A stretch of 64,000 nucleotides of DNA from Bacteroidales bacterium (lineage in GTDB: Bacteria; Bacteroidota; Bacteroidia; Bacteroidales; UBA3663), in contig JAZQOF010000036.1 in the NCBI GenBank assembly GCA_045627785.1, forward strand, positions 21,171 through 85,170. The letters run 5' to 3'. Below, piece by piece: positions 1 to 64,000 of the stretch; position 1 is the first letter of the stretch; each line of letters starts with the position of its first letter. The notes beneath the pieces were generated by a model. It saw only the letters and a program-made list of their open reading frames with translations. It was not told where the DNA came from and ran no database searches. Both the position numbers and the translations under genes were made by a program.

Positions 1-11
1 GATTTATCACT

Positions 12-2519
12 ATGACCGATCGTATTGTCGATCTTCAGATGGTTGTGGTCAACGGCACAATTCCGGCTCTTGTTTATCGAAATGACACACTGAAGTTTAC
101 TCCTGACGGAATGAACTTTGCTGACGACGATGCTGCTCGCGAGGTGTTACGCCGTATGCCAGGTGTCGAGTTTTCCGAAGGGCAGATTAAGGTGGGTGGC
201 AAGCCAATCATGAAGACATACGTCGATGGTCGTACCTCTCTCTTCGGAGACAATCCTATGACGGCAATCGATCACATCAAGGCCACCGATGTGGCTCATA
301 TCTATGCCTACGACGAAGACGAACATCCAGAGGAGGAAAATCCTAATCATAAGGGTGGCCGTCATCGTGTCTTGAATATCGTGACCAAGAGCAAGATGCT
401 AAATTCTTATGATGGAGTACTTTTTGGCGGAGTAGGCCCTACGTTGGGCGAAACTCTCAGTGGAAATGACTTGCGTTATGCTGGTGGCGGTTCGTTCAAT
501 TTCTTCAGCGACAAGTGGCTGTTGAAACTTGATGCCATGCAGAACAATCAGAACAGTAATTCCACTTCACCATCGCGTTACTTTACTACCGAGAGTCCTG
601 CTTCAACATACTCTGAGAATTCAATTCTGGGCGCGAAGCTTGAACGTAAGTGGCAAGGAAAGAAAAAGGGCAAGGATACCAGCCTTTCCGGCGAATACAA
701 CTTCAGTCGTATTGCTCCTGAATCAATGTCATACAGTGAGACAAACTATACCCCGTTGCCAGGAATGTCATACACTGAACGTCAGTATATCTCACAAGAT
801 CTCACCACAAGTCAAGATAACCGACATGTTGCAAAAATCAACTTTTCGAGCAAGACCGATAAGTATGGCAACATCACGGCCAACTATAGTATGAATGTGC
901 GCCATCATCGCGATATGAACGAATCTGAAGATCTCAATATCCTCGATGGAGTAAAGATGAGCGACGTGCGTCGTATTAATAACTCGCGTAAGGCTCAGGA
1001 GCATGAGGCGGATTTCTCTTTCAAACGCAATCTAGGCCGTAAGTGGCAATACATGGTCAAAGGTAATTATTCAAGCAAGAACGAAGACAATACTGAAAAT
1101 CGTTTTACCAATCTCGACAATCGTGTCTCCGAGCTTTTTATCCCTGAAGATAACCGAGGTGGAAAATGGGATCTTCAGCTTCACATGACGTTCGATACCC
1201 TTTCGTATAAGGTCAACGAAGATGGCAAGCGTGAGCTCGGTTCTTCAAACAGCCTTGCCGCAATCTATAACTTCCGCTCAGATAATCGACATCTTACTCG
1301 TGTGGCTGAAGATCTCTCAACTGGTCTTTTGGATGAGGTAAATACCTATAGTTTCCGCAATCAGCTTACCGAAAATCTCTTCGCATTGAAGTGGAGGTAT
1401 ATGAACAATAAGAGAAAGTTCATGACCAGTATTAAAGCAGGTGTGAACAATGCTGTGCTTACCGACAAACGTCGAGACTATTCTTTGTTCGACTATAACA
1501 AGAATTTCCTGATGCCTGATGTTGATGTGACAGTCCAGCAGTTAGGATTAGGTGGTTTTTATCTAAACTATACACTCGAGGGTTCTGTACCGGAAGTGCC
1601 ACAGATACGTCGTGTGCTCGACAATCAGAATCCTCTATATCTTAGGGTTGGTAATCAGGATTTGAAGCAAGCAGCAACGCACTCCGTTTTACTGTCATAC
1701 ACCAAATGGAAAGGAGGTATCTCTGGCAGTCATCTGAATATTTTCATGCAGGCAAATCTTACTGACAACTATATTATCTCCAAAACTACTTATTTCGGCA
1801 AGGACACCTACCTCGACGAATATAACTATTGGGCAAATGCAGGTAGTTCGCTCTCGACTTTTGCTAATGTCAGCAACAGGCGTTCCCTCAGTTTATATGC
1901 TTCGTGGTCACAGCCACTGTCGGCTATTAAGAGCGGATATAAACTTTCTATGAACCTTAGAGCTTCTCATACTCCATATTATTATAATGTAATGGATGCT
2001 ATCAATGGAAGCGAGGTTGCAGGCACAGCAAGTATTTATACAGATCGCATCAAGAACACTCATCTTGAATTGGCGTGGAAGGGCAATTATTCGAAATCTG
2101 ATTATCAGATGTCCGATCGTGACAATGAGATCATGACCAATCGACTGGCATTCACCGGCAATGTGAAGAATATCCTGAAGGTCGGATTCCTAAAGTTTGA
2201 ATACGTGTATAATCAGAATCACTTCATCACTCGCCATGCCAACGATGCCGATCAGATGCTGAATATCTATGCAGGTGTGAACCTCAAGCATGGCATTGAA
2301 CTGAGCATGACTGCCTACGACCTGCTCAATAGTGACAGCGGCAGAAAGTGGTCGGTTTCCGAGAATTATTCGCGCTTGTCCTACCGTGAGAACTTCGGCC
2401 GTTATATCAGTTTCAACCTGAAATGGAATCTGAGCAAGGTGAAGTCAAATCGAAATGTGGGTGATAAGTATAGCACAACAACAGTCAATGGAGTTATGGT
2501 TGTAACGTACAGCGATTAA
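12..2519 (+). CDS. TonB-dependent-receptor-like outer membrane beta-barrel protein (N-terminus probably cut by the window edge)
   Basis: 835-aa ORF whose frame stays open to base 3. It has a plug-like N-terminal segment (GVEFSEGQIKVGGKPIMKTYVDGR) followed by a long Y/N/S/T-rich region typical of OM barrels. Confidence 0.6.
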   Translation: MTDRIVDLQMVVVNGTIPALVYRNDTLKFTPDGMNFADDDAAREVLRRMPGVEFSEGQIKVGGKPIMKTYVDGRTSLFGDNPMTAIDHIKATDVAHIYAYDEDEHPEEENPNHKGGRHRVLNIVTKSKMLNSYDGVLFGGVGPTLGETLSGNDLRYAGGGSFNFFSDKWLLKLDAMQNNQNSNSTSPSRYFTTESPASTYSENSILGAKLERKWQGKKKGKDTSLSGEYNFSRIAPESMSYSETNYTPLPGMSYTERQYISQDLTTSQDNRHVAKINFSSKTDKYGNITANYSMNVRHHRDMNESEDLNILDGVKMSDVRRINNSRKAQEHEADFSFKRNLGRKWQYMVKGNYSSKNEDNTENRFTNLDNRVSELFIPEDNRGGKWDLQLHMTFDTLSYKVNEDGKRELGSSNSLAAIYNFRSDNRHLTRVAEDLSTGLLDEVNTYSFRNQLTENLFALKWRYMNNKRKFMTSIKAGVNNAVLTDKRRDYSLFDYNKNFLMPDVDVTVQQLGLGGFYLNYTLEGSVPEVPQIRRVLDNQNPLYLRVGNQDLKQAATHSVLLSYTKWKGGISGSHLNIFMQANLTDNYIISKTTYFGKDTYLDEYNYWANAGSSLSTFANVSNRRSLSLYASWSQPLSAIKSGYKLSMNLRASHTPYYYNVMDAINGSEVAGTASIYTDRIKNTHLELAWKGNYSKSDYQMSDRDNEIMTNRLAFTGNVKNILKVGFLKFEYVYNQNHFITRHANDADQMLNIYAGVNLKHGIELSMTAYDLLNSDSGRKWSVSENYSRLSYRENFGRYISFNLKWNLSKVKSNRNVGDKYSTTTVNGVMVVTYSD

Positions 2520-2520
2520 T

Positions 2521-3756
2521 ATGAAACATCTATTTCTACTTTTTTTTCTCTTTGTATCCATGCTGTCCTATGCTCAAAGCAAGGTAATAGAAGATACCGA
2601 GTCTTTGTCATGGGAGGAACTCTACCAGAAGGGAAAGTATTACCGCGAACATTCCAATAGTTTCCGGTCGATGCAATACCTTGAAGAGGCAGAGAAACTG
2701 CATTCGAGTGATACCATACGCAGGGAACTTGCTCTCACATATTATAATCGGGGACGTTTCCAGAAGTGTATAGACCTCTGTCGTTCGGTGCTATACCCGG
2801 ATACTCTTGATTCCGATCTTTATCTCATAGCTCGTAGTTTCGAGAAGATGGAGAAGGCAGATTCCGCTCTCAATTATCAGCTTATGGTGGCAGAAAGGAA
2901 TATTGAGAATTACAACAATCTTGCTACGCTCTGTAATACACTTATCAATGCCGGTCTTCATAATGATGCACTTCAGTGGATCGATGCATATTGCGCTATC
3001 GACTCGACCAATTCGACTATCAATACCGTCAAGGCATTTGCCCTTCATAAGGCAGGAAAGCACAAGGAGGCAATCAAGGTCTATGAAAAGCTTCGTGCTG
3101 AGGGAGATGACCGAAGCAGCACCAACTACTATCTTGGCTTGTCATATTATCTGAGCAAGAACGTCAGTTACAGTAATGTGTATGCCATTGACCTTCTGAG
3201 CCGAGCTGTTGAACAGACTCAACGTAAGAATGCTGCTATTCTTGCACGTTTTGCTGTGGCAGAGCTTTCATTCTTTCCATACGACGGCCACATTTTGAAC
3301 AAGGCATACAGTAACCAGAGCCATCATCCAGTTCCGAATCCATTTACAGGACTGATGGTCGGAGAAGAGTCTGATTACTTGAAAGTAAATAAAATAGCCG
3401 AGAATATCAACAGGCAGGGAGTTGCAGATCTTGAAGAGGCAATCGAACTGATGCAGCCTAACAAGGATATGCTTTTTTATCTATACAACCATGTTGGTAA
3501 CAGAATGACGGAGATGTATAGGCCAAACGATGCTATCTACTACTATAACCGTGCAAAAGGTGTATTCTCAAATCGTTTTAATCTCTATTACCAAATGGCA
3601 GTCAATTACCATCGCCTTAAGGATTACAAGAACGAGATGGCAAGTTACCAGAAATACATCGAACTTGCACCAGAAGATGAAGACCCAGAGACCATCGAGT
3701 ATGCAAAGGAATGCATTGCCGAATGCAGGAGAGTTCTTTTTATGAAAGAAAAATAA
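2521..3756 (+). CDS. Secreted TPR-repeat protein
   Basis: Signal peptide MKHLFLLFFLFVSMLSYAQS and repeated TPR-like A/Y/L helices. It starts 1 nt after the preceding stop, so is likely co-transcribed. Confidence 0.65.
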   Translation: MKHLFLLFFLFVSMLSYAQSKVIEDTESLSWEELYQKGKYYREHSNSFRSMQYLEEAEKLHSSDTIRRELALTYYNRGRFQKCIDLCRSVLYPDTLDSDLYLIARSFEKMEKADSALNYQLMVAERNIENYNNLATLCNTLINAGLHNDALQWIDAYCAIDSTNSTINTVKAFALHKAGKHKEAIKVYEKLRAEGDDRSSTNYYLGLSYYLSKNVSYSNVYAIDLLSRAVEQTQRKNAAILARFAVAELSFFPYDGHILNKAYSNQSHHPVPNPFTGLMVGEESDYLKVNKIAENINRQGVADLEEAIELMQPNKDMLFYLYNHVGNRMTEMYRPNDAIYYYNRAKGVFSNRFNLYYQMAVNYHRLKDYKNEMASYQKYIELAPEDEDPETIEYAKECIAECRRVLFMKEK

Positions 3757-3954
3757 AAATCATTTCCTTTCATCCACGCGCGTCGAAGACAACTCCTGAC
3801 TCTGGAAGTTCCGATCGTAGGCTTACAAAGACAACTCTTGTTAATGAAAGTTGGGAGCGTAGCAAGATGACGATTACACCAGAAAAGAAAAGTAGTCATC
3901 GACGTGTGTTGATGACTACTTTCATATTTATGGAGTTCCAATCTTCGACCTACG

Positions 3955-4048
3955 AAGACTTCTCGGGAATTCCCGAGAACTGATTGACGACCGTCGATGA
4001 GACTTCCGGACTTCCCGTGGACTGATCGACGCGCGTCAATGACAACTC
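3955..4048. repeat. GC-rich palindromic intergenic repeat, copy A (REP/MITE-like)
   Basis: 94 nt, with 82 of 94 positions identical and no gaps to 37995..38088. Contains the perfect 18-nt palindrome TCTCGGGAATTCCCGAGA. Lies between the convergent TPR gene and der. Confidence 0.8.
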
Positions 4049-5407
4049 TTACTTCTCGCGCATAAAGATGTTGATAGGAGTTCCTGTGAAATCCCACTTC
4101 TCGCGGATCTTGTTTTCAAGATAGCGGCGATAAGGGTCTTTGACCCACTGCGGAAGGTTGCAGAAGAATGCAAAGCTCGGCACGTTAGGAGCTGAGACTA
4201 CCTCCTCGTGCTGCTTGTCGGCAGTGACTGAGACTGTTGCCTTGAGCTGTGTGACATACTTGATCTTTACGAACTTGCCCTTGTTGTTTGGCGGTGGATA
4301 TGCGCTGATGCAGTCGAGCATGTACTCGTTGAGCTCGCTTGTCTTGATCACTCGCTTGCGGTTCTCATAAACCTTGACGGCTGTCTCGATCACCTTGTAG
4401 ATGCGCTGCTTGGTTGTTGCCGACGCGAAGATGATAGGGAAGTCGGTAAATGGAGCGAAACGGCTGCGGATGGCTTCTTCCATGCAACGTACACTCTCCT
4501 TGCTCTTGTCTGCCATGATATCCCATTTGTTGACACAGACCACAAGGCCCTTGCGGTTCTTCTCGATGAGTGAGAAGATGTTCATGTCCTGTGCCTCTAC
4601 GCCTCGTGTCGCATCGATCATGAGGATGCAGACGTCGCTGTTCTCGATAGCACGGATCGAGCGCAATACCGAGTAGTACTCGATGTCCTCTGAGACCTTG
4701 TTCTTCTTGCGGATACCTGCTGTATCGACGAGATAGAAGTCGAAGCCGAACTTGTCGTACTTGGAATAGATGGAGTCGCGTGTAGTGCCTGCGATGTCGG
4801 TCACGATGTGACGTTCCTCGCCCATGAAAGCGTTGAGGATCGATGACTTGCCGGCATTCGGACGGCCTACGATGGCGAACTTAGGAATATCCTCCAGATC
4901 GTCTGAGTCGTCTTTCTTGAAACGCTTGATACATTCGTCGAGAAGATCGCCTGTACCTGAACCGTTGGCTGATGAGATGACGAACGGATCGCCGAGACCG
5001 AGTGAATAGAACTCGGCTGCATAGACGTGCTGGTCGTAGTTGTCGGCTTTGTTTGCCACAACTATTACCTCTTTCTTGCTCTTGCGCAGGATTGCTGCTA
5101 CGCTGTCGTCGAGATCGGTGACGCCATTCATGATATCTACCACGAAGAGAATCACGTCTGCCTCCTCGATGGCGATGTCAACCTGTTTGTTGATTTCTCC
5201 TTCGAAAATGTCTTCACTGTTTACGACCCAGCCTCCTGTGTCAACAAGTGAGAATTCTCGTCCACCCCACATCACATGTCCATACTGTCGGTCACGTGTA
5301 GTGCCTGCAATGTCGCTCACGATGGCAGTCCTTGTCTCGGTGAGCCTGTTGAAAAGTGTAGATTTACCCACATTTGGGCGACCTACGATTGCTACTAAAT
5401 TTCCCAT
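4049..5407 (-). CDS. der: Ribosome-associated GTPase Der (EngA), two tandem GTPase domains
   Basis: Two G1 motifs (GRPNVGKST and GRPNAGKSS), DTGG/DTAG G3 motifs, NKAD/NKWD G4 motifs and a KH-like C-terminus. Confidence 0.95.
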
Positions 5408-5573
5408 AACTGAATTAAAAATTAAAAATTAAAAGTTAAAAATTATTTGATAATCCCTAACTCCTCCACCAGCCTTGTTTTGGACGAAGCGGTTTCCGAT
5501 AAGCTATGCCGTCACGGCATTTTTTATCAGCCTCTTGCCGTCGTGGGTAAGGTATCCGATGGATTTCGAGCTG

Positions 5574-5581
5574 CAAAGATA
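5574..5581 (-). promoter_or_regulatory. Bacteroidetes -7 box (TATCTTTG on the minus strand) upstream of der
   Basis: The plus strand reads CAAAGATA, a perfect TAnnTTTG match. It implies a 5' leader of about 165 nt. Confidence 0.45.
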
Positions 5582-5693
5582 TTGTATTTTATTATTTGTC
5601 AAACACTTTTGCGCTTTTATGACCGGAATTCCCGTGTCTGAGGGCGTTAAAGACCGAAAAATAAAGTGAACTTTGCATTATTATTATTTAAAA

Positions 5694-5733
5694 TGGAAAA
5701 GGTGAGCCTGATCACTCAGACTCGCCCTTTCCA
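5694..5733 (-). terminator. Hairpin terminator downstream of susD
   Basis: 13-bp stem (TGGAAAAGGTGAG / CTCGCCCTTTCCA, one mismatch and one G:U) followed by U4 on the minus strand. Confidence 0.5.
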
Positions 5734-5785
5734 CCAATAATTACTTATAAAAACTTAACTTTAAGTCTAAAACCGAGTATTATTT

Positions 5786-7738
5786 TTACTTAGTTACGTA
5801 GCCAGGATTCTGGTAAGCATCCTTCTCTGCATCGCTCAACTCGAGTGAGTTGATCTGTCCCTGTGGGATAGGTGAGAGCCAGTGATGTGCCTGGATCTGA
5901 CGTGTAAATGTCTTAGGAGTGTGATCCCAGTCGTTAGCGTCACACATTGTGTATGTAGAAGCACGATCTGTCCAAGTCTGTGTACGGATGAGGTCGAAAC
6001 GACGTGTGCACTCACCGAAGAGCTCACGCATACGCTCGTCAAGAACGTAGTCGATAGTGATCTCCTTAGGCATTGAAGAGAGCATTTCGTCTTCCTTGTT
6101 TTCGAAGATGTTTGCGGAAGACATCATGTCTGCAATGCTTGTAGCATCGTTGTTCTTGTTAGCGCTGTAAGAGTGACGGCCTGCACGCTGACGGAGTGGA
6201 ATGAGTGCGTTAACGGCATCAGCGTTATTGCCCAACTTCACAGCAGCTTCAGCAGCTACGAGATAGAACTCAGAGAACTTAGCGATAACGAATGGACGAG
6301 TGACAGCACCGTTTGGCTGACCCATACCACCGTTGTTGTCTGTACGGTATGTACCGAGCTTCCAGAGACCTGGATAGTACTTACGGTTGTATTCGTTGAG
6401 GCTGATAACGTAGTCAGCACGACCAGGAACTGAACCAGCACCTACACCGTTGTTGCTTGTGTTGTCGTATTTAACTGTGCCGACTGGGAACTCTTCGAAC
6501 GAGAGAACTGGGTCGCCCTGCTTAACCTGCATGCCGTTGGCATTTGTAAGAGTTGCGTTAGCGATACCTGCACGGTTCCAGTTGCCAAGGTAGTTGAGCA
6601 CGAATGTAACGTCGCGACGAGCATCGTTAGGATCGTTGAATACCTTTGAGAATACTTCGTGAACTGGAGACATACGAGTCCAAGGACGGCCGTATGACTG
6701 AGCAGCTTCACGGTTCAATGTAGGCTGACCTTCAACCGAACGAGCGTTAGGGTAGTTACATGTTGCAAACCATACGCAGAAGTTATCAGGAGCTGAACCA
6801 CCAGCATAACCATGGTTCTGAGCATCGTACTCTTCGTTGAACTCAGTGTGGTCAGCATAGAGCATCTGCTCCATGTTGTGGTCGTTCATACCAGCGTGAG
6901 CAGCATAGAATGTAGGGCAGAGGTCGAATGGGCCTTCAGCCTTGTGCTCGATAGCATAGTTTGCAACTTTGTATGCTTCCTGGAAGTATGACTGAGCAGC
7001 ACCGCTGTTACGGTCACAAGCTGGGTAAGTAGCGATGTTCTTTGGATTCTCGAGCCACCATGCATAAGTCAAATATGCCTTTGCGAGGAAGAGACGAGCT
7101 GTCTGCTTGCAGAGAGCACCAGTCTTACGCTGTGTGTCTGGAAGATCTTCAACAGCCTTTTTAAAGTCAGGGATGATACACTTCTCGTAAACTTCTGCAA
7201 CTGTGTTACGTACAGAAGAGCGGATAGCCTTTGTGTTGAACTTCAACTCACCAGCACCGAGATCGAGTGGCACACCACCGTAAGCCTGTACGAGCATGAA
7301 GTAGTCGAATGCACGGAAGAAATAAGCTTCTGCAACGAGTTCAGGAGCGAGGTTTACCGACTCGGCATTCTCGATGATACCACTGGCAGTATTGATGTTT
7401 GAGAAGCAAACGCCCCAGATAGCATCAGCACGGCTGTCAGATGGAGTCATGACACCTGAAGGGTCAAAGTCGTTGTTCTTGAAGTTACCGTCGGCAGACT
7501 GTCCCCAAGTGTATTCGTCAGTACCATTCTCCATGTAAGCATAGAAGTACTGGCCATAGAAATAACGTGTGTGGGCATAGAGAGATGTAAGACCACCTTC
7601 AATACCTCCCTTTGTTGTGAAGAATGAAGGGTCGAATGTAGCACGTGGCTGCTCTTCGAGGATGTCGCTACAAGATGTTGTTGCCAACATTCCAGTAGCC
7701 ATCAAACCCATAAGTGTATATTTAATGAACTTTTTCAT
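5786..7738 (-). CDS. susD: SusD/RagB-family nutrient-binding outer membrane lipoprotein
   Basis: Lipoprotein signal ending ...ATTSCSD, a 650-aa SusD-like sequence, and a position immediately downstream of susC. Confidence 0.9.
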   Translation of the reverse strand: MKKFIKYTLMGLMATGMLATTSCSDILEEQPRATFDPSFFTTKGGIEGGLTSLYAHTRYFYGQYFYAYMENGTDEYTWGQSADGNFKNNDFDPSGVMTPSDSRADAIWGVCFSNINTASGIIENAESVNLAPELVAEAYFFRAFDYFMLVQAYGGVPLDLGAGELKFNTKAIRSSVRNTVAEVYEKCIIPDFKKAVEDLPDTQRKTGALCKQTARLFLAKAYLTYAWWLENPKNIATYPACDRNSGAAQSYFQEAYKVANYAIEHKAEGPFDLCPTFYAAHAGMNDHNMEQMLYADHTEFNEEYDAQNHGYAGGSAPDNFCVWFATCNYPNARSVEGQPTLNREAAQSYGRPWTRMSPVHEVFSKVFNDPNDARRDVTFVLNYLGNWNRAGIANATLTNANGMQVKQGDPVLSFEEFPVGTVKYDNTSNNGVGAGSVPGRADYVISLNEYNRKYYPGLWKLGTYRTDNNGGMGQPNGAVTRPFVIAKFSEFYLVAAEAAVKLGNNADAVNALIPLRQRAGRHSYSANKNNDATSIADMMSSANIFENKEDEMLSSMPKEITIDYVLDERMRELFGECTRRFDLIRTQTWTDRASTYTMCDANDWDHTPKTFTRQIQAHHWLSPIPQGQINSLELSDAEKDAYQNPGYVTK

Positions 7739-7761
7739 TGTTTCTGAATTTAATAGGTTGA

Positions 7762-10700
7762 TTAGAATGACAAGTCAACACCAAAGATGAAGTTGCGAGT
7801 GAAAGGAGCATTTGTACCTACAACTGGGATACCGTGACCTGCATTACCGAATGTTGTTGCATTGAACTGACCGTTACCAGACATTGCATTTGGCTCAGGA
7901 TCCTGACCACTCATGCTTGTGTACTTAGAGAATGTAAATGGATTCTGGATTGTTGCATAAGCACGGAGGCTCTTGAAACCAGCCTTCTTGATTGCCTTAG
8001 GAGCAACTGTGTAACCGAGAGTGATAGAACGGATCTTGAAGTAACCTGCATCGAAGTAACCAAGAGTTGTACCGTACTTAGGGTTCTGGTCTGAACGTAC
8101 ACAGTCTGGAGAAGGGAAGTCTGCACCTGTGTTCTGTGGTGTCCAGTAGTCAACATCTACGTTGCCACGACGACCGTTGAGCATGTTCAAGTAACCTGAG
8201 CTACCGTAGAGTGTAGAAACCATCTTACCACCTATCTTGAAGCTACCTACTACCGAGAGGTCGAGACCCTTCCAAGAGAGGTTAGTATTGAAACCACCCA
8301 TGAGAGTTGGTTCGAGTTCCATAACCTGACGGTCATCCTCGCTGATAGCGCGTGTTGGCTTGCCGTTAGCATCGTATTCACCAGTGTATTCTACACGGAT
8401 AGAACCTACCTTTGCATCCGGCTGGAGGATCTTCATGAGTTCCTCTTCACCCTGCTGCCAAATACCAACTTTCTTGTAGTCGTAGATAACATCGATTGGG
8501 TGACCTACGAACCAACCGTTACCGATATCTTCCTTGTTACCAGAAGCAAGAGCAACGAGTTCATTGTGGTTGTGATAGAGGTTGATGCCTGCTGTCCACT
8601 TCCAATCCTTGTTCTCGATGATTGTACCGTTGATGCTCAACTCGAAACCTTTGTTTGAAGTCTCACCTACGTTAGCTGTATATGAGCTTACACCCGAAGT
8701 TGAAGGGAGGTTTACACCAAGAAGAAGGTCGCGTGTTGACTGAGTATAGTATTCAAATGTACCTGAGAGACGACCGTTGAAGAGAGAGAAGTCGAGACCG
8801 TAGTTCCAAGTCTGTGAGTACTCCCATCCGAGGTCTGGGTTAGGCAACTGTGTTACATAGTAACCCTTCTGGTAGTCATCACCGAAGTTGTAGTAACGTG
8901 TAGAGAGACGACCGAGTGTAGAGTATGGAGAGATAGACTGGTTAGAAGTCTCACCGTAACCAACACGAACCTTCAACTGATCTAGCCATTCAACATCTTC
9001 CATGAACTTCTCCTTGTTGATGTTCCAACCTGCAGAAACAGCAGGATATGTGTGCCACTTGTGACCAGCAGCAAGACGTGAAGAAGCATCTGAACGAAGA
9101 GCAACAGAGAGCATGTACTTGTCATCGTATGTGTACATTGCACGACCCATCCATGACATCAAACCGCTCTGGTTGTAAAGCTGTGAACCTGTTGGAACAG
9201 CGAGGTTCAATTCAGCATAACCGATGTTGAAATACTGGAAGTAGTCAGCTGGAATCTTCTGACCGCTGATGTATGACTGCTGGAATGTAGTCTGTTCAGC
9301 AGAGTACATACCTACAACGTTCAAGTGGTGCTTTTCAGCAAATGTGTTGTCGTATGTGAGGAGGTTTTCAACTGTCCAGTTGAGAGTCTCTGTGTGACGG
9401 AGCGAAGCACCGTTAGGGTTTGTATCAAGGAATGCGTTTACACCAGTACCAGTGAAGCTACCGTTCTTGTTCATCTTGTAGTTAGCACCTACGTTAACAC
9501 GGTAAGTAAGACCTTCGATCCATGGCTGTGAGATCTCAGCGAATGCGCTGTTGTATGAACCGAGGTTTGTAGTGTGGCTCAACCAGCTTTCCTCAACACC
9601 TTCGAGAGTCTGCTTAGTCATTGTCCATGACTGGTCGTCAACGCTCTGGAATGCACGCTTGAATGTGCCGTCCTCATTGTAAGGATTTACGAGTGGAGAA
9701 GCAGAGATAACACCATAAAGACCGATCTGGCTACCTTCTGTTACGCTGTAGTTAGTATTGGTAGTGATACCGATACGAACAAACTTGCCAACCTTCTGGT
9801 CGAAGTTTGCGCTGAGGTTATAACGAGTAAATTCCTGAGTTGGAACTACACCCTTGTTTGTGTGATAACCGAGACCGATGTTGTAGCTACCGCCCTTTGT
9901 ACCACCAGCAACCTGAAGGTCGTGGTTAGTAATGATACCTGTCTTGTAGAAGAGATCCTGCCAGTCAGTGTTCAAACCAGCCTTTTCATCAAGACCATAC
10001 TTTGGCTTCTCACCATCAGTATAGATATTAGCGATGCGGCGAACTTCCTCGAGCTGAGCACCTGTCATCATAGGATACTTAACAGCGTTCTGGAAACCTA
10101 CATAACCAGAGTACTTGATTGTTGCAGGCTGTTCGATAGCACCCTTGAATGTTGTAATCATGATTACACCGTTAGCACCGCGGGCACCGTAGATAGCTGT
10201 TGATGCAGCATCCTTGAGGATATCCATGCTCTTGATAGAAGAAGGAGAGATATCGTTGAGGTCACCCATGAATGGAATACCGTCGAGGACGATGAGAGGG
10301 TCGTTAGATGCAGTCAAAGAACGCTGACCACGAATACGGATCTGCATTGATGCACCTGGCTGTGAGTTGGTAGTAGTGAGATCCACACCAGCTACACGAC
10401 CTTGGAGAGACTGAGTGATGTCGGAAGAAGGAACCTCGCGGAGAGCGTCGCTGCTCATTGATGCGATAGAACCTGTCAAGTCTGAACGGCGAGCAGTACC
10501 GTAACCGATAACTACGACGTCGTCGAGCATCTTGTTGTCTTCCTGAAGAACAACATTAACCTTAGCAGCTGCAGGAACCTCCTTTGAGAGGTAGCCGATG
10601 TACGAAACTACGAGAGTTGCGCCACTTGGAGCCTTAAGGGAGAAATTACCGTCGATATCAGTGAGAACACCATTTGTGGTGCCTTTCTGAAGTACGTTAG

Positions 10701-10836
10701 CGCCCGGAATAGGATCACCCATTTCGTCAACTACTGTACCTGATACCGAAATGCTTTGTGCATATGCCACTACTGGGAGGAGGCACAGCATCATGAGAAT
10801 CCACAAGGATTTCATTCTTTGAATAGCATTTTCCAT
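7762..10836 (-). CDS. susC: SusC/RagA-family TonB-dependent receptor
   Basis: N-terminal carboxypeptidase-regulatory-like domain (VSGTVVDEMGDPIPGANV), a plug (VVVIGYGT), a 1024-aa barrel and a C-terminal F. Confidence 0.93.
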   Translation of the reverse strand: MENAIQRMKSLWILMMLCLLPVVAYAQSISVSGTVVDEMGDPIPGANVLQKGTTNGVLTDIDGNFSLKAPSGATLVVSYIGYLSKEVPAAAKVNVVLQEDNKMLDDVVVIGYGTARRSDLTGSIASMSSDALREVPSSDITQSLQGRVAGVDLTTTNSQPGASMQIRIRGQRSLTASNDPLIVLDGIPFMGDLNDISPSSIKSMDILKDAASTAIYGARGANGVIMITTFKGAIEQPATIKYSGYVGFQNAVKYPMMTGAQLEEVRRIANIYTDGEKPKYGLDEKAGLNTDWQDLFYKTGIITNHDLQVAGGTKGGSYNIGLGYHTNKGVVPTQEFTRYNLSANFDQKVGKFVRIGITTNTNYSVTEGSQIGLYGVISASPLVNPYNEDGTFKRAFQSVDDQSWTMTKQTLEGVEESWLSHTTNLGSYNSAFAEISQPWIEGLTYRVNVGANYKMNKNGSFTGTGVNAFLDTNPNGASLRHTETLNWTVENLLTYDNTFAEKHHLNVVGMYSAEQTTFQQSYISGQKIPADYFQYFNIGYAELNLAVPTGSQLYNQSGLMSWMGRAMYTYDDKYMLSVALRSDASSRLAAGHKWHTYPAVSAGWNINKEKFMEDVEWLDQLKVRVGYGETSNQSISPYSTLGRLSTRYYNFGDDYQKGYYVTQLPNPDLGWEYSQTWNYGLDFSLFNGRLSGTFEYYTQSTRDLLLGVNLPSTSGVSSYTANVGETSNKGFELSINGTIIENKDWKWTAGINLYHNHNELVALASGNKEDIGNGWFVGHPIDVIYDYKKVGIWQQGEEELMKILQPDAKVGSIRVEYTGEYDANGKPTRAISEDDRQVMELEPTLMGGFNTNLSWKGLDLSVVGSFKIGGKMVSTLYGSSGYLNMLNGRRGNVDVDYWTPQNTGADFPSPDCVRSDQNPKYGTTLGYFDAGYFKIRSITLGYTVAPKAIKKAGFKSLRAYATIQNPFTFSKYTSMSGQDPEPNAMSGNGQFNATTFGNAGHGIPVVGTNAPFTRNFIFGVDLSF

Positions 10837-10913
10837 AAAAGAATTAGTTGTGTTTATAATTTAATAATGTGAAATAGATTCAACTCTGTGTTTTTTGGTC
10901 TATTTTGACGGTG

Positions 10914-10921
10914 CAAAGGTA
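10914..10921 (-). promoter_or_regulatory. -7 box (TACCTTTG on the minus strand) for the susC-susD operon
   Basis: The plus strand reads CAAAGGTA, about 78 nt upstream of the susC ATG. Confidence 0.5.
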
Positions 10922-11119
10922 AATTAATGTTAATACAATGCAAAATTTCCGTGTCTCATGGTTTTATTTACATGTTTCAAATTTGAGACATTTTGCGTTA
11001 TTTTACAATTTCTTTGCTTATTTTGTGTTGAAATTCGGTAGAAATTTATATTTATGTCTCATTTTGGGGTAAAATTTGAAATAAAACCATAAAACCGTTC
11101 ATTTATGCCATATTTGCAT

Positions 11120-11127
11120 TATCTTTG
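11120..11127 (+). promoter_or_regulatory. -7 box TATCTTTG for the hybrid two-component gene
   Basis: Perfect TAnnTTTG. It overlaps the TTG at 11125 used by the ORF track, which argues that the true start is the ATG at 11146. Confidence 0.55.
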
Positions 11128-11145
11128 TCGAAAAAATATTACATC

Positions 11146-14100
11146 ATGCACCGATTTGTATTATTATTGACCTTTTTTGTGCTGTTTTTTGCTCAAAATC
11201 ACGCACAGGAATTCAAATTTATGCTCGACGAACAGCTTTCGTCTAAGCAGATTTCAGATATTTATCAGGATCGTGACGGTTTTATCTGGATTTCTACTGA
11301 TAAGGGCATAAACCGATTCGACGGAAATAAGGTCAAGAGTTATGTGCATGATGAGATGGACTCGTTGTCTTTGGTAAGCGACCTGACCAATTCTACGATA
11401 GAAGACAGTCGTGGAAATTTCTATGTGGGTACTTATAAGGGAATCCAGCTTCTCGATAAAAATACAAATACTTTCTCGCGTGGCGCAATATATACCGACG
11501 GACGGGATTTCGTTGAGACAGTACAGGGTTTCTGTGAAATGCCAGACGGAACTCTTTATTCATTCGGCGATAACGGTTGGAAAGTCACGATAAAGGACGG
11601 ACGTCCGGTAGTCGAGAGTCCGGAATGGGGCATGGAATCGAGCAGCGTGTTCCGCATCGGCGTCGATAAGCAGACCAATCTCTGGATATTGAGACGTGAT
11701 GACGGTATGTATAAGGTCAGGAGCGGCCAGGCAAAACTTATTGCAAAGATACATCAGGATGATATGACAATCTATGATTTCCACATGATCGATGGAATCA
11801 TATATTTTGTCACTACAGCCAGCGATGTGTATAAATACAATATCGGACAGGAGACGATATCGAAGGTTAATACACAGCCGATATCGAAAGCGTCGATCAG
11901 ATATCTTGTGAAATACGGCAAGAATGAGCTTCTGGTCTGTACCGATGGTAACGGCTTCAAGTTGCTCAATACCGTCACCGGCGAGGTCGAGGATTACTAT
12001 CTGAACATACCGCTGCTGACGTCAAATCACCTCAAACCTCATAATGCGGTCTTTGACCGTAATGGCAACCTTTATATAAATCTGTATCAGAAAGGCGTTG
12101 CTGTAATCTCAAACCAGCATAACGGATTCAGGTATGTGGGTTACAAGTCGCTTCTTAATAATATAATAGGTAACAGTCCTGTTTCGGCAATCGCAAAGGA
12201 TCAGAACGGTAACATCTGGGTGGGAACAGACGGAGACGGCGTATATAAGACCAACAAACAGGGAACAGCTTCCGTACATTTCGAATCGTTTGCCGATGGC
12301 GGTACGACTCCATCCATCATCAAGAGCATCTGTCCCGACTCCAAGGGCGACGTGTGGCTCGGAACCTATGGAAACGGAATCGGAAAGATTGCAGCCAAGG
12401 GAAACAAGTATGTCTCATACGAGAAAGACTTCAAGCGCAACGGCCGAAGCAGTACGCGAATCTATTCGATTGTCGAGGATTTCAACAAACGTCTTTGGGT
12501 TGCTACCTTGGGCGACGGTCTCTATTGCTATGATCTTGAGAAAGGTAAGATGATCGAGGAACTGTCGTTTTTCGAGGAGATGAACAAATGGCTTACGGTT
12601 CTGTATCATACTTCGGATAACCTGTTGATAATAGGTTCGTTCGACGGTTTGTTCTACCTGGATCTCAAGTCCGACTCTATCATGCCGGCACGTATCTCAT
12701 ACCGAACCGTTATCAATACCATTTTCGAGGATTCCAAAGGGCAACTCTGGGCAGGCGACAATAACGGACTTATGCGCTTCGACACTTCGGGTATAGTGAA
12801 GCAATATTCCAGTGAGCAGGGTATATTCAAAGGGGCGGTCAATAGTATCAACGAAGGAAACAACGGAAGCCTTTGGCTCGCGACGGAAAAAGGCCTTATC
12901 AACTTCTTCCCTGAAGACAATCAATACTACAGATATACGACCAACGAAGGTCTTCAGAATATCGACTTTGCCAAGACGGGATCATTCACCGACGATTCTG
13001 GTGCAATATGGTTTGCCGGCGACTATGGTATCACCTCTTTCCATCCGCAGGAACTAGAGACTTCAAAAAACAGAAGACATGTGCGCCTGATAGACTTCCT
13101 GATCAACGATGAGAGTGTGACCACAAATACACTTTCAGGCGGAAAACCTATTGTCGAAGAACCTGTATGGCGTTCCAAGACATTCAATCTGTCAAGTGCC
13201 AACAACTCTTTTGCGGTTGAGTTCGGCACATACGAATTTGAGACTCCTAAGTTTGCCGAGTATCATTATTCTGTCGATAATGGTGCCTGGAAGAAGATAC
13301 AGTCAGGCAGTCAGAAGGCATTCTTCAACAATCTGTCGTCGGGTACTCACACTATCCGGTTCAAGCTCGTCGATAATCTTGTCGAGTCGGATACTCAGGA
13401 GATTCAGGTAATAATCCGTCCGCATTGGTGGATGACAGGGTGGGCGCTTCTCGCGTACATTATTATATTTATAGCGCTTCTGTATTATATATTCAGGCAG
13501 ATCCGTTACCAGATCCGTGTTCAGAAACGCGATGCTCAATATCGTCGTACGACTGAGATCAACGAGGCGAAGCTTCAGTTCTTCACCAATATCTCACACG
13601 AGATCCGTACTCCGCTCACGCTTATAGTCAGTCCGTTGCAAAAACTGATTTCAACCGACATAGATCCAAAGCGTCAGGCAACCTACAAGACGATGCAGCG
13701 CAACTCGATGAAACTGATGCAGCTCATCAATGAGCTTCTCGACTTGCGTAAGATCGATAACGGCCGACTGAAACTCACTTTCAGCAATTCAGATATCATC
13801 GCAAAAGTGAACGATGTGTGTTCGTATTTCAATGTGGTTTCAGAGTCGAAGAACATCACACTTTCGTTTATTCACGAGAACCTCGACCAGCTGCGTATGT
13901 GGATCGACGTGAGCTATTTCGACAAGATCATCATGAACCTGCTGTCAAACGCATTTAAGTTCACACCTCCAGGCGGAAAGGTCATTGTGTCGGTCAGCAC
14001 TGTCCTAGATGGAGATAAGCAGCTTGCACATATCGAGGTGAAAGATACAGGAAAGGGTATAGCCGAAGGAGATCTCGACCGCATCTTCGATCGTTTCTAC

Positions 14101-15147
14101 ATTGCTCAGAACAATGTCGGCAATGGCTCGAGCAACGGTATCGGTTTACACTTGACAAGATCGCTCGTATCTCTGCATCATGGAACTATTGTCGCGCAGA
14201 ACAATACCGACGGACCAGGTGCGTGCTTCATTGTCGAACTCCCATTGGGCAAGGATCATTTCCGCGACGATGAGGTCCTCCTCGAAAAAGAGATTCCTGA
14301 GAACAACGAACTTCTGCAATATAATGTGTTGCCTGAGGATGAGAATGCCGAGAACGGAAAGGCGCAGACAAGCCGTACGATGCTCATCGTCGATGACGAG
14401 CAGGAGATCCTGAATTACTTGCGCAAGGAATTGTCGCAGGATTTCCATATCATCACTTGCAGTAATGGTAAAGACGCTATGCAACAGGTGTTTGCCAAGC
14501 AGCCAGACATTATCATCAGCGATGTTATGATGCCTGAGATGGACGGTATCACATTCTGTAAGAAGATCAAGCAGAACGTTAACTTCAACCATATTCCTGT
14601 GATCCTGCTCTCTGCCAAATCGGATGAAGAGACAAACCTTCAGGGTCTGAAATATGGTGCTGATGCCTATATCACAAAGCCGTTCTACACAGAAGTACTG
14701 CGTCGCACGGCGCTTAACCTCGTCAATCTGCGTTCGACACTCCATAATATCTATACAGGACAGCAGACGCAGGAAGACCGACAGGTACACATCGATATGG
14801 AAAGTCCTAACCAGAAGCTGCTCGACCGAATAATGCGAGTGGTCAATGCCAATATCGACAATCCGGAACTCTCGATCGATATGCTTTGCGATGAGGTAGG
14901 CATCAGTCGTGCTCATATCTACCGCAAGCTGAAGGAGCTGACAAACCAGAGCGGACGAGACTTCATTAAGAACATACGACTGAAATATGCAGAGAATCTT
15001 CTGCTCGAAGATAACTATTCAATAGGAGAGATTGCCGAAAAGGTAGGTTTCACAAAGATCTCGAACTTCTCGGCTTCATTCAAGGATAAATACGGACTTT
15101 CACCACATCAGTGGCGTGAAGCGCATCGTTCATCCCAAAAACAATAA
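11146..15147 (+). CDS. Hybrid two-component system sensor kinase/response regulator with AraC-type HTH (PUL regulator, HTCS)
   Basis: Periplasmic beta-propeller repeats, a TM segment, HisKA (FFTNISHEIRTPLT), HATPase, REC (LIVDDEQEI...SDVMMPEMDG) and a C-terminal AraC HTH. Divergent from susC. Confidence 0.92.
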   Translation: MHRFVLLLTFFVLFFAQNHAQEFKFMLDEQLSSKQISDIYQDRDGFIWISTDKGINRFDGNKVKSYVHDEMDSLSLVSDLTNSTIEDSRGNFYVGTYKGIQLLDKNTNTFSRGAIYTDGRDFVETVQGFCEMPDGTLYSFGDNGWKVTIKDGRPVVESPEWGMESSSVFRIGVDKQTNLWILRRDDGMYKVRSGQAKLIAKIHQDDMTIYDFHMIDGIIYFVTTASDVYKYNIGQETISKVNTQPISKASIRYLVKYGKNELLVCTDGNGFKLLNTVTGEVEDYYLNIPLLTSNHLKPHNAVFDRNGNLYINLYQKGVAVISNQHNGFRYVGYKSLLNNIIGNSPVSAIAKDQNGNIWVGTDGDGVYKTNKQGTASVHFESFADGGTTPSIIKSICPDSKGDVWLGTYGNGIGKIAAKGNKYVSYEKDFKRNGRSSTRIYSIVEDFNKRLWVATLGDGLYCYDLEKGKMIEELSFFEEMNKWLTVLYHTSDNLLIIGSFDGLFYLDLKSDSIMPARISYRTVINTIFEDSKGQLWAGDNNGLMRFDTSGIVKQYSSEQGIFKGAVNSINEGNNGSLWLATEKGLINFFPEDNQYYRYTTNEGLQNIDFAKTGSFTDDSGAIWFAGDYGITSFHPQELETSKNRRHVRLIDFLINDESVTTNTLSGGKPIVEEPVWRSKTFNLSSANNSFAVEFGTYEFETPKFAEYHYSVDNGAWKKIQSGSQKAFFNNLSSGTHTIRFKLVDNLVESDTQEIQVIIRPHWWMTGWALLAYIIIFIALLYYIFRQIRYQIRVQKRDAQYRRTTEINEAKLQFFTNISHEIRTPLTLIVSPLQKLISTDIDPKRQATYKTMQRNSMKLMQLINELLDLRKIDNGRLKLTFSNSDIIAKVNDVCSYFNVVSESKNITLSFIHENLDQLRMWIDVSYFDKIIMNLLSNAFKFTPPGGKVIVSVSTVLDGDKQLAHIEVKDTGKGIAEGDLDRIFDRFYIAQNNVGNGSSNGIGLHLTRSLVSLHHGTIVAQNNTDGPGACFIVELPLGKDHFRDDEVLLEKEIPENNELLQYNVLPEDENAENGKAQTSRTMLIVDDEQEILNYLRKELSQDFHIITCSNGKDAMQQVFAKQPDIIISDVMMPEMDGITFCKKIKQNVNFNHIPVILLSAKSDEETNLQGLKYGADAYITKPFYTEVLRRTALNLVNLRSTLHNIYTGQQTQEDRQVHIDMESPNQKLLDRIMRVVNANIDNPELSIDMLCDEVGISRAHIYRKLKELTNQSGRDFIKNIRLKYAENLLLEDNYSIGEIAEKVGFTKISNFSASFKDKYGLSPHQWREAHRSSQKQ

Positions 15148-15151
15148 CATT

Positions 15152-17836
15152 ATGCAGAACGATTATAAAGAACTGGCATTACAGAACGACGGTCAGCAAG
15201 TTGCCGACGGTCGAGGCAGGAACATCATACCACAGGCAGAAAAGGATCCGCTTTGGAAGAGATATTTCGAGAAGTTCGACGATCCTCTCATACTAATTCT
15301 CTTTGCAGCCCTTGTGCTTTCATGCGCATTGGTGACCTATGAGATCGGCTGGGCGAACGGCTCATGGAAACTCATCATCGAGCCTATAGGAATCCTTGTT
15401 GCTATCCTTCTCTCGACAGGCATAGGCTTTGTTGTCGAACTGAAGGCAGAGAAGGAATTCGAGATCCTGAATCAGGTCAACGACGACGAGACGGTCAAGG
15501 TGTATCGAAAGATAAGAATCGACGATAGCAATTTTATAGTGCGTCTGATTGAGGTGCAGAAGAAAGATGTGGTTGTGGGCGATGTGATCCGTGTTGAGGC
15601 AGGCGATGCTATTCCTGCCGACGGTGAACTGCTTACGTCCAACCGTCTGTCGGTCGATGAGAGCGCATTTACAGGCGAGCCTTTTGCCAACAAACATACA
15701 AAACTCGATTCTACCAACGACAAAGGTGCTGCTTATGCAAGAAATGTAGTACTGCGAGGTTCAACTGTGATCGAAGGCAATGGAATCTACCAGGTCAAAG
15801 CCGTGGGTATCGACACAGAAGAAGGCAAGGGTGCACTTAATGTTCAGAGCGGCAAAGAGGTTAAGACACCTTTGGACAAGCAGCTTGATGGACTCGGAAA
15901 GTGGATTTCGGTGCTCAGCATGATTCTTGGTGTGCTCGTTCTTGTGGCTCGTGTCGTGTATTATTTCTTCATTGCCGACTACGATAGTCTCGACTATTCG
16001 ATGGTTAACAACATAGCATACGTGCTTGAGAGCGTGATGATTGCCGTGACACTTGTCGTTGCTGCAGTTCCTGAGGGATTGCCGATGAGTATCACAATGA
16101 GTCTTGCCCTTAGTATGCGTCGTATGTTGCAGGAAAACAACCTTGTGCGCAAGCTCCATGCCTGCGAGACGATGGGCGCAGCAACAGTAATCTGTACCGA
16201 CAAGACAGGAACTCTCACTCAGAATAAGATGACTGTGGTCGAGAGTCTCATTCCGTCACGGGTGCTTGACAAGGTTCTGATGAATATGGCAGTCAACTCG
16301 ACAGCAACGCTCAATATAGATGCAAACGGAGTTCTTACGTCATTGGGAAATCCTACCGAAGGAGCTCTGCTACGCTGGCTTGAGGAGAAGAATCCTGGCG
16401 AGGACAATACCTTCCGTTATCAGGTGACACGTAACGAAGTCAATGTCACCGAACAGATTCCGTTCTCGACCGAGACGAAGTGCATGATTACTACCCTGAA
16501 TCATCTTCCGGCTTCCGAACAACCTGATAGCAACAATCCTATGGTCTTCGTAAAGGGTGCGCCTGAAGTTGTTATGGCTCAGTGTGAATCGTTTGCTGAA
16601 GGTCTTTCTCAGGAGGCAGTCGAGACGACATTGAAGAGCTATATGGCGAAGGCATATCGTACATTGGCATTTGCTGCTGATGGTGTCTTCCTGGGCATTG
16701 TGGGTATTGCCGATCCAATACGCATCGACGTGCCTGAGGCGATAAGAGTGTGCAAGGAACAAGCTCATGTCAAGGTTATTATCGTCACTGGCGACAATCC
16801 AGGCACAGCCAACGAGATAGGACGACAGATAGGTCTGTTGGCAGAAGATGAGACCGACAAGACTCTCACAGGAACAGAGTTCGCTGCTATGGATGACAAG
16901 ACAATACGCGAACTGCTCAAGGAGAATAGGATCAAGATCATTGCCCGCGCTAAACCTGATGATAAGGCCCGGCTCGTGCGTCTGCTTCAGAAGAACAAGG
17001 AAGTGGTTGCCGTTACAGGCGATGGTACCAACGATGCGCCAGCCTTGAGCAAGGCACATGTCGGTCTTTCGATGGGCGATGGCACAGCTCGTGCGAAAGA
17101 TGCATCGGATATCACTATCATCGACAATTCCTTTGCTTCGATCAACAAGGCAATCCTTTGGGGCCGCTCGATCTATAAGAATATCCGCCGATTCATAGTG
17201 TTCCAGACCATCGTCAATGTCAGTGCGTGTTTCATTGTGCTTTTCGGTGCGTTTGTCGGTCTCGACTCGCCTCTCAATGTCATGCAGATGCTTTGGGTGA
17301 ATCTCATTATGGATACCTTTGCGGCGCTCGCTCTTTCCACAATACCGCCAGATGCGAGTGTGATGGACGAGAAACCTCGTTCGTGGAAGGCTCATATCAT
17401 CTCGCGCAAGACAGGAACCTATATCTTTGCCTATGGTCTTTCGTTCTTCATTGTGCTTGCTGCACTATGGATGCATCTGTTGTTCAATAATGAAGGACAG
17501 CCACATCTCGATGCGCACGAACTTGGATTCTTCTTCTCGATCTTCGTGTTCCTCCAGCTGTGGAACCTTCCTAATACCCGTTATTTCGACTCGAAACGCA
17601 GTTTCTTCGGCGATCTCATGCTTTTGGCAAAGGGTAGGATCAAGGGCGCAGATGTCTTCAGCTTTGCCTTCTGTGCAATGTTTGTGATCATCCTTATCGG
17701 TCAGATCTTCATTGTCGAGTTCTTTGGCGATGCGTTCGGCGTAGCAGACCTCCCAACAGAAAAATGGCTGATCGCAATAGTTGCAACCAGCCCTGTATTG
17801 TTAGTTTCTGAAATCTACAGACTGTTCAGAAAATAA
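15152..17836 (+). CDS. Calcium-translocating P-type ATPase (PMCA/SERCA-like)
   Basis: DKTGTLT phosphorylation motif, TGDGTNDAPAL hinge, PEGLP in M4 and 10-TM architecture. The start is set at ATG 15152 to avoid overlap with the HTCS gene. Confidence 0.9.
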   Translation: MQNDYKELALQNDGQQVADGRGRNIIPQAEKDPLWKRYFEKFDDPLILILFAALVLSCALVTYEIGWANGSWKLIIEPIGILVAILLSTGIGFVVELKAEKEFEILNQVNDDETVKVYRKIRIDDSNFIVRLIEVQKKDVVVGDVIRVEAGDAIPADGELLTSNRLSVDESAFTGEPFANKHTKLDSTNDKGAAYARNVVLRGSTVIEGNGIYQVKAVGIDTEEGKGALNVQSGKEVKTPLDKQLDGLGKWISVLSMILGVLVLVARVVYYFFIADYDSLDYSMVNNIAYVLESVMIAVTLVVAAVPEGLPMSITMSLALSMRRMLQENNLVRKLHACETMGAATVICTDKTGTLTQNKMTVVESLIPSRVLDKVLMNMAVNSTATLNIDANGVLTSLGNPTEGALLRWLEEKNPGEDNTFRYQVTRNEVNVTEQIPFSTETKCMITTLNHLPASEQPDSNNPMVFVKGAPEVVMAQCESFAEGLSQEAVETTLKSYMAKAYRTLAFAADGVFLGIVGIADPIRIDVPEAIRVCKEQAHVKVIIVTGDNPGTANEIGRQIGLLAEDETDKTLTGTEFAAMDDKTIRELLKENRIKIIARAKPDDKARLVRLLQKNKEVVAVTGDGTNDAPALSKAHVGLSMGDGTARAKDASDITIIDNSFASINKAILWGRSIYKNIRRFIVFQTIVNVSACFIVLFGAFVGLDSPLNVMQMLWVNLIMDTFAALALSTIPPDASVMDEKPRSWKAHIISRKTGTYIFAYGLSFFIVLAALWMHLLFNNEGQPHLDAHELGFFFSIFVFLQLWNLPNTRYFDSKRSFFGDLMLLAKGRIKGADVFSFAFCAMFVIILIGQIFIVEFFGDAFGVADLPTEKWLIAIVATSPVLLVSEIYRLFRK

Positions 17837-17853
17837 TTAATTCATATGAATTA

Positions 17854-18525
17854 TCAATTATCAATTGGAATATTCATACCAAGATTCTTGATATCGACGA
17901 GCTGCATGCGGAAATAGAGATTCGAATAAGGATCGATGTTTGAGTTTCCAGCTTGGCCGTAAGCGAGATACCAAGGAATGCACACGAGCCAGGAATCGCC
18001 GATGTGCATGTGCTGAAGCACGTCGCCCCATCCGGTAATCACGCTTGCACAAGTGAAATCCTCGAAGAACTCTACCTGCTTAGACTCAATAGTGTCGGCC
18101 TTATTGTTACCGTCAAAGAATATTCTGTCCATCACAGCAGGATCGTTGAACGATGCATCGTCGATTGGAAGTTTCTTCATCACCGACTTAGGGTCATAAA
18201 GAGTGTAATGCATCTTCAGCGTGCTTGTGTAGAATGGAGTATACCACTTGCCAATCTTTTCAAGACTGTCTTTGTTGGCCGATGAGATCACGCGATAGAA
18301 GCACTTGTACGACAATGGTTCGGACAAGCTTCGGATCGAATCGCCGAAATATGCGTTCTGACCCATAGACTTCTGGTACTGAGTGATGCGGTACATGATC
18401 TCATTGTTCTTGTCTCGCCACTCGTAGTATTTGCTGTAATCTACTTTGTCTTCATCGACATTGGAGCAGGCCGCAATAAAGAGACCTGCGCCAAGTGCAA
18501 ATAGTATATATAGAAGTTTCTTCAT
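17854..18525 (-). CDS. FKBP-type peptidyl-prolyl isomerase lipoprotein
   Basis: Lipobox LFIAAC and an FKBP-like C-terminus (GWGDVLQHMHIGDSWLVCIPWYLAYGQAG...LYFRMQLVDI). Confidence 0.7.
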   Translation of the reverse strand: MKKLLYILFALGAGLFIAACSNVDEDKVDYSKYYEWRDKNNEIMYRITQYQKSMGQNAYFGDSIRSLSEPLSYKCFYRVISSANKDSLEKIGKWYTPFYTSTLKMHYTLYDPKSVMKKLPIDDASFNDPAVMDRIFFDGNNKADTIESKQVEFFEDFTCASVITGWGDVLQHMHIGDSWLVCIPWYLAYGQAGNSNIDPYSNLYFRMQLVDIKNLGMNIPIDN

Positions 18526-20087
18526 TAGTCGTTTTCAATCTTACGAAGCAAAGATGAGATATTCACACTGTCACCGATGATCTTGTGGAGGTCAGCGATA
18601 GCAACACGTTCCTGAGCCATTGTATCGCGGTAACGGAGAGTAACAGTGTTGTCTTCGATAGTCTGGCCATCGACAGTGATACAGTATGGAGTACCGATAG
18701 CGTCCTGACGACGGTAGCGCTTACCGATAGAATCCTTAACCTCGATCTGGCAGTTGTAGTCATAACGGAGTTCCTTGAGGATTTCCTCTGCCTTCTCTGG
18801 AAGACCATCCTTGTTGACGAGTGGAAGGATAGCAACCTTGACTGGAGCAAGTGCAGGTGGAAGAGAAAGAACAACACGAGTCTCGCCCTTCTCGTTTACA
18901 ACCTCTTCCTTGTAAGAAGCAGCCATAACGCTGAGGAACATACGGTCAACACCGATAGAAGTCTCGATTACGTATGGAGTGTAGCTCTCGTTCGACTCTG
19001 GATCGAAGTACTCGATCTTCTTTCCGCTGTACTTAGCGTGCTGTGAGAGGTCGAAGTTTGTACGAGAGTGGATACCTTCAACTTCCTTGAAGCCGAATGG
19101 CATGTTGAACTCGATGTCTGTAGCTGCATTTGCATAGTGAGCAAGCTTGTCGTGATCGTGGAAACGGTACATGTGGCTACCGAAGCCGAGAGCCTCGTGC
19201 CATGAACGACGAGTCTTCTTCCACTTAGCGAACCAGTCAAGCTCTGTACCAGGCTTGATGAAGAACTGCATCTCCATCTGTTCGAACTCACGCATACGGA
19301 AGATGAACTGACGGGCAACGATCTCGTTACGGAAAGCCTTACCGATCTGTGCGATACCGAAAGGAAGCTTCATACGACCAGTCTTCTGTACGTTGAGGTA
19401 GTTAACGAAGATACCCTGTGCTGTTTCTGGACGGAGGTAGATCTTCATGTTGTTGTCGGCTGTTGAACCCATCTCTGTAGAGAACATGAGGTTGAACTGA
19501 CGAACATCTGTCCAGTTCTTTGTGCCGCTGATTGGATCAACGATTTCTTCATCGATGATGATCTGCTTCATGCCTTCGAGATCAATACCGCCAGGAGCGT
19601 TCATTACTTCCTGGAAACGCTTGTGGAGAGCGTCCATCTTAGCCTGATTCTCGAGTACACGAGCATTAGTAGCGCGGAACTGAGCCTCGTCGAATGCCTC
19701 GCCGAACTTCTTGCGAGCCTTCTCAACTTCCTTGTTCATCTTATCCTCGTACTTAGCCATCTGCTCTTCGATGAGCACGTCGGCACGATAACGCTTCTTC
19801 GAGTCCTTGTTGTCGATCAAAGGATCGTTGAATGCATCAACGTGACCAGAAGCCTTCCAAGTAGTTGGATGCATGAAAATTGCAGCGTCGATACCCACAA
19901 TATTCTCGTGGAGCTTAGTCATAGCCTCCCACCAGTAACGCTTGATATTGTTCTTGAGCTCTACACCATTCTGACCGTAGTCATAAACGGCACCGAGACC
20001 GTCATAGATTTCGCTTGAAGGGAAAACAAAGCCATATTCCTTACAGTGAGAAACAAGCTTTTTGAATACATCTTCCTGAGTTGCCAT
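18525..20087 (-). CDS. glyQS: Glycine--tRNA ligase (dimeric class II)
   Basis: N-terminus FVFPSSEIYDGLGAVYDYGQNGVELKNNIKRYWW, class II motifs and 520 aa. Confidence 0.95.
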   Translation of the reverse strand: MATQEDVFKKLVSHCKEYGFVFPSSEIYDGLGAVYDYGQNGVELKNNIKRYWWEAMTKLHENIVGIDAAIFMHPTTWKASGHVDAFNDPLIDNKDSKKRYRADVLIEEQMAKYEDKMNKEVEKARKKFGEAFDEAQFRATNARVLENQAKMDALHKRFQEVMNAPGGIDLEGMKQIIIDEEIVDPISGTKNWTDVRQFNLMFSTEMGSTADNNMKIYLRPETAQGIFVNYLNVQKTGRMKLPFGIAQIGKAFRNEIVARQFIFRMREFEQMEMQFFIKPGTELDWFAKWKKTRRSWHEALGFGSHMYRFHDHDKLAHYANAATDIEFNMPFGFKEVEGIHSRTNFDLSQHAKYSGKKIEYFDPESNESYTPYVIETSIGVDRMFLSVMAASYKEEVVNEKGETRVVLSLPPALAPVKVAILPLVNKDGLPEKAEEILKELRYDYNCQIEVKDSIGKRYRRQDAIGTPYCITVDGQTIEDNTVTLRYRDTMAQERVAIADLHKIIGDSVNISSLLRKIEND

Positions 20088-20118
20088 AATATATAATTTT
20101 ATTTGAATTTACAAAGGG

Positions 20119-20126
20119 CAAAGATA
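20119..20126 (-). promoter_or_regulatory. -7 box (TATCTTTG on the minus strand) for glyQS
   Basis: The plus strand reads CAAAGATA, about 30 nt upstream of the ATG. Confidence 0.55.
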
Positions 20127-20199
20127 ATATATTTCTTTGAAAATAAGGAGCGATTTCATAAATATTATGTTTTTTATACTTTAATTTTATTAAAATTGC

Positions 20200-20207
20200 T
20201 ACCTTTG
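20200..20207 (+). promoter_or_regulatory. -7 box TACCTTTG directly in front of the TatD-family gene
   Basis: Perfect TAnnTTTG ending 4 nt before the ATG at 20212, which implies a leaderless or near-leaderless mRNA. Confidence 0.45.
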
Positions 20208-20211
20208 CAGT

Positions 20212-20778
20212 ATGATATCAGAAACTTTACGCGCATTCGAAGATATTCATACACATGTTTCAGGCAATCCTAAAGCCATATGCTCGCTTCCTCCAAAAGA
20301 AGCGATTGAAATGTGTCGTAGCAATAGCAATCAGCCGTATTCTATTATGCTTCATCCTTGGTATATCGACCAAAAATTAATAGAAGAATTCGTTGAAGCT
20401 GTACAATTTTGCAAGGATGATCCCAACTTCATTGCTATTGGAGAATGTGGATTGGACAGTAACTGTGAGACTCCTATCGAACTACAACAGAAGGGATTTA
20501 TCGAAGCATTGACAACTGCAAGAAAATTGCATAAGCCTGTGATTGTGCATATTGTTAAGGCTTGGGACAGATTGTTCCAGCTTGTCGATCAATATGGAGA
20601 TGTGGAAAATGTTCCGGTAATAATACACGGATACAGAAAGAATGTGCAGATGGCACAGCAGCTTGTGGCGCGAGGTTACTACCTCTCGTTGGGGCAGAAA
20701 TACAATGTGGATGTGCCAAAAATGATTGCAAAAGACCGATTGTTCCATGAAACAGACTCGATAAATGGCGTTTTTTAA
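20212..20778 (+). CDS. TatD-family metal-dependent hydrolase (short form)
   Basis: Motifs DIHTH, AIGECGLD and VIVHIV...IIHGY, typical of TatD/amidohydrolase-fold proteins. Confidence 0.7.
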   Translation: MISETLRAFEDIHTHVSGNPKAICSLPPKEAIEMCRSNSNQPYSIMLHPWYIDQKLIEEFVEAVQFCKDDPNFIAIGECGLDSNCETPIELQQKGFIEALTTARKLHKPVIVHIVKAWDRLFQLVDQYGDVENVPVIIHGYRKNVQMAQQLVARGYYLSLGQKYNVDVPKMIAKDRLFHETDSINGVF

Positions 20779-20789
20779 TTAAAAACGAT

Positions 20790-20797
20790 TATCTTTG
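20790..20797 (+). promoter_or_regulatory. -7 box TATCTTTG upstream of rplS
   Basis: Perfect TAnnTTTG. It leaves a leader of about 155 nt before the rplS ATG. Confidence 0.5.
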
Positions 20798-20957
20798 CAC
20801 CCGCTTTCGGCCAAATTCGGCTTTACGGAAGAAATGAAGTAACGCTGGGCGTAGCACCAAAAAAGATATTGCCGCCTCTGATAGGGACGCTACCTATAAA
20901 TGCGACAGCATCAAAATTAACTTTCAAAATTAATCACAATTAAACAAATTTGTTATT

Positions 20958-21317
20958 ATGGCAGATTTAATGAAGATCGCTGAAGAGGCATTTGCAACAG
21001 GCAAGGAGCTTCCAGCATTCCAGAGCGGTGATACTATAACAGTATCTTACAAGATTAAGGAAGGTAACAAGGAGCGTATCCAGCAGTACCGTGGTGTGGT
21101 TATCCGCATCTCTGGTCACGGCACAAAGAAGCGCTTCACTGTACGCAAGATGTCTGACGGTGTTGGCGTTGAGCGTATTTTCCCTATGGAGTCACCATTC
21201 ATCGAGAAGGTAGAAATCAACAAGAACGGTCGTGTTCGTCGTGCTAAGTTGTACTATCTCCGTGCCCTCACTGGTAAGGCAGCTCGTATCCGTGACCGTA
21301 AGGTTAAGCAGGCTTAA
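20958..21317 (+). CDS. rplS: 50S ribosomal protein L19
   Basis: FQSGDTITVSYKIKEGNKERIQQYRGVVI...FTVRK...GVERIFP is the canonical L19 sequence. Confidence 0.97.
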   Translation: MADLMKIAEEAFATGKELPAFQSGDTITVSYKIKEGNKERIQQYRGVVIRISGHGTKKRFTVRKMSDGVGVERIFPMESPFIEKVEINKNGRVRRAKLYYLRALTGKAARIRDRKVKQA

Positions 21318-21350
21318 TTTCATCAGGAAATTACAACCAAACACTACATC

Positions 21351-21384
21351 GGTAGCTTCTTCTCACGAAGAGCTACCTTTTTTT
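21351..21384 (+). terminator. Rho-independent terminator of rplS
   Basis: GGTAGCTTCTTC / GAAGAGCTACC stem (one bulge), a 4-nt loop and a T7 run. Confidence 0.8.
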
Positions 21385-21442
21385 ATGCATTTTCTTTGAT
21401 TTGCTCATATAAATATTTATATTTGCGCGATAATAAGATACT

Positions 21443-23509
21443 ATGGAAAAGAAGAAACTTTCTCTACAGCAAATCATATATCGCATCTTATTCACGGTTG
21501 CTGCAATCGCTATCGTGTCTTATTTGTTCCCGCATGGCGATAGCTTTTACTATGAGTATGAGATAAACAAGCCTTGGAGATACGGTCGCCTTACTGCACC
21601 TTATGATTTCCCGATATATCGAAGCGATGCTGATATTCAGGAAATGGAAGACAGCCTTCATAGGCAGGTGACTCCTCGCTTTGTGCTCGACGTTGATGTA
21701 CAGAGAGAGGCAATGACCAATCTGAATAAAGTGCAGGATGTGCTTTCGCATGATGCGTTCCTCCGCCTGAAAAACACACTTCAGGAATGTTATGCCGTTG
21801 GTGTGATTAGCGATGCTGACAAACATTACCTTGACTCAACGTCCAGTAACATAGCTCAGGTAAGGGCGGATAACCGTTCGAAACCTGTAGATATTACGTC
21901 GATACTGAGCGAGAAGGATCTTTACATGAAGATCGTCAACGACAGTCTTTATTCCCGTCAGTATCAGAGAGCGAAGGTGCGCGACTATATTATGGTCAAT
22001 CTCGAACCCGACACGGCAGCAATGCACTATGAATATTCCCGTTTGCGCGAGGAAGTGTCGGCAACAACCGGCATTGTGTTGATGGATAGCCGAATTGTGG
22101 ATCAGGGCGAGATTGTGAATGAAGAGATTGCCGAGAAGCTTGATTCGTACCGTAAGGAACACGAACTGCGCCGAGACACGACAAGTGACGATACGCTAAT
22201 GCTTGTGGGACGTGTCTTGCTTGTATCTCTTATCCTGTGCAGCATCTACCTTTTCTTCTTTCTGTATCGTCCTTGGGTATTCTACAACCAGAATGAAGCT
22301 CTTGTGGCTGTGGGCAGTGTGACATTCATGACTGTGCTGACAGCTCTTGCCCGCAATGAGATATCTTCGGGAGTTTGGCTTGTGCCGATAGGCATCACAA
22401 CAATAGTCATAGCTACTTTCCATGGATCGCGTTCTGCCTTTTTCTGTCACATTGCGATGACTCTGCTTTGTTCGTTCATGGTACAGTCGAATGTCGAATA
22501 CCTTGTTGTTCAGAGTGTCATCGGTATGATAATCATCTTTAACCTTACCGATGGTTTGACGGAGAGAAGTCAGCTGCTTAGGGTGAGCGTTCTCACAGGA
22601 ATATCATACATCGGTCTTTACTACCTGTATCTTCTAGCAAGTGAGGGAACACTTGCCAATGTGTCGGTAAGGACTATCTTGATGATGGTCGGTAATGCAC
22701 TTCTGCTCCTGATGTCATATATCATCATCTATGTGTTGGAGAAGATATTCCACTTTGTGAGTGGTGTGACATTGGTCGAACTCTGTAATCTGAATAAGGG
22801 TTTGCTTGACAGGCTTTCTCGTGAGGCTCCAGGAACATTCGAACACTCATTGCATGTGAGCAATATCGCAGCCAATGCAGCTAAGGCAATTAAGGCACAG
22901 GCTCAGCTTGTTCGTACAGGTGCGCTCTATCACGATATCGGTAAGCTTTGGAATCCTGTATATTACACAGAGAACCAGATGGGTGCAAATCCGCACGACT
23001 CTCTTTCGATTGAAGAAAGTGTGACAATAATAAAGAAACATGTCTCAGAGGGACTGGCTTTGGCAGAGAAAGCAAAACTTCCGCCTGAGATTATGGCGTT
23101 TATCACTACGCATCACGGGCATGGCTTGATAAAGTATTTCTACAACACTTGGTGCAATCAGCATCCGAATGATGAGCCGGATGTGGAATTCTTCTCATAT
23201 TCGGGTGAAGATCCAAAGACAAGAGAACAGGCTATCCTGATGTTGGCCGATGGTGTGGAAGCTGCAAGCAAGAGTCTGAAAGAGACGACAGAGGAAACGA
23301 TAACAGATATCGTAACAAAGATTATTTCCGGCATTGTCGCAAGCGGACGTTTGAACAACTCGAAGATCACTCTTCAGGAGATAAATATTGTGAAGCAGAG
23401 TTTTATCAAGGATCTGATGGGAATATACCATTCCAGAATCGCTTATCCGGAACTCTATAAGAAGATAGATGACAAGACTCAGCTGAAGATTGATTTCAAT
23501 ACGAAATAA
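21443..23509 (+). CDS. 7TM-receptor HD/HDIG-domain phosphohydrolase (PgpH-like)
   Basis: N-terminal extracellular domain, 7 TM helices, an HD domain (HSLHVSNIA...ALYHDIGK...HHG) and 688 aa. Confidence 0.85.
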   Translation: MEKKKLSLQQIIYRILFTVAAIAIVSYLFPHGDSFYYEYEINKPWRYGRLTAPYDFPIYRSDADIQEMEDSLHRQVTPRFVLDVDVQREAMTNLNKVQDVLSHDAFLRLKNTLQECYAVGVISDADKHYLDSTSSNIAQVRADNRSKPVDITSILSEKDLYMKIVNDSLYSRQYQRAKVRDYIMVNLEPDTAAMHYEYSRLREEVSATTGIVLMDSRIVDQGEIVNEEIAEKLDSYRKEHELRRDTTSDDTLMLVGRVLLVSLILCSIYLFFFLYRPWVFYNQNEALVAVGSVTFMTVLTALARNEISSGVWLVPIGITTIVIATFHGSRSAFFCHIAMTLLCSFMVQSNVEYLVVQSVIGMIIIFNLTDGLTERSQLLRVSVLTGISYIGLYYLYLLASEGTLANVSVRTILMMVGNALLLLMSYIIIYVLEKIFHFVSGVTLVELCNLNKGLLDRLSREAPGTFEHSLHVSNIAANAAKAIKAQAQLVRTGALYHDIGKLWNPVYYTENQMGANPHDSLSIEESVTIIKKHVSEGLALAEKAKLPPEIMAFITTHHGHGLIKYFYNTWCNQHPNDEPDVEFFSYSGEDPKTREQAILMLADGVEAASKSLKETTEETITDIVTKIISGIVASGRLNNSKITLQEINIVKQSFIKDLMGIYHSRIAYPELYKKIDDKTQLKIDFNTK

Positions 23510-23529
23510 ACAAATTACCTTTTATTAAT

Positions 23530-24477
23530 ATGAGATACACAGAAATTGGAAAAACAGGTCTGAAGGTTTCGAATATCAGCTTCGGAGCATCTTCGCTTGG
23601 CAGTGTCTTTCACGAGACAAAGGAAGCTGAGAGTATCAAGGCAACAGAAACGGCTATCGAAGGTGGTATAAACTTCATTGATGTGTCGCCATACTATGGA
23701 CATTATAAGGCTGAGACTGTATTGGGCAAGGCTCTCAAGATTATCCCTCGCAATAAGTATTATCTCAGCACTAAGGTGGGTCGTTATGGTAAGGATGGCG
23801 TGAATACTTGGGACTATTCGGCAAAGCGTGTTACGGATAGTGTGTATGAGAGTATGGAACGCCTCAATGTTGACTATATCGATATTATCAACGTGCACGA
23901 TATCGAATTCCAGGCTGCATTGCCTGGAGGACTGCAGAAGGTGGTCGATGAGACATTGCCTGCACTTGTAGCTCTGCGTGAGAAAGGCGTAGTGGGACAT
24001 GTCGGTATCACAGATCTTCAGCTTGAGAATCTAAAATGGGTGATCGACCATTGCCCGGAAGGAACAGTCGAAAGCGTTTTGAATTTCTGTCATTACTGTT
24101 TGAATGACGATAAACTCACAGACTTCCTCGATTATTTCGAGAGTAAGAATATCGGTGTAATCAATGCATCTCCACTTTCTATGGGCTTGCTTTCTTCACG
24201 AGGTGCGCCTGATTGGCATCCAGCCCCAAAGGCGTTGGCAGAAGCTTGTACAAAGGCAGCTCAGTATTGCTCGGAACAGAATTATCCTATAGAGAAGCTT
24301 GCGGTTCAATATTCGGTGAGCAACCCTCGTATTGCCAGCACTTTGTTCTCGTCGGCCAATCCTGTAAATGTGCAGCGTAATATCGATTGGGCTAACGAAG
24401 AGCCTGATTGGGATCTCATTAAGAAGGTTCAGGAGATTATTGGAGATCAGAAACGTGTTTCCTGGAGTAACACATAA
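23530..24477 (+). CDS. Aldo/keto reductase (candidate L-galactose/L-fucose 1-dehydrogenase)
   Basis: AKR fold motifs (GASSLG, INFIDVSPYYG, ...HDIEF) and clustering with the lactonase and Zn-ADH genes. Confidence 0.75.
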   Translation: MRYTEIGKTGLKVSNISFGASSLGSVFHETKEAESIKATETAIEGGINFIDVSPYYGHYKAETVLGKALKIIPRNKYYLSTKVGRYGKDGVNTWDYSAKRVTDSVYESMERLNVDYIDIINVHDIEFQAALPGGLQKVVDETLPALVALREKGVVGHVGITDLQLENLKWVIDHCPEGTVESVLNFCHYCLNDDKLTDFLDYFESKNIGVINASPLSMGLLSSRGAPDWHPAPKALAEACTKAAQYCSEQNYPIEKLAVQYSVSNPRIASTLFSSANPVNVQRNIDWANEEPDWDLIKKVQEIIGDQKRVSWSNT

Positions 24478-24503
24478 GAATTAAAAGAAAAAAAATAAAT
24501 AGG

Positions 24504-25418
24504 GTGAAAATCATTGATGCCCACTCTCATTTGTGGCTGAAACAAGATACAAAGATCGACGGCAAGGTAATCCGTTCGCTTAAGAATGGTAGAAGCATTT
24601 TCTTCGATCAGGAAGTGCAGATGATACCTCCGTTTATGATCGACGGAGTGAATTCGGCTGAAGTATTCCTGTCGAATATGAACTATGCGCAGGTCGGCGC
24701 TGCTGTGGTAGTTCAGGAAATCATCGACGGAAACCAGAACGAATATCTCCTCGATGTTCAGAAGCGTTTCCCGGATCGTTTCTTTTGTATGGGAATGGTC
24801 GATTTCAAAGATAATGACTTTTCGACCGATAACCTCTTAATACAAGTTGCCGCGCTACATGCTCAAGGATTCAAGGGTATAGCTATTCCAGGTCATCGCA
24901 TTAAGGGTTCTTTGCTCAAGGCAATGCCGATGTTCAAGTTCATGGAAGAAAACGGCATGATTCTCTCGATGTGTCTGGCTGAGGATGATAAGCAGATTGC
25001 AGAGATGGCAGAGGTGATCAGGGAGTGCCAAAACTTGAAAGTCGCAATTGGGCATTTCGGAATGGTGACTACCCCGTTCTTTCAGTCTCAGGTAAAGCTT
25101 GCCGCACTTGGACCGAATGTAATGGTAGAGTCGGGTGGAATCACATGGCTCTATAACTCGGAGTTCTATCCTTATCCATCGGCAATAAAGAGCATACGGG
25201 AGGCTGCTGATCTCGTAGGTATGGATCGTCTGATGTGGGGTTCTGACTATCCACGTACAATTACTGCCATCACTTATAAGATGAGCTACGACTTTGTACT
25301 GAAGTCAGACGAACTCACTCATGAAGAGAAAGCACTTTTCCTCGGTGAGAATGCAATGCAGTTCTACGGATTCAAAGAACTGCCGGAATTGCCGTATATA
25401 AAAAATATGTCTGAATAA
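24504..25418 (+). CDS. Amidohydrolase-2 family (COG3618-like sugar lactonase candidate)
   Basis: GTG start, IIDAHSHLW metal-binding motif, ...GHFG... and WGSDYP. Confidence 0.75.
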   Translation: MKIIDAHSHLWLKQDTKIDGKVIRSLKNGRSIFFDQEVQMIPPFMIDGVNSAEVFLSNMNYAQVGAAVVVQEIIDGNQNEYLLDVQKRFPDRFFCMGMVDFKDNDFSTDNLLIQVAALHAQGFKGIAIPGHRIKGSLLKAMPMFKFMEENGMILSMCLAEDDKQIAEMAEVIRECQNLKVAIGHFGMVTTPFFQSQVKLAALGPNVMVESGGITWLYNSEFYPYPSAIKSIREAADLVGMDRLMWGSDYPRTITAITYKMSYDFVLKSDELTHEEKALFLGENAMQFYGFKELPELPYIKNMSE

Positions 25419-25454
25419 AAAGAAGGGTTACACCCTTTGTTATACTTTATAAAA

Positions 25455-26471
25455 ATGAAAGCGATACAGATATCACATAATCAGGAACTCAATATCATTG
25501 ATGTTGAAAAACCTGTAGTAGGAGCAGGAGAAGTCTTGCTGAAGATGGAATATGTCGGATTCTGCGGATCTGATATCAATACATTCATGGGTCGCAACAC
25601 AATGGCACTCAATCCGGTGATTCCAGGTCATGAGATAGGTGCGACTATTGTAGAGACAGGAACTGGTGTTCCGGAGAATCTTAAGCCAGGAATGGTTGTT
25701 ACATGCAACCCATATACCAATTGCGGAAATTGTGCCTCGTGCCGTAACGGTCGGGTAAATGCTTGTCAGCACAACGAGACTCTTGGCGTACAGCGCAATG
25801 GCGCAATGAAGGAATACATCACTATTCCTTGGCAGAAGGTTATACCTGCAGGTACGCTTGACGCGAAGACTACTGCTATTGTAGAACCTATGTCGGTAGG
25901 TTTCCATGCAGTAAATCGTGCACAGGTAACAGATATCGATATCGTTATGGTTATCGGTTGTGGTATGGTCGGCTTAGGTGCTGTGGTTCGTGCGTCTTTG
26001 CGTGGCGCTACTGTAATAGCTGCAGATATCGACGACGAGAAACTTGAACTTGCAAAGCGACTTGGTGCAAAATATGTAATCAACACAAAGACACAGGATG
26101 CGCATGAACGTCTTGCAGAATTGACTAACGGCTTCGGTCCGGATGTCGTTATCGAGGCTGTGGGAAGTGTCCCTACATATCAGATGGCTGTCAGCGAAGT
26201 GGCTTTCACAGGTCGTGTGGTATGTATAGGCTATGCTAAGTCGGAGGTTAGTTTCCAGACTAAATATTTCGTTCAGAAAGAATTGGATATCCGAGGTTCA
26301 CGTAATGCAATGCCGGATGATTTCCGTGCTGTGATCAATTATCTCGAACGAGGAACTTGTCCTACAGAAGAGCTTATCACAAAGGTCATCAAGCCGGAAG
26401 AGGCACTCGACACAATGCGTTGGTGGAGTGAGAATCCAGGCAAGGTGTTCCGTATTCTGGTAGAATTCTGA
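25455..26471 (+). CDS. Zinc-dependent medium-chain alcohol/sugar-acid dehydrogenase
   Basis: GFCGSD...GHE catalytic Zn motif, a CxxCxxCxxxxxxxC structural Zn site and a GCGMVGL Rossmann motif. The start is moved to ATG 25455 (MKAIQ). Confidence 0.85.
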   Translation: MKAIQISHNQELNIIDVEKPVVGAGEVLLKMEYVGFCGSDINTFMGRNTMALNPVIPGHEIGATIVETGTGVPENLKPGMVVTCNPYTNCGNCASCRNGRVNACQHNETLGVQRNGAMKEYITIPWQKVIPAGTLDAKTTAIVEPMSVGFHAVNRAQVTDIDIVMVIGCGMVGLGAVVRASLRGATVIAADIDDEKLELAKRLGAKYVINTKTQDAHERLAELTNGFGPDVVIEAVGSVPTYQMAVSEVAFTGRVVCIGYAKSEVSFQTKYFVQKELDIRGSRNAMPDDFRAVINYLERGTCPTEELITKVIKPEEALDTMRWWSENPGKVFRILVEF

Positions 26472-26614
26472 CAATAAGGAACAGAACTTATTTTAAGGCT
26501 CATATTGTTCTTTCCTTGCCATCTTTTGTTATTCATATTTAATAAAATATAGGACGTACCGCACAAAGTTTTTCTAAAATATATATTTTTCTTTATAATT
26601 AGAAAAAATCTGCC

Positions 26615-26622
26615 TATATTTG
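26615..26622 (+). promoter_or_regulatory. -7 box TATATTTG for gpmI
   Basis: Perfect TAnnTTTG, 60 nt upstream of the ATG. Confidence 0.55.
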
Positions 26623-26682
26623 CGTGTTAAATATAATCCGACTTAAATCGGTAAGTTGAAATCAATTAAAAATTAAAATAAT

Positions 26683-28209
26683 ATGTCAAAGAAAGCACTT
26701 TTGCTCATCCTCGATGGTTGGGGATGTGGCGACGGATCAAAGTCAGATGTAATCGCATCAACTCCAACTCCATATTGGGATTCTCTTCTCGCTAACTATC
26801 CTCATTCAAAGCTCCGCACAGACGGTCTTAATGTAGGTCTTCCAGAAGGTCAGATGGGTAACTCAGAGGTAGGTCACATGAATATCGGTGGCGGCCGTAT
26901 CGTTTACCAGGATCTCGTAAAGATCAACATGGCTTGCGAGGATGGTTCTATTGCTAAGAATCCAGAAATCGTAGGAGCATTTGAGAATGCAAAGAAGGGC
27001 GGTTCAATCCATTTCATGGGTCTTACTTCAACTGGTGGTGTTCACTCTTCGCTTGCTCACCTTTTGAAGCTTGTTGACCTCGCTAAGGCTTATGGTCTTG
27101 AAGGTCGCACATTCCTCCACTGCTTTATGGATGGTCGTGACACAGATCCACGTTCTGGTAAGGGCTTTATCGAGACAGTTGCCAATCACTGTAAGGAAGT
27201 TGGCTGCGGTGAGATCGCATCTATCACAGGTCGTTTCTATGCAATGGACCGTGATAAGCGTTGGGATCGTATCAAGAAGGCTTACGATCAGCTCACTGCT
27301 GGCGTTGGTTCGCAGTATGCTTGCCCGGTTCAGGCTATGCAGGATAGCTACGATGCAGGTGTAACTGATGAGTTCGTTGAGCCATGTGTACTTGCTAAGG
27401 ACGGTAAGGCTGTTGGTACAATCCAGCCAAACGATACAGTTATCTTCTTCAACTATCGTAACGACCGTGCAAAGGAAATCACTTCTGTACTCACACAGGA
27501 GGATATGCCAGCAGAGGGTATGAAGACATTGCCACTCTACTACTGCACAATGACTCCATACGATGCTAAGTTCACAGGTCTTCACATCCTTTTCCCTAAA
27601 GAGAATGTTGAGAAGACACTTGGTGAGATCGTTTCTCTCAATGGAAAGAAGCAGCTCCGTATTGCAGAGACAGAGAAGTATGCTCACGTAACATTCTTCT
27701 TCAACGGCGGTCGTGAGGCAGAGTATGAGGGAGAGAGCCGTTGCCTCGTTCCTTCTCCAAAGGTTGCAACATACGATCTTCAGCCTGAGATGAGCGCGCT
27801 CATCGTAAAGGATAAGCTCGTTGAGGCAATCAAGTCTGAGCAGTACGATTTCATCGCATGTAACTTCGCTAATGGTGATATGGTAGGTCACACAGGTATC
27901 TATCCAGCAATCGAGAAGGCTGTTAAGACTATCGATATCTGCTGTCATGATGTTTGTGAGGCTGCTAAGGAATGTGACTATGAGGTAATCATCATCGCAG
28001 ACCACGGTAACGCAGACTTCGCAATCAATGCTGATGGCACTCCAAATACAGCACACTCACTCAACGCCGTTCCTTGTGTTTATATCAGCAAGAACGCAGG
28101 TGCTAAGGTAGCTGATGGTAAGCTTTGTGACGTTGCTCCAACTATCCTTTCTATCATGGGTCTTGAGCAGCCAAAGGAGATGACAGGTGTTAACCTTGTA
28201 ACTCTCTGA
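26683..28209 (+). CDS. gpmI: 2,3-bisphosphoglycerate-independent phosphoglycerate mutase
   Basis: [22 protein letters not shown], ...ADHGNA and 508 aa. Confidence 0.96.
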
Positions 28210-28234
28210 TGCTATAAATTGTAATTATTAAACG

Positions 28235-29110
28235 ATGGACAAGATTATTACCGAAATCACTCCGCTTGAGGAAAAAGACTGTTTTTATCTCGTTGACCGA
28301 AATAAGGACGGCTTTACATATCCATTGCACAAACATGAAGAAATTGAACTTAATTTCGTCGAAAACTGCAGTGGCGCACGTCGTATTGTCGGAGATTCAA
28401 TTGAGGTGCTTGGTCAGTATGACCTCGCGCTTGTAGGTAGTAATCTTGAACATACTTGGGAACAGAATATCTGTGACTCTCTTAAGGTAAGAGAGATTAC
28501 AATACAGTTTGATCCGAATCTTTTTGGCGACACGCTGCTAAGCAAGAGCCAGATGCGTTCTATTCAGCAATTGCTCGACAATGCAAAGAATGGTGTAGCG
28601 TTTGGCATGTCGGCAATTATGAAGATTTATTCGCGTCTTGAGGAAATAACAGAGACACAGCCTGGATTCTATCGAGTAATCAAGTTGCTGGAGATTCTCT
28701 ATGAGTTGTCAATGGACGATGATTTCCATAAGCTTGCCAGCAGTTCATTCGCTAATGTTTCGGTCAGCACTGAAAGCAGACGAGTCAGAAAAGTCGAGGA
28801 ATACATTGATCTGAACTACAAACAGGAGGTGAGACTTCAGACTCTTTCTGATTTAGCAGGAATGACAGCATCTGCTTTCAGCCGTTTCTTCAAACTGCGT
28901 ACGGGAAAGACTGTTCAGGAATATATCATTGATGTGCGAATCGGACATGCTGCACGACAGCTAGTCGATACATCGAAGTCTATTGCAGAGATCTGTATTG
29001 ATTGTGGATTCAACAATATCAGTAACTTCAACCGAATCTTCAAGAAGAAGAAAGGTTGCTCGCCATCGCTATTCCGAGACAATTACTATAAAAATAAGGT
29101 GATCGTTTGA
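28235..29110 (+). CDS. AraC-family transcriptional regulator (cupin N-terminal domain)
   Basis: Cupin-like N-terminus and a C-terminal double HTH (LSDLAGMTASAFSRFFK...IAEICIDCGFNNISNFNRIFKK). Confidence 0.88.
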   Translation: MDKIITEITPLEEKDCFYLVDRNKDGFTYPLHKHEEIELNFVENCSGARRIVGDSIEVLGQYDLALVGSNLEHTWEQNICDSLKVREITIQFDPNLFGDTLLSKSQMRSIQQLLDNAKNGVAFGMSAIMKIYSRLEEITETQPGFYRVIKLLEILYELSMDDDFHKLASSSFANVSVSTESRRVRKVEEYIDLNYKQEVRLQTLSDLAGMTASAFSRFFKLRTGKTVQEYIIDVRIGHAARQLVDTSKSIAEICIDCGFNNISNFNRIFKKKKGCSPSLFRDNYYKNKVIV

Positions 29111-29123
29111 CGATCACCTTATT
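29093..29123. terminator. Bidirectional hairpin between convergent genes
   Basis: Perfect 13-bp inverted repeat AATAAGGTGATCG-TTTGA-CGATCACCTTATT. The AraC stop codon lies in the loop, and T-rich sequence follows. Confidence 0.65.
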
Positions 29124-29165
29124 TCTTTTATTACCATTAACTAACTTAACTTTGAGTATCCGTTT

Positions 29166-29864
29166 TTAGCGGCGTCCTACGCTTGCGCTTCTTGTTCCAC
29201 CTCCAATGTTGTTGTTGACCTGAGCACGAGTGTTACCAACTCGAGTATTGCCAGTGCGATTGTTGCCGCCTTTGTTCATTGCAACATTGCTGTTGTTACG
29301 GTTGTTGCTGTGGTTTACATTATTGTTTTTGTTAGGTGCAACATTTCCATTCTTATGAGGAGCTGGAGTTACGTGAGCGTTGTTGTGTGGAACAGGCTTT
29401 GATTCTTTGCGATAGTGATCAACGCGAGCCATGTAGTGGTTCTTGTTATGTGCGTGTCCGCCATCGTAGTGACGATAACCAGCAGGTGCGCTGTAGTAGA
29501 AGTGGTTGTGTGCATAGTGATTGTGTACACCAATTACCCAAGCGCTGTTGACTACATGTACAGGAGTGAAGAAGTACTCGATGCTCTTGTAACGGATCCA
29601 CTGAGATGGAGTGAGTACATACTGGATCTCCTGATTACGCATCTCATAAGCAAAGATATTGTTGTCATATACGCTTGCGAGAGAGCGGAAATAGTCGTAG
29701 TTGATCTCGTAGATGTCTTCGATCTGATAAGTGTTGAGGTTGAGCTCCCAAGCCATCTTGTCTGTGAGGAAGCGTGCTTCACGGCTTGAGCGAGATACGC
29801 TCATTGCATTTACGTTAACTACTGCAACTGCTGCGAGAACGAGTGTGATAAAGAACTTCTTCAT
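29166..29864 (-). CDS. Secreted hypothetical protein with a His/Asn-rich low-complexity C-terminus
   Basis: Signal peptide MKKFFITLVLAAVAVVNVNA, and a C-terminal half rich in H, N and Y (HNHYAHNHFYY...NKNNNVNHSNNRNNSN). Confidence 0.6.
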   Translation of the reverse strand: MKKFFITLVLAAVAVVNVNAMSVSRSSREARFLTDKMAWELNLNTYQIEDIYEINYDYFRSLASVYDNNIFAYEMRNQEIQYVLTPSQWIRYKSIEYFFTPVHVVNSAWVIGVHNHYAHNHFYYSAPAGYRHYDGGHAHNKNHYMARVDHYRKESKPVPHNNAHVTPAPHKNGNVAPNKNNNVNHSNNRNNSNVAMNKGGNNRTGNTRVGNTRAQVNNNIGGGTRSASVGRR

Positions 29865-30012
29865 AGTCGTATTGTATTAGATGTTAGTAAATAATCTTTT
29901 GTCTAAGTCTGGGATTCGGTTGTTCCTTCATCCCGTTCTTTGCCTTTTAGACTATGAAGTATGATTGTGGTTTAGGGGGTATGCCGACTTCTCAATCAAT
30001 TGGAGAAAAGTC

Positions 30013-31251
30013 TCACTGAATGATGATGCAACGGAGCTTTTCCGGTGCGAAAACCTCGTATGCGACATCTTGGATTTGTTCGGCAGAAACGGCATCAACG
30101 AGGGCACAAGTCTCTTCCAATGTCTCTGTTTTTCCAAGTCTCAGCATATTTTTTGCCAAAGCTATAGCGTTGTTCTCCAAGTTGGCTGTTGCAATTCCAA
30201 GTTGTCCCTTAAGTTGTTTTTTTGCAGCCAGCAGTTGTCGTGCTGTCATTTTTGTATCATACATTTTTTGCAGCTGCTTCTTGCAGATGGCGATACATTT
30301 CTCAACGTCGTTGTGGTCACATCCGAAATATATGCTTTGATATCCAGTATCGGTAAAGTTCGAAATATTGCCTTCGACAGTATATACAAGACCTCGTTTC
30401 TCTCGAAGCTCAATATTCAAACGGCTGTTCATTCCAGGTCCTCCTAAGATATTATTGATGATTGCTAATGCAGGAGACTTCGGACTACCTAAATAATATG
30501 TGCGTGTGCCTAAGATTACATGAGACTGATGTGTCGATTGGGAGATAATTTCTACCTCGCCAGATTCGTCATTAGTTATGGAGCTTCCAGATTCTGGAGA
30601 AATAATTGTAATGCTTTGGTCATTAATGTTGGAAAAGACGGCATGTCTCTCTACATTTCTCACTACTTTCTTGAAAGATGTCTTTCCGTAGTAGAAGAAT
30701 ACCATGGAATTGGCATTGTAGTGCTGGGCAATAAAGTCAAGGCATTTCTTGCTATCAAAACTACGTACGGTTTCTTCGCTGCCAAGAATATTATGACCGA
30801 GAGAATGCCCGGCAAACAATCGGTTCTCAAATTCGTCGTATATCAGTTCTGAAGGAGTGTCTCTATAGCTCTCAATCTCTTCAACCACAACTTCCTGTTC
30901 TTTTTCCAATTCGTGTTGAGGTGCAGTCGGATTGCAAACGAGGTCGCAAAGCAACTCGCAGGCACGTGGAAAGTCCTGATCAAGAAACGAAGTGTAGAAT
31001 GTGGTTTCTTCCTTTGTGGTAAAAGCATTCAGTTCGCCACCAACCGATTCCATACGGTTGTTGATGTGCCAGCTGTCACGTTTCTTCGTTCCTTTAAATA
31101 ATATATGTTCTATGAAATGGGCTATGCCGTAATAATCCGATGAGGTCTCATTACGAGATCCGCAATCGACCATAAAACCGCAGTAGCCTACTGCAGAATC
31201 CCTGTATTGATGTACTATTCGTAACCCGTTAGGTAATGTCAAAAACTCCAT
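30013..31251 (-). CDS. M16-family (pitrilysin/insulinase-like) zinc peptidase
   Basis: Inverted zinc motif HFIEH with a downstream E, and 412 aa. Confidence 0.88.
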   Translation of the reverse strand: MEFLTLPNGLRIVHQYRDSAVGYCGFMVDCGSRNETSSDYYGIAHFIEHILFKGTKKRDSWHINNRMESVGGELNAFTTKEETTFYTSFLDQDFPRACELLCDLVCNPTAPQHELEKEQEVVVEEIESYRDTPSELIYDEFENRLFAGHSLGHNILGSEETVRSFDSKKCLDFIAQHYNANSMVFFYYGKTSFKKVVRNVERHAVFSNINDQSITIISPESGSSITNDESGEVEIISQSTHQSHVILGTRTYYLGSPKSPALAIINNILGGPGMNSRLNIELREKRGLVYTVEGNISNFTDTGYQSIYFGCDHNDVEKCIAICKKQLQKMYDTKMTARQLLAAKKQLKGQLGIATANLENNAIALAKNMLRLGKTETLEETCALVDAVSAEQIQDVAYEVFAPEKLRCIIIQ

Positions 31252-31379
31252 ATTTGTTGAGAATTATTGCAAATTTATATAAATATTGCCAAAAAAGATA
31301 TCGCATATAAAAATAATTGATTATTTTTGCCAAAAATCGACAAAGGCGATGCCGCTTTTGTGTCGTAATACATTATTTC

Positions 31380-31982
31380 ATGAACGAATTATTCCAATCA
31401 ATAATAAACCGAGAGGCAGAAGCTCTGACAAAGATTCCTATTGATGACCAATATGAAAAGGCTGTCGATCTCATTGTCGAGAAAGTGCATAACCAGAAGG
31501 GTAAACTCGTAGTGAGTGGCATGGGTAAAGCAGGTCAGATTGGAGCTAATATTGCAACTACATTTTCATCGACTGGCACAACAGCCTTCTTCTTGCATCC
31601 AAGTGAAGCTCAGCATGGAGATTTAGGTATTATTCAGCCTAATGATGTCCTTTTGCTTATATCAAATTCAGGAAAGACTCGCGAAATACTTGAACTTATC
31701 GATCTTGCCGACAATCTTCATGGTCGTTTGCCATTGATTGTCATTACAGGAAATCCGGATAGTCCTTTGGGTAAGTCAGCCGATATCTGTCTCTCTACAG
31801 GTAATCCTGCAGAAGTTTGTCCGTTGGGTATGACGCCTACGACTTCGACAACAATGATGACCGTGATCGGAGATATGCTTGTTGTGGGAACAATGACCAA
31901 AATAGGATTCACTATCGAAGAATACGCAAAACGTCATCACGGAGGTTATCTCGGTCGAAAAGCAAGACACGAAGATGAGTGA
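31380..31982 (+). CDS. SIS-domain sugar-phosphate isomerase, KdsD/KpsF-like without CBS domains (arabinose-5-phosphate isomerase candidate)
   Basis: GKLVVSGMGKAGQIGANIATTFSSTGTTAFFLHPSEAQHGDLG...ISNSGKT. A -7 box TATTTTTG at 31322..31329 lies inside the ORF-track extension, so the start is taken as ATG 31380. Confidence 0.7.
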   Translation: MNELFQSIINREAEALTKIPIDDQYEKAVDLIVEKVHNQKGKLVVSGMGKAGQIGANIATTFSSTGTTAFFLHPSEAQHGDLGIIQPNDVLLLISNSGKTREILELIDLADNLHGRLPLIVITGNPDSPLGKSADICLSTGNPAEVCPLGMTPTTSTTMMTVIGDMLVVGTMTKIGFTIEEYAKRHHGGYLGRKARHEDE

Positions 31983-32679
31983 GATCTTTGCTCGAAGCGC
32001 AGCCTTGATGGGCGAAGAGGGAATGAGACGCGCAGCCTCGGTAAAGGTTTTGATCTTTGGTGTAGGAGGTGTAGGTAGCTGGTGTGCAGAAAGTCTTGTA
32101 CGCTCTGGCGTAAAACATTTGACAATTGTTGACAACGACGTCGTTGTGGAAAGCAATGTTAACCGCCAGCTTATGGCTACAACAAAGACCATCGGAGAAA
32201 TTAAGGTTGAGGCTCTCAAGCAACGCTTGTTGGACATCAATCCAGAAGCTGAGATTGAAGCTCGTTTTGAGAAATATGAAGAGACAAATGCCGGGAGTTT
32301 CCATCTCGAAGACTATGATTATGTAGTCGATGCTATTGATAGTGTGGAATGCAAGGCGCATCTTATTCTCAACGCAACACGACTATCCAAGGAGCGAGGT
32401 CTGAAATTCTACAGCTCAATGGGAGCAGCTCTTCGTTTAAATCCATTTGCCGTTACCTGTGCGGAATTCTGGAACATAAAGGGAGACGGATTGGCAAGAG
32501 CATTGAGAAACAGGTTCAAGAAGAATAAAACCTTCCCTTCACACAAGTTCAAATGCGTGTATAGTGAAGAGACTCCAGTGGAGTCGGTCAACGGCGAGAA
32601 AGGTTCTGTATCTTATGTTACTTCCATCTTTGGCCTGTCACTTGCCGGAATGATAATGAATGATATTAAACAAAGTTGA
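31975..32679 (+). CDS. tcdA: tRNA threonylcarbamoyladenosine dehydratase (ThiF/E1-like)
   Basis: VLIFGVGGVGSW Rossmann motif, NRQ and DAIDS motifs, and an 8-nt overlap with the SIS gene. Confidence 0.85.
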   Translation: MSEIFARSAALMGEEGMRRAASVKVLIFGVGGVGSWCAESLVRSGVKHLTIVDNDVVVESNVNRQLMATTKTIGEIKVEALKQRLLDINPEAEIEARFEKYEETNAGSFHLEDYDYVVDAIDSVECKAHLILNATRLSKERGLKFYSSMGAALRLNPFAVTCAEFWNIKGDGLARALRNRFKKNKTFPSHKFKCVYSEETPVESVNGEKGSVSYVTSIFGLSLAGMIMNDIKQS

Positions 32680-32700
32680 AAAAATCAAATTCGAATTAAT

Positions 32701-32889
32701 ATGTCACATTTTTTAATGATTGGAACTACAGAGCTCGTTGCTATCGTAGTCGTGGTTTTACTTCTTTTCGGCGGTAAAAAGATTCCTGAACTCATGCGTG
32801 GACTCGGAAGCGGTGTCAAGAGTTTCAAAGATGGCATGAAAGAAGGAGATAAGCCTACTGAAGAGGAAAAGAAAGAAGATAAAGACTAA
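32701..32889 (+). CDS. tatA: Twin-arginine translocase subunit TatA/E
   Basis: 62 aa with a TM helix, [21 protein letters not shown] and an acidic tail. Confidence 0.9.
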
Positions 32890-33197
32890 TCTTTGGCAAA
32901 TATATTGCCAGCCATGAAGTGGTACAAAATGAAACGGTCTTTATTTGCCTCTGAAATAATGTAATATTTCGTTTTGCCCCATTTCCCTTCTTTTATTTCG
33001 TGAATAAGGTTCGCCCGTCTCAACACCAACAGATGTTGAGTCGTCGTTGCTGGCGTTAAATTCAGACTTTCGCTGATATCCTTAAGCCTTAACCTGTTAG
33101 AACTTAATAACTCGATAATTTTCACTCTTGCAGGATGAGACAGCGCGAATGCTATTTCGGCAACAGTTTCATAAGTGCTGATACTTTTTTTACCCAT
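32886..33197 (-). CDS. ArsR/SmtB-family winged-helix transcriptional regulator
   Basis: [14 protein letters not shown]...[28 protein letters not shown]. Confidence 0.8.
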
Positions 33198-33397
33198 ACA
33201 GATAAATGATTATGAATTTTTGGTAGCAATGTTCTGATAAACATTATGGGTGTAATAATATTATTAATAATGTATAAATAAGTTCCTGTTCGCAAGTTTT
33301 TTGATAACCTACGAACGGGAATTATTCATTATTGTAATATGGGATTTGAATTTATGGTAAATAAGTACATAATGGAACAGTAAGTGAAGACTGTCGA

Positions 33398-34057
33398 TTA
33401 TCTTCGTCTTGGTCTTCTCGAAGGAGATGCCTTTTTACCTCTTAAAGCGGCTGCCTTAGGATTTACTCCTTCAACACGACGCTCCTTAAGATCGTGGGCT
33501 GGATTGCGTAGTTTTGCTACGGCTTCATCGAAGCTTTTTGCCTTGCGGTTTTCGTCTCTGATAGCCTGTTTCTTTGCAACTTCTTTATTGGCAGCCTGAA
33601 CGGCAATGTTTTTTGCTTGTTTGTCTGCTGCACTATGTCCGCGAGTCTTAATAGCTGCTGCGCGAGCTGCTTCAGCCTTGAGTTGAGAAAGACTTTTTAC
33701 GCTTGTCGATTTCTTGTTGACATTTTTTCTGCCTTTGCGTAAAAGCTTACTCTTTGGATTCAACTTCAATTCTTCAAGGCGAGCTTCCTTCTCGGCATTA
33801 TGTTCTACCCACCAAGGCGTGTGTTCTGCTTGTTTTATCAAAACCTCCTCGCTGATTGCATTTGCAAGTGGGTTGTTAGGGTTGACGAGTTGTCCGTCAA
33901 CAGTTACTTTGTCTCGTTGCGAATCTATCTGCATGCCGATACGAGCTGGAGTACCATTGACTTCAACACGTCCGTCTTCAATCAAAGTATCTACATCTCT
34001 GCGGGAGCAGACTCCTGATTCGCTGAGGTATTTATTAATTCTTATTATTCTTTCCAT
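33398..34057 (-). CDS. S4 RNA-binding domain protein with a long Lys/Ala/Arg-rich basic tail
   Basis: The N-terminal 60 aa form a canonical S4 domain (RINKYLSESGVCSRRDVDTLIEDGRVEVNG). No pseudouridine-synthase core follows, and the protein ends ...SRRPRRR. Confidence 0.75.
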   Translation of the reverse strand: MERIIRINKYLSESGVCSRRDVDTLIEDGRVEVNGTPARIGMQIDSQRDKVTVDGQLVNPNNPLANAISEEVLIKQAEHTPWWVEHNAEKEARLEELKLNPKSKLLRKGRKNVNKKSTSVKSLSQLKAEAARAAAIKTRGHSAADKQAKNIAVQAANKEVAKKQAIRDENRKAKSFDEAVAKLRNPAHDLKERRVEGVNPKAAALRGKKASPSRRPRRR

Positions 34058-34081
34058 TTTACTAGTTTGATTTTTGACTTT

Positions 34082-34840
34082 TCAGTCTTTGATGATTAAT
34101 TCGATCGGGCAGTGATCAGACCCGAAAATCTCTGTATGAATGCCTGCGGAAACTAAACTTGGTGCGAGACTTGCTGATGCGAGGAAATAGTCGATGCGCC
34201 AACCTGTATTCTTGGCACGAGCCTGGAATCGATATGACCACCATGAATAGACATCCTTAACGTCTGGGTTGAAATATCTCCAGGTATCAATGAAGCCGCC
34301 GTCAAGCAATGTCGTCATCTTTGCTCTTTCTTCGTCGGTGAATCCTGCGTTCATGTGGTTTGTCTTCGGATTCTTGAGGTCGATTTCCTGATGTGCAACA
34401 TTCAGGTCTCCGCATACAATCACAGGTTTGCCTTTCGCTTCGAGTGAAAGCAGGTAACTGCGGAAATCATCTTCCCATGTCATTCGATATTCCAAACGCT
34501 TCAGTTCGTCCTGTGAGTTTGGCGTGTAGCATGTGACGAGGAAGAAGTTCGGCATTTCCAACGTGATAACTCTGCCTTCATGGTCGTGTTCGTCGACGCC
34601 AATACCGTAGGAAACGCTCAACGGATCATGCTTGGAGAAGATTGCCGTACCGGAATATCCTTTCTTGTCGGCATAGTTCCAGTAAGACTTATATCCGTCA
34701 AAAGAGAGATCGATCTGCCCGGCTTGAAGTTTCGTCTCTTGAAGACAGAAGAAATCTGCATCAAGCGAATTGAAAATATCCCTGAAGCCTTTTTCGCATA
34801 CGGCACGCAAACCGTTGACATTCCATGATATGAGTTTCAT
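34082..34840 (-). CDS. xth: Exodeoxyribonuclease III
   Basis: MKLISWNVNGLRA...FCLQETK...GDLNVAH...SDHCPI. Confidence 0.95.
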   Translation of the reverse strand: MKLISWNVNGLRAVCEKGFRDIFNSLDADFFCLQETKLQAGQIDLSFDGYKSYWNYADKKGYSGTAIFSKHDPLSVSYGIGVDEHDHEGRVITLEMPNFFLVTCYTPNSQDELKRLEYRMTWEDDFRSYLLSLEAKGKPVIVCGDLNVAHQEIDLKNPKTNHMNAGFTDEERAKMTTLLDGGFIDTWRYFNPDVKDVYSWWSYRFQARAKNTGWRIDYFLASASLAPSLVSAGIHTEIFGSDHCPIELIIKD

Positions 34841-34846
34841 ATACTA

Positions 34847-35803
34847 TTAGTTGTTGCTGTCGAAGAAATATGTGATAGTACCAGTTACGTTTCCTGCGCC
34901 GTCCGCTGTCTTGAACTTAGCTCGGAGAGCAGCTTCTGTTGCAGCTTTTCGAAGTTCCTGACTTGCAGTGGTTGTGCCCGAAGTCGGTTCTGCTGAAATG
35001 ACATTACCAGCAGCATTAACGGTGATCTTTACTACGACTGTGCCAGATTGGTTGACATTGAAAGATGGTCTTGGCAATGATCCGGATATGCCACGTCCTC
35101 CTAAATCGTATTTGCCGTATCCAGCATTACCTCGGCTTGCACCATTAGCGCTGTTTCCATTTACGCTTCCTTGTATACCGTTGTTCTTGTCGCCTGTGCC
35201 GCTATTGTTGCCGAATGCTCCGGTAACAAGGTTCTGGGCAGCCTTTCTCTTAGCGTCCTCTTCAGCCTTGCGACGAGCCGCTTCTTCTTCAGCTTTACGT
35301 TTAGCTTCCGCCTCTGCCTTCGCTTTAGCGTCGGCTTCTGCTTTCTTTCTTGCTTCTTCAGCCTTTTTCGCGTCAGCTTCTGCTTTGGCTTTAGCCTTTG
35401 CCTCAGCTTCAGCTTTCTTTGCAGCTTCCTCCTTGCGTTTCTTTTCTTTTTCTGCAGCAAGGTTTGGCGCATCGTCGTTATTCTGGGCAATCAAAGGTTC
35501 TTTTGGTTGTGGCTGCTGAGGAACAGATGGAACCGGTTCTGTAGGAGCTTCTGCCGATTCCGGCTGTGCTGCAGGTTCTTCGACCGAAGCAGGTTCGGAA
35601 GTCACAACAGCATTGGATGCCGAATGGTCATTGCCCGATGATAGCTCAACTTCACCCACCATAAGCAAAACTCCGCTTTCTTCTTCGGGTGCTTTATAGC
35701 TGAATCCAAGGAAGATGAGCAGTAGTATGAGCAAGGCGTGAAGTCCAAGCGAGATGCCGAGACTGATCAGCTTGTCTTTCTTATTATCGTTGTATTCTAT
35801 CAT
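34847..35803 (-). CDS. tonB: TonB-family energy transducer with a K/A/E-rich charged linker
   Basis: N-terminal TM anchor, a linker of (A/E/K) repeats, a C-terminal TonB domain (GTVVVKITVNAAGNV...) and an operon with exbB/exbD. Confidence 0.8.
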   Translation of the reverse strand: MIEYNDNKKDKLISLGISLGLHALLILLLIFLGFSYKAPEEESGVLLMVGEVELSSGNDHSASNAVVTSEPASVEEPAAQPESAEAPTEPVPSVPQQPQPKEPLIAQNNDDAPNLAAEKEKKRKEEAAKKAEAEAKAKAKAEADAKKAEEARKKAEADAKAKAEAEAKRKAEEEAARRKAEEDAKRKAAQNLVTGAFGNNSGTGDKNNGIQGSVNGNSANGASRGNAGYGKYDLGGRGISGSLPRPSFNVNQSGTVVVKITVNAAGNVISAEPTSGTTTASQELRKAATEAALRAKFKTADGAGNVTGTITYFFDSNN

Positions 35804-35805
35804 CC

Positions 35806-36216
35806 TTATTTCACAGGTCTTGTTGCAAGTACCATTCTGAAGTTCTCACGATTGGCGATATCCAGGATCTTGACAACTTCGCTATAAGGTACAGTCTCAT
35901 CGGCATATAGTGCTACGTACATGTCTGGCGCTTCGAGTTGCATGTTCTGTAACCAAGGGGTGATATCCTCGAAGTTCACCGAATGTTCTCTCTCATTGCC
36001 GAATGCGACATAATAATTGATCTCTTTGTCGATGGTCACACGAGCTAAAGGTGTAGCAGAGGTCTGCTTCTTGCTTTGTGGCAGAAGCACCTTGATGGCA
36101 TTAGGGAATACCACAGTCGAAGTGACCATAAAGAATATCAGCAGAAGAAAGATGACGTCTGTCATCGACGACATGCTGAAAGTGGCCATTGATTTGTTTC
36201 TGCGTTTCAGTGCCAT
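35806..36216 (-). CDS. exbD: ExbD/TolR biopolymer transport protein
   Basis: MTDVIFLLLIFFMV TM signature and 136 aa. Confidence 0.9.
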   Translation of the reverse strand: MALKRRNKSMATFSMSSMTDVIFLLLIFFMVTSTVVFPNAIKVLLPQSKKQTSATPLARVTIDKEINYYVAFGNEREHSVNFEDITPWLQNMQLEAPDMYVALYADETVPYSEVVKILDIANRENFRMVLATRPVK

Positions 36217-36220
36217 AGGC

Positions 36221-36946
36221 TTAGTTCTTTGCAGGGAGATCTGTTGAGATCAAATCCATGAATTCGAGAGTCTTTGCTTCCATCTCGTTTACCACCTTGT
36301 CGAGCTTACCCACAAGGTAGTTATAGGCAAACATTGCGATGATACCAACGATAAGGCCTGCAACAGTAGTTGTGAGCGCCTGATAGATACCACTTGAGAG
36401 GAGAGTGATGTCGGCATTGCTGCCAGCACTTGCCATATCGTAGAATGCGCGGATCATACCGGTTACGGTTCCGAGGAATCCGATCATTGGAGCACCGGAA
36501 GAGATTGTAGCGAGCATGGTGAAGCCTTTCTCCATCTGAGCAACCTGAAGGTTACCTACGTTTTCGATGGCACTTTGTATGTCGGCAGTCGGACGACCAA
36601 TGCGCATGATACCTTTCTCGATCATTGCGGCATAAGGTGCGCGTGTCTGTTTGCACACTTTGATAGCAGCATCTTTCTTGCCATCTGCGAGATATTCACG
36701 AATACGATCCATGAAATACGGAGCATCTTTCGAAGCCTTGCGGATGACAATATATCTCTCAATAAAAATGTATATTGCAAGTATCGAAAGGATTGCAAGC
36801 GGAATCATGAGCCATCCGCCATTGATAGCCATCTCCCAGAAAGAAAGACCTTTTTCTACTGCATTTGGATCTGTAACAACATTAAGAGTGTCTTCTACTG
36901 CTGAAGCATCGTTGACAGGCATTGTGATTTGAAGAAAACTGTTCAT
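36221..36946 (-). CDS. exbB: MotA/TolQ/ExbB proton channel protein
   Basis: Three TM helices and GAPMIGFLGTVTGMIRAF...ALTTTVAGL. Confidence 0.9.
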   Translation of the reverse strand: MNSFLQITMPVNDASAVEDTLNVVTDPNAVEKGLSFWEMAINGGWLMIPLAILSILAIYIFIERYIVIRKASKDAPYFMDRIREYLADGKKDAAIKVCKQTRAPYAAMIEKGIMRIGRPTADIQSAIENVGNLQVAQMEKGFTMLATISSGAPMIGFLGTVTGMIRAFYDMASAGSNADITLLSSGIYQALTTTVAGLIVGIIAMFAYNYLVGKLDKVVNEMEAKTLEFMDLISTDLPAKN

Positions 36947-37137
36947 TAATTTATCGTTAATTATTGCATGTGCGTTATTTGACGCATTCTGCGGTTAAAA
37001 ATACATTTTGGTGTACGAATATTTGGAAATATCGTATTTTCTTGGCATCTTTGCGGCGATTCTATTGATATTTCGATGCAAAAATAGTAATATTTTTCGA
37101 AAGCAAACTATTTCAAATAATAAAAATACTAAATTAC

Positions 37138-37938
37138 ATGAAAATAGCCCTTTTTGGAGCTGCAAAGCCTGAAGCATGTGCACAGATAAAAGACATTCTC
37201 GAACCTTTGGAGGGCGTCGAAATATTGGATGGTGATGTGTCGTTCGAAGGGGCAGATATGGCATTTAGTATTGGCGGTGACGGAACATTCCTGCGCACTG
37301 CAGCCAAAATCGGAACATCCGATATTCCTATTCTTGGTATCAATGCTGGCCGACTCGGATTCCTCGCCGATATTCAGCTGAACGAAATCGGTGTTGCTAT
37401 CCCTGAGATTGTTCTGGATAATAAATATGAAGTCGAACGTCGAAATCTCTTGGAGCTGAATATTCCTGAATGCAGTCAGAAATATCAGCGATTTGCCTTG
37501 AATGAAGTTTCGATCCTGAAACGCGATGCCTCTTCCATGGTTTCGGTTTCGGTATATGTTGATGGTGTTCTTCTCAACCAGTATGATGCCGACGGACTTG
37601 TCATTGCTACTCCAACAGGTTCGACGGCTTATGCTATGAGTGCAGGCGGACCTATTCTTCAGCCACAGTCACATTGCTTCGAGATCGTTCCTATTGCGGC
37701 ACATTCACTCACGGCTCGTCCTCTTGTCATCAAAGACACAAGCGTTCTTGATATTGAGGTGTCGAGTCGCAACAATCTCTTCCTTGTTGCTACCGATGGT
37801 CTTCCTCTTCATCTCACAACTCAGTATAAACTGCAGTTGCGTCGTGCATCTCACACAATCGGCGTTGTCCGTCGTCCAAACCATTCTTTTTATGATACCC
37901 TACGCGAGAAATTGATGTGGGGCAAGAAGGGATATTGA
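37138..37938 (+). CDS. nadK: NAD(+) kinase
   Basis: GGDGTFL motif, ...ATPTGSTAYAMSAGGPI. Confidence 0.93.
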   Translation: MKIALFGAAKPEACAQIKDILEPLEGVEILDGDVSFEGADMAFSIGGDGTFLRTAAKIGTSDIPILGINAGRLGFLADIQLNEIGVAIPEIVLDNKYEVERRNLLELNIPECSQKYQRFALNEVSILKRDASSMVSVSVYVDGVLLNQYDADGLVIATPTGSTAYAMSAGGPILQPQSHCFEIVPIAAHSLTARPLVIKDTSVLDIEVSSRNNLFLVATDGLPLHLTTQYKLQLRRASHTIGVVRRPNHSFYDTLREKLMWGKKGY

Positions 37939-37994
37939 ATCGACGCTCGTCGATCGTCTCTCCGGAACTCCCGACGTCCGATTGACGACCGTCA

Positions 37995-38088
37995 AAGACT
38001 TCTCGGGAATTCCCGAGAACAAATTGCCGATCGTCGATGATCTCTCCGGACTTCCCGTGGACTCATCGACGCGCGTCGATGAGCACTC
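37995..38088. repeat. GC-rich palindromic intergenic repeat, copy B, inside a 588-nt hairpin-rich non-coding tract
   Basis: 82 of 94 positions identical to 3955..4048. It is preceded by a related half-unit at 37941..37994 and followed by further palindromes, including a 12-bp perfect stem CGACATCAACAC/GTGTTGATGTCG at about 38245..38278. Confidence 0.8.
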
Positions 38089-38450
38089 AACTTTTCTGGA
38101 GTTGTCGGCAAACTGATACGATCAGCACTCTTGTCGCCAAGAGTTGTCATCGTACCTTTACGAAGACATTTCCGACTTCCCGGAAGTCCGTTCTCCGTTT
38201 GGAGATTAGACTTTTTAAAACTCCGAAGCCCAATCTCCATGCGTCGACATCAACACTTTGAACATTGTGTTGATGTCGCCAAATGTCGATGACACTTCCT
38301 GTTTTCTCGTAGCCCAACCCATCTGCTCCGATGACATTTCGGTATTCTGGGGAGCCCGATCGGAGCAGTTTGACGACAGAAAGTAGGAAATGTCCTCACC
38401 AACCCCTAAATTTTACATCATATACATTTGGAGTTGATAAATATAATCTC

Positions 38451-38458
38451 TATCTTTG
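38451..38458 (+). promoter_or_regulatory. -7 box TATCTTTG upstream of the RhuM-like remnant
   Basis: Perfect TAnnTTTG, about 68 nt upstream of ATG 38527. Confidence 0.45.
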
Positions 38459-38526
38459 CACCATAAATCATTCACGCAAAGTGTAATGATCATTGTAACT
38501 TATAAAAACCAAATTTCAGAACATTA

Positions 38527-39150
38527 ATGAAACAAGAGATCCAGAAGAAAGGCGAGGTGATACTGTATCACCCGAGTGAGACCATCAAGTTGGAGGTACG
38601 ACTTGAAAACGAGACTGTGTGGCTGACGCAGCAGCAGATTGCTGAGTTATTTGGGGTAAGGCAACCTGCAATATCAAAACATCTAAATAATATCTTTAAG
38701 GAAGAAGAATTAGATCCGAGTTCAGTTCATTCCATTTTGGAATATACTGCGAGTGATGGCAAAATCTATAAAACAAATTTCTACAATCTTGATGCTATTC
38801 TTTCTGTAGGTTATAGAGTAAACAGCAAAAATGCTACTCAATTTCGTCGTTGGGCAAATAGCATCAAACTTGGGCAGGCAGAACAGCCAAAGAATATAAG
38901 CAGTTGAATGGTCTGAAGAAAGAGAATCTACGCGATAATATGACCAACGAGGAATTGGTCCTCAACATGCTGGCAGAACTTTCGACTACCAGCATTACCA
39001 AATCAAAAGATCCACAGACATTGGAAGAAAACATGCAATGTGCAGCCGATGGAGGAAATGCTGCACGCGTTGCCCGGGAGGAACTTGAAGCAAAAACCGG
39101 AAGATCGGTCGTTTCTCCTATGAGTGCTAACCGTTTCTTTGAAAGTCAAC
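38527..39150 (+). pseudogene. Gene remnants: RhuM-family N-terminal fragment fused out of frame to a DinD/RhuM-like C-terminal fragment
   Basis: 38527..38907 encodes only about the first 115 aa of a RhuM-type protein (IKLEVRLENETVWLTQQQIAELFG...SVGYRVNSKNATQFRRWA), then stops. The overlapping frame from 38904 carries a C-terminal-type segment (LRDNMTNEELVLNMLAELSTT...ARVAREELEAKTGRSVVS). The middle of the gene is missing. Confidence 0.65.
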
Positions 39151-39207
39151 AAGTAAAAAATATAAAAGGCGAAAACAAAGAGAAAAAATTTTTCCTTTTC
39201 GTCCAGC

Positions 39208-39300
39208 AAAAAAAGCCACCGTTGAGGACGATGGCTTCAGGACCTAATGTTTTCACAACGGACCGAAGTCCTTATTGTGAATTGCTGAAAAAATTGTACT
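39208..39300 (-). ncRNA. tracrRNA: tracrRNA of the type II-C system (predicted about 91 nt)
   Basis: The minus strand reads TACAATTTTTTCAGCAATTCACAA (anti-repeat), then TAAGGACTTCGGTCCGTTGTGAAAACATTAGGTCCTGAA and GCCATCG-TCCTCAA-CGGTGGC-TTTTTTT. It has 21-24 nt of perfect complementarity to the crRNA-sense repeat 5' end, a GGAC-UUCG-GUCC hairpin and an intrinsic terminator. Confidence 0.78.
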
Positions 39301-39301
39301 G

Positions 39302-39309
39302 CAAAAGTA
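39302..39309 (-). promoter_or_regulatory. -7 box (TACTTTTG on the minus strand) for the tracrRNA
   Basis: The plus strand reads CAAAAGTA, a perfect TAnnTTTG placed a few nt upstream of the first anti-repeat nucleotide. Confidence 0.5.
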
Positions 39310-39381
39310 GGAATTATTATTATTATAAGCAAATTTTACACGTTTTTTTATCGAAAAAGAAGGAATTTATGTCTAATTTTG

Positions 39382-39389
39382 TATATTTG
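39382..39389 (+). promoter_or_regulatory. -7 box TATATTTG for cas9
   Basis: Perfect TAnnTTTG, 23 nt upstream of the cas9 ATG and divergent from the tracrRNA promoter. Confidence 0.55.
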
Positions 39390-39412
39390 TCGGAGTATTT
39401 AAAGATAATAAC

Positions 39413-42400
39413 ATGAAAAAGATATTAGGTCTGGACTTAGGAACAAATAGTATTGGTTGGGCGTTGGTCAATGAAGCGGAATCATCCAAGGAACAATCGA
39501 GTATAGTAAAGCTAGGTACAAGAATAATCCATTTCGACAACTTTGTTAAGTCTGATACAGGGGCAAGTCCATACGATGCAGTGAAAGATTTCAATGCAGG
39601 AAAGGGACTATCTCCGAATGCAGGACGCACTAAGGCTCATGGAATGCGTATACGCCTTCAAAGATATAAACTGCGTAGAAAGCATCTCATTAAGGTCTTG
39701 AAAGACTATCATTTGATTGATGATAGTACTCTCTTGTGCGAAGATGGAAAGCAGACAACTCTCCAGACTTATTTCTTAAGAGCAAAAGCTGCCACTGAAG
39801 AGATTTCTCTTGAAGAATTCGCTCGTGTGCTGCTTATGATAAACAAGAAGCGTGGCTATAAGAGCAGTCGAAAAGAAACGGCAGCAGATGAGAAAGTCGA
39901 CGAACAATCATATCTTGGTGCCATCAGTTCCAGAAGCAAGATGCTAGTGGATGAAGGTCTTACTGTCGGACAATGGAAATATCGTGTACTGTCGGAAGAT
40001 AGACATAAATCTTTGAAAGATGTTGTTTTCTATCGTCAGGATTATCTTGATGAATTTGAAAAGATATGGTCTGTTCAAAAGCAATATCATAAAGAATTGT
40101 CAGCAGAACTGAAGGAGATTATCCGAGATGTAATAATCTTCTATCAGCGAAGTTTGAAATCCCAGAAGTCTGCCATTTCTTTCTGTCCATTTGAAAGCCA
40201 ACAGAAAGAGACAGAAATTGCGGGCAAGAAATGCCTGCGCACTTTCGGATGTCGCGTTGCTCCAAAGTCTTCTCCATTGTTCCAGGAATTCAGAATCTAT
40301 CAAAATCTGAATAATGTCAAGGTAACTGATTTTGTAAATCACACAGAAAGAGTCCTGAAGATTGAAGAGATCAATGCTCTTTTCAGGGAGTTGTCTTATA
40401 AAGACAAGATGTCCAAGAATGAGGCTTTGAAGATCTTGAAACTCAAACCGAAGGAATATGACCTGAACTTTGAGGAACTACAAGGCAACCGAACGCAGGC
40501 TGCCTTAGTAAAGGCGCTCCATAAAGTGATGATCAATAGCGGAAATGAAGTTGAGAAATTCGCCAAGCTGGACGCTACCAACAAACTTTCCGTTCTCGAA
40601 CCATTTATGGGAAAACTAGGAATAAAGACCGATATACTTTATTTTGACTCATCAGTTCAAGGCAAGGATTTTGAGAGACAGCCTTCATTTGCACTTTGGC
40701 ATCTGTTGTATTCCTATGTATCAGACGATTCTCGTACTGGTAACGATAAACTGTTGCAAAAACTAGAAGAGACTTTCGGTATAAAGAAAGAATATGGAGA
40801 GATCTTTGCAAATGCAACTTTCGAACCAGATTACTGCGGATTAAGTAGCAAGGCAATTAAGAAGATTATGCCTCATCTAAAGGACGGTTATCGCTATGAT
40901 GAAGCTTGCGCTCTTGCAGGATACAATCATTCGGGATCTCTTACCAAAGAAGAGATTGAAAATAGAGAGTTGGATGAATTCCTTACTGCGATACCTCGTG
41001 CATCTTTGCGCAATCCTGTAGTTGAGAAGATTCTCAATCAGATGGTCAATGTCGTCAACGCGCTAATCCTGGAATATGGAAAGCCAGATGAGGTGCGTAT
41101 TGAACTTGCCCGAGAACTGAAGAAGACAGCGAAGCAGAGACAGCAGATGACTGATGCCATCAACAAGCAGACCAAGGAACACGAGAAGATTCGCACCATA
41201 TTGATCGAGGATTTCCGTATTCCAAATCCTACAAGAAATGACATTATCCGCTATAAGCTTTATCTCGAATTAGCTAAGAATGGATATAAGACACTCTATT
41301 CGAATACATACATTCCTGCAGAGGAACTTTTCTCAAAGAATTTTGATATAGAGCATATCATACCAAAGGCACGTCTCTTCAATGATTCTTTCTCGAACAA
41401 GACAATTGAAGCGCGCGATGTAAATATAGACAAAAGAGATAAAACAGCTTTTGACTATGTAAAGGATGCGTATGGAGAGGACGGATTGAATAATTATAAG
41501 GCAAGAGTTGAAGCATTATATAAGGATCACGCGATAAGCAAATCAAAGCGCGATATGCTTCTAATGTCAGAAGCTGAAATTCCTTCAGATTTCTTGAACA
41601 GGGATCTTGCGGAATCTCAATATATAGCACGACAGGCTCGTGAGATGCTTCTCACTATAGTAAGAACTGTAACATCTACCACAGGTTCTATTACCGATCG
41701 TTTACGTGAGGATTGGGAGCTTGTCGATGTTATGAAAGATTTGTCATGGGATAAGTATGAGAAGCTCGGACTCACAGAGACCTATACAGACAGTGAAGGA
41801 CGGAAGATAGGTAAGATTAAGGACTGGACCAAGAGAAACGACCATCGCCACCACGCTATGGATGCTCTGACTATTGCATTCACGAAACCTTCATACATTC
41901 AGTATCTCAACAACCTGAATGCAAGAAGCAACAAGGAAGGTGCAATTTATGGTATCCAGCAGAAGGAACTTGAAGTTCGTGGAGGCAAACTCCGTTTCAA
42001 GTGTCCGATGGATCTTAAGCAGTTCCGCCAGGAAGCAAAGAAACAGCTATCTGCAATATTCGTTTCACTGAAGCCTAAGGGCAAAGTGGCAACAATAAGT
42101 ATTAATCCGTCGGGAAAGCAGAAGACTATTACCCCAAGAGGTCAGTTGCATAATGAGACTGTGTATGGAAAGATTCTTCAACCTACAGTCAAGAGAGGGA
42201 AGAAGGAGTTTGAAGATGTATTTACTATCCGTAAGGCAGTAGGACCAGACTTGAAGGTCGATAAAGTTATTGATGATAAGATACGTGAGATTTTGATTCA
42301 AAGACTTGCAGAATTCGGAAATGATCCAAAGAAAGCTTTCGTAAATCTTGACGAAAATCCTATCTGGCAGAATCGCGAGAAAGGAATTGCTATTAAGAAA

Positions 42401-42961
42401 GTTAAGGTCAAGGGTGTTAATGTCGCAGTACCTCTTCACGAGAAACATGACAACAAGGGCAATACATTGACAGATAGGAGAGGTAATATAATTGCGTCTG
42501 ATTATGTCAGCACAAGCAATAATCATCATGTAGCGATATTCATTGACCAAGATGGCAAGTATCAAGAGCATATAGTGTCGCTTTTCGAAGCTGTGACCAG
42601 AAAGAATCAAGGTCTTAACGTCATTGACAAAACATATAATCACGAATTAGGTTGGCAGTTTGTGTTCACGATGAAGATCAATGAATACTTTGTATTCCCT
42701 AATCCTGAAACGAATTTCTATCCTAAGGAGATTGATTTGATGGATGAAAGATATTTGAGTGAGATAAGTAAGAATCTTTATAGAGTTCAGAAATTAACTT
42801 CAAAGGATTACTTCTTTAGAAATCATCTAGAAACAACACTGGATGATAAAAAAGAACTTCGAGATGTTACTTGGAAACGAGTTACAAAAATTCAGTTGTT
42901 AGACCAAGTGGTAAAGGTTCGAATTAACCATATAGGAAAGATAGTTCAAGTCGGAGAATAA
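39413..42961 (+). CDS. cas9: Cas9 endonuclease, type II-C (1182 aa)
   Basis: RuvC-I ILGLDLGTNSIGWALV, an Arg-rich bridge helix (RIRLQRYKLRRKH), RuvC-II VRIELAREL, HNH FDIEHIIPKARLFNDSFSNKT and RuvC-III NDHRHHAMDALTIAF. All catalytic residues are present. Confidence 0.97.
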   Translation: MKKILGLDLGTNSIGWALVNEAESSKEQSSIVKLGTRIIHFDNFVKSDTGASPYDAVKDFNAGKGLSPNAGRTKAHGMRIRLQRYKLRRKHLIKVLKDYHLIDDSTLLCEDGKQTTLQTYFLRAKAATEEISLEEFARVLLMINKKRGYKSSRKETAADEKVDEQSYLGAISSRSKMLVDEGLTVGQWKYRVLSEDRHKSLKDVVFYRQDYLDEFEKIWSVQKQYHKELSAELKEIIRDVIIFYQRSLKSQKSAISFCPFESQQKETEIAGKKCLRTFGCRVAPKSSPLFQEFRIYQNLNNVKVTDFVNHTERVLKIEEINALFRELSYKDKMSKNEALKILKLKPKEYDLNFEELQGNRTQAALVKALHKVMINSGNEVEKFAKLDATNKLSVLEPFMGKLGIKTDILYFDSSVQGKDFERQPSFALWHLLYSYVSDDSRTGNDKLLQKLEETFGIKKEYGEIFANATFEPDYCGLSSKAIKKIMPHLKDGYRYDEACALAGYNHSGSLTKEEIENRELDEFLTAIPRASLRNPVVEKILNQMVNVVNALILEYGKPDEVRIELARELKKTAKQRQQMTDAINKQTKEHEKIRTILIEDFRIPNPTRNDIIRYKLYLELAKNGYKTLYSNTYIPAEELFSKNFDIEHIIPKARLFNDSFSNKTIEARDVNIDKRDKTAFDYVKDAYGEDGLNNYKARVEALYKDHAISKSKRDMLLMSEAEIPSDFLNRDLAESQYIARQAREMLLTIVRTVTSTTGSITDRLREDWELVDVMKDLSWDKYEKLGLTETYTDSEGRKIGKIKDWTKRNDHRHHAMDALTIAFTKPSYIQYLNNLNARSNKEGAIYGIQQKELEVRGGKLRFKCPMDLKQFRQEAKKQLSAIFVSLKPKGKVATISINPSGKQKTITPRGQLHNETVYGKILQPTVKRGKKEFEDVFTIRKAVGPDLKVDKVIDDKIREILIQRLAEFGNDPKKAFVNLDENPIWQNREKGIAIKKVKVKGVNVAVPLHEKHDNKGNTLTDRRGNIIASDYVSTSNNHHVAIFIDQDGKYQEHIVSLFEAVTRKNQGLNVIDKTYNHELGWQFVFTMKINEYFVFPNPETNFYPKEIDLMDERYLSEISKNLYRVQKLTSKDYFFRNHLETTLDDKKELRDVTWKRVTKIQLLDQVVKVRINHIGKIVQVGE

Positions 42962-42970
42962 AACTAACCT

Positions 42971-43000
42971 AAGGGTGCAAGTTATCTTGCGCCCTTTTTT
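42971..43000 (+). terminator. Rho-independent terminator between cas9 and cas1
   Basis: 11-bp stem AAGGGTGCAAG / CTTGCGCCCTT (one G:U), loop TTAT and a T6 run. Only 15 nt remain before the cas1 ATG. Confidence 0.75.
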
Positions 43001-43015
43001 AATTCCCAAAAGCCT

Positions 43016-43951
43016 ATGATTAAAAAAACTCTTTGTTTCAGTAATCCTGCGGTTCTTTCATTAAAGAATAAACAGATGGAGATTCGATTACCGGAATCTC
43101 AGTTGCCAAAGACTAAATACAAGATTTTTGACGACAATTATCATAGTGTACCAATTGAAGATATTGGTGTAGTTGTTCTGGAGAATCATCAGATAACAAT
43201 TACGAATGCTCTTATAGAGGCACTTTTGAAAAATAATACTGCCGTAATAACTTGCGATTCGTCTCGAATGCCAACGGGTCTTCTTCTTCCATTGTCAGGG
43301 AACACGGTTCAATCTGAACGGTTTCAAGATCAATTAAGTTCTTCCTTACCTTTACGAAAGCAATTATGGCAACAAACAGTTCAAAGTAAAATTTATAATC
43401 AAGCAGTAACACTAAAATCACACACACAAAGTGAGACTGGTAATATGTTTGCTTGGGTAGATAAGGTTAAAAGCGGAGACGCTGATAATCTTGAAGCTCG
43501 TGCCGCTGTATATTATTGGAGGAATGTTTTTCCATCACTACCATATTTTATAAGAGGCAGAGAGGAAGATCCTCCTAACAATCTTTTGAACTATGGATAT
43601 GCAATACTAAGGGGCGTAATAGCACGATCTCTTGTTGGTAGTGGCTTATTGCCGACATTGGGGATTCATCACCATAATAAATATAATGCATATTGTTTAG
43701 CCGATGATATAATGGAGCCATATAGACCGTATGTCGATGAAATAGTGATAAAAATAATTGAGAGTGGAAGGGATTATAAGACGTTATCTACAGACTTGAA
43801 GAAAGAACTTCTGAAAATACCAACTATAGATGTTAACATTGGAGGACAACGAAGTCCGTTGATGATAGCCGCAACTACAACAACTGCATCGTTGGCAAAA
43901 TGCTTTACAGGCGAAATGAGAAAGATTGTATATCCAGAAATGATAATATAG
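43016..43951 (+). CDS. cas1: CRISPR-associated endonuclease Cas1 (type II)
   Basis: NLLNYGYAILRGVIARSLVGSGLLPTLGIHHHNKYNAYCLADDIMEPYRPYVD and 311 aa. Confidence 0.95.
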   Translation: MIKKTLCFSNPAVLSLKNKQMEIRLPESQLPKTKYKIFDDNYHSVPIEDIGVVVLENHQITITNALIEALLKNNTAVITCDSSRMPTGLLLPLSGNTVQSERFQDQLSSSLPLRKQLWQQTVQSKIYNQAVTLKSHTQSETGNMFAWVDKVKSGDADNLEARAAVYYWRNVFPSLPYFIRGREEDPPNNLLNYGYAILRGVIARSLVGSGLLPTLGIHHHNKYNAYCLADDIMEPYRPYVDEIVIKIIESGRDYKTLSTDLKKELLKIPTIDVNIGGQRSPLMIAATTTTASLAKCFTGEMRKIVYPEMII

Positions 43952-43952
43952 T

Positions 43953-44285
43953 ATGGACCGTTTAAGTCAATATAGAGCAATGTGGTTGTTTGTATTTTTC
44001 GATCTTCCAACAGAAACTAAGAGTGAGCGAAAAGAATATGCAAAATTTCGCAAAAATCTTATAGAAGATGGCTTTAATATGTTTCAGTTTTCCTTTTATA
44101 TTCGTTATTGTGCAAGCAAAGAAAATGCAGATGTTCATGCAAAAAGAGTACGTACATTCTTGCCACAAAATGGATATGTAGGTATGATGACAATAACAGA
44201 TAAACAATTCTCTCAGATTGAAATCTTTTTTGAGCAAGAACAAACTCCACCAGTACATGAAGGCGTACAACTAGAATTATTCTGA
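43953..44285 (+). CDS. cas2: CRISPR-associated endoribonuclease Cas2
   Basis: MWLFVFFDLPTETKSERKEYAKFRKNLIEDGF..., 110 aa, starting 1 nt after the cas1 stop. Confidence 0.93.
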   Translation: MDRLSQYRAMWLFVFFDLPTETKSERKEYAKFRKNLIEDGFNMFQFSFYIRYCASKENADVHAKRVRTFLPQNGYVGMMTITDKQFSQIEIFFEQEQTPPVHEGVQLELF

Positions 44286-44308
44286 ATTAAGAAACCGTTA
44301 TAAAAAGT

Positions 44309-44340
44309 AAATCCATGCCGAAATAGCATGGATTTTTTTT
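44309..44340. terminator. Hairpin terminator in the cas2-array spacer region (possibly bidirectional)
   Basis: AAATCCATGC-CGAAATA-GCATGGATTT followed by a T run on the plus strand. A T-rich tract also follows it on the minus strand. Confidence 0.7.
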
Positions 44341-44393
44341 CTTTTCTAATTTGCTTTGCAATAAGTTGAATGCCAGTAGAATGTACACATTCA

Positions 44394-45672
44394 GTTGTTA
44401 TTGCAAGTGCAAAGATATAATTTTTTCAGCAATTCACAACAACCGCTTTATAAACCTATCCTTGATAAGGTTGTTATTGCAAGTGCAAAGATATAATTTT
44501 TTCAGCAATTCACAACTCTTTCTCGTTCTTGCTGTGCTCTTGCTTGGTTGTTATTGCAAGTGCAAAGATATAATTTTTTCAGCAATTCACAACAGGTGCA
44601 TCGCGTTATATATCTAAGTATAGTTGTTATTGCAAGTGCAAAGATATAATTTTTTCAGCAATTCACAACAATCAGCTCTCCTTTCCGAAATCGCTCTCAG
44701 TTGTTATTGCAAGTGCAAAGATATAATTTTTTCAGCAATTCACAACTATTTGATTAGAGGGAAGATAAGGGGCGGAGTTGTTATTGCAAGTGCAAAGATA
44801 TAATTTTTTCAGCAATTCACAACATGTTCGGTATTTTATATGAAAATGGTAAAGTTGTTATTGCAAGTGCAAAGATATAATTTTTTCAGCAATTCACAAC
44901 TATTGTCGAGCACTTTTGCAAAATGGGGCAGTTGTTATTGCAAGTGCAAAGATATAATTTTTTCAGCAATTCACAACGACCACGAAATATAGGTCTACTA
45001 AATTGTCGTTGTTATTGCAAGTGCAAAGATATAATTTTTTCAGCAATTCACAACTTGACTGACTACGATAACGGCATTACAGAAGTTGTTATTGCAAGTG
45101 CAAAGATATAATTTTTTCAGCAATTCACAACGCATAAGAATTTGTATAAATGGTTAAACAGTTGTTATTGCAAGTGCAAAGATATAATTTTTTCAGCAAT
45201 TCACAACTCGGCGTTCTTTAGTTGTTCAGTAACGTCGGTTGTTATTGCAAGTGCAAAGATACAATTTTTTTCAGCAATTCACAACCATCTTACGGGGTTT
45301 ATTCCTACTTCGTGGTTGTTATTGCAAGTGCAAAGATACAATTTTTTTCAGCAATTCACAACTAATCGTCTGCCTTGCCAGTCAGTAACACAGTTGTTAT
45401 TGCAAGTGCAAAGATACAATTTTTTTCAGCAATTCACAACTTCTTCTATGCGCAACTTGAAGGGTGTGCGGTTGTTATTGCAAGTGCAAAGATACAATTT
45501 TTTCAGCAATTCACAACAACGAGATGATGAGCCGCATCGTATTCAACGTTGTTATTGCAAGTGCAAAGATACAATTTTTTTCAGCAATTCACAACTTGTC
45601 GAGGTTCTCGATCTTGAAAAGCACAGTTGTTATTGCAAGTGCAAAGATACAATTTTTTCAGCAATTCACAAC
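44394..45672 (-). CRISPR. CRISPR array: 17 repeats (47-48 nt), 16 spacers (29-30 nt), functional sense inferred to be the minus strand
   Basis: Repeat, plus strand: GTTGTTATTGCAAGTGCAAAGATATAATTTTTTCAGCAATTCACAAC. Repeat starts: 44394, 44470, 44547, 44623, 44700, 44777, 44854, 44931, 45008, 45085, 45161, 45238, 45315, 45393, 45471, 45548, 45626. Repeats 12-17 carry a T-to-C change (GATACAA), and repeats 12, 13, 14 and 16 also carry one extra T. Confidence 0.98.
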
Positions 45673-45717
45673 TAAATTATTGTTTACGCAAAACAAATAT
45701 TTTCACGGATTTTTTTG

Positions 45718-45725
45718 TATCTTTG
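45718..45725 (+). promoter_or_regulatory. -7 box TATCTTTG for the HTH gene pair
   Basis: Perfect TAnnTTTG, 35 nt upstream of ATG 45761 and 46 nt after the last full repeat. Confidence 0.55.
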
Positions 45726-45760
45726 CATCACGAAAAATTTTAATTCCAAATGAAACAATT

Positions 45761-46060
45761 ATGCAGATTAGATTGAAAGAAATTCTTGACAAGCAAGGTT
45801 TGACACAAGCTCAGTTGGCAGAAAAGATCGGAGTCACACCATCATCCATTTCCTGTGCCTTGTCTCGTGGAAACATTTCATTGTCGTTGCTTGACAGTTA
45901 TGCTCAGGCGCTCAACATTCCTACTTGGGAATTGTTGGTGTCTGGTGGTGAATTTGAAGAACCGGAACAGACATCTGGTGTTGCGCGTAACACCATGTTA
46001 GTCACATGTCCTAAATGTAATCAAAAACTTGAATTGGCACTTTCTGTAAAAACTCTTTGA
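45761..46060 (+). CDS. Small XRE-like HTH protein with a C-terminal CxxC motif (99 aa)
   Basis: LTQAQLAEKIGVTPSSISCALSRG HTH and a C-terminal VTCPKCNQKLEL. The ORF-track N-terminal extension (from 45464) is translation of CRISPR repeats and is rejected. Confidence 0.75.
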   Translation: MQIRLKEILDKQGLTQAQLAEKIGVTPSSISCALSRGNISLSLLDSYAQALNIPTWELLVSGGEFEEPEQTSGVARNTMLVTCPKCNQKLELALSVKTL

Positions 46061-46061
46061 T

Positions 46062-46364
46062 ATGACAGAATTAATTATTAAAGAACAGCTCAAAGCTCAC
46101 GGATTGACATTGACTCGTTTGGCTCAGGAAATGAATATATCCCAAGGATCATTATCTGTGATGATTCGCAGTAATTTGACATTACCTACTATCGAACGCA
46201 TAGCTCAGGTAATTGGCGTAGAACCTTATGAGCTTTTTATTACTAAAGAAAATCTCATGGCAGAACGCCAACGTCGATATAGGGAAGCAGTTCCTCGCGC
46301 TACTGTGTTCTGCCCTTGTTGTGGAAAGGCTATTTGCGTAAAGCTCGACATCGACAACCAATGA
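46062..46364 (+). CDS. Paralogous small XRE-like HTH protein with a C-terminal CPCC motif (100 aa)
   Basis: LTLTRLAQEMNISQGSLSVMIRSN HTH and a C-terminal VFCPCCGKAICV. It is collinear with the upstream gene and starts 1 nt after its stop. Confidence 0.75.
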   Translation: MTELIIKEQLKAHGLTLTRLAQEMNISQGSLSVMIRSNLTLPTIERIAQVIGVEPYELFITKENLMAERQRRYREAVPRATVFCPCCGKAICVKLDIDNQ

Positions 46365-46393
46365 TATTTCAGTAGTATTTTATAAGACTTCCT

Positions 46394-46427
46394 AAGCGGT
46401 ACAGGTTTCGGACTTGTACCGCTTTTT
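46394..46427 (+). terminator. Rho-independent terminator of the HTH pair
   Basis: 10-bp stem AAGCGGTACA / TGTACCGCTT whose 3' arm runs into a T5 run. Confidence 0.8.
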
Positions 46428-46438
46428 GTTTATTATTA

Positions 46439-46473
46439 GTTGTTGTTGCAAGTGCAAAGATACAATTTACAAC
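46439..46473 (-). repeat. Degenerate orphan CRISPR repeat (35 nt)
   Basis: GTTGTTGTTGCAAGTGCAAAGATACAATTT--ACAAC. The first 30 nt match the repeat at 29 of 30 positions (C-allele), an internal 12-13 nt is deleted, and the terminal ACAAC is retained. Confidence 0.85.
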
Positions 46474-46475
46474 TG

Positions 46476-47343
46476 CCAGAAAGTATCGAGACAAATGCGG
46501 TGTATCAGCGTAGTGGAAAGCTATTCACAATTTGCTTGAAAAAGTCACAACTTGATTCAGTAAAGTTATTATCTCAGTAAACTCAGAGTTGCTCGATGCT
46601 AATTGGCAGACAGGACAATATATCGTAGAGTTTGAACAAGGAGGCAATGCCAAAGCCAAATATGGAGACAAATTGTTGATAAACCTTACGTATATTCGCA
46701 AATTGTATTTGGTATTTCCAAAATGTGAGACGCTGTCTCATCAATTGACCTGGAGCCATTACTTTGAATTGCTCAAATGTGAAGACAAGTTGGAGATGCA
46801 GTTTTACATGAAAGAGTGCATCAAGGAGGGATGGAATGTTAGAGAACTTAAACGCCAGATTAACTCATCTTTATTCCAAAGACTGGCTCTCAGTACGGAT
46901 AAAGAAGGTGTTCTTGCCCTTGCAAACGAGGGACATCAGGTGATTACCCCTACGGATATTATCCGTGACCCATATGTACTGCTTTTATTGGTCGTCAGTA
47001 TGTTGTGCCTATTGGTGCAAGACGCTTTAAGGTTGACTTGGTGTTTTATCATGCCATTCTCAAATGCTATGTGCTGATTGATTTGAAACGTGCTGAGATA
47101 AAACATGGAGATATAGGTCAGATGAACCTATATCTGAACTATTTCAAGAATGAAGTGTGTCAGCCAGATGACAATCCTCCAATTGGAATTGTTTTAGGTG
47201 CAAAGAAAGATGAAATTCTCATGGAGTATGCTCTACAAGGAATTGACAACCAACTTTTCGCAGCGCGCTATCAATTGTATTTGCCTAACCGAGAGGAACT
47301 GCAAGCTCAATTGAATTTATTGTTAGATACTCATCAAGAATAG
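46476..47343 (+). pseudogene. DUF1016/YhcG-family PD-(D/E)XK nuclease pseudogene (frameshifts and internal deletion)
   Basis: Homology is split over at least 3 frames: LKKSQLDSVK..., then VNSELLDANWQTGQYIVEFEQGGNAKAKYG...IIRDPYVL, then a frame change to GRQYVVPIGARRFKVDLVFYH...VLIDLK...PPIGIVLG. The linker between DPYVL and GRQ is missing. Confidence 0.7.
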
Positions 47344-47462
47344 TCTTGATTTAAAATTGGAATCTCTGTAAATGCCGATTGTCAGTGGTTTTGTTGCTCC
47401 AAAAACGAGTCTAGTCAAGTTATTAATTTAGCTATATCCCATCAGTATATAAACTACAGTCA

Positions 47463-47792
47463 CTAACATAGAATGTCATTAATCAGCAACCCTTCAAGCA
47501 CCTGCTGCTGTAATCGTGGTGACATTTCACAGAACTCTTTGTAAGTTGGTCTTCGCCAATGAGACAAAACAACAGAAGGTTTTACGTGTTTTGAGGTTCG
47601 CTTGTAGCGCATAATTCCGAAGCTGCAATGATCGCATTGAAATAACATTAGGGCATATCCTTTGTTGTCACAGGTTGTAATCTTAAATTCTCTGCATTTG
47701 TCGCATACGTAAAGATCGTAGTCTTTGCGATGATCCTCGATATTTGAATTGTCAAGATTCTGCAATGCTATTGTGTATTCTTCTTCTGTCAT
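47463..47792 (-). CDS. Hypothetical Cys-rich (zinc-ribbon-like) protein, 109 aa
   Basis: CDKC...CDHC motif pair. A minus-strand -7 box (plus strand CAAATATA at 47807..47814) lies inside the ORF-track extension, so the start is taken as ATG 47792 (MTEEEY). Confidence 0.5.
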   Translation of the reverse strand: MTEEEYTIALQNLDNSNIEDHRKDYDLYVCDKCREFKITTCDNKGYALMLFQCDHCSFGIMRYKRTSKHVKPSVVLSHWRRPTYKEFCEMSPRLQQQVLEGLLINDILC

Positions 47793-47877
47793 AACTTTTA
47801 TTTTGGCAAATATAAGTAAAATCACATTTACTTTGTATCTTTGTTGTTCGATTCGAGGTCAGAATGATTTATAATGT

Positions 47878-47885
47878 TATCTTTG
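47878..47885 (+). promoter_or_regulatory. -7 box TATCTTTG for the EEP-family gene
   Basis: Perfect TAnnTTTG, 33 nt upstream of ATG 47919. A second identical box lies at 47836..47843. Confidence 0.5.
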
Positions 47886-47918
47886 TACATGTAATTTGAT
47901 TAAATACCGTAAGCTAAT

Positions 47919-48623
47919 ATGAAAATTACGAGTTGGAACTGCTGCCAGGTTCTAAGAAATAAATATAAAGGTTTGACAAAGTTTGACAAAGGTCAAGCAA
48001 AGTCGGATATTTATGTCATTATGGAGTGCGAGAACCCAGAAAAATCTTCTGATTCTGAATACAAGAAATTGTTGAAAAATGGCTTCTGGAAAGGAACACT
48101 CAATCATAAAGGACTTGCCATTTTCTCGCCTGATCCAAATGTAAAATTGGAGTTGATTGATTGGCCTGGAAAAGAATGTGAACATTTTATTCCAGTCAGG
48201 GTGAATGATGTATTTACACTTGTAGGTGTTTGGGCTTGTGATCCTTATTGCGCCATGTTCTATGATTATCTTCAGCAGATAAAAGAATATATCACAAAGG
48301 ATACAATCTTTATAGGAGATTTCAATAGCAATATCAAATTCGACAAGGCTCAAAAGAAATCTGGAAAGACATGGTCAAGTTGCCTTTCTATAGCGAGAGA
48401 AAAAGGGTTAGTCGATATATACAATAGTATTAAAGGAGAAGATGAAGGGAAAGAAACAACCCCAACTTTCTTCTTGTATCGTCATCTTGATAGACCGGAT
48501 CATATCGACCATTGTTTGGCAAATCCGGATATGATTAAATCTATGAAGATTCTTGTAAAAGCAGAATGGCTTTCTTTAAGCGATCATCTTCCTTTAGTCG
48601 TTGATGTTAAATCGGAAGATTAG
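47919..48623 (+). CDS. Endonuclease/exonuclease/phosphatase (EEP) family protein
   Basis: KITSWNC..., VIMECE, IGDFNSN and SDHLPLVVDV are the EEP catalytic motifs. Confidence 0.75.
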   Translation: MKITSWNCCQVLRNKYKGLTKFDKGQAKSDIYVIMECENPEKSSDSEYKKLLKNGFWKGTLNHKGLAIFSPDPNVKLELIDWPGKECEHFIPVRVNDVFTLVGVWACDPYCAMFYDYLQQIKEYITKDTIFIGDFNSNIKFDKAQKKSGKTWSSCLSIAREKGLVDIYNSIKGEDEGKETTPTFFLYRHLDRPDHIDHCLANPDMIKSMKILVKAEWLSLSDHLPLVVDVKSED

Positions 48624-48694
48624 GAAACAGGTACAAACAGACGTGCCTGTCCATGACTGATTTCTCACCGTAACGATGCCATAGTCGAGACTGA

Positions 48695-49240
48695 TTATCC
48701 TGAGATTACAACCCTAATTGCCTTAGAAAGTTCATGTTTCTCAAGGTTCTTGGCTATACTGCGTTGAAAGAAGTCAAACATTGCACCATACCATTCCATG
48801 GAAATCTTGCCTGATGTTGCAAGAGTAAGTCCGTTTTGAGGTAAATATACGGACTCATAATCAAGATAAATGCACTCTTTGTCCCAATACCGGTCGAAAT
48901 GCAGTATTTCATTTCCGTCATATTCGCATTTCCCAAATAAATCATCCCAGCTCTCAGCTTTTGCAATTATCTCAAAAGCTTCGTTTCTTAAATCTATACG
49001 GCCTTCTTGGAAGCAGATTTCATAGAAATCATGTAGAAATGAAACAAGTTTTGACTTGAACAAATCACCCCTCAATCCGAAGATGTAGTTTCCATCATCT
49101 CTTTTGGCAACATAATAGATGGATTCTGGAAATATGCACCTTAGTTCATTTATGCATTTCTCTGCTCCTCCATGTTTTTCTACATCTTTTCCTCTTAGCA
49201 ATGCTGCTGTCGCAATGCCGACACATAAATATCTTCCCAT
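48695..49240 (-). CDS. Hypothetical protein (181 aa from ATG 49240; the ORF is open to 49351)
   Basis: Clean ORF convergent with the EEP gene. No motif was recognised. The start is uncertain and no clear -7 box was found. Confidence 0.45.
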   Translation of the reverse strand: MGRYLCVGIATAALLRGKDVEKHGGAEKCINELRCIFPESIYYVAKRDDGNYIFGLRGDLFKSKLVSFLHDFYEICFQEGRIDLRNEAFEIIAKAESWDDLFGKCEYDGNEILHFDRYWDKECIYLDYESVYLPQNGLTLATSGKISMEWYGAMFDFFQRSIAKNLEKHELSKAIRVVISG

Positions 49241-49557
49241 ATGATACTTTTTTGTGGTATGCAGTTCCCAATCATACCGTTTAAATAAAAAAGCGCAGGA
49301 ACTTTCGCGCATCTGACAGGGGGCCCTGAGAAAGCCTTGACACAAATACACTACTAATCCCTACGCATATTTTAATATACGAATACAATGATAGTATACG
49401 CATATATATTATAAGCGATGGCAATTACGTAATCCGTGTCGTGAAATTTCTCAGGTTTCCTGTCGGATTAAGCAAACGCTTCGTTGTTAACTATGTAAGA
49501 TTTATTCTATATCTTTTCTTTTTAGCTTTTACTTTAGTCTGTTAATTTCAGATTGAT

Positions 49558-50604
49558 TTATTCAACAGGAAGTGCTTCGATCTCTTCAGGTGTCATCCCG
49601 AGACATTTGACGATGAAATCAATAGGTGCTCCATTCTTTTTCATTGCAATGGCATTCTTGATAGTTGCAGCTCTTTCACCCTCCGCACGACCTTCTGCTA
49701 AACCTTTAGCACGACCTTCGGCCAAGCCTTCTTCGCGAGCGAGTTTCTTTGCATAGGCCATCTGTGCATTCTTGGTGCGCTGACGGTCGATGTCATCAAT
49801 ATAATCTCGATATTCCTCTGGTGTCATATTGGCAATCTCAGCAACTGTAGCAAGTCGCTTGAATACAGGCATCTCGTCCTGGAAAGCTAATGGCGTGGTC
49901 ATATCCTTCATGTTTAGTAAATTATATACCCATTTCTCAATTCTCGTCCTACTGTCTTCCTTTGTCTTTCCCTTGAAGCAGGGAAGTTCGATGGTGTAGG
50001 CTCTCACTTTGTCGTTGAACACTTCTCCGGTCTCTTCAACCTTGAACCTTACTGTGCGTATCACAAGAGGTTCGAGTCCCTGGAGATGGAAGTTGGCGAA
50101 GAAGATTCCAAACACTGGATGCAGTTCGTAATTCCAGTCAATCTCGTTACCGTATTTGTTCTCCGACTTCTGTCCGACCTTCGCCTGTGGCGCTATGGTC
50201 TTTGACAAGTAGTAGATGATGCGGTCTGCAAAGAATTCCTGTGGAGCATTCTGCATCTCAACGATAAACTCTGTACCGTCTTCTGTGACACAGCGCAGGT
50301 CATATTCAGCCTTGCGTTCCTTCCTGCTCGGAGGTGTCATTCCTCGCATCAGATAATGCACTTCCTTGATAGGAGTAGGAGGACTCAGCAGATCATTGAG
50401 GAATTCCCGGAGAATATCTTCTTTCTCGAAGATCATCTTGAATCCGTAATCGACCATCGGACTGACATATCGTCCTTTACCTGCTGGGTCGTATTCGTCT
50501 ACTGCTGGTGCAAATGTACCACCATTTTCTGTCACTTGCAAATTTTCTTCTGGAAAACTTACAGATTCAGCACTATTCGCGCTGTTTTGATTTTGTTGAA
50601 CCAT
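49558..50604 (-). mobile_element. Rpn-family recombination-promoting nuclease / putative transposase (PD-(D/E)XK, YhgA-like)
   Basis: YVSPMVDYGFKMIFEKEDILREFLNDLL...YDLRCVTEDGTEFIVEMQ... plus a characteristic C-terminal EEGLAEGRAKGLAEGRAEG repeat. A minus-strand -7 box lies at 50687..50694. Confidence 0.8.
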
Positions 50605-50848
50605 GAAATAATTATTAAGATTGATAACTTTTGAACGATTACTATCTGACTTATGGTTTCAAAGTGAGATAATAATGATTACGATGCAAAGATAGGGAAA
50701 GTTTTTGATTCTTCCAAATAATAATTATAAATATTCTAAAATATGCACATATAGTTTTGTACAGACAAAGGTATTAATAATGTAACGTGAAAAAGGAAGA
50801 CACAATCGGTCTTCCTTTGTATGTTAAGAATGTTGTATTACTCAGCGT

Positions 50849-51922
50849 TTATCTTGGAGCTTTAAACATATATAAATATACAGCAATGACTGCAAATATA
50901 ATGTTAGGCAGCCAGACGGCCTGAATCACTGGCATCTCGCCACTGACGGCAAATGAGGAAGAAATGGTTTGGAAGAGAATGTAGAGGAATGCGAGAACAA
51001 GTCCTATTCCGAGATTAATACCCATGCCTCCGCGAATCTTCTTTGATGAAAGCGACACCCCGATTATGGTCATGATAAATGCCGTTGCGAGTGCCGCATA
51101 TCGTTTGTGATATTCAATTTCAAATGCCTGAATATTTCCTACACCACGACTTTTTTGTTTGTCGATGTATTCGTTCAATGCTGGCGTGGTCATTGTCTCG
51201 AACTCGTTCTGTTGGATTAGAATATCTTCTGGCAGGATATTTACTATTGTATCCAGATTCTCGCCGATCAGAAGATTCTCGCCTTTGTCTGTGATGGTAC
51301 GGATCTTATATTCGTCCATGTGCCATTTCATGTCTCCGAGATATTCTGCGCGAGGTGCAGTGAGTCGAGAAACGAGCTTCTTGTTTTCATATCTCTCGAG
51401 GGCAAAGCGTGTGCCGATCTTTCTTTCTGCCTCATAATAATATATATATGCGACAACGCCCGGCTCAATCATCAGCTGATTGTTTCGGGCTATTTTGACC
51501 GCTTTGTCTTTGTAGTATTTGTTCAGGAAGTCATATCGCCTGATGTTTGCATCTGGAATGATATAACTCTGCAGTACATAATTGAAGACTCCAAGGAATG
51601 CTGCCGATATCATATACGGGCGTAACAGTCGATTGAAGCTTACTCCGCTCGAAAGGATTGCAATAATCTCACTGTCTCCGGCAAGTTTGCTTGTAAAGAA
51701 GATACAGGCAATGAAAACGAAGAGCGCGCTGAAAAGATTGGCAAAATATGGTACAAAATCAAAATAGTACTTGCAAATCAACCAAAACGGAGTGTCATGG
51801 TTGTTGAAGTGTTCCACTTTCTGCTGATAGTCAAGAATGACGGCAATAGAAAGAATGAGCACGATTGTAAAGAAATACGTGCCCAAGAACTTTTTGATTA
51901 TGTACCAGTCTAACTTTTTCAA
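50849..51922 (-). CDS. LptF/LptG-family LPS export permease
   Basis: (M)KKLDWYIIKKFLGTYFFT is the canonical family N-terminus if translation starts at TTG 51922. There are 6 TM segments. The ORF-track start at 51961 would translate an AT-only leader motif. Confidence 0.85.
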   Translation of the reverse strand: MKKLDWYIIKKFLGTYFFTIVLILSIAVILDYQQKVEHFNNHDTPFWLICKYYFDFVPYFANLFSALFVFIACIFFTSKLAGDSEIIAILSSGVSFNRLLRPYMISAAFLGVFNYVLQSYIIPDANIRRYDFLNKYYKDKAVKIARNNQLMIEPGVVAYIYYYEAERKIGTRFALERYENKKLVSRLTAPRAEYLGDMKWHMDEYKIRTITDKGENLLIGENLDTIVNILPEDILIQQNEFETMTTPALNEYIDKQKSRGVGNIQAFEIEYHKRYAALATAFIMTIIGVSLSSKKIRGGMGINLGIGLVLAFLYILFQTISSSFAVSGEMPVIQAVWLPNIIFAVIAVYLYMFKAPR

Positions 51923-52025
51923 AGTAGTTAAAAATGATAAGTTAAAAATTAAAAATGACAAATCAAGTGCAAGTAGAACTGGTAGATAATTTATAAGTTT
52001 TAATTTTTAACTTTTAACTCAATTA

Positions 52026-53873
52026 TTAGTCTTCGCTTTCGTCATCGTCTGCGATACCAGCAGCACGCTTGAGGCGTTTGCGCTCAAGTTCGTCAAGCAC
52101 GATCTTGCGCATACGGAGTGACTGAGGAGTTACCTCTACGTACTCGTCCTCCTTGATATATTCGAGAGCCTCTTCGAGGGAGAATACCTTTGGTGGGATG
52201 AGCGCTGCCTTTTCGTCGGAAGACTTACTACGCATGTTTGTAAGCTTCTTCGACTTTGTTACATTAACTGTGAGGTCTTTGTCCTTTGCATGTTCGCCGA
52301 CAACCTGTCCGCCATAAACCTCATCCTGTGGGAAGATGAAGAACTTACCGCGATCCTGAAGCTTGTCGAGAGCATAGGCGAATGCTGTACCGCCTTCCAT
52401 TGCGATGATAGAACCGTTTACACGGCGAGTGATTTCGCCCTTCCAAGGTTCATAATCGAGGAACTGATGTGCCATGATAGCTTCACCTGCAGATGCAGTG
52501 AGAACATTGGTACGAAGACCGATGATACCGCGTGAAGGAATCTTGAATTCGAGATGCTGACGGTCTCCTTGAGTATCCATTGCAGTCATCTCGCCCTTAC
52601 GACGGGTTACCATATCGATCATCTTTGAACTGTATTCCTCAGGACAGTTGATAGTCATCTGTTCGATAGGCTCACACTTCTGTCCGTTGATTTCCTTGAC
52701 GATAACCTGAGGCTGTCCAACCTGTAATTCGTAACCCTCACGACGCATTGTCTCGATGAGGATAGAAAGGTGGAGCACGCCTCGTCCGAATACTGTCCAG
52801 CTGCCATCGCGTTCTTCGTTCTTCTGAACTCGGAGGGCAACGTCTTTCTCAAGTTCCTTGTAGAGACGGTCCTGAATCTGACGGGAAGTCACAAACTTGC
52901 CTTCCTTGCCGAAGAATGGCGAGTCGTTGATGCAGAATGTCATCGACATTGTAGGTTCGTCAACAGTGATGCGTGGCATTGCTTCTGCTGCTTCGATGTC
53001 GCTGATGGTATCACCGATCTCAAAGCCTTCGATACCAGTCATTGCACAAACTTCACCGCTGAATACCTCGTCAGCCTTCTTCTTGCCCATGCCTTCAAAT
53101 GTAAAGAGCTCCTTGACACGGACCTTCTTGCTCTCAATGCCATTGTCGGTGTGGTGCATGAGAAGCACATCCTGACCAGCCTTGATAGATCCGCGATGAA
53201 CACGACCTACTGCGATACGTCCAACGAATGAGCTGTATTCAAGCGAAGTGATGAGCATCTGGCTTGGACCTTCAATCAACTCTGGTGCCGGGATATTCTC
53301 AAGAATGCAGTCGAGCAATGCGAATACATTGTCGGTTGGAGTCTTCCAGTCTGTGCCCATCCAGCCTTGCTTAGCCGAACCGAAGATCACAGGGAAGTCA
53401 AGCTGTTCTTCTGTTGCACCAAGATTGAACATAAGGTCGAATACCTTGTCAACAGCAAGATCTGGAGTACAGTTCGGCTTATCAACCTTGTTTACCACGA
53501 GGATAGGCTTCAAGCCGATCTGGATTGCCTTCTGAAGCACGAAACGTGTCTGAGGCATTGGACCTTCGAACGCATCTACAAGCAAGAGACATCCGTCGGC
53601 CATATTGAGCACACGTTCTACCTCACCACCGAAGTCCGAGTGACCCGGAGTGTCGATAATGTTGATCTTTGTGCCCTTATAATTGATTGAAACATTTTTC
53701 GATAGGATTGTTATACCACGCTCACGCTCTAGTTCATTGTTGTCGAGCATAAGGTCGGAAGTAGCCTGGTTCTCACGAAACAGGTTTCCTGCATAAAGCA
53801 TCTTGTCCACGAGAGTAGTTTTGCCGTGGTCAACGTGTGCTATGATAGCGATGTTACGTACATTTTGTTGCAT
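52026..53873 (-). CDS. typA: Translational GTPase TypA/BipA
   Basis: IAIIAHVDHGKTTLVD, DTPGHSDF, NKVD and 615 aa. A minus-strand -7 box lies at 53937..53944. Confidence 0.96.
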   Translation of the reverse strand: MQQNVRNIAIIAHVDHGKTTLVDKMLYAGNLFRENQATSDLMLDNNELERERGITILSKNVSINYKGTKINIIDTPGHSDFGGEVERVLNMADGCLLLVDAFEGPMPQTRFVLQKAIQIGLKPILVVNKVDKPNCTPDLAVDKVFDLMFNLGATEEQLDFPVIFGSAKQGWMGTDWKTPTDNVFALLDCILENIPAPELIEGPSQMLITSLEYSSFVGRIAVGRVHRGSIKAGQDVLLMHHTDNGIESKKVRVKELFTFEGMGKKKADEVFSGEVCAMTGIEGFEIGDTISDIEAAEAMPRITVDEPTMSMTFCINDSPFFGKEGKFVTSRQIQDRLYKELEKDVALRVQKNEERDGSWTVFGRGVLHLSILIETMRREGYELQVGQPQVIVKEINGQKCEPIEQMTINCPEEYSSKMIDMVTRRKGEMTAMDTQGDRQHLEFKIPSRGIIGLRTNVLTASAGEAIMAHQFLDYEPWKGEITRRVNGSIIAMEGGTAFAYALDKLQDRGKFFIFPQDEVYGGQVVGEHAKDKDLTVNVTKSKKLTNMRSKSSDEKAALIPPKVFSLEEALEYIKEDEYVEVTPQSLRMRKIVLDELERKRLKRAAGIADDDESED

Positions 53874-54016
53874 ACCTTAAATATTTTCTTTAGAGAAAAG
53901 TCTGAAAAGACTGACCTTTATTGTATTAAATATCCGCAAAAATAGTCATTTTCGACCAAAATACAAAATATATTAAATATATTTGACTGAAATTTTGAAC
54001 AATAAAAAAATAGTTT

Positions 54017-54024
54017 TATATTTG
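54017..54024 (+). promoter_or_regulatory. -7 box TATATTTG for ndk
   Basis: Perfect TAnnTTTG, 36 nt upstream of the ATG. Confidence 0.55.
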
Positions 54025-54060
54025 CCACAGACAAATAACAATTTTTAAATTACAAATACT

Positions 54061-54525
54061 ATGCTCCAGAAAACACTCGTTTTGCTGAAACCATGTACAG
54101 TTCAGCGTTCTTTGATTGGTGAAATCCTCAGTATTTTCGAAAAGAAAGGTCTTCGTATTGCAGGTCTTAAGATGATGCAGCTCGACGATGCAATTCTTGC
54201 AGAACACTATGCACATCTCGTTGATCGCCCGTTCTTCCCAGGTCTCAAGAAGTCTATGATGGCAACTCCTGTCGTTGCTCTTGCCGTTGAAGGTGTAGAT
54301 GCAATCGAGGTTGTTCGTCAGATGGCAGGTCCTACAAATGGTCGTAAGGCTCTTCCTGGCACAATCCGTGGCGATTACAGCATGTCAGGTCAGCAGAATA
54401 TTGTTCATGCAAGCGATGGCCCAGAGACAGCAGCTGCCGAGCTCAAGCGTTTCTTCAAGGAAGGCGAGATCTTCGAATATACTCTCCCTACTCAGGTTGC
54501 TCTCTACGCATCTGACGAGGCATAA
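54061..54525 (+). CDS. ndk: Nucleoside-diphosphate kinase
   Basis: TLVLLKPCTVQR...GPTNG...GTIRGDY...NIVHASD. Confidence 0.96.
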   Translation: MLQKTLVLLKPCTVQRSLIGEILSIFEKKGLRIAGLKMMQLDDAILAEHYAHLVDRPFFPGLKKSMMATPVVALAVEGVDAIEVVRQMAGPTNGRKALPGTIRGDYSMSGQQNIVHASDGPETAAAELKRFFKEGEIFEYTLPTQVALYASDEA

Positions 54526-54762
54526 ACGCTATATACATTATAGTAATAATATATGGGACCGTGTCACAGTGTGGCATGGTCTTTTTTTTGTTCAAAAATG
54601 TGTTATCGGCAAAGATGTGACGAAGTGATTGATACTCATTTATCTATTTGATACACTTTTATGTCAAAACGTAAAAAAAGTGTTTCATAGTAAAAAAATA
54701 AAATATAAATTTGCAAAACAAAAAAGGTAACATCAATAGTATCCATCTATTTCTTATAAAAC

Positions 54763-56313
54763 ATGAAGACAAAATCATTCCTGATGGCATTGGCTTTAAG
54801 CTGTGCAACTTGTTCGCAGGCTTTTGCCGATATCAAACTCGAGGCGGAGGATGCCTCTTATAGTACTTGTACTGTGGATAGTGATAGTAGGTATTCTGGC
54901 GGAAAGGCTTTGAGACTTACTGAAACTAATGCAAAGATCACTTTTGAGGTCAACATCGAACAGAAGAGTAAATATGCTCTTTATGTTGCTGGTAACGGCA
55001 TTGGCGGTGAGAAAACTATCGACATCAAGGTAAATGGCGGAAAAGGTCAGTTCAAACTTAATGATTACACTGAGGTCGAGGTTGGTACTTTCCTTATGCA
55101 GGAAGGTGTGAACACAATTGAGATTACTCCAAACTGGACTTGGTTTGACATCGATTATATTCGCATCGATGCCGCACAGGATGAGATTCCGTTTGACATC
55201 GCTACAGCTCCAGTTGATGCTAATGCTACAGAAGCTGCAATAAAGATGTATTCATTCCTCTATGACAACTTCGGCAAGAAGACTATCTCCGGTATAATGA
55301 CCGGTGATATGGATTCTGCTAATGGCGATGTGACTCAGCACGAAGATGTCAAGGCGGTTTATCAAGCTTCTGGAAAATATCCTGCGCTTGTGGGCTTCGA
55401 CTTTATGAATGCAACCGGTAAGGACGAAAACAATAGCTGGTTCCAGGATTATCAGCGTAAGGGTATGGAACTCGCAAAGGACCTTTATCGTCGTGGCGGT
55501 TTTCCTGCTTTCACATGGCATTGGAGAGATCCAAGTCGTGAGACAGGTGAGTTCTATAGTGCGGATAATAAAGTTAGCATTGCACAAGCAATGAACGCTG
55601 ACGGCTCTTGGAATACTGAATCTGAGCTATATAAATATATAATTAAGGATATAGACTATATTGCCGACTTCTTCCTTGAGATGCAAGCTGAGAATATGGC
55701 ATGTATCTTCCGCCCATTACACGAAGCTAGCGGTGGCTGGTTCTGGTGGGGCCGCGATAAGAAAGCTGAAGATTGTGCAAAGCTCTATCGTTTGATCCAC
55801 GAAGAGATGGTGAATGTAAAGGGTGTCCACAATGTTCTTTGGGTTTGGAATCCTGCAACTGTAGATGATGCAGCTTGGAATCCTGGCGCAGAATATTATG
55901 ATGTCATTGCCGTAGATATCTACAACAAAGATTTCGATTATTCAAGCAATGCTTCAGATTTTGACAAACTCAAGAAGCTTTCAGAAGGCAAGAAACTCAT
56001 TGCACTCTCTGAGAATGGCCCAATCCCAGATGTAGACAAGACATTTGACGAAGAAGCTGTTTGGTCGTGGTGGATGCCTTGGTATCAGACATGGGGTGGA
56101 AATTATGTAAACAAGACAAGCAAGGAAGAGTGGCAGAAGGTAATGGGCGATGCTCGAATCATCACACTCGAAGACTTGCAGGAATGGAGCGGTATTGAGA
56201 AGCTTGATTCCGAATCGGTACAGCATAACCTCTTCGATTTAAATGGCAACATTCTGCGTAGTGAACCTTCTCAGGGCTTATTCATTAAGGATGGTAAGAA
56301 GGTAATGAAATAA
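54763..56313 (+). CDS. GH26-family beta-mannanase with an N-terminal CBM and a T9SS C-terminal sorting domain
   Basis: Signal peptide, a CBM6/35-like module (IKLEAEDASYS...IDYIRID), a GH26 core (FTWHWRDP...RPLHEASGGWFWWG...WVWNP) and a C-terminal LFDLNGNILRSEPSQGLFIKDGKKVMK. A -7 box TAAATTTG lies at 54706..54713. Confidence 0.8.
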   Translation: MKTKSFLMALALSCATCSQAFADIKLEAEDASYSTCTVDSDSRYSGGKALRLTETNAKITFEVNIEQKSKYALYVAGNGIGGEKTIDIKVNGGKGQFKLNDYTEVEVGTFLMQEGVNTIEITPNWTWFDIDYIRIDAAQDEIPFDIATAPVDANATEAAIKMYSFLYDNFGKKTISGIMTGDMDSANGDVTQHEDVKAVYQASGKYPALVGFDFMNATGKDENNSWFQDYQRKGMELAKDLYRRGGFPAFTWHWRDPSRETGEFYSADNKVSIAQAMNADGSWNTESELYKYIIKDIDYIADFFLEMQAENMACIFRPLHEASGGWFWWGRDKKAEDCAKLYRLIHEEMVNVKGVHNVLWVWNPATVDDAAWNPGAEYYDVIAVDIYNKDFDYSSNASDFDKLKKLSEGKKLIALSENGPIPDVDKTFDEEAVWSWWMPWYQTWGGNYVNKTSKEEWQKVMGDARIITLEDLQEWSGIEKLDSESVQHNLFDLNGNILRSEPSQGLFIKDGKKVMK

Positions 56314-56343
56314 GAAAATAGTAATTGTGTAGTTAAATAATGG

Positions 56344-56383
56344 AAAGCGCATCAGAATACCTTGTGTATCTGATGCGCTTTTT
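56344..56383. terminator. Bidirectional terminator between the GH26 gene and porX
   Basis: Perfect 13-bp stem AAAGCGCATCAGA / TCTGATGCGCTTT whose 3' arm runs into a T5 run on the plus strand. Confidence 0.8.
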
Positions 56384-56391
56384 ATGTCATC

Positions 56392-57951
56392 TTATTTCTT
56401 CGGAGTTAGAGTTACGATAGGAATGAGCATCTCTTCCATCGAGATTCCTCCGTGTTGGAAAGTGTCTTTGTAGTAAGAAACGTAATAGTTGTAGTTGTTG
56501 GGATAGGCGAAGAAGTCGCGATTGGTACAGAATACATACGAGGTCGAGAGGTTGAGTGCCGGAAGTCCGAACTCGAGAGGTTTGTTGATCTCGAATATCT
56601 GTTTCGACTGGCAGTTGAGGTTCTTGCCAAGTTTATAGCGTAGGTTGGTATTCACATTCTTGTCACCGATGATCTTTATAGGATTTTCAACGCGGATTGT
56701 TCCATGATCGGTTGTAAGGATCACCTTATAGCCCATTTCTGCAATTGTTCGGAAGAGATCGATGGTTGAACTGTGTTCGAGCCATGTCTTGGTCAGAGCA
56801 CGATAAGCAGCTTCATCTTTGGCAAGTTCACGCACGGTTTTTGACTCTGTTCGGGCATGAGAGAGCATGTCGATGAAGTCAAGAACTATCACATTGAGCT
56901 GGTTCTGTGTCAATGTCTTAAGTTGCGATACAAGACGTTCGCCAAAGCTTGTTTCAAAGACTTTGTGATATGAGAATGTATAGTTCTTGCGGAATCGTTC
57001 AATCTGTGTCTGGACAAGTGGAGCTTCGTTCAGGTTCTTGCCTTCTTCCTCATCTTCATCCACCCAAAGGTCTGGAAACATCTTTGCAATCTTATCGGGA
57101 AGCAATCCAGAGAAGATTGCATTTCGTGCGTATTGTGTTGCTGTCGGAAGTATCGAGCAATAGATGTCTTCCTGACAGTTGAAATATTGCGAGAGAATAG
57201 GCTGGATAGAGCGCCATTGGTCGAGACGGAAGTTGTCGATGACAATGAAGAACAGTTTTTCGCCTTTGTCAAGTTCTGGAAAAACCCGCGATTTGAAGAG
57301 CTCTGTACTCATCATCGGACGACCGTCTTTGTTCTCAAGGTGCATGAGTTGTCGGATCCAGTCCTGATAGTTCTTACGGATGAACTTTGCAAAAGTCGAA
57401 TTGGCTTCCTGCTTCTGCATCAGCAACATCGAACCGAGACTTGGATCGCTGCTTTCCGACAGTTCAATCTCCCAATGCACAAGACGCTTGTAGATATCTA
57501 CCCATTCGTCGAAAGTGCGGGCATCGTTGATCGCCATAGATAGTTTGCCGAATTCCTGTTGGTAGCCTGAAGTCTGTTGCTGTTGGGTTATCTCACGAGC
57601 ATGAAGGTTTTTCTTGATGCTCATTAGCATCTGATTAGGCAATACAGGCTTGATTAGATAGTCGGCAATCTTTCCGCCAATAGCTTGGTCCATAATGTTC
57701 TCCTCTTCGCTCTTTGTGATCATAATCACAGGCGTAGAAGGCGAGATTTCCTTGATCTTGGTCAAAGTCTCAAGGCCTGTTAAGCCTGGCATGTTTTCGT
57801 CAAGGAAGATAAGATCGAACGACTGTTGCCGAACAAGTTCGATTGCGTCTTGTCCGTTGGTTACAGTCATAACTTCATAACCTTTATTCTTCAAGAAAAG
57901 GAGATGTGGTTTCAGTAAATCAATTTCGTCGTCAGCCCAGAGGAATTGCAT
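56392..57951 (-). CDS. porX: PorX-like response regulator with a PglZ/alkaline-phosphatase-superfamily domain
   Basis: FLWADDEIDLLKPHLLFLKNKGYEV...LDENMPGLTG receiver domain followed by a PglZ-type domain, about 519 aa as in PorX. Confidence 0.8.
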   Translation of the reverse strand: MQFLWADDEIDLLKPHLLFLKNKGYEVMTVTNGQDAIELVRQQSFDLIFLDENMPGLTGLETLTKIKEISPSTPVIMITKSEEENIMDQAIGGKIADYLIKPVLPNQMLMSIKKNLHAREITQQQQTSGYQQEFGKLSMAINDARTFDEWVDIYKRLVHWEIELSESSDPSLGSMLLMQKQEANSTFAKFIRKNYQDWIRQLMHLENKDGRPMMSTELFKSRVFPELDKGEKLFFIVIDNFRLDQWRSIQPILSQYFNCQEDIYCSILPTATQYARNAIFSGLLPDKIAKMFPDLWVDEDEEEGKNLNEAPLVQTQIERFRKNYTFSYHKVFETSFGERLVSQLKTLTQNQLNVIVLDFIDMLSHARTESKTVRELAKDEAAYRALTKTWLEHSSTIDLFRTIAEMGYKVILTTDHGTIRVENPIKIIGDKNVNTNLRYKLGKNLNCQSKQIFEINKPLEFGLPALNLSTSYVFCTNRDFFAYPNNYNYYVSYYKDTFQHGGISMEEMLIPIVTLTPKK

Positions 57952-60650
57952 ATTGTTCGGAAGTTTTGTTCGGAAATATCTATCATCTTGATGCCTTCAG
58001 GAAGATTTAATGTCTTCGAAGCATCCATTCGTTGGTGATAATCTTTGAGGTCGTCGAGATCGTCAAACTTGCTGATTACAAGTACGGAATATCCTTCTGC
58101 CTGAATAATCTCAAGGTCGAAATCCTTGACGAGATAATTCTCGAAGTTGAATTTGGCAATCTCGAACAGAAGATCATTCTGAGAGATACTGTCAGGAGAA
58201 TAGGCAATGAGTAAAAGGTGTGGAATATCGACGTCATCGACAAGCTGGATTGTACTGTCTTCTGCCATTTCTTCGGCGGTCATCTCAAACGGATTCTTCC
58301 ACTTCATACCTTGTGTCGTCTCGCCTGTCTGTACGTGACGACCTTCATGTATTCCCTTAACCATCTGTCCGGCAAGAGGCGAAACGTCGCTGTTCGGATA
58401 GACAGCAGTGAGTTGTTCGAGTGCATCACTAAATGCCTTTGCATCACCTTCCTGCACGAAACTCAAAGCATGAAGGAATAGGAATTTAGGCATCAGTTTA
58501 CACAAAGGCCAATTCTCCTTAACCCATTCGTAGTTAGCGTGAACCTTTTCTGTTTCACTTGCAAGATAGTGCTTGTACGACTCGATATACATAGAGTCCT
58601 GAGCAATCTCCATGTGTCGCAAAGTCTCGATGTAGTTCGGATCTTTGAGTGCAACTGCATAAGCCGATTGAGGGAAAGCATTCATCAGCTTCTGGCGATA
58701 AATCTCCGCTTTCGAAGGCTGTCCCATACGCATATACATTAAATATATAGAGTAATAGTAATCGATGCGATGAGAAGATTCCGGGTAACGTTGATCGAGA
58801 TTCTCGAACGTCGTAATGGAAACAGGGAAGTTCTCCAGTTTCTCATTAATGATATTACCCATATTGAAAAGGCCTTCTTCGATCAAGCTGTTCGAGTTTT
58901 CCTTAGCCTCGTCGCTGAAAGGAATCTGTGCGAGATAATATGCTTTCTCATGAGGATCGGTTGACTTTTGAAGATCCTCTTCCTGCTTTTTCTTGGATGG
59001 AGGAATTGAATCGGTCGCGTTCACTTCTGTCTTGTCTGATGATTCCTCGTTATCAGATAGCTCGTCGTCTGCTTGTTCTTCTGCCAGATAAGTTTCTGTC
59101 TTATTCTTTCTTCTCCAGTTGTCTTCCGGCTTACGAGCACCCCAAATGCGCTGGAACTCAGTCTTTCCGGCATTTACAACCGCTTTGTTGTAGAAATACC
59201 ATGAGTCGTCTTTCTGTCCGACTATTGGTTGTGCTGTGGATTGTTGAAGCGGATCTGTATTCAGCGATGCTTTCTCTGAATATTCGGCAAGTCTTTCTTT
59301 GTCTTCTGCTTCTTTCTCTGCCTTAATGAGATCTTTGATGATCTTCTCGATTGTCTTGTCGAGTTCTTTCTCAGGCAAAGAGGCAAGATGAAGCAGGCTG
59401 TCCTGAAGCTGAACCGTCTCGGCGTGAGTCTGCAATTCGTCGAGCACACTTGAAAGTCGTTCTATCTCAGCATAATTAGGATAGTCTTTCTGGATGATGC
59501 TCATTGCAGTCGAATATGCCTTTTGAGCCTTGACATAATCTGCTTGGGCAAAAGTCACTTCTCCCAAACGAAGAGCCGCAATAGCTTTGTCCATTCCGTT
59601 TCGGGTGCTTTTCTCCAAGGCAAGTTCGTATTGAGCGATGGCTTTTGCTGTGTCTTTCCGTTGCAGTGCAACGTTGCCCAACGCATAGTATATCTGGTCA
59701 AGATATTCGTTATTGCGCTTCTGTCGGCGATAAGAATTCAGTTTGTTTTCAATCTTCTTAAGGTCGGAAGAAGGCATCACACGAGTTTGTGAAATGCGCG
59801 CATTGAACTGAGTCTTGTAGTTGCTTGCACTTCCAATTACCTTTCCATAAGCTTTGTATGCTTCTGCGAGATTTCCATCTTGTTCATAGAGTTGGGCAAT
59901 CAGGAATTGTGTTCGTGTTTTCTGTTCTTTGGTCAGCCAAGCGTTTTTGGCAACGAGCAGATTCCTGATTATCTCTTTCTTGTCGCCATCTTTTGCCATT
60001 AGGATTTCAGCTTGAGCCAACGCATATTCATATTTGAGCTGAGATTTCAGCGAAGAAGGATCTATGACGCGGGAAAGAGTTGCTTCTGCATCGAAATAAT
60101 AACCTTGTACGGCAAAGCAACGAGCCGACCAGATGTGACATTCTGCTACCGTTTGCGGCAACCAATAGAAATGTCTTGCAGTATATGAAAACGTAGCTTG
60201 AGCACCGTCAAAGTCGCCTTTGTAGAACATTGCCTTTCCACTCAATACCCATGAATGATGGATGTAAGGATTCCATTCTCCATGATTCAGCCATTCCTTG
60301 TATTCCTTCGATTTCGTCTGCTTGCGCTTAGGTTTATCGGAGATGCTTTTTGTTTGCAGTGCCTTTTTACATTTGTCTATTGCTCTGTCTAATGAGGCAT
60401 TCGCATCTGGCTGTTCCTGTCCGACGAATTTGTAAACAGGATGCAGGATAAGTTGCCGCGAATAGTCGTCTTCGAAGTTCTGCTCGATGTAGGAAAGCCC
60501 TTCTTTGTATGCTTCCTCACCATTAAAGTGAATGTTGTATTTTGTGGTCAATCCCGACATTCCTCTGTTCATAGCCGTATTGCTCTTGCAAGCCGATAAG
60601 ATTGCAAAAGCAACAAGTATGGAAGTATAGTATGTCAGAATCTTTCTCAA
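57912..60650 (-). CDS. TPR-repeat lipoprotein (912 aa)
   Basis: Lipobox AILSAC and many TPR-like repeats. Its 3' end overlaps porX by 40 nt. Confidence 0.7.
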   Translation of the reverse strand: MRKILTYYTSILVAFAILSACKSNTAMNRGMSGLTTKYNIHFNGEEAYKEGLSYIEQNFEDDYSRQLILHPVYKFVGQEQPDANASLDRAIDKCKKALQTKSISDKPKRKQTKSKEYKEWLNHGEWNPYIHHSWVLSGKAMFYKGDFDGAQATFSYTARHFYWLPQTVAECHIWSARCFAVQGYYFDAEATLSRVIDPSSLKSQLKYEYALAQAEILMAKDGDKKEIIRNLLVAKNAWLTKEQKTRTQFLIAQLYEQDGNLAEAYKAYGKVIGSASNYKTQFNARISQTRVMPSSDLKKIENKLNSYRRQKRNNEYLDQIYYALGNVALQRKDTAKAIAQYELALEKSTRNGMDKAIAALRLGEVTFAQADYVKAQKAYSTAMSIIQKDYPNYAEIERLSSVLDELQTHAETVQLQDSLLHLASLPEKELDKTIEKIIKDLIKAEKEAEDKERLAEYSEKASLNTDPLQQSTAQPIVGQKDDSWYFYNKAVVNAGKTEFQRIWGARKPEDNWRRKNKTETYLAEEQADDELSDNEESSDKTEVNATDSIPPSKKKQEEDLQKSTDPHEKAYYLAQIPFSDEAKENSNSLIEEGLFNMGNIINEKLENFPVSITTFENLDQRYPESSHRIDYYYSIYLMYMRMGQPSKAEIYRQKLMNAFPQSAYAVALKDPNYIETLRHMEIAQDSMYIESYKHYLASETEKVHANYEWVKENWPLCKLMPKFLFLHALSFVQEGDAKAFSDALEQLTAVYPNSDVSPLAGQMVKGIHEGRHVQTGETTQGMKWKNPFEMTAEEMAEDSTIQLVDDVDIPHLLLIAYSPDSISQNDLLFEIAKFNFENYLVKDFDLEIIQAEGYSVLVISKFDDLDDLKDYHQRMDASKTLNLPEGIKMIDISEQNFRTICNSSGLTTKLIY

Positions 60651-60652
60651 AA

Positions 60653-61138
60653 CTAATGCTTTACTTTGTCATTACTATGATCGCCCGACGAAGCAGGTTG
60701 GAATCGACGTTCGCGAACGACAAGCAGCACTTCGTCTTTGAGTTGGTCAGGCAATTCGATATTACGAAGCTGCAACGAACGAACCCATCCGGCAACTTCC
60801 ACCTCTTTCAGTTCGTAGAAGACAGTTGCGAAATCCTCAGTTTCTTCGTCTGTGTATTCGTCTGATTGTCTGCCTTTGTATTCGTCGAGTTCTTCGTCAT
60901 CATAATAGATGATATCTTTTGAAACGGCAGCAAGAAGCGAATCTCTTTCGCATGTGGCATGTTGTCCGCAACATTCGTCTGGAACTTCCTTTGTCACTTC
61001 AAAAGGCGAAGTCTCATCAGGTTTTGCTGTTCCGTTCTCAACTCTTTTCTCGTAGCGTTTATGTCCGATCAAAGAAAGTCCAAAGACGAGCAGAACGAGG
61101 CAGATGAGCGAAACTGCAAGATATAAAAAAATCAACAT
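60653..61138 (-). CDS. Hypothetical membrane-anchored acidic protein with an ECCGQHATCE motif
   Basis: N-terminal TM helix and an acidic C-terminal half. It is packed tightly between aroA and the TPR gene. Confidence 0.55.
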   Translation of the reverse strand: MLIFLYLAVSLICLVLLVFGLSLIGHKRYEKRVENGTAKPDETSPFEVTKEVPDECCGQHATCERDSLLAAVSKDIIYYDDEELDEYKGRQSDEYTDEETEDFATVFYELKEVEVAGWVRSLQLRNIELPDQLKDEVLLVVRERRFQPASSGDHSNDKVKH

Positions 61139-62452
61139 TTACTTAACTTTATTAATGATATATCCGATAGCTTTCATGTCGTTCCAGAACGAAGGATATG
61201 ACTTGCTAACAACCTCAGGTTCATTGATCTTGATACTGCAAGCTTCGTTACAAAGAGAAGCAAACGCCATAGCCATTCTATGATCCTTGTATGTCGCAAT
61301 AGGTCCGAAGGTTTGTGTCTCAGCCAATTGTATTGCTACTTCATCGTCGATTGCAGTATATCCGTCCCAATACATCCGATCGTTGTCGGAATCTTCGACT
61401 ATGTATCCAAGGTTCGCGAGTTCGTTTTCAAGTGCGGCAATGCGATCTGTTTCCTTGATGCGCAAAGTGTGAAGACCTTTGATGTCGAACGGCACTCCAA
61501 GCCAACAGAGAGTACAGATCATTGTCTGTGCGAGATCCGGCTGACTCGACATGTCCCATTCAACCTGTTCCGGCAACGGACGATTGCTTCTTTTAATCAG
61601 AACGCCTTCAGCACAAGGTTCTGTGTCGATGCCAAGTTCGTGGAAATAATCTGCCACATGCATGTCACCTTGTGTGCTGTCCAATCGCAATCCTTTAAGT
61701 CGGATCGAATGAAGCTTGGGAGTTGTTGCAAGTACTTCATACCAATAACTTGCTGCGCTCCAATCAGATTCCACAGAATAAGGAATGTTCTTATAATGCG
61801 ATGGCGCGATCTTTATTATGCAATCGTCAAAAGCGGAAGAAACGCCGAATTCCTGCATCATCGAGAGAGTCATCCTGATGTAAGGAACAGAAGTGACATT
61901 GCCAAGAAGATGCAGTTCGAGACCTTGCTGCAGAGTAGGAGCAATCATCAGAAGAGCAGAGATGTATTGTGAAGAAATGCTTCCGTCAATCTCGAGTTTT
62001 CCGCCTTTGAGTTTCTTGCCGTTGATGCGAAGTGGAGGAAAGCCTTCGTTGTCGACATATTCAACATCAGCGCCAAGCTTACGCAAAGCATCGACCAGAA
62101 CAGAAATCGGGCGCTGACGCATTCTCTCGCTTCCTGTCATTATCACTTTCGCACCTTCCTGTGCAGCAAAATATGCTGTGAGAAAGCGCATTGAAGTGCC
62201 AGCCGCGCCTATGTCGACGATTCGATAATCTCCGTCGAAGACATAAGAATCCTTATCTTTGCTATGAGCTGCCAACATCACCTTTGTGTCGTCGCAATCA
62301 GAAATGTGAGACAATTCGCAGTCACCTTCATTGCTGTTGTCGCTTTCACAAAGTCCTTTCAGGATCAAAGCTCTGTTCGAAAGGCTTTTGCTTGCTGGCA
62401 GGTCGATCAGAATATTGTCGCGAAGTTGCTTTTTGGATACTTTATAAACCAC
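61139..62452 (-). CDS. aroA: 3-phosphoshikimate 1-carboxyvinyltransferase (EPSP synthase)
   Basis: LPASKSLSNRALIL, GAAGTSMRFL and ...DHRMAMAF. Apparent GTG start. Confidence 0.93.
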   Translation of the reverse strand: MVYKVSKKQLRDNILIDLPASKSLSNRALILKGLCESDNSNEGDCELSHISDCDDTKVMLAAHSKDKDSYVFDGDYRIVDIGAAGTSMRFLTAYFAAQEGAKVIMTGSERMRQRPISVLVDALRKLGADVEYVDNEGFPPLRINGKKLKGGKLEIDGSISSQYISALLMIAPTLQQGLELHLLGNVTSVPYIRMTLSMMQEFGVSSAFDDCIIKIAPSHYKNIPYSVESDWSAASYWYEVLATTPKLHSIRLKGLRLDSTQGDMHVADYFHELGIDTEPCAEGVLIKRSNRPLPEQVEWDMSSQPDLAQTMICTLCWLGVPFDIKGLHTLRIKETDRIAALENELANLGYIVEDSDNDRMYWDGYTAIDDEVAIQLAETQTFGPIATYKDHRMAMAFASLCNEACSIKINEPEVVSKSYPSFWNDMKAIGYIINKVK

Positions 62453-62540
62453 TTAATGAATTACAAATTAAAAGTTAAAAGTTAAAAAATTAATTGTTTC
62501 TTGACAAATAAAAAACTTGTCAAAATCTAATTATTAACAT

Positions 62541-63761
62541 TTATTGTTCTGCAACGATCTTACAGATGTTTACAACTGTCATCATTGCCTTCTCCAAGCT
62601 TTGGATTGGCACATACTCAAATCTGCCGTGCATGTTCATGCCGCCAGCGAAGATGTTTGGACAAGGAAGACCTTTGAATGAAAGCTGAGCACCGTCTGTT
62701 CCGCCTCTGATCGGCTGAACCTTTGGAGTAACGCCAGCATCGAGCATTGCTTTCTTTGCAATGTCGATTACTTGCATGCAAGGTTCGATCTTCTCAAGCA
62801 TATTGTAGTATTGATCTTTGATTACGCATTCGCAGCAACCTGGATTCTTCTCGTTGAACTGATCGGCAAGATTCTGAATTGTTGCCTTACGAAGTTCGAA
62901 GATCTCACGATTGTGATCACGGATGATGTAAGCAAGATGAGCCGATTCGACGCTTCCATCCATTGCGATAAGATGATAGAAACCTTCATAGCCTTCAGTA
63001 TTCTCCGGACGTTCCTCACTTGGAAGAGTTGCAGCGAATTCCGTAGCAAGGATTGCGGCATTGATCATCTTGTCTTTTGCTGTGCCTGGATGAACATTCA
63101 CACCCTTGAAAGTGAGTTTAGCTGAAGCAGCATTGAAGTTCTCGTATTCGAGTTCGCCAACTTCGCCACCATCCATTGTGTAACCCCATTCGCAACCAAA
63201 GAGTTCGACATTAAACTTGTGAGCGCCAAGTCCGATTTCCTCATCCGGATTGAAACCAACGCGAATCTTGCCGTGCTTGATTTCAGGATGAGCCATCAGA
63301 TATTCCATAGCAGTGATGATTTCAGCAATACCTGCTTTGTCGTCAGCGCCAAGAAGAGTTGTTCCGTCTGTCACGATTATATCTTCGCCCTTGTGGTTGA
63401 GAATCTCTGGATAATAGGAAGTTGTCAATACGATATTCTCTTTCTCGTTGAGCACAATATCCTTGCCGTCATAGTTTTCGACAATGCGAGGTTTCACATT
63501 CTTGCCCGATGCATCAGGCGCAGTATCCATGTGAGCAATGAATCCGATTGTAGGAATTGGCTTGTCTGTGTTTGCAGGAAGAGTAGCATAGACATAGCCA
63601 TACTCATCAAGAACAACATCGGCAAGGCCAATGCTCTCCAATTCGTCGCGAAGCTGTTTCGCGAACACCATTTGGGTTGGAGTACTTGGAGTTACCTCAG
63701 AATTTTCATTACTTGTTGTCTCTACTTTGACGTAAGAAAGAAATCTGTCAACTAAATTCAT
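62541..63761 (-). CDS. pepT: Peptidase T (tripeptide aminopeptidase, M20B)
   Basis: [15 protein letters not shown]...[12 protein letters not shown]...NPDEEIG...GGTDG. A minus-strand -7 box lies at 63806..63813. Confidence 0.94.
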
Positions 63762-63828
63762 ATATTTTTGTGTTTAATTGTTTTTTTGCTTATATTTGCA
63801 GCAAACAAAGATACACGATTTTTTTGAT

Positions 63829-64000
63829 ATGGCAAAGAAAAAAACACTTAATCGGAAGAATTTAATAGCTATTTTAGCTATTTTGGTTTGTGTTTGGGCT
63901 ATTAATGACCATTTCTCAAGTGAAGAAACTATAGAAGAAGCACCTGAAATCAAGGAATTGACGTCGCCAACGTATGCTGAAAACGTAGAAGGAAACAATT
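63829..64000 (+). CDS. Partial CDS: membrane-anchored hypothetical protein (runs off the window)
   Basis: ATG at 63829 preceded by the -7 box TATATTTG at 63791..63798. It encodes MAKKKTLNRKNLIAILAILVCVWAI..., a TM anchor. It is preferred over the antisense 74-aa ORF at 63774..63998. Confidence 0.5.
   Translation, partial: MAKKKTLNRKNLIAILAILVCVWAINDHFSSEETIEEAPEIKELTSPTYAENVEGNN

Follow-up and report, generated by a model that had tools for sequence, protein, structure and literature searches.

Promoters for crRNA embedded in the CRISPR repeats of a type II-C system were reportedly described in Neisseria meningitidis by Zhang et al. in 2013 (Mol Cell 50:488). The type II-C repeats of Campylobacter jejuni also contain crRNA promoters (Dugar et al., 2013, PMC3656092; summarised in PMC12477760). 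Neisseria uses a sigma-70 −10-type box, from which transcription is initiated at the sixth nucleotide of the spacer (PMC12477760). In both organisms the repeat is 36 nt long with an extended −10 at its 3′ end, and promoter function was shown by experiment. Within the phylum Bacteroidota, a putative “TTG” repeat promoter was proposed in Flavobacterium columnare and F. psychrophilum for their type II-C arrays, with support from eight within-array reads and RNA-seq coverage (Hoikkala et al., 2021, PMC8092290; PMC10309648). The Flavobacterium papers describe only a TTG about 33–35 bp 5′ of each spacer in 36-nt repeats, and no −7 TAnnTTTG.

A subcluster of Bacteroidetes Cas9 proteins is associated with unusually long repeats of up to 48 nt (Chylinski et al., 2013, PMC3737331), for which no explanation is given in Chylinski et al. 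(2013), PMC4911918, PMC6008519 or PMC5006608. Riemerella anatipestifer, whose repeats have 47 nt, adds new spacers on the cas2 side of its array (PMC6008519), and no promoters were found in its repeats with a predictor trained on sigma-70 sites (PMC5006608). In eight gut metatranscriptomes, transcription of arrays of the Bacteroides fragilis 638R type, also with 47-nt repeats, runs mainly face to face with the cas genes, with some antisense reads too (PMC4911918). No anti-repeat was found in B. fragilis (Chylinski et al., 2013, PMC3737331) or for its repeat type (Ye and Zhang, 2016, PMC4911918). No published mapping of primary 5′ ends was found for Bacteroidales type II-C arrays or arrays with 47-nt repeats.

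Organization and Orientation of the CRISPR-Cas Locus

The window analyzed here, a 64,000-nt stretch of contig JAZQOF010000036.1 of a Bacteroidales bacterium, contains a type II-C locus (Table 1). Its operon comprises only cas9, cas1, and cas2, lacking csn2 and cas4, and is directly followed by the array; a tracrRNA with an anti-repeat complementary to the repeat, also characteristic of type II-C, is encoded upstream of cas9. The host is a gut or rumen bacterium, and the repeat is of the Prevotella type. It belongs to the same family as those of R. anatipestifer and B. fragilis 638R, with the GTTGTGA(A/T)TTGC handle and a length of 46–48 nt, and the position of the tracrRNA gene, upstream of cas9 and divergent from it, is likewise shared with this family. 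The open reading frame 38904–39416 was dismissed as a candidate N-terminal portion of cas9 split off by a frameshift, since cas9 starting at 39413 has an intact RuvC-I motif and this frame also overlaps the tracrRNA gene on the opposite strand.

Table 1. Features of the type II-C locus (coordinates within the window)
Feature	Coordinates	Strand	Remarks
tracrRNA gene	39205..39298	−	anti-repeat, nexus-like hairpin, intrinsic terminator
tracrRNA promoter TTG-N20-TACTTTTG	39302..39335	−	read from sequence
cas9	39413..42961	+	1182 aa; intact RuvC-I motif, HNH and RuvC_III domains
cas1	43016..43951	+	Cas1 domain
cas2	43953..44285	+	Cas2 domain
Leader	44286..44393		cas2-proximal, variable array end
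Type II-C CRISPR array	44394..45672	− (crRNA sense)	17 repeats of 47/48 nt, 16 spacers of ~30 nt
Predicted transcription start zone, first repeat	44401..44406	−	repeat positions ~35–40; inferred
−7 box TATCTTTG, example in cas2-proximal repeat	44410..44417	−	
−33 TTG, example	44437..44439	−	repeat positions 2–4; 19/20 nt 5′ of box
First bases of boxes, part 1	44417, 44493, 44570, 44646, 44723, 44800, 44877, 44954, 45031	−	
First bases of boxes, part 2	45108, 45184, 45261, 45338, 45416, 45494, 45571, 45649	−	
HTH (Cro/C1-type) two-gene cassette	45718..46424	+	between array and orphan partial repeat
Orphan partial repeat	46439..46468	−	box and tail, 28/30 identical

The anti-repeat (39298–39275) pairs with repeat positions 2–24, with 21 nt of perfect complementarity, extended to 23 nt for the cas-distal repeat allele. 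On the minus strand, the nexus-like hairpin and then the terminator (39238–39212) come after it, and a promoter whose box (39309–39302) ends 3–4 nt 5′ of the anti-repeat precedes it. A handle-GAAA-tracrRNA fusion folds at −56.1 kcal/mol (z = −10.45), while Rfam yielded no family match anywhere in the window, the tracrRNA region included. Because the anti-repeat, the promoter and the terminator of the tracrRNA gene together fix the orientation, crRNAs are assigned to the minus strand, in agreement with the crRNA sense in which the initial annotation reads the repeat. The orphan partial repeat at 46439 was considered as an alternative anti-repeat, for a crRNA made from the plus strand, but discarded: it is oriented like the array, matches the non-handle half of the repeat and lacks a tracrRNA-like tail, whereas 39275–39298 has all three tracrRNA features. 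A search for protospacers of the whole array in cultured phage records returned only chance-level matches, to Mycobacterium phages.

In the crRNA sense the array points to cas2 and to its variable end, so that, as in Neisseria and Campylobacter, a cas9-cas1-cas2 locus is combined with an array read toward the leader and the cas genes. In one other sample, whose cas2 is identical, the leader is conserved and the first spacers differ; nearly all contigs with identical Cas2 end in the first repeat, and the additional spacers come from one only. In the crRNA sense the array precedes the leader; a leader promoter consequently cannot yield crRNA-sense RNA, and crRNAs can be made only from promoters on the trailer side or inside the array. 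The leader also contains a bidirectional terminator hairpin (44309–44335), which would block both read-through from the cas operon into the array and entry of array transcripts into cas2. On the trailer side, the HTH cassette has its own plus-strand TATCTTTG box (45718) and a terminator (46394–46424). The orphan partial repeat beyond it comprises the 3′ part of the repeat in the crRNA sense; handle and −33 TTG are missing. No further minus-strand box is present between 45673 and 46461.

A −33/−7 Promoter Match in Every Repeat

The minus-strand sequence of the repeat is G-TTG-TGAATTGCTGAAAAAATT(A/G)-TATCTTTG-CACTTGCAATAACAAC. Two alleles are present: 11 copies of 47 nt contain GATATAATTTTTT, and six cas-distal copies, four of them 48 nt long, contain GATACAATTTTTT(T). 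When both strands were scanned, 17/17 repeats and the orphan (at 46462) showed a perfect minus-strand TAnnTTTG. In the crRNA sense every array repeat has the structure TTG-N19/20-TATCTTTG, the distance being 19 nt for a repeat length of 47 nt and 20 nt for the four repeats of 48 nt. The box occupies repeat positions 24–31 (25–32 in the 48-nt copies) in all 17 repeats and is followed by a 16-nt tail. These results bear out the statements of the initial annotation that every repeat carries a Bacteroidetes −33/−7 match in the crRNA sense and that both alleles and the orphan keep the box intact. The 17 putative promoters are spaced 77 bp apart.

The combination of TAnnTTTG with a TTG 19–20 nt upstream corresponds to the −33/−7 promoters of the Bacteroidota primary sigma factor, sigma-ABfr, for which the TAnnTTTG consensus and the “−7” naming are cited in PMC7366714. 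The TTG is part of GTTGT, with which type II repeats commonly begin, and alone carries little weight; its bases also fall within the tracrRNA-pairing handle. The −7 box lies just outside the tracrRNA duplex, and pairing therefore does not account for its conservation. A sigma-70 extended −10 of the Neisseria type, at the 3′ end of the repeat and with a start in the spacer, was not found, and sigma-70-type sites are not enriched (25 found, 22.8 expected). With a crRNA-sense promoter element in each of the 17 repeats, the array nevertheless shares the arrangement of Neisseria and Campylobacter, which here predicts an own start for each spacer. The proposed analogy with Neisseria is consequently apt for the mechanism, one promoter per repeat, but not for the element type and the start site, a sigma-70 box and a start in the spacer (PMC12477760): here a −33/−7 pair spans 47 nt, and the 16 nt of repeat following the box place the predicted start inside the repeat, leaving a repeat-derived 5′ tag. 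The array resembles those of Flavobacterium in the phylum of the host, in having a Bacteroidota-type element in type II-C repeats and in the direction of transcription toward the variable end. It differs from the published description of the Flavobacterium arrays in containing a full −33/−7 pair that fits the promoter profile of its own genome. It can be regarded as a local variant of the Neisseria/Campylobacter principle, partly anticipated by the Flavobacterium work.

Comparison with Promoters of the Host Genome

The host genome demonstrably uses TAnnTTTG promoters. The motif occurs 3128 times in 3.15 Mb (5.0e-4 per strand position), and upstream of 2543 ORF starts its sense copies peak at 20–70 nt, where antisense copies show no peak; the 30–39 nt bin contains 167 sense boxes against a background of ~15–20. 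Within the window, the presence of the same octamer before other genes, noted in the initial annotation, was upheld in substance: TATCTTTG is located 39–52 nt before the genes for glycyl-tRNA synthetase, a PepT-like M20 peptidase and the first HTH protein.

The profile of the genome's promoters is TA-T(68%)-C(47%)-TTTG-C(73%)-A/G-C with an A/T tract at −9 to −4, giving an extended consensus TATCTTTGCAC with an upstream A-tract and a TTG at two modal spacings, 20 nt (145/560) and 19 nt (71/560). The bases 5–10 nt 3′ of the box are A-rich in these promoters. The repeat, AAAAAATTA-TATCTTTG-CAC with a TTG spacing of 19 or 20, matches this profile. Its context score corresponds to the 65th–82nd percentile of 560 gene-upstream boxes and to the 93rd–97th percentile among the other TAnnTTTG sites of the genome.

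Distribution of the Box in Related Arrays

For comparison, 35 distinct repeats of 45–49 nt were gathered via Cas9 homology, not by repeat sequence. A perfect box was detected in 14 of them in the crRNA sense and in none in the antisense, against 1.8 expected; in 13 of these 14 it is located at positions 23–25 with a TTG 18–20 nt upstream. Twelve of 15 Bacteroidales arrays have the perfect box, one of the three lacking it (L093) belonging to the same genus as the host, while it is present in none of 17 arrays evenly drawn from other orders of Bacteroidia and other classes. Only near-matches, such as GTTCTTTG, GATCTTTG, and TATTTTTA, are found in these 17 arrays. Judged from the repeats compared, the perfect box is a feature of Bacteroidales, largely confined to this order in the sample, and the idea that it is an invariant of the whole phylum was rejected. 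The “phylum-specific grammar” suggested by the initial annotation thus applies to the promoter type, while the perfect box within repeats does not extend across the phylum. Repeats of this family can thus do without the box, whose conservation may in part reflect common ancestry.

Conservation was scored on 17 Bacteroidales-type repeats, chosen irrespective of the box. It amounts to 0.94 for the handle, 0.72 for the linker, 0.87 for the six specified positions of the box, 0.65 for its two “n” positions and 0.57 for the tail; the profile thus reproduces the TAnnTTTG pattern. The repeat at the trailer end consists of the 3′ part only in 13 of 27 arrays with the trailer in view, compared with 0 of 33 leader ends, and among box-bearing arrays with such a partial trailer repeat the perfect box is lost in that copy in two of five. 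A mini-array of a Riemerella phage starts with a box-half repeat. Searches of metagenomes returned no match to the full repeat, and 22 single-copy matches, none in arrays, to the 19-nt handle.

Proposed Transcription of the Array

Transcription of crRNAs is probably driven by sigma-ABfr promoters embedded in the repeats, one per repeat; promoter firing, the exact start site and the processing steps are deduced from the sequence. Each repeat would represent a self-contained promoter, in which the conserved 5′ handle GTTGTG would provide the −33 TTG, and the mid-repeat TATCTTTG, together with the upstream A-tract and the downstream C-A-C, would form the −7 element. RNA polymerase would start about 4–8 nt 3′ of the box, within the final 9–13 nt of the repeat, a location predicted from the box-to-start distance implied by the “−7” naming and in agreement with the geometry of the tracrRNA promoter. 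The minus-strand transcripts would proceed toward cas2, through the 30-nt spacer into the handle of the next repeat, which would pair with tracrRNA over 23–24 bp for loading of Cas9, probably with cutting by RNase III. Transcription would stop at the bidirectional terminator (44335–44309). Since new spacers enter at the leader, which is downstream in the crRNA sense, internal promoters would let the newest spacers be expressed. The interpretation of the initial annotation is thus supported in part, by the orientation, the full −33/−7 pair, the fit to the genome profile, the conservation and the side of the leader, while active promoters and primary 5′ ends are its predictive component. Embedded promoters are further favored by the prevailing direction of transcription of the B. 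fragilis 638R-type arrays and by the 3′ repeat parts kept at trailer ends and in the Riemerella phage mini-array. Counterarguments are the arrays in which the perfect box is missing, its loss in two of five partial trailer repeats and the antisense reads from B. fragilis arrays. Seventeen promoters at 77-bp spacing might interfere with one another.

An alternative is that the mid-repeat island has no more than a resemblance to a promoter and is conserved as an anchor for the Cas1-Cas2 integrase or a contact of Cas9, and that one promoter outside the array, on its trailer side, drives transcription. The similar TCTTTG core, lacking the TA, that is kept in arrays from outside Bacteroidales suggests an ancestral element other than a consensus promoter; some arrays (L093 and L055) work with no perfect box, and the partial trailer repeats have varied breakpoints, with the box not always retained. 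Such a role is nevertheless unlikely, as conservation follows TA-nn-TTTG with both n positions free, the flanks fit the extended promoter consensus of the genome and both of its modal −33 spacings, and the box occurs in the crRNA sense only (14 versus 0) and outside the tracrRNA duplex. An external promoter is also disfavored by the HTH cassette and terminator intervening between the array and the orphan, with no minus-strand box in this interval.

The boxes could also bind RNA polymerase while contributing little, most crRNA being made by read-through from a stronger upstream start, either the orphan or an unrecognised promoter, with the repeat promoters weak, occluded or conditional. Tandem promoters 77 bp apart can indeed occlude each other, the orphan has a perfect box 790 nt upstream in the crRNA sense, and read-through is conceivable at the hairpin below it, which has a poor T-tract on the minus strand. 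However, the orphan lacks both a −33 element and the A-tract and its context score reaches only the 18th percentile of the 560 gene-upstream boxes, well below the array repeats; its transcript would have to cross two expressed HTH genes in antisense, and the newest spacers are ~2 kb away from it, which makes this explanation improbable. Chance resemblance in an A/T-rich repeat can be considered very improbable. TAnnTTTG is short and common in the genome, but it is expected in only ~2% of 47-mers on one strand, and in ~0.1% with a TTG at 17–21 nt, whereas independent repeats carry it far above expectation and in the sense orientation only, and the repeat context scores above the median of real promoters. 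The promoter match of the repeat is better than expected by chance.

Embedded promoters might also explain the repeat length, although this extension is tentative: the length of 46–48 nt in the Bacteroidales Cas9 lineage may stem from each repeat being the complete head of a transcription unit. The Cas9/tracrRNA handle would double as the −33 region and the mid-repeat box would serve as the −7 element, while an additional 3′ tail of ~11 nt, missing in a 55%-identical Cas9 relative with 36-nt repeats (L048), would contain the start site and the initial bases of the transcript. In that case the sequence of the spacer would not affect promoter output, and transcripts would include all 30 nt of the spacer behind an invariant 5′ tag derived from the repeat. 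Repeats reduced to the 3′ part, as at trailer ends, in the orphan and in the Riemerella phage, could be selected minimal promoters.

Implications

If correct, this reading would help to account for the unusually long repeats noted for the Cas9 cluster in 2013, and the embedded promoters would correct the published claim of promoter-free repeats in R. anatipestifer. CRISPR orientation predictors and promoter tools trained on sigma-70 sites mishandle such arrays. To express guides in Bacteroides and Prevotella, one repeat could be used as a compact native cassette that combines promoter and handle. Mini-arrays of phages and plasmids would be self-expressing. If the promoters fire, the supply of crRNA in many gut, oral and rumen Bacteroidales would be independent of a leader promoter and would scale with array length. 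Cas9 of type II-C systems senses crRNA abundance and thereby tunes spacer acquisition (PMC12477760), and promoters firing in every repeat would bear on this sensing.

Organization and orientation of the CRISPR locus

The window encodes a complete type II-C locus, whose coordinates are listed in the table. Cas9 carries the RuvC-I motif MKKILGLDLGTNSIGWA, and its nearest counterpart among named genomes belongs to a Prevotella sp. MAG (75% identity); the genome containing the window comprises 3.15 Mb in 50 contigs, with 42.7% G+C. The 11 cas-proximal repeats are 47 nt long (...AAAGATATAATTTTTT...), and the six cas-distal repeats carry ...AAAGATACAATTTTTT(T)..., four of them being extended to 48 nt by one more A in the A-tract. 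Between the array and an orphan partial repeat lies a cassette of two HTH genes that has a promoter and a terminator of its own. A hairpin scoring as a terminator on both strands would end array transcripts ahead of cas2, and cas read-through ahead of the array.

Features of the type II-C locus and its surroundings
Feature	Position	Strand	Description
ORF	38527-38907		126 aa
ORF	38904-39416		170 aa
tracrRNA terminator	39238-39212	-	strong intrinsic terminator
tracrRNA anti-repeat	39275-39295	-	plus strand identical to repeat positions 2-22 (minus-strand reading)
cas9	39413-42961	+	1182 aa; HNH and RuvC_III domains
cas1	43016-43951	+	
cas2	43953-44285	+	
Leader			108 nt, between cas2 and array
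Hairpin	44309-44335	both	terminator-like
CRISPR array	44394-45672		17 repeats, 16 spacers
Cas-distal array part	45161-45672		includes the four 48-nt repeats
HTH promoter box	45718	+	TAnnTTTG
Partial repeat (orphan)	46439-46468		minus-strand box kept

The initial annotation had read the crRNAs from the minus strand, and the tracrRNA gene bears this out. Because its plus strand is identical to the repeat, the minus-strand RNA holds a perfect anti-repeat, matching 23 nt of the cas-distal (older) repeat allele and 21 nt of the cas-proximal one. On the same strand, a promoter (TTG-N20-TACTTTTG) ends 3-4 nt ahead of the anti-repeat, and a short hairpin and the terminator follow it. When the handle, the 5' part of the repeat that pairs with tracrRNA, was fused to the tracrRNA through GAAA, the fold comprised a 24-bp duplex and two hairpins (-56.1 kcal/mol, z = -10.45), in agreement with this orientation. 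The 170-aa ORF, which overlaps the tracrRNA gene, was judged spurious; the 126-aa ORF and the frames following it resemble broken-gene remnants abutting the tracrRNA terminator.

Promoter match in the repeats

The repeat, written in crRNA sense, is G-TTG-TGAATTGCTGAAAAAATT(A/G)-TATCTTTG-CACTTGCAATAACAAC, which matches both the TTG of a -33 element and the -7 box (TAnnTTTG) of the Bacteroidota primary sigma factor. When 43900-46700 was scanned on both strands, perfect minus-strand boxes appeared in each of the 17 repeats, in the orphan and nowhere else in this interval; the sole plus-strand box is that of the HTH promoter. The full -33/-7 match proposed for every repeat, and the retention of the box in both repeat alleles and the orphan, are thereby confirmed. 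The TTG had been placed 19 nt upstream of the box, which holds for the 47-nt copies; in the 48-nt copies the distance is 20 nt, the added A shifting it to the modal spacing of the genome.

The genome-wide frequency of TAnnTTTG is 5.0e-4 per strand position, so that a random 47-mer would carry it on a given strand in about 2% of cases, and in about 0.1% with a TTG at 17-21 nt. Sense boxes concentrate 20-70 nt upstream of long ORFs (n=2543), with 167 in the 30-39 nt bin against a background of about 15-20, and antisense boxes upstream of the same ORFs form no comparable peak. The promoter profile aligned from 560 gene-upstream box sites consists of TA, T (68%), C (47%), TTTG, C (73%), A/G and C, with an A/T tract from -9 to -4 and TTG spacing modes of 20 nt (145 sites) and 19 nt (71 sites). 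At all soft positions of this profile the repeat (AAAAAATTA-TATCTTTG-CAC) has the preferred base, and it uses both modal spacings. Its context score, calculated only from positions outside the six fixed box bases, ranks at the 65th (47-nt copies) and 82nd (48-nt copies) percentiles of the 560 promoter sites and at the 93rd-97th percentile of the other TAnnTTTG sites of the genome. The orphan, devoid of handle and A-tract, scores at the 18th percentile.

Comparison with related arrays

Related loci were gathered by Cas9 homology, independently of repeat sequence, from 17 named loci (one genome per species) and from Cas9 matches in 60 close relatives and 400 genomes drawn evenly across the phylum. 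Arrays were oriented by the conserved handle GTTGTGA(A/T)TTGC; in loci where an anti-repeat could be recognized immediately upstream of cas9, it gave the same orientation. A perfect TAnnTTTG is present in crRNA sense in 14 of 35 distinct repeats of 45-49 nt (1.8 expected from shuffles) and in antisense in none; in 13 of the 14 the box lies at positions 23-25 with a TTG 18-20 nt upstream.

Boxes are present in 12 of the 15 own-order arrays (same genus or order genomes, and MAGs named Bacteroidales, Bacteroidaceae or Prevotella), as TATCTTTG, TATATTTG, TACTTTTG, TACATTTG, TATTTTTG or TAACTTTG. None of the 17 arrays from other Bacteroidia orders or other classes has a perfect box, near-matches (GTTCTTTG, GATCTTTG, TATTTTTA, TATTTTAG) occupying the homologous place. 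The box is missing altogether from the arrays L093 (same genus) and L055 (same order). Given this uneven distribution, the repeat box is characteristic of Bacteroidales, and neither universal in nor indispensable to the repeat family. The notion of a phylum-specific grammar suits the promoter type, but perfect repeat boxes are found mainly in Bacteroidales within this sample.

Column conservation was calculated for 17 Bacteroidales-type repeats chosen irrespective of the box, which guards against circularity. Mean values were 0.94 for the handle, 0.72 for the linker, 0.87 for the six specified box positions, 0.65 for its two 'n' positions, 0.57 for the tail and 0.94 for the last five bases. 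The conservation island coincides with the six positions that sigma would read; the two free positions vary, as does the tail downstream.

Several relatives show other repeat forms. The L093 array (4417-6507, genome G005, Prevotella genus) belongs to the same repeat family and has GTTGTGATTTGCTTTCAAATTCCCAAAGCATACCGATAGGAACAAC, lacking TAnnTTTG in crRNA sense; it would offer a useful natural control for transcription of such arrays. Locus L048 (4138-5885, genome G418), with a Cas9 55% identical to that of the window, has 36-nt repeats (GTTGTGATTTGCTTTCAGTAAACGATCTTTGACATG), which the 47-nt repeat resembles apart from about 11 nt of extra 3' tail past the box position. A Cas9 relative outside Bacteroidota, in a Chitinispirillia MAG (L044 15801-15977, WQTH01000013.1), is accompanied by a 48-nt repeat with TTGTGA-N18-TATATT in crRNA sense in place of the Bacteroidales TTG-N19-TAnnTTTG; this single case from a binned genome suggests that a change of host may have been accompanied by a change of promoter grammar.

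Partial repeats and stray copies

Partial repeats were sought one period outside the terminal full repeats at both ends of every array. At the trailer, the cas-distal end, 13 of 27 arrays (L046, L050, L057, L073, L076, L081, L085, L091, L094, L096, L097, L100 and L103) terminate with a partial repeat reduced to its 3' part in crRNA sense. In several of these the 3' part is identical (24/24 or 25/25) and the handle half matches at random level. Partial repeats were found at none of 33 leader ends, and handle-only ones at none of the probed array ends. Breakpoints range from position 10 to 31, and among the five box-bearing arrays with a trailer partial, the perfect box is kept in L094, L097 and L100 and gone from L096 and L103. 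The orphan of the window is of the same kind, as is the first unit of a mini-array in Riemerella phage vB_RanS_CRP19. Retention of the 3' part, which is needless for tracrRNA pairing, fits indirectly with a role in expressing the neighbouring spacer; the same pattern could arise from gene conversion or recent truncation.

The intergenic II-C mini-array of vB_RanS_CRP19 (L127 195-470; OR089151.1, about 29150-29550) consists of the box-half partial, a spacer, three complete 48-nt repeats (GTTGTGAATTGCTTTCAAAAATTTACTATCTTTGTGATAGTTCGCAAC) with two identical spacers between them, and a terminator. Every repeat carries a perfect TATCTTTG, and the mini-array resembles a guide or decoy cassette carried by the phage and capable of its own expression. 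Six human-gut metagenome contigs (L108, L110, L111, L113, L115 and L120), on which no CRISPR array was found, contain a solitary handle GTTGTGAATTGCTGAAAAA with a GC hairpin (gacggggacttcggcc...) after it, and this arrangement may represent a solitary-repeat or decoy-type RNA gene.

Array polarity and a model for spacer expression

Repeat-embedded crRNA promoters were reportedly established by Zhang in 2013. They are established in N. meningitidis and C. jejuni (Dugar 2013; PMC12477760). On the proposed reading, the window array would share the logic of the Neisseria system and differ in promoter grammar and predicted start position: in Neisseria the 6th nt of each spacer is the first to be transcribed (PMC12477760), whereas here transcription is predicted to start inside the repeat. 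The idea was partly anticipated by Flavobacterium work, in which the 36-nt repeat of F. columnare was noted to carry a TTG that precedes each spacer by 33 bp, with eight supporting reads (Hoikkala et al., 2021, PMC8092290), and likewise proposed for F. psychrophilum (PMC10309648). Chylinski et al. (2013) had pointed out, but not explained, that repeats in the Bacteroidetes Cas9 cluster are long, and a genomic study of R. anatipestifer, using a sigma-70-trained tool, reported no promoters in the 47-nt repeats (PMC5006608). Our literature search found no paper describing the full -33/-7 pair, or mapping primary 5' ends, in repeats of the 47-nt type.

The box ends at repeat position 31, leaving 16 nt of repeat. 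Since the motif is named for its centre near -7 (PMC7366714) and the tracrRNA box stops 3-4 nt short of the first base to pair, we infer from this distance and geometry that transcription would start at repeat positions ~35-40, leaving a 5' tag of 9-13 nt of repeat.

Three lines of evidence bear on array polarity. R. anatipestifer, whose 47-nt repeats belong to the same family, acquires its spacers adjacent to cas2 (PMC6008519). In one contig of a different sample, whose Cas2 is identical, the leader is unchanged and the first spacers differ. In eight gut metatranscriptomes, transcription of the 47-nt arrays of the B. fragilis 638R type runs mainly face-to-face with the cas genes and accounts for 71-98% of reads in both individuals that were quantified (PMC4911918). 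In crRNA sense the leader is therefore located downstream of the array, and it is unable to drive crRNA synthesis. On the trailer side no minus-strand box occurs before the orphan, itself weak in score and located behind the convergent, terminated HTH gene pair. As a separate observation, a contig with identical Cas2 (L128 4640-4754, ERZ27276727) carries three normal repeats, after which repeat sequence runs in the opposite orientation and its box is degenerate (AAATCTTTG); the cause is either inversion of an array segment or chimeric assembly.

On sequence and comparative evidence, promoters of the -33/-7 type embedded in the repeats are the best-supported explanation of these features and probably the correct one. 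Each repeat would act as a promoter for the adjoining spacer, and such internal promoters would provide the simplest route to spacer expression, above all for the newest spacers.

Follow-up and report, generated by a model that had tools for sequence, protein, structure and literature searches.

CRISPR arrays are thought to store short, guide-sized fragments only. Morons, autonomous promoter-gene-terminator units that lie between phage genes, have been described inside phage genomes. Homologous recombination between phage DNA and array sequences, which Varble et al. are said to have described in 2019 (Nature Microbiology), reportedly moves DNA between both; to our knowledge the capture of a gene cassette by two spacer crossovers has not been described.

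Prophages are known to integrate into type II repeats, often the degenerate terminal repeat, using an 8-bp attP core (bioRxiv 10.1101/2020.10.09.333658). In the case of phiAP1.1 from S. pyogenes, a whole prophage with its integrase enters by crossover in the 8-bp core within the repeat, and immunity is neutralised (bioRxiv 10.1101/2020.10.09.333658).

The locus described here was found in a contig of a Bacteroidales bacterium, of which a stretch of 64,000 nt (the window) was analysed. All coordinates refer to this window, and L-numbers denote separately fetched contigs or loci. At the old (trailer) end of a CRISPR array, the exact place of one spacer is taken by a 766-nt interval that is a complete moron-type unit of phage origin (Table 1). 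Judging from sequence comparisons, we think that a moron-type phage repressor module was captured in the place of a spacer and retained by the host, which probably gains repressor-type immunity from it; to this reading we assign a probability of roughly 0.55.

Table 1. Coordinates of the CRISPR-Cas locus, the inserted cassette and the array trailer within the window.
Feature	Position	Strand	Description
tracrRNA	39215..39298	-	upstream -7 box TACTTTTG, then anti-repeat ACAATTTTTTCAGCAATTCACAA, stem-loops and terminator
cas9 (39413-42961), cas1 (43016-43951), cas2 (43953-44285)	39413..44285	+	type II-C operon (ORF list)
CRISPR array	44394..45672	-	17 intact repeats (47-48 nt), 16 spacers (29-31 nt)
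Cassette	45673..46438	+	766-nt phage-derived transcription unit in place of spacer 17
-7 promoter box TATCTTTG	45718..45725	+	Bacteroidota type; invariant across four diverged lineages
Conserved 5'UTR of cassette	45725..45760	+	at most 2 differences per 19-nt block tested
Gene A	45761..46060	+	99 aa, ATG at 45761; XRE HTH in residues 1-60, linker, C-terminal beta hairpin with CPKC
Gene B	46062..46364	+	100 aa, 1 nt past gene A stop; XRE HTH plus CPCCGKAIC
Intrinsic terminator	46394..46433	+	stem 46394-46424, 14 bp, 3-nt loop, then T-rich tail
Decayed repeat 18 ("orphan")	46439..46473	-	29/30 nt as repeat, 12-nt deletion, then ACAAC end
Relic spacer	46474..46511	.	between decayed repeats 18 and 19
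Decayed repeat 19	~46512..46551	-	indel-containing match to the 3' two-thirds of the repeat
DUF1016/YhcG PD-(D/E)XK nuclease pseudogene	46589..47343	+	PADLOC candidate PDC-S02; N-terminally truncated, frameshifted

The CRISPR-Cas system is of type II-C, with cas9, cas1 and cas2 only, a tracrRNA, and an array read opposite to the cas operon, which is a typical II-C trait (PMC3936727). Cas9 matched TIGR01865 in a profile search (E 1.3e-151), and Pfam matches for Cas1 and Cas2 were obtained on identical proteins. As the anti-repeat complements the minus-strand reading of the repeat, crRNA transcription should run on the minus strand, towards cas2. Every repeat contains TATCTTTG on this strand, from which we infer a promoter inside each of them. 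Repeats 1-11 have GATATAA and repeats 12-17 have GATACAA.

The first-pass annotation of this DNA had described a two-gene unit between the last intact repeat and a decayed one, transcribed as a single unit from a consensus -7 promoter to a strong terminator. Both points hold, with the unit spanning exactly the 766 nt given in Table 1 and the genes of 99 and 100 aa lying 1 nt apart. Like an ordinary spacer, the cassette consists of mobile-element DNA in register with the array and is bounded exactly by two repeats, with the left junction after CACAAC (45672/45673) and the right junction before GTTGTT (46438/46439), where the homology to the donor sequences ends. Unlike an ordinary spacer it is 766 nt long, as opposed to the 29-31 nt of the Cas1-Cas2 ruler, it looks like an expressed unit under purifying selection, and its content is genes and not a guide.

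Downstream of the cassette the array is decaying. The repeat first regarded as an orphan is one of two decayed trailer repeats, since a second one follows it (local alignment score 32, reached by 0/500 shuffles). The suggestion that it could be an ordinary decayed terminal repeat was thus right in part, but the two genes have repeats on either side and are not simply neighbours of the array. Of the internal promoter proposed for decayed repeat 18, the -7 box on the minus strand is kept. Its usual distance from the promoter's upstream part has been lost with the 12 deleted nucleotides, and promoter activity of this repeat is doubtful. The YhcG pseudogene abuts the end of the array, and the same split into two overlapping ORFs is seen in L051.

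The cassette was also found without CRISPR repeats in three phage-like metagenome contigs, L001, L004 and L005, with identities of 95.6%, 79% and 71.5%, respectively. An origin by capture from a mobile element, which had been proposed from the window alone, is borne out by these copies. Their homology to the window covers 45673-46441 (L001), 45681-46444 (L004) and 45686-46441 (L005), so that it begins 0-13 nt inside the left repeat boundary and ends 3-6 nt beyond the right one. The flanks are unrelated to the array, and about 130 nt of downstream sequence is common to all three contigs. L004 and L005 had matches to the PHROG families phrog_255 (exonuclease; L005, 1.9e-21), phrog_7314 (L005, 6e-14) and phrog_1501 (L005, 7e-18; L004, 1e-19). 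The neighbour gene in L001 had no phage-family match, and as the donor contigs are also short (2.4-6.3 kb), the "phage" could be another kind of mobile element.

The cassette shares several features with phage morons. It has its own promoter and terminator, the terminator hairpin being kept in L001, L004 and L005, and the genes upstream of the pair differ between L001, L004, L005 and L081, the last of these being a diverged non-array copy from the same sample as the array copy L003. Its base composition also deviates from that of its unrelated phage neighbours, with a GC content of 39-42% against 48-57%; in L001 the values are 38.8% for the cassette and 56.6% for the adjacent gene. What sets it apart from the described morons is its transplantation to a bacterial CRISPR array.

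Small phage-borne HTH proteins beside a Cas9 system call to mind the Aca repressors, which have a functional link to CRISPR-Cas, and the first-pass annotation had considered an Aca-like remnant. A host-held Aca could act as an anti-anti-CRISPR, repressing the acr promoters of incoming phages and so protecting Cas9, an idea that has been discussed (PMC8633003, PMC9410906). In L004 and L005 the pair is indeed preceded by genes of unknown function. The context speaks against this explanation, which we consider improbable. Of the four non-array contexts, three (L001, L004 and L005) conserve the pair's own promoter, and L004 has a terminator-like hairpin directly upstream of the pair, so the pair does not form the end of an acr operon. 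Each context has different upstream neighbours, and in none of the contexts seen is there a co-transcribed acr-like gene upstream. Sequence searches against PDB chains gave generic XRE repressors, none of them named Aca.

A role as regulators of the host CRISPR-Cas locus, acting on the cas9, tracrRNA or repeat promoters, was likewise proposed at first. It would fit the physical linkage, the sequence TTGTATCTTTGCA common to the cassette promoter and the repeat promoter, and a weak PADLOC match to the model HTH_VI (2e-8). The 13 nt shared by the two promoters are essentially the general Bacteroidota -7 consensus, though. The 5'UTR of the cassette is conserved across lineages despite a coding dS above 1, yet no second copy of the promoter/5'UTR element was found in the window, including the cas9/tracrRNA region, nor in the donor fragments. 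The only other conserved non-coding element was the downstream phage element (L001 2164-2198), which the host copy lacks and of which no extra copies were found in the window or the donor fragments. The same conserved-element search of window and donor fragments yielded no operator for the cassette proteins. An imperfect palindrome of 12 nt near the cassette's left boundary (45674-45702) was considered as an operator and rejected, as it is not conserved in L001 or L005.

Where close and distant relatives of the pair occur, the context is phage, and arrays are missing for 10 kb around them. A scan of 185,579 species representative genomes did not find the pair in any of them, so other II-C loci do without it. 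Given this lack of linkage between the relatives and CRISPR, together with the missing second element near cas9 and the tracrRNA, we find regulation of the CRISPR locus very improbable.

Like phiAP1.1, the cassette is phage DNA that lies within a Cas9 array close to a degenerate terminal repeat; in both cases the interplay of phage and array rearranges the content of the array. The cassette might be what was left after a prophage had integrated site-specifically into a repeat, disabling the array, and had later been mostly deleted. L001 indeed has TTGTTATT, identical to repeat positions 2-9, directly after the terminator. Unlike in phiAP1.1, both junctions of the two-gene cassette lie at repeat boundaries and none inside a repeat, so that hybrid repeats around an att core are not seen, and neither an integrase nor any other prophage gene is present between the repeats. 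The sequence expected from a crossover in TTGTTATT differs from the one observed, and the similarity of the phage flanks to the repeat did not exceed that of shuffled controls. Moreover, as each II-C repeat has its own promoter, an insertion in the trailer would leave the array unsilenced, and the other crRNAs are expected to be unaffected. We regard a prophage remnant as very improbable.

The cassette is present in the same array context in seven other metagenome contigs from different sequencing samples (L002, L003, L051-L054 and L056). The left junction recurs in L002, L003, L053, L054 and L056, and the right junction with the trailer in L051-L054 and L056; in L002 the downstream repeat is covered for its first 29 nt only. 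All five contigs that reach the 12-nt deletion of the decayed repeat (L051-L054 and L056) share it, and position 7 of decayed repeat 18 is the consensus A in L002, L051, L052 and L054. As all array copies have identical junctions, the cassette entered the array once, and it is fixed in the host bacterial lineage. This one event, and the lack of any other array with the cassette among the 185,579 species genomes, IMG/VR and the JGI/ENA metagenome contigs, tell against the earlier idea of a mobile cassette that targets arrays.

The recurrence also bears on whether phage and array sequence were joined by faulty assembly. When a spacer and its target have the same sequence, an assembler of short reads may cross from one to the other. 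In L002 (run SRR21150958) the repeat adjoins 143 nt of the DUF6261 gene that in L001 lies about 275 nt upstream of gene A; these first 143 nt of L002 may be such a jump. If real, the join connects host and donor, for which the occurrence of L081 and L003 in one sample also speaks. No relatives of the L001 DUF6261 protein were found in IMG/VR. With both cassette junctions repeated in independent contigs, and with array and phage copies differing at junction-proximal bases so that they share no k-mer path, an artefact seems scarcely credible.

At this single array position two allele classes are found, with flanks that are 98-99% identical. Between the window and L053 the identity is 98.7% in the left flank and 99.4% in the orphan repeat and trailer, but 74.9% in the core of gene A and 87.8% in that of gene B. 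L056 is a further mosaic. Near-identical flanks around diverged cores indicate at least one round of homologous recombination in which a diverged copy supplied the coding core; such diverged copies were found only in phage-like, non-array contigs. The exchange resembles the recombination between spacers and protospacers in that phage copies and the locus evidently recombine. The core of the window is in turn 98.5-99.3% identical to that of L001. In the group-2 array alleles the promoter region is that of group 1 but the gene A allele is not, which makes autoregulation by protein A awkward there.

Every complete copy of genes A and B is intact (window, L001-L005, L051-L054 and L056), with dN/dS of 0.03-0.16 across diverged pairs. 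The window and the phage-context copy L001 differ by 9 synonymous and 0 non-synonymous changes. These values have to be weighed against the view that the cassette is a neutral passenger, a scar or oversized "spacer" without a role in the host, which has stayed intact through youth or gene conversion from phages. The intact ORFs and the low dN/dS could stem from selection within phages if gene conversion had repeatedly overwritten a host copy that is itself neutral. The cassette does lie in the part of the array under the weakest selection, its decaying trailer, its allele classes mirror phage alleles (as the near-identity of its core to L001 illustrates), and the operator or target search in the host was negative. 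On the other hand, the flanking repeats have had time to decay, as seen from the 12-nt deletion, point changes and the second relic repeat, and the adjacent YhcG gene is already a pseudogene. Meanwhile none of the copies that cover them shows damage to either ORF, the promoter or the terminator, and the changes against L001 are all synonymous. We take a neutral passenger to be unlikely. Intactness in many strains and the swapping of alleles with phage copies suggest instead that the host probably kept a phage repressor module, and not a CRISPR regulator.

Protein A scored 41.3 bits with HTH_3 (cut-off 23) and 26.8 bits with HTH_26 (cut-off 22) in Pfam, and protein B scored 32.9 bits with HTH_26 and 32.4 bits with HTH_3, also above the gathering score. 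The two are paralogues with 27% identity across 95 residues (E 2e-10). PDB sequence matches of the cassette proteins include the 434 repressor, SinR and an immunity repressor, and the best PHROG matches of the family are transcriptional regulators and repressors. An AlphaFold model has the five helices of the XRE fold in residues 5-58 (pLDDT 76-85) and one beta hairpin of low confidence in residues 78-93; with a mean pLDDT of 67 and values below 55 at the C-terminus, it is informative for the HTH domain only.

The cysteine motifs noticed in the first pass, CPKC in protein A and CPCCGKAIC in protein B, were confirmed, and C-P-x-C is invariant throughout the family. A zinc ribbon would have two Cys knuckles and four ligands per chain. 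Protein A and its relatives of 81-83 aa have a single CPxC, and protein B has CPCC and one further Cys. One CPxC knuckle per chain suggests a zinc site that is shared between subunits.

The 81-aa HTH-CPxC proteins, which are distant relatives of the pair, are located in temperate phage immunity regions. The one in L006 lies between a RecT/exonuclease operon on the opposite strand and a gene for a CI-like HTH protein, with an integrase at the contig end, and the same core arrangement is seen in L010. No CRISPR arrays were found near the distant relatives in any fetched locus. Close relatives of the pair were not found in IMG/VR, GTDB species genomes, JGI/ENA metagenome contigs or GenBank phages. 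The cassette proteins thus share with CI/Cro-type XRE repressors, and with the superinfection immunity given by cryptic prophages, the XRE fold and relatives in immunity regions. They also share the diversity of alleles, with variation greatest in one recognition helix: between alleles the recognition-helix region of gene A is the most variable, while the recognition helix of gene B is conserved. They differ in being tandem paralogues of about 100 aa, in having a CPxC knuckle in place of the known dimerisation or peptidase domain, and in the absence of a surrounding prophage.

If the host did keep a phage repressor module, the pair's own promoter would drive its expression, in the direction opposite to that of the crRNAs. 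Both small proteins would dimerise, with the putative zinc site between the subunits, and the dimers might bind predicted operators of the donor phage family. A host that holds the repressor without the prophage could then silence incoming phages of the matching immunity type, and allele replacement would update the specificity of the repressor. The CRISPR locus itself would not be regulated by the cassette, the array being only a landing site.

The capture may have followed one of two routes. Cas1-Cas2 could have integrated an oversized fragment at what was then the leader-proximal repeat, or phage DNA could have recombined with two adjacent spacers matching both ends of the unit. A bolder version of the first route, which we consider quite unlikely, has Cas1-Cas2 taking the whole 766-bp unit as an oversized spacer and the host keeping the repressor as a heritable, protein-based memory that is renewed by recombination with phages.

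Whichever the route, a complete phage gene unit is housed in this natural array precisely between the limits of a spacer, stable across strains and trading alleles with phages, and nucleic-acid-based and repressor-based immunity would be combined at one locus. If the acquisition machinery made the capture, kilobase-scale DNA can occasionally be inserted in vivo, which would matter for DNA-recording tools and for how CRISPR acquisition is related in evolution to casposons. If recombination through spacers did, spacers can serve as homology arms for taking useful phage genes. The locus also offers, for direct testing, two small HTH/Cys-knuckle regulators of a so far uncharacterised kind that come from Bacteroidota phages of the gut or rumen.

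The spacers of the array were also searched for their sources. Neither a BLAST search of 50,697 phage genomes with the complete array nor scans of IMG/VR revealed a true protospacer, and the best phage-genome matches were chance matches of 25/26 nt to mycobacteriophages. The IMG/VR scans used exact 20-22-nt words of spacers 1, 2, 15 and 16, and three of the four were empty. The fourth gave a chance match of spacer 16 (22/30 nt) to a 68,090-bp contig; as this overlaps the part matched by the mycobacteriophages, it probably comes from the same phage group. The 16 spacers and the relic spacer had zero matches in 24 loci including L001, L004 and L005. The repeat of the array, for its part, is matched by a mini-array in a Riemerella phage among the 50,697 phage genomes.

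A phage-derived, self-contained regulator unit sits at exact spacer boundaries in the CRISPR array of the window, is conserved across the host lineage and exchanges sequence with phage alleles by recombination. The CRISPR-Cas system is of type II-C and lies on a Bacteroidota chromosome, the host being placed there by SusC/SusD genes and a hybrid two-component regulator elsewhere in the window. The tracrRNA has a Bacteroidota-type -7 box, an anti-repeat (ACAATTTTTTCAGCAATTCACAA) and a terminator. The anti-repeat is complementary to the repeat as read on the minus strand, so the crRNAs come from that strand and run towards cas2, an orientation described as usual in II-C loci (PMC3936727). The minus strand of every repeat contains TATCTTTG, and the repeats occur as two variants, with GATATAA in repeats 1-11 and GATACAA in repeats 12-17. 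Decayed repeats are found at the end far from cas2, from which we infer that spacers are added on the cas2 side, with the cassette at the old, trailer end. Truncated RhuM/Bro-N-like gene fragments are located just upstream of the tracrRNA, and the left border of the locus is also variable, with different genes there in four contigs of other strains (L041-L044).

Features of the CRISPR locus, the cassette and their surroundings (window coordinates)
Feature	Position	Strand	Remarks
RhuM/Bro-N-like fragments	38527-39416		truncated
tracrRNA	39298 to about 39215	minus	upstream of cas9
cas9	39413-42961
cas1	43016-43951
cas2	43953-44285
CRISPR array	44394-45672		17 intact repeats of 47-48 nt, 16 spacers of 29-30 nt
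Cassette interval	45673-46438		766 nt, after repeat 17 (ends 45672)
-7 box TATCTTTG	45718-45725
Gene A	45761-46060		99 aa
Gene B	46062-46364		100 aa, starts 1 nt after gene A stop
Terminator	46394-46424		14-bp stem and T run
Decayed repeat	46439-46473		29/30 first positions match repeat, 12 nt missing, ACAAC end
Second, more decayed repeat	about 46512-46551		after spacer-sized gap; score reached by 0/500 shuffles
YhcG/DUF1016 gene	46589-47343		PD-(D/E)XK nuclease, PADLOC candidate PDC-S02
Divergent gene 1	47463-47825	minus	120 aa, Cys-rich, several CxxC motifs
Divergent gene 2	47919-48623	plus	234-aa endonuclease/exonuclease/phosphatase-fold protein

The first-pass annotation was right in describing a two-gene cassette between repeats. 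Profile searches identify both products as XRE-type HTH proteins with scores above Pfam gathering. They are paralogues (27% identical), and both carry a C-terminal CPxC motif, in which C-P-x-C is invariant in all aligned relatives. Protein A varies most in its recognition-helix region, which is conserved in protein B. The repeat that closes the interval is indeed degenerate but is not the orphan it was taken for, since a more decayed repeat follows it; the cassette thus takes the place of 'spacer 17', and the last two repeats of the array are decaying. The antisense promoter proposed for the closing repeat still has its -7 box directed at the cassette, but with 12 nt deleted the box has lost its normal distance from the upstream part of the promoter, and antisense transcription into the cassette is therefore doubtful.

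The cassette proteins are very rare, with only 4 and 3 clusters among 5.8 billion proteins. Three phage-like metagenome contigs contain the unit, with 95.6% (L001, against window 45673-46441), 79% (L004, 45681-46444) and 71.5% identity (L005, 45686-46441), and none of the three has CRISPR repeats. Both L004 and L005 have matches among phage protein families (exonuclease phrog_255, phrog_1501 and phrog_7314). The genes upstream of the unit differ: L001 has a DUF6261 gene, L004 a 149-aa gene and, farther away, DUF5675 and 182-aa genes, and L005 several small genes in a row. A fourth non-array context, the diverged copy L081, has an altogether different upstream region. All three phage-like contigs keep the unit's own -7 box and terminator as well as its 5'UTR (at most two differing positions per 19-nt block tested), and its GC content is below that of its neighbours (38.8% vs 56.6% in L001), an anatomy that matches that of a phage 'moron'. 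Downstream of the unit the three share ≈130 nt of conserved non-coding sequence that the host lacks.

Directly downstream of the unit, all three contigs have a strongly conserved non-coding element (TTCACGGCAATTACATTCAC, then TTTCACGCATTTACG; L001 2164-2198, L004 3005-3039, L005 6230-6264), conserved though coding dS is >1 and missing from the host copy. It could be an operator, promoter or packaging signal of the phage. Both ends of L001 have unusual short tandem repeats, AAAGTTAAAAGTTAAAAG and ATTATCAATTATCAATTATC at one (1-110) and CTACCACTACCTACTACTACC at the other (2380-2437), which probably explain why every assembly of the donor element breaks there.

Seven other metagenome contigs (L002, L003, L051, L052, L053, L054, and L056) have the cassette in the same array context. 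The junction with repeat 17 is spanned by five (L002, L003, L053, L054, and L056), and five (L051-L054 and L056) contain the cassette, the decayed repeat with the identical 12-nt deletion and the same trailer; L002 stops 29 nt into the downstream repeat. The recurring junctions and deletion point to a single insertion event for all array copies. As junctions, decayed repeat and trailer recur in other contigs, an assembly artefact is ruled out.

The array copies form two allele classes. Between the window and L053, identity is 98.7% over repeat 17 and the first ∼115 nt of the cassette, 74.9% in the gene A core, 87.8% in the gene B core and 99.4% over the decayed repeat and trailer, with synonymous divergence between the classes of about 1.06 for gene A and 0.52 for gene B. 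Such core divergence is irreconcilable with the near-identical flanks unless recombination with a diverged copy replaced the core. L056 is a further mosaic, joining the window's coding core to a 3'UTR common to L001 and the second allele class. The window's coding core is almost identical to that of the phage-context copy in L001, from which it differs by nine synonymous and no non-synonymous changes in 199 codons. All complete copies of gene A or B are intact (window, L001-L005, L051-L054, and L056), with dN/dS of 0.03-0.16 in diverged pairs. This is an old insertion, fixed in the host lineage, that continues to exchange sequence with phages.

The repeat before the cassette in L002 directly adjoins 143 nt (1-143) that are the reverse complement of the L001 DUF6261 gene, which lies about 275 nt upstream of gene A in L001. 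These could be a second long insert or, more likely given the assembler word size of 31, an assembly path that runs through a 30-nt spacer with the same sequence as its target. Under either reading the stretch ties the array to the donor element. In the case of a spacer, GGAACTGC would be the sequence on the PAM side. The diverged non-array copy L081 and the array copy L003 come from the same sample.

Site-specific prophage integration into a CRISPR repeat is documented for phiAP1.1 of S. pyogenes, but this route predicts junctions within the repeat and an integrase, whereas the cassette has repeat-boundary junctions, no integrase, and phage flanks that are not repeat-like. Oversized Cas1-Cas2 integration, in which a long fragment entered at the repeat that was closest to the leader at the time, would fit the exact boundaries. 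Double homologous recombination, with phage DNA and two adjacent spacers matching the unit ends, is another possible route, and recombination between phage copies and the cassette locus demonstrably occurs. Selection acting on the retained DNA best explains why the fragment is a single, complete transcription unit, no more and no less. The ingredients are each known (phage-derived spacers, prophages in arrays, morons, domesticated repressors); in the literature we came across no account of an intact gene unit that sits in a spacer position, is precisely bounded and still exchanges alleles. The descriptive part of the finding is well supported.

The isolated Riemerella phage vB_RanS_CRP19 has a mini CRISPR array (OR089151.1, about 29280-29545; L080 1480-1745), unannotated in the record, with three 47-nt II-C-type repeats (GTTGCGAACTATCACAAAGATAGTAAATTTTTGAAAGCAATTCACAAC), a degenerate fourth and three 30-nt spacers, two of them identical. 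Phage-borne repeats of this kind would supply homology for recombination with host arrays.

No close relatives were found in 185,579 species representative genomes, IMG/VR, the JGI/ENA metagenome-contig collection or GenBank phages. Among the more distant relatives (32-47% identity) are 80-83-aa proteins made up of the HTH domain and a single CPxC knuckle. In temperate phages, 81-aa relatives have a CI-like HTH gene on one side and, on the other, a RecT/exonuclease early operon of opposite strand; one such locus (L006) also has an integrase where the contig ends. None of the loci retrieved for distant relatives contains a CRISPR array.

The location of the family in phage immunity regions and the preservation of the host copy favor a repressor kept without its prophage, and we put the probability that the cassette is a host-retained repressor module at slightly above one half (about 0.55). 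Transcription of the unit would start at its own promoter and converge with that of the crRNAs, with its own terminator as insulation, and proteins A and B would bind DNA as dimers. AlphaFold places the single CPxC of each chain on a predicted beta hairpin past a disordered linker, a part where the model is weak. This hairpin, and its replacement by a different C-terminal domain in some relatives, would fit a zinc-bridged dimerisation module. Without a prophage in the host, such a repressor could silence incoming phages of the matching type, and allele replacement would track phage immunity types. Regulation of the CRISPR locus, one role suggested by the first-pass annotation, finds no support, as other II-C loci lack the pair; the window has no second copy of the cassette's conserved 5'UTR element. 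An Aca-like role, also suggested there, is possible but not favored, since the pair is not co-transcribed with the upstream gene in L001, L004, or L005.

To the right, a truncated and frameshifted YhcG/DUF1016 nuclease gene, a candidate defence gene, abuts the array end directly after the last relic repeat. It lacks its N-terminus, and in L051 it is split in the same way, into two overlapping ORFs. In another strain contig (L039 1-410), a type I-C-like array with at least six copies of the repeat GTCGCCCCTCACGTAGGGGCGTGGATTGAAAC, the last degenerate, adjoins the counterpart of window 47479 onward and so lies immediately left of the conserved genes starting at 47482. At that position, a DpnII restriction-modification system or a HIRAN-domain gene is present in other strains (L032-L038). 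The region left of window 47482 is thus a variable defence island. Neither protein of the divergent pair matches a defence-system model; the pair is conserved beside the variable region in 10 of the 10 strain contigs shown.
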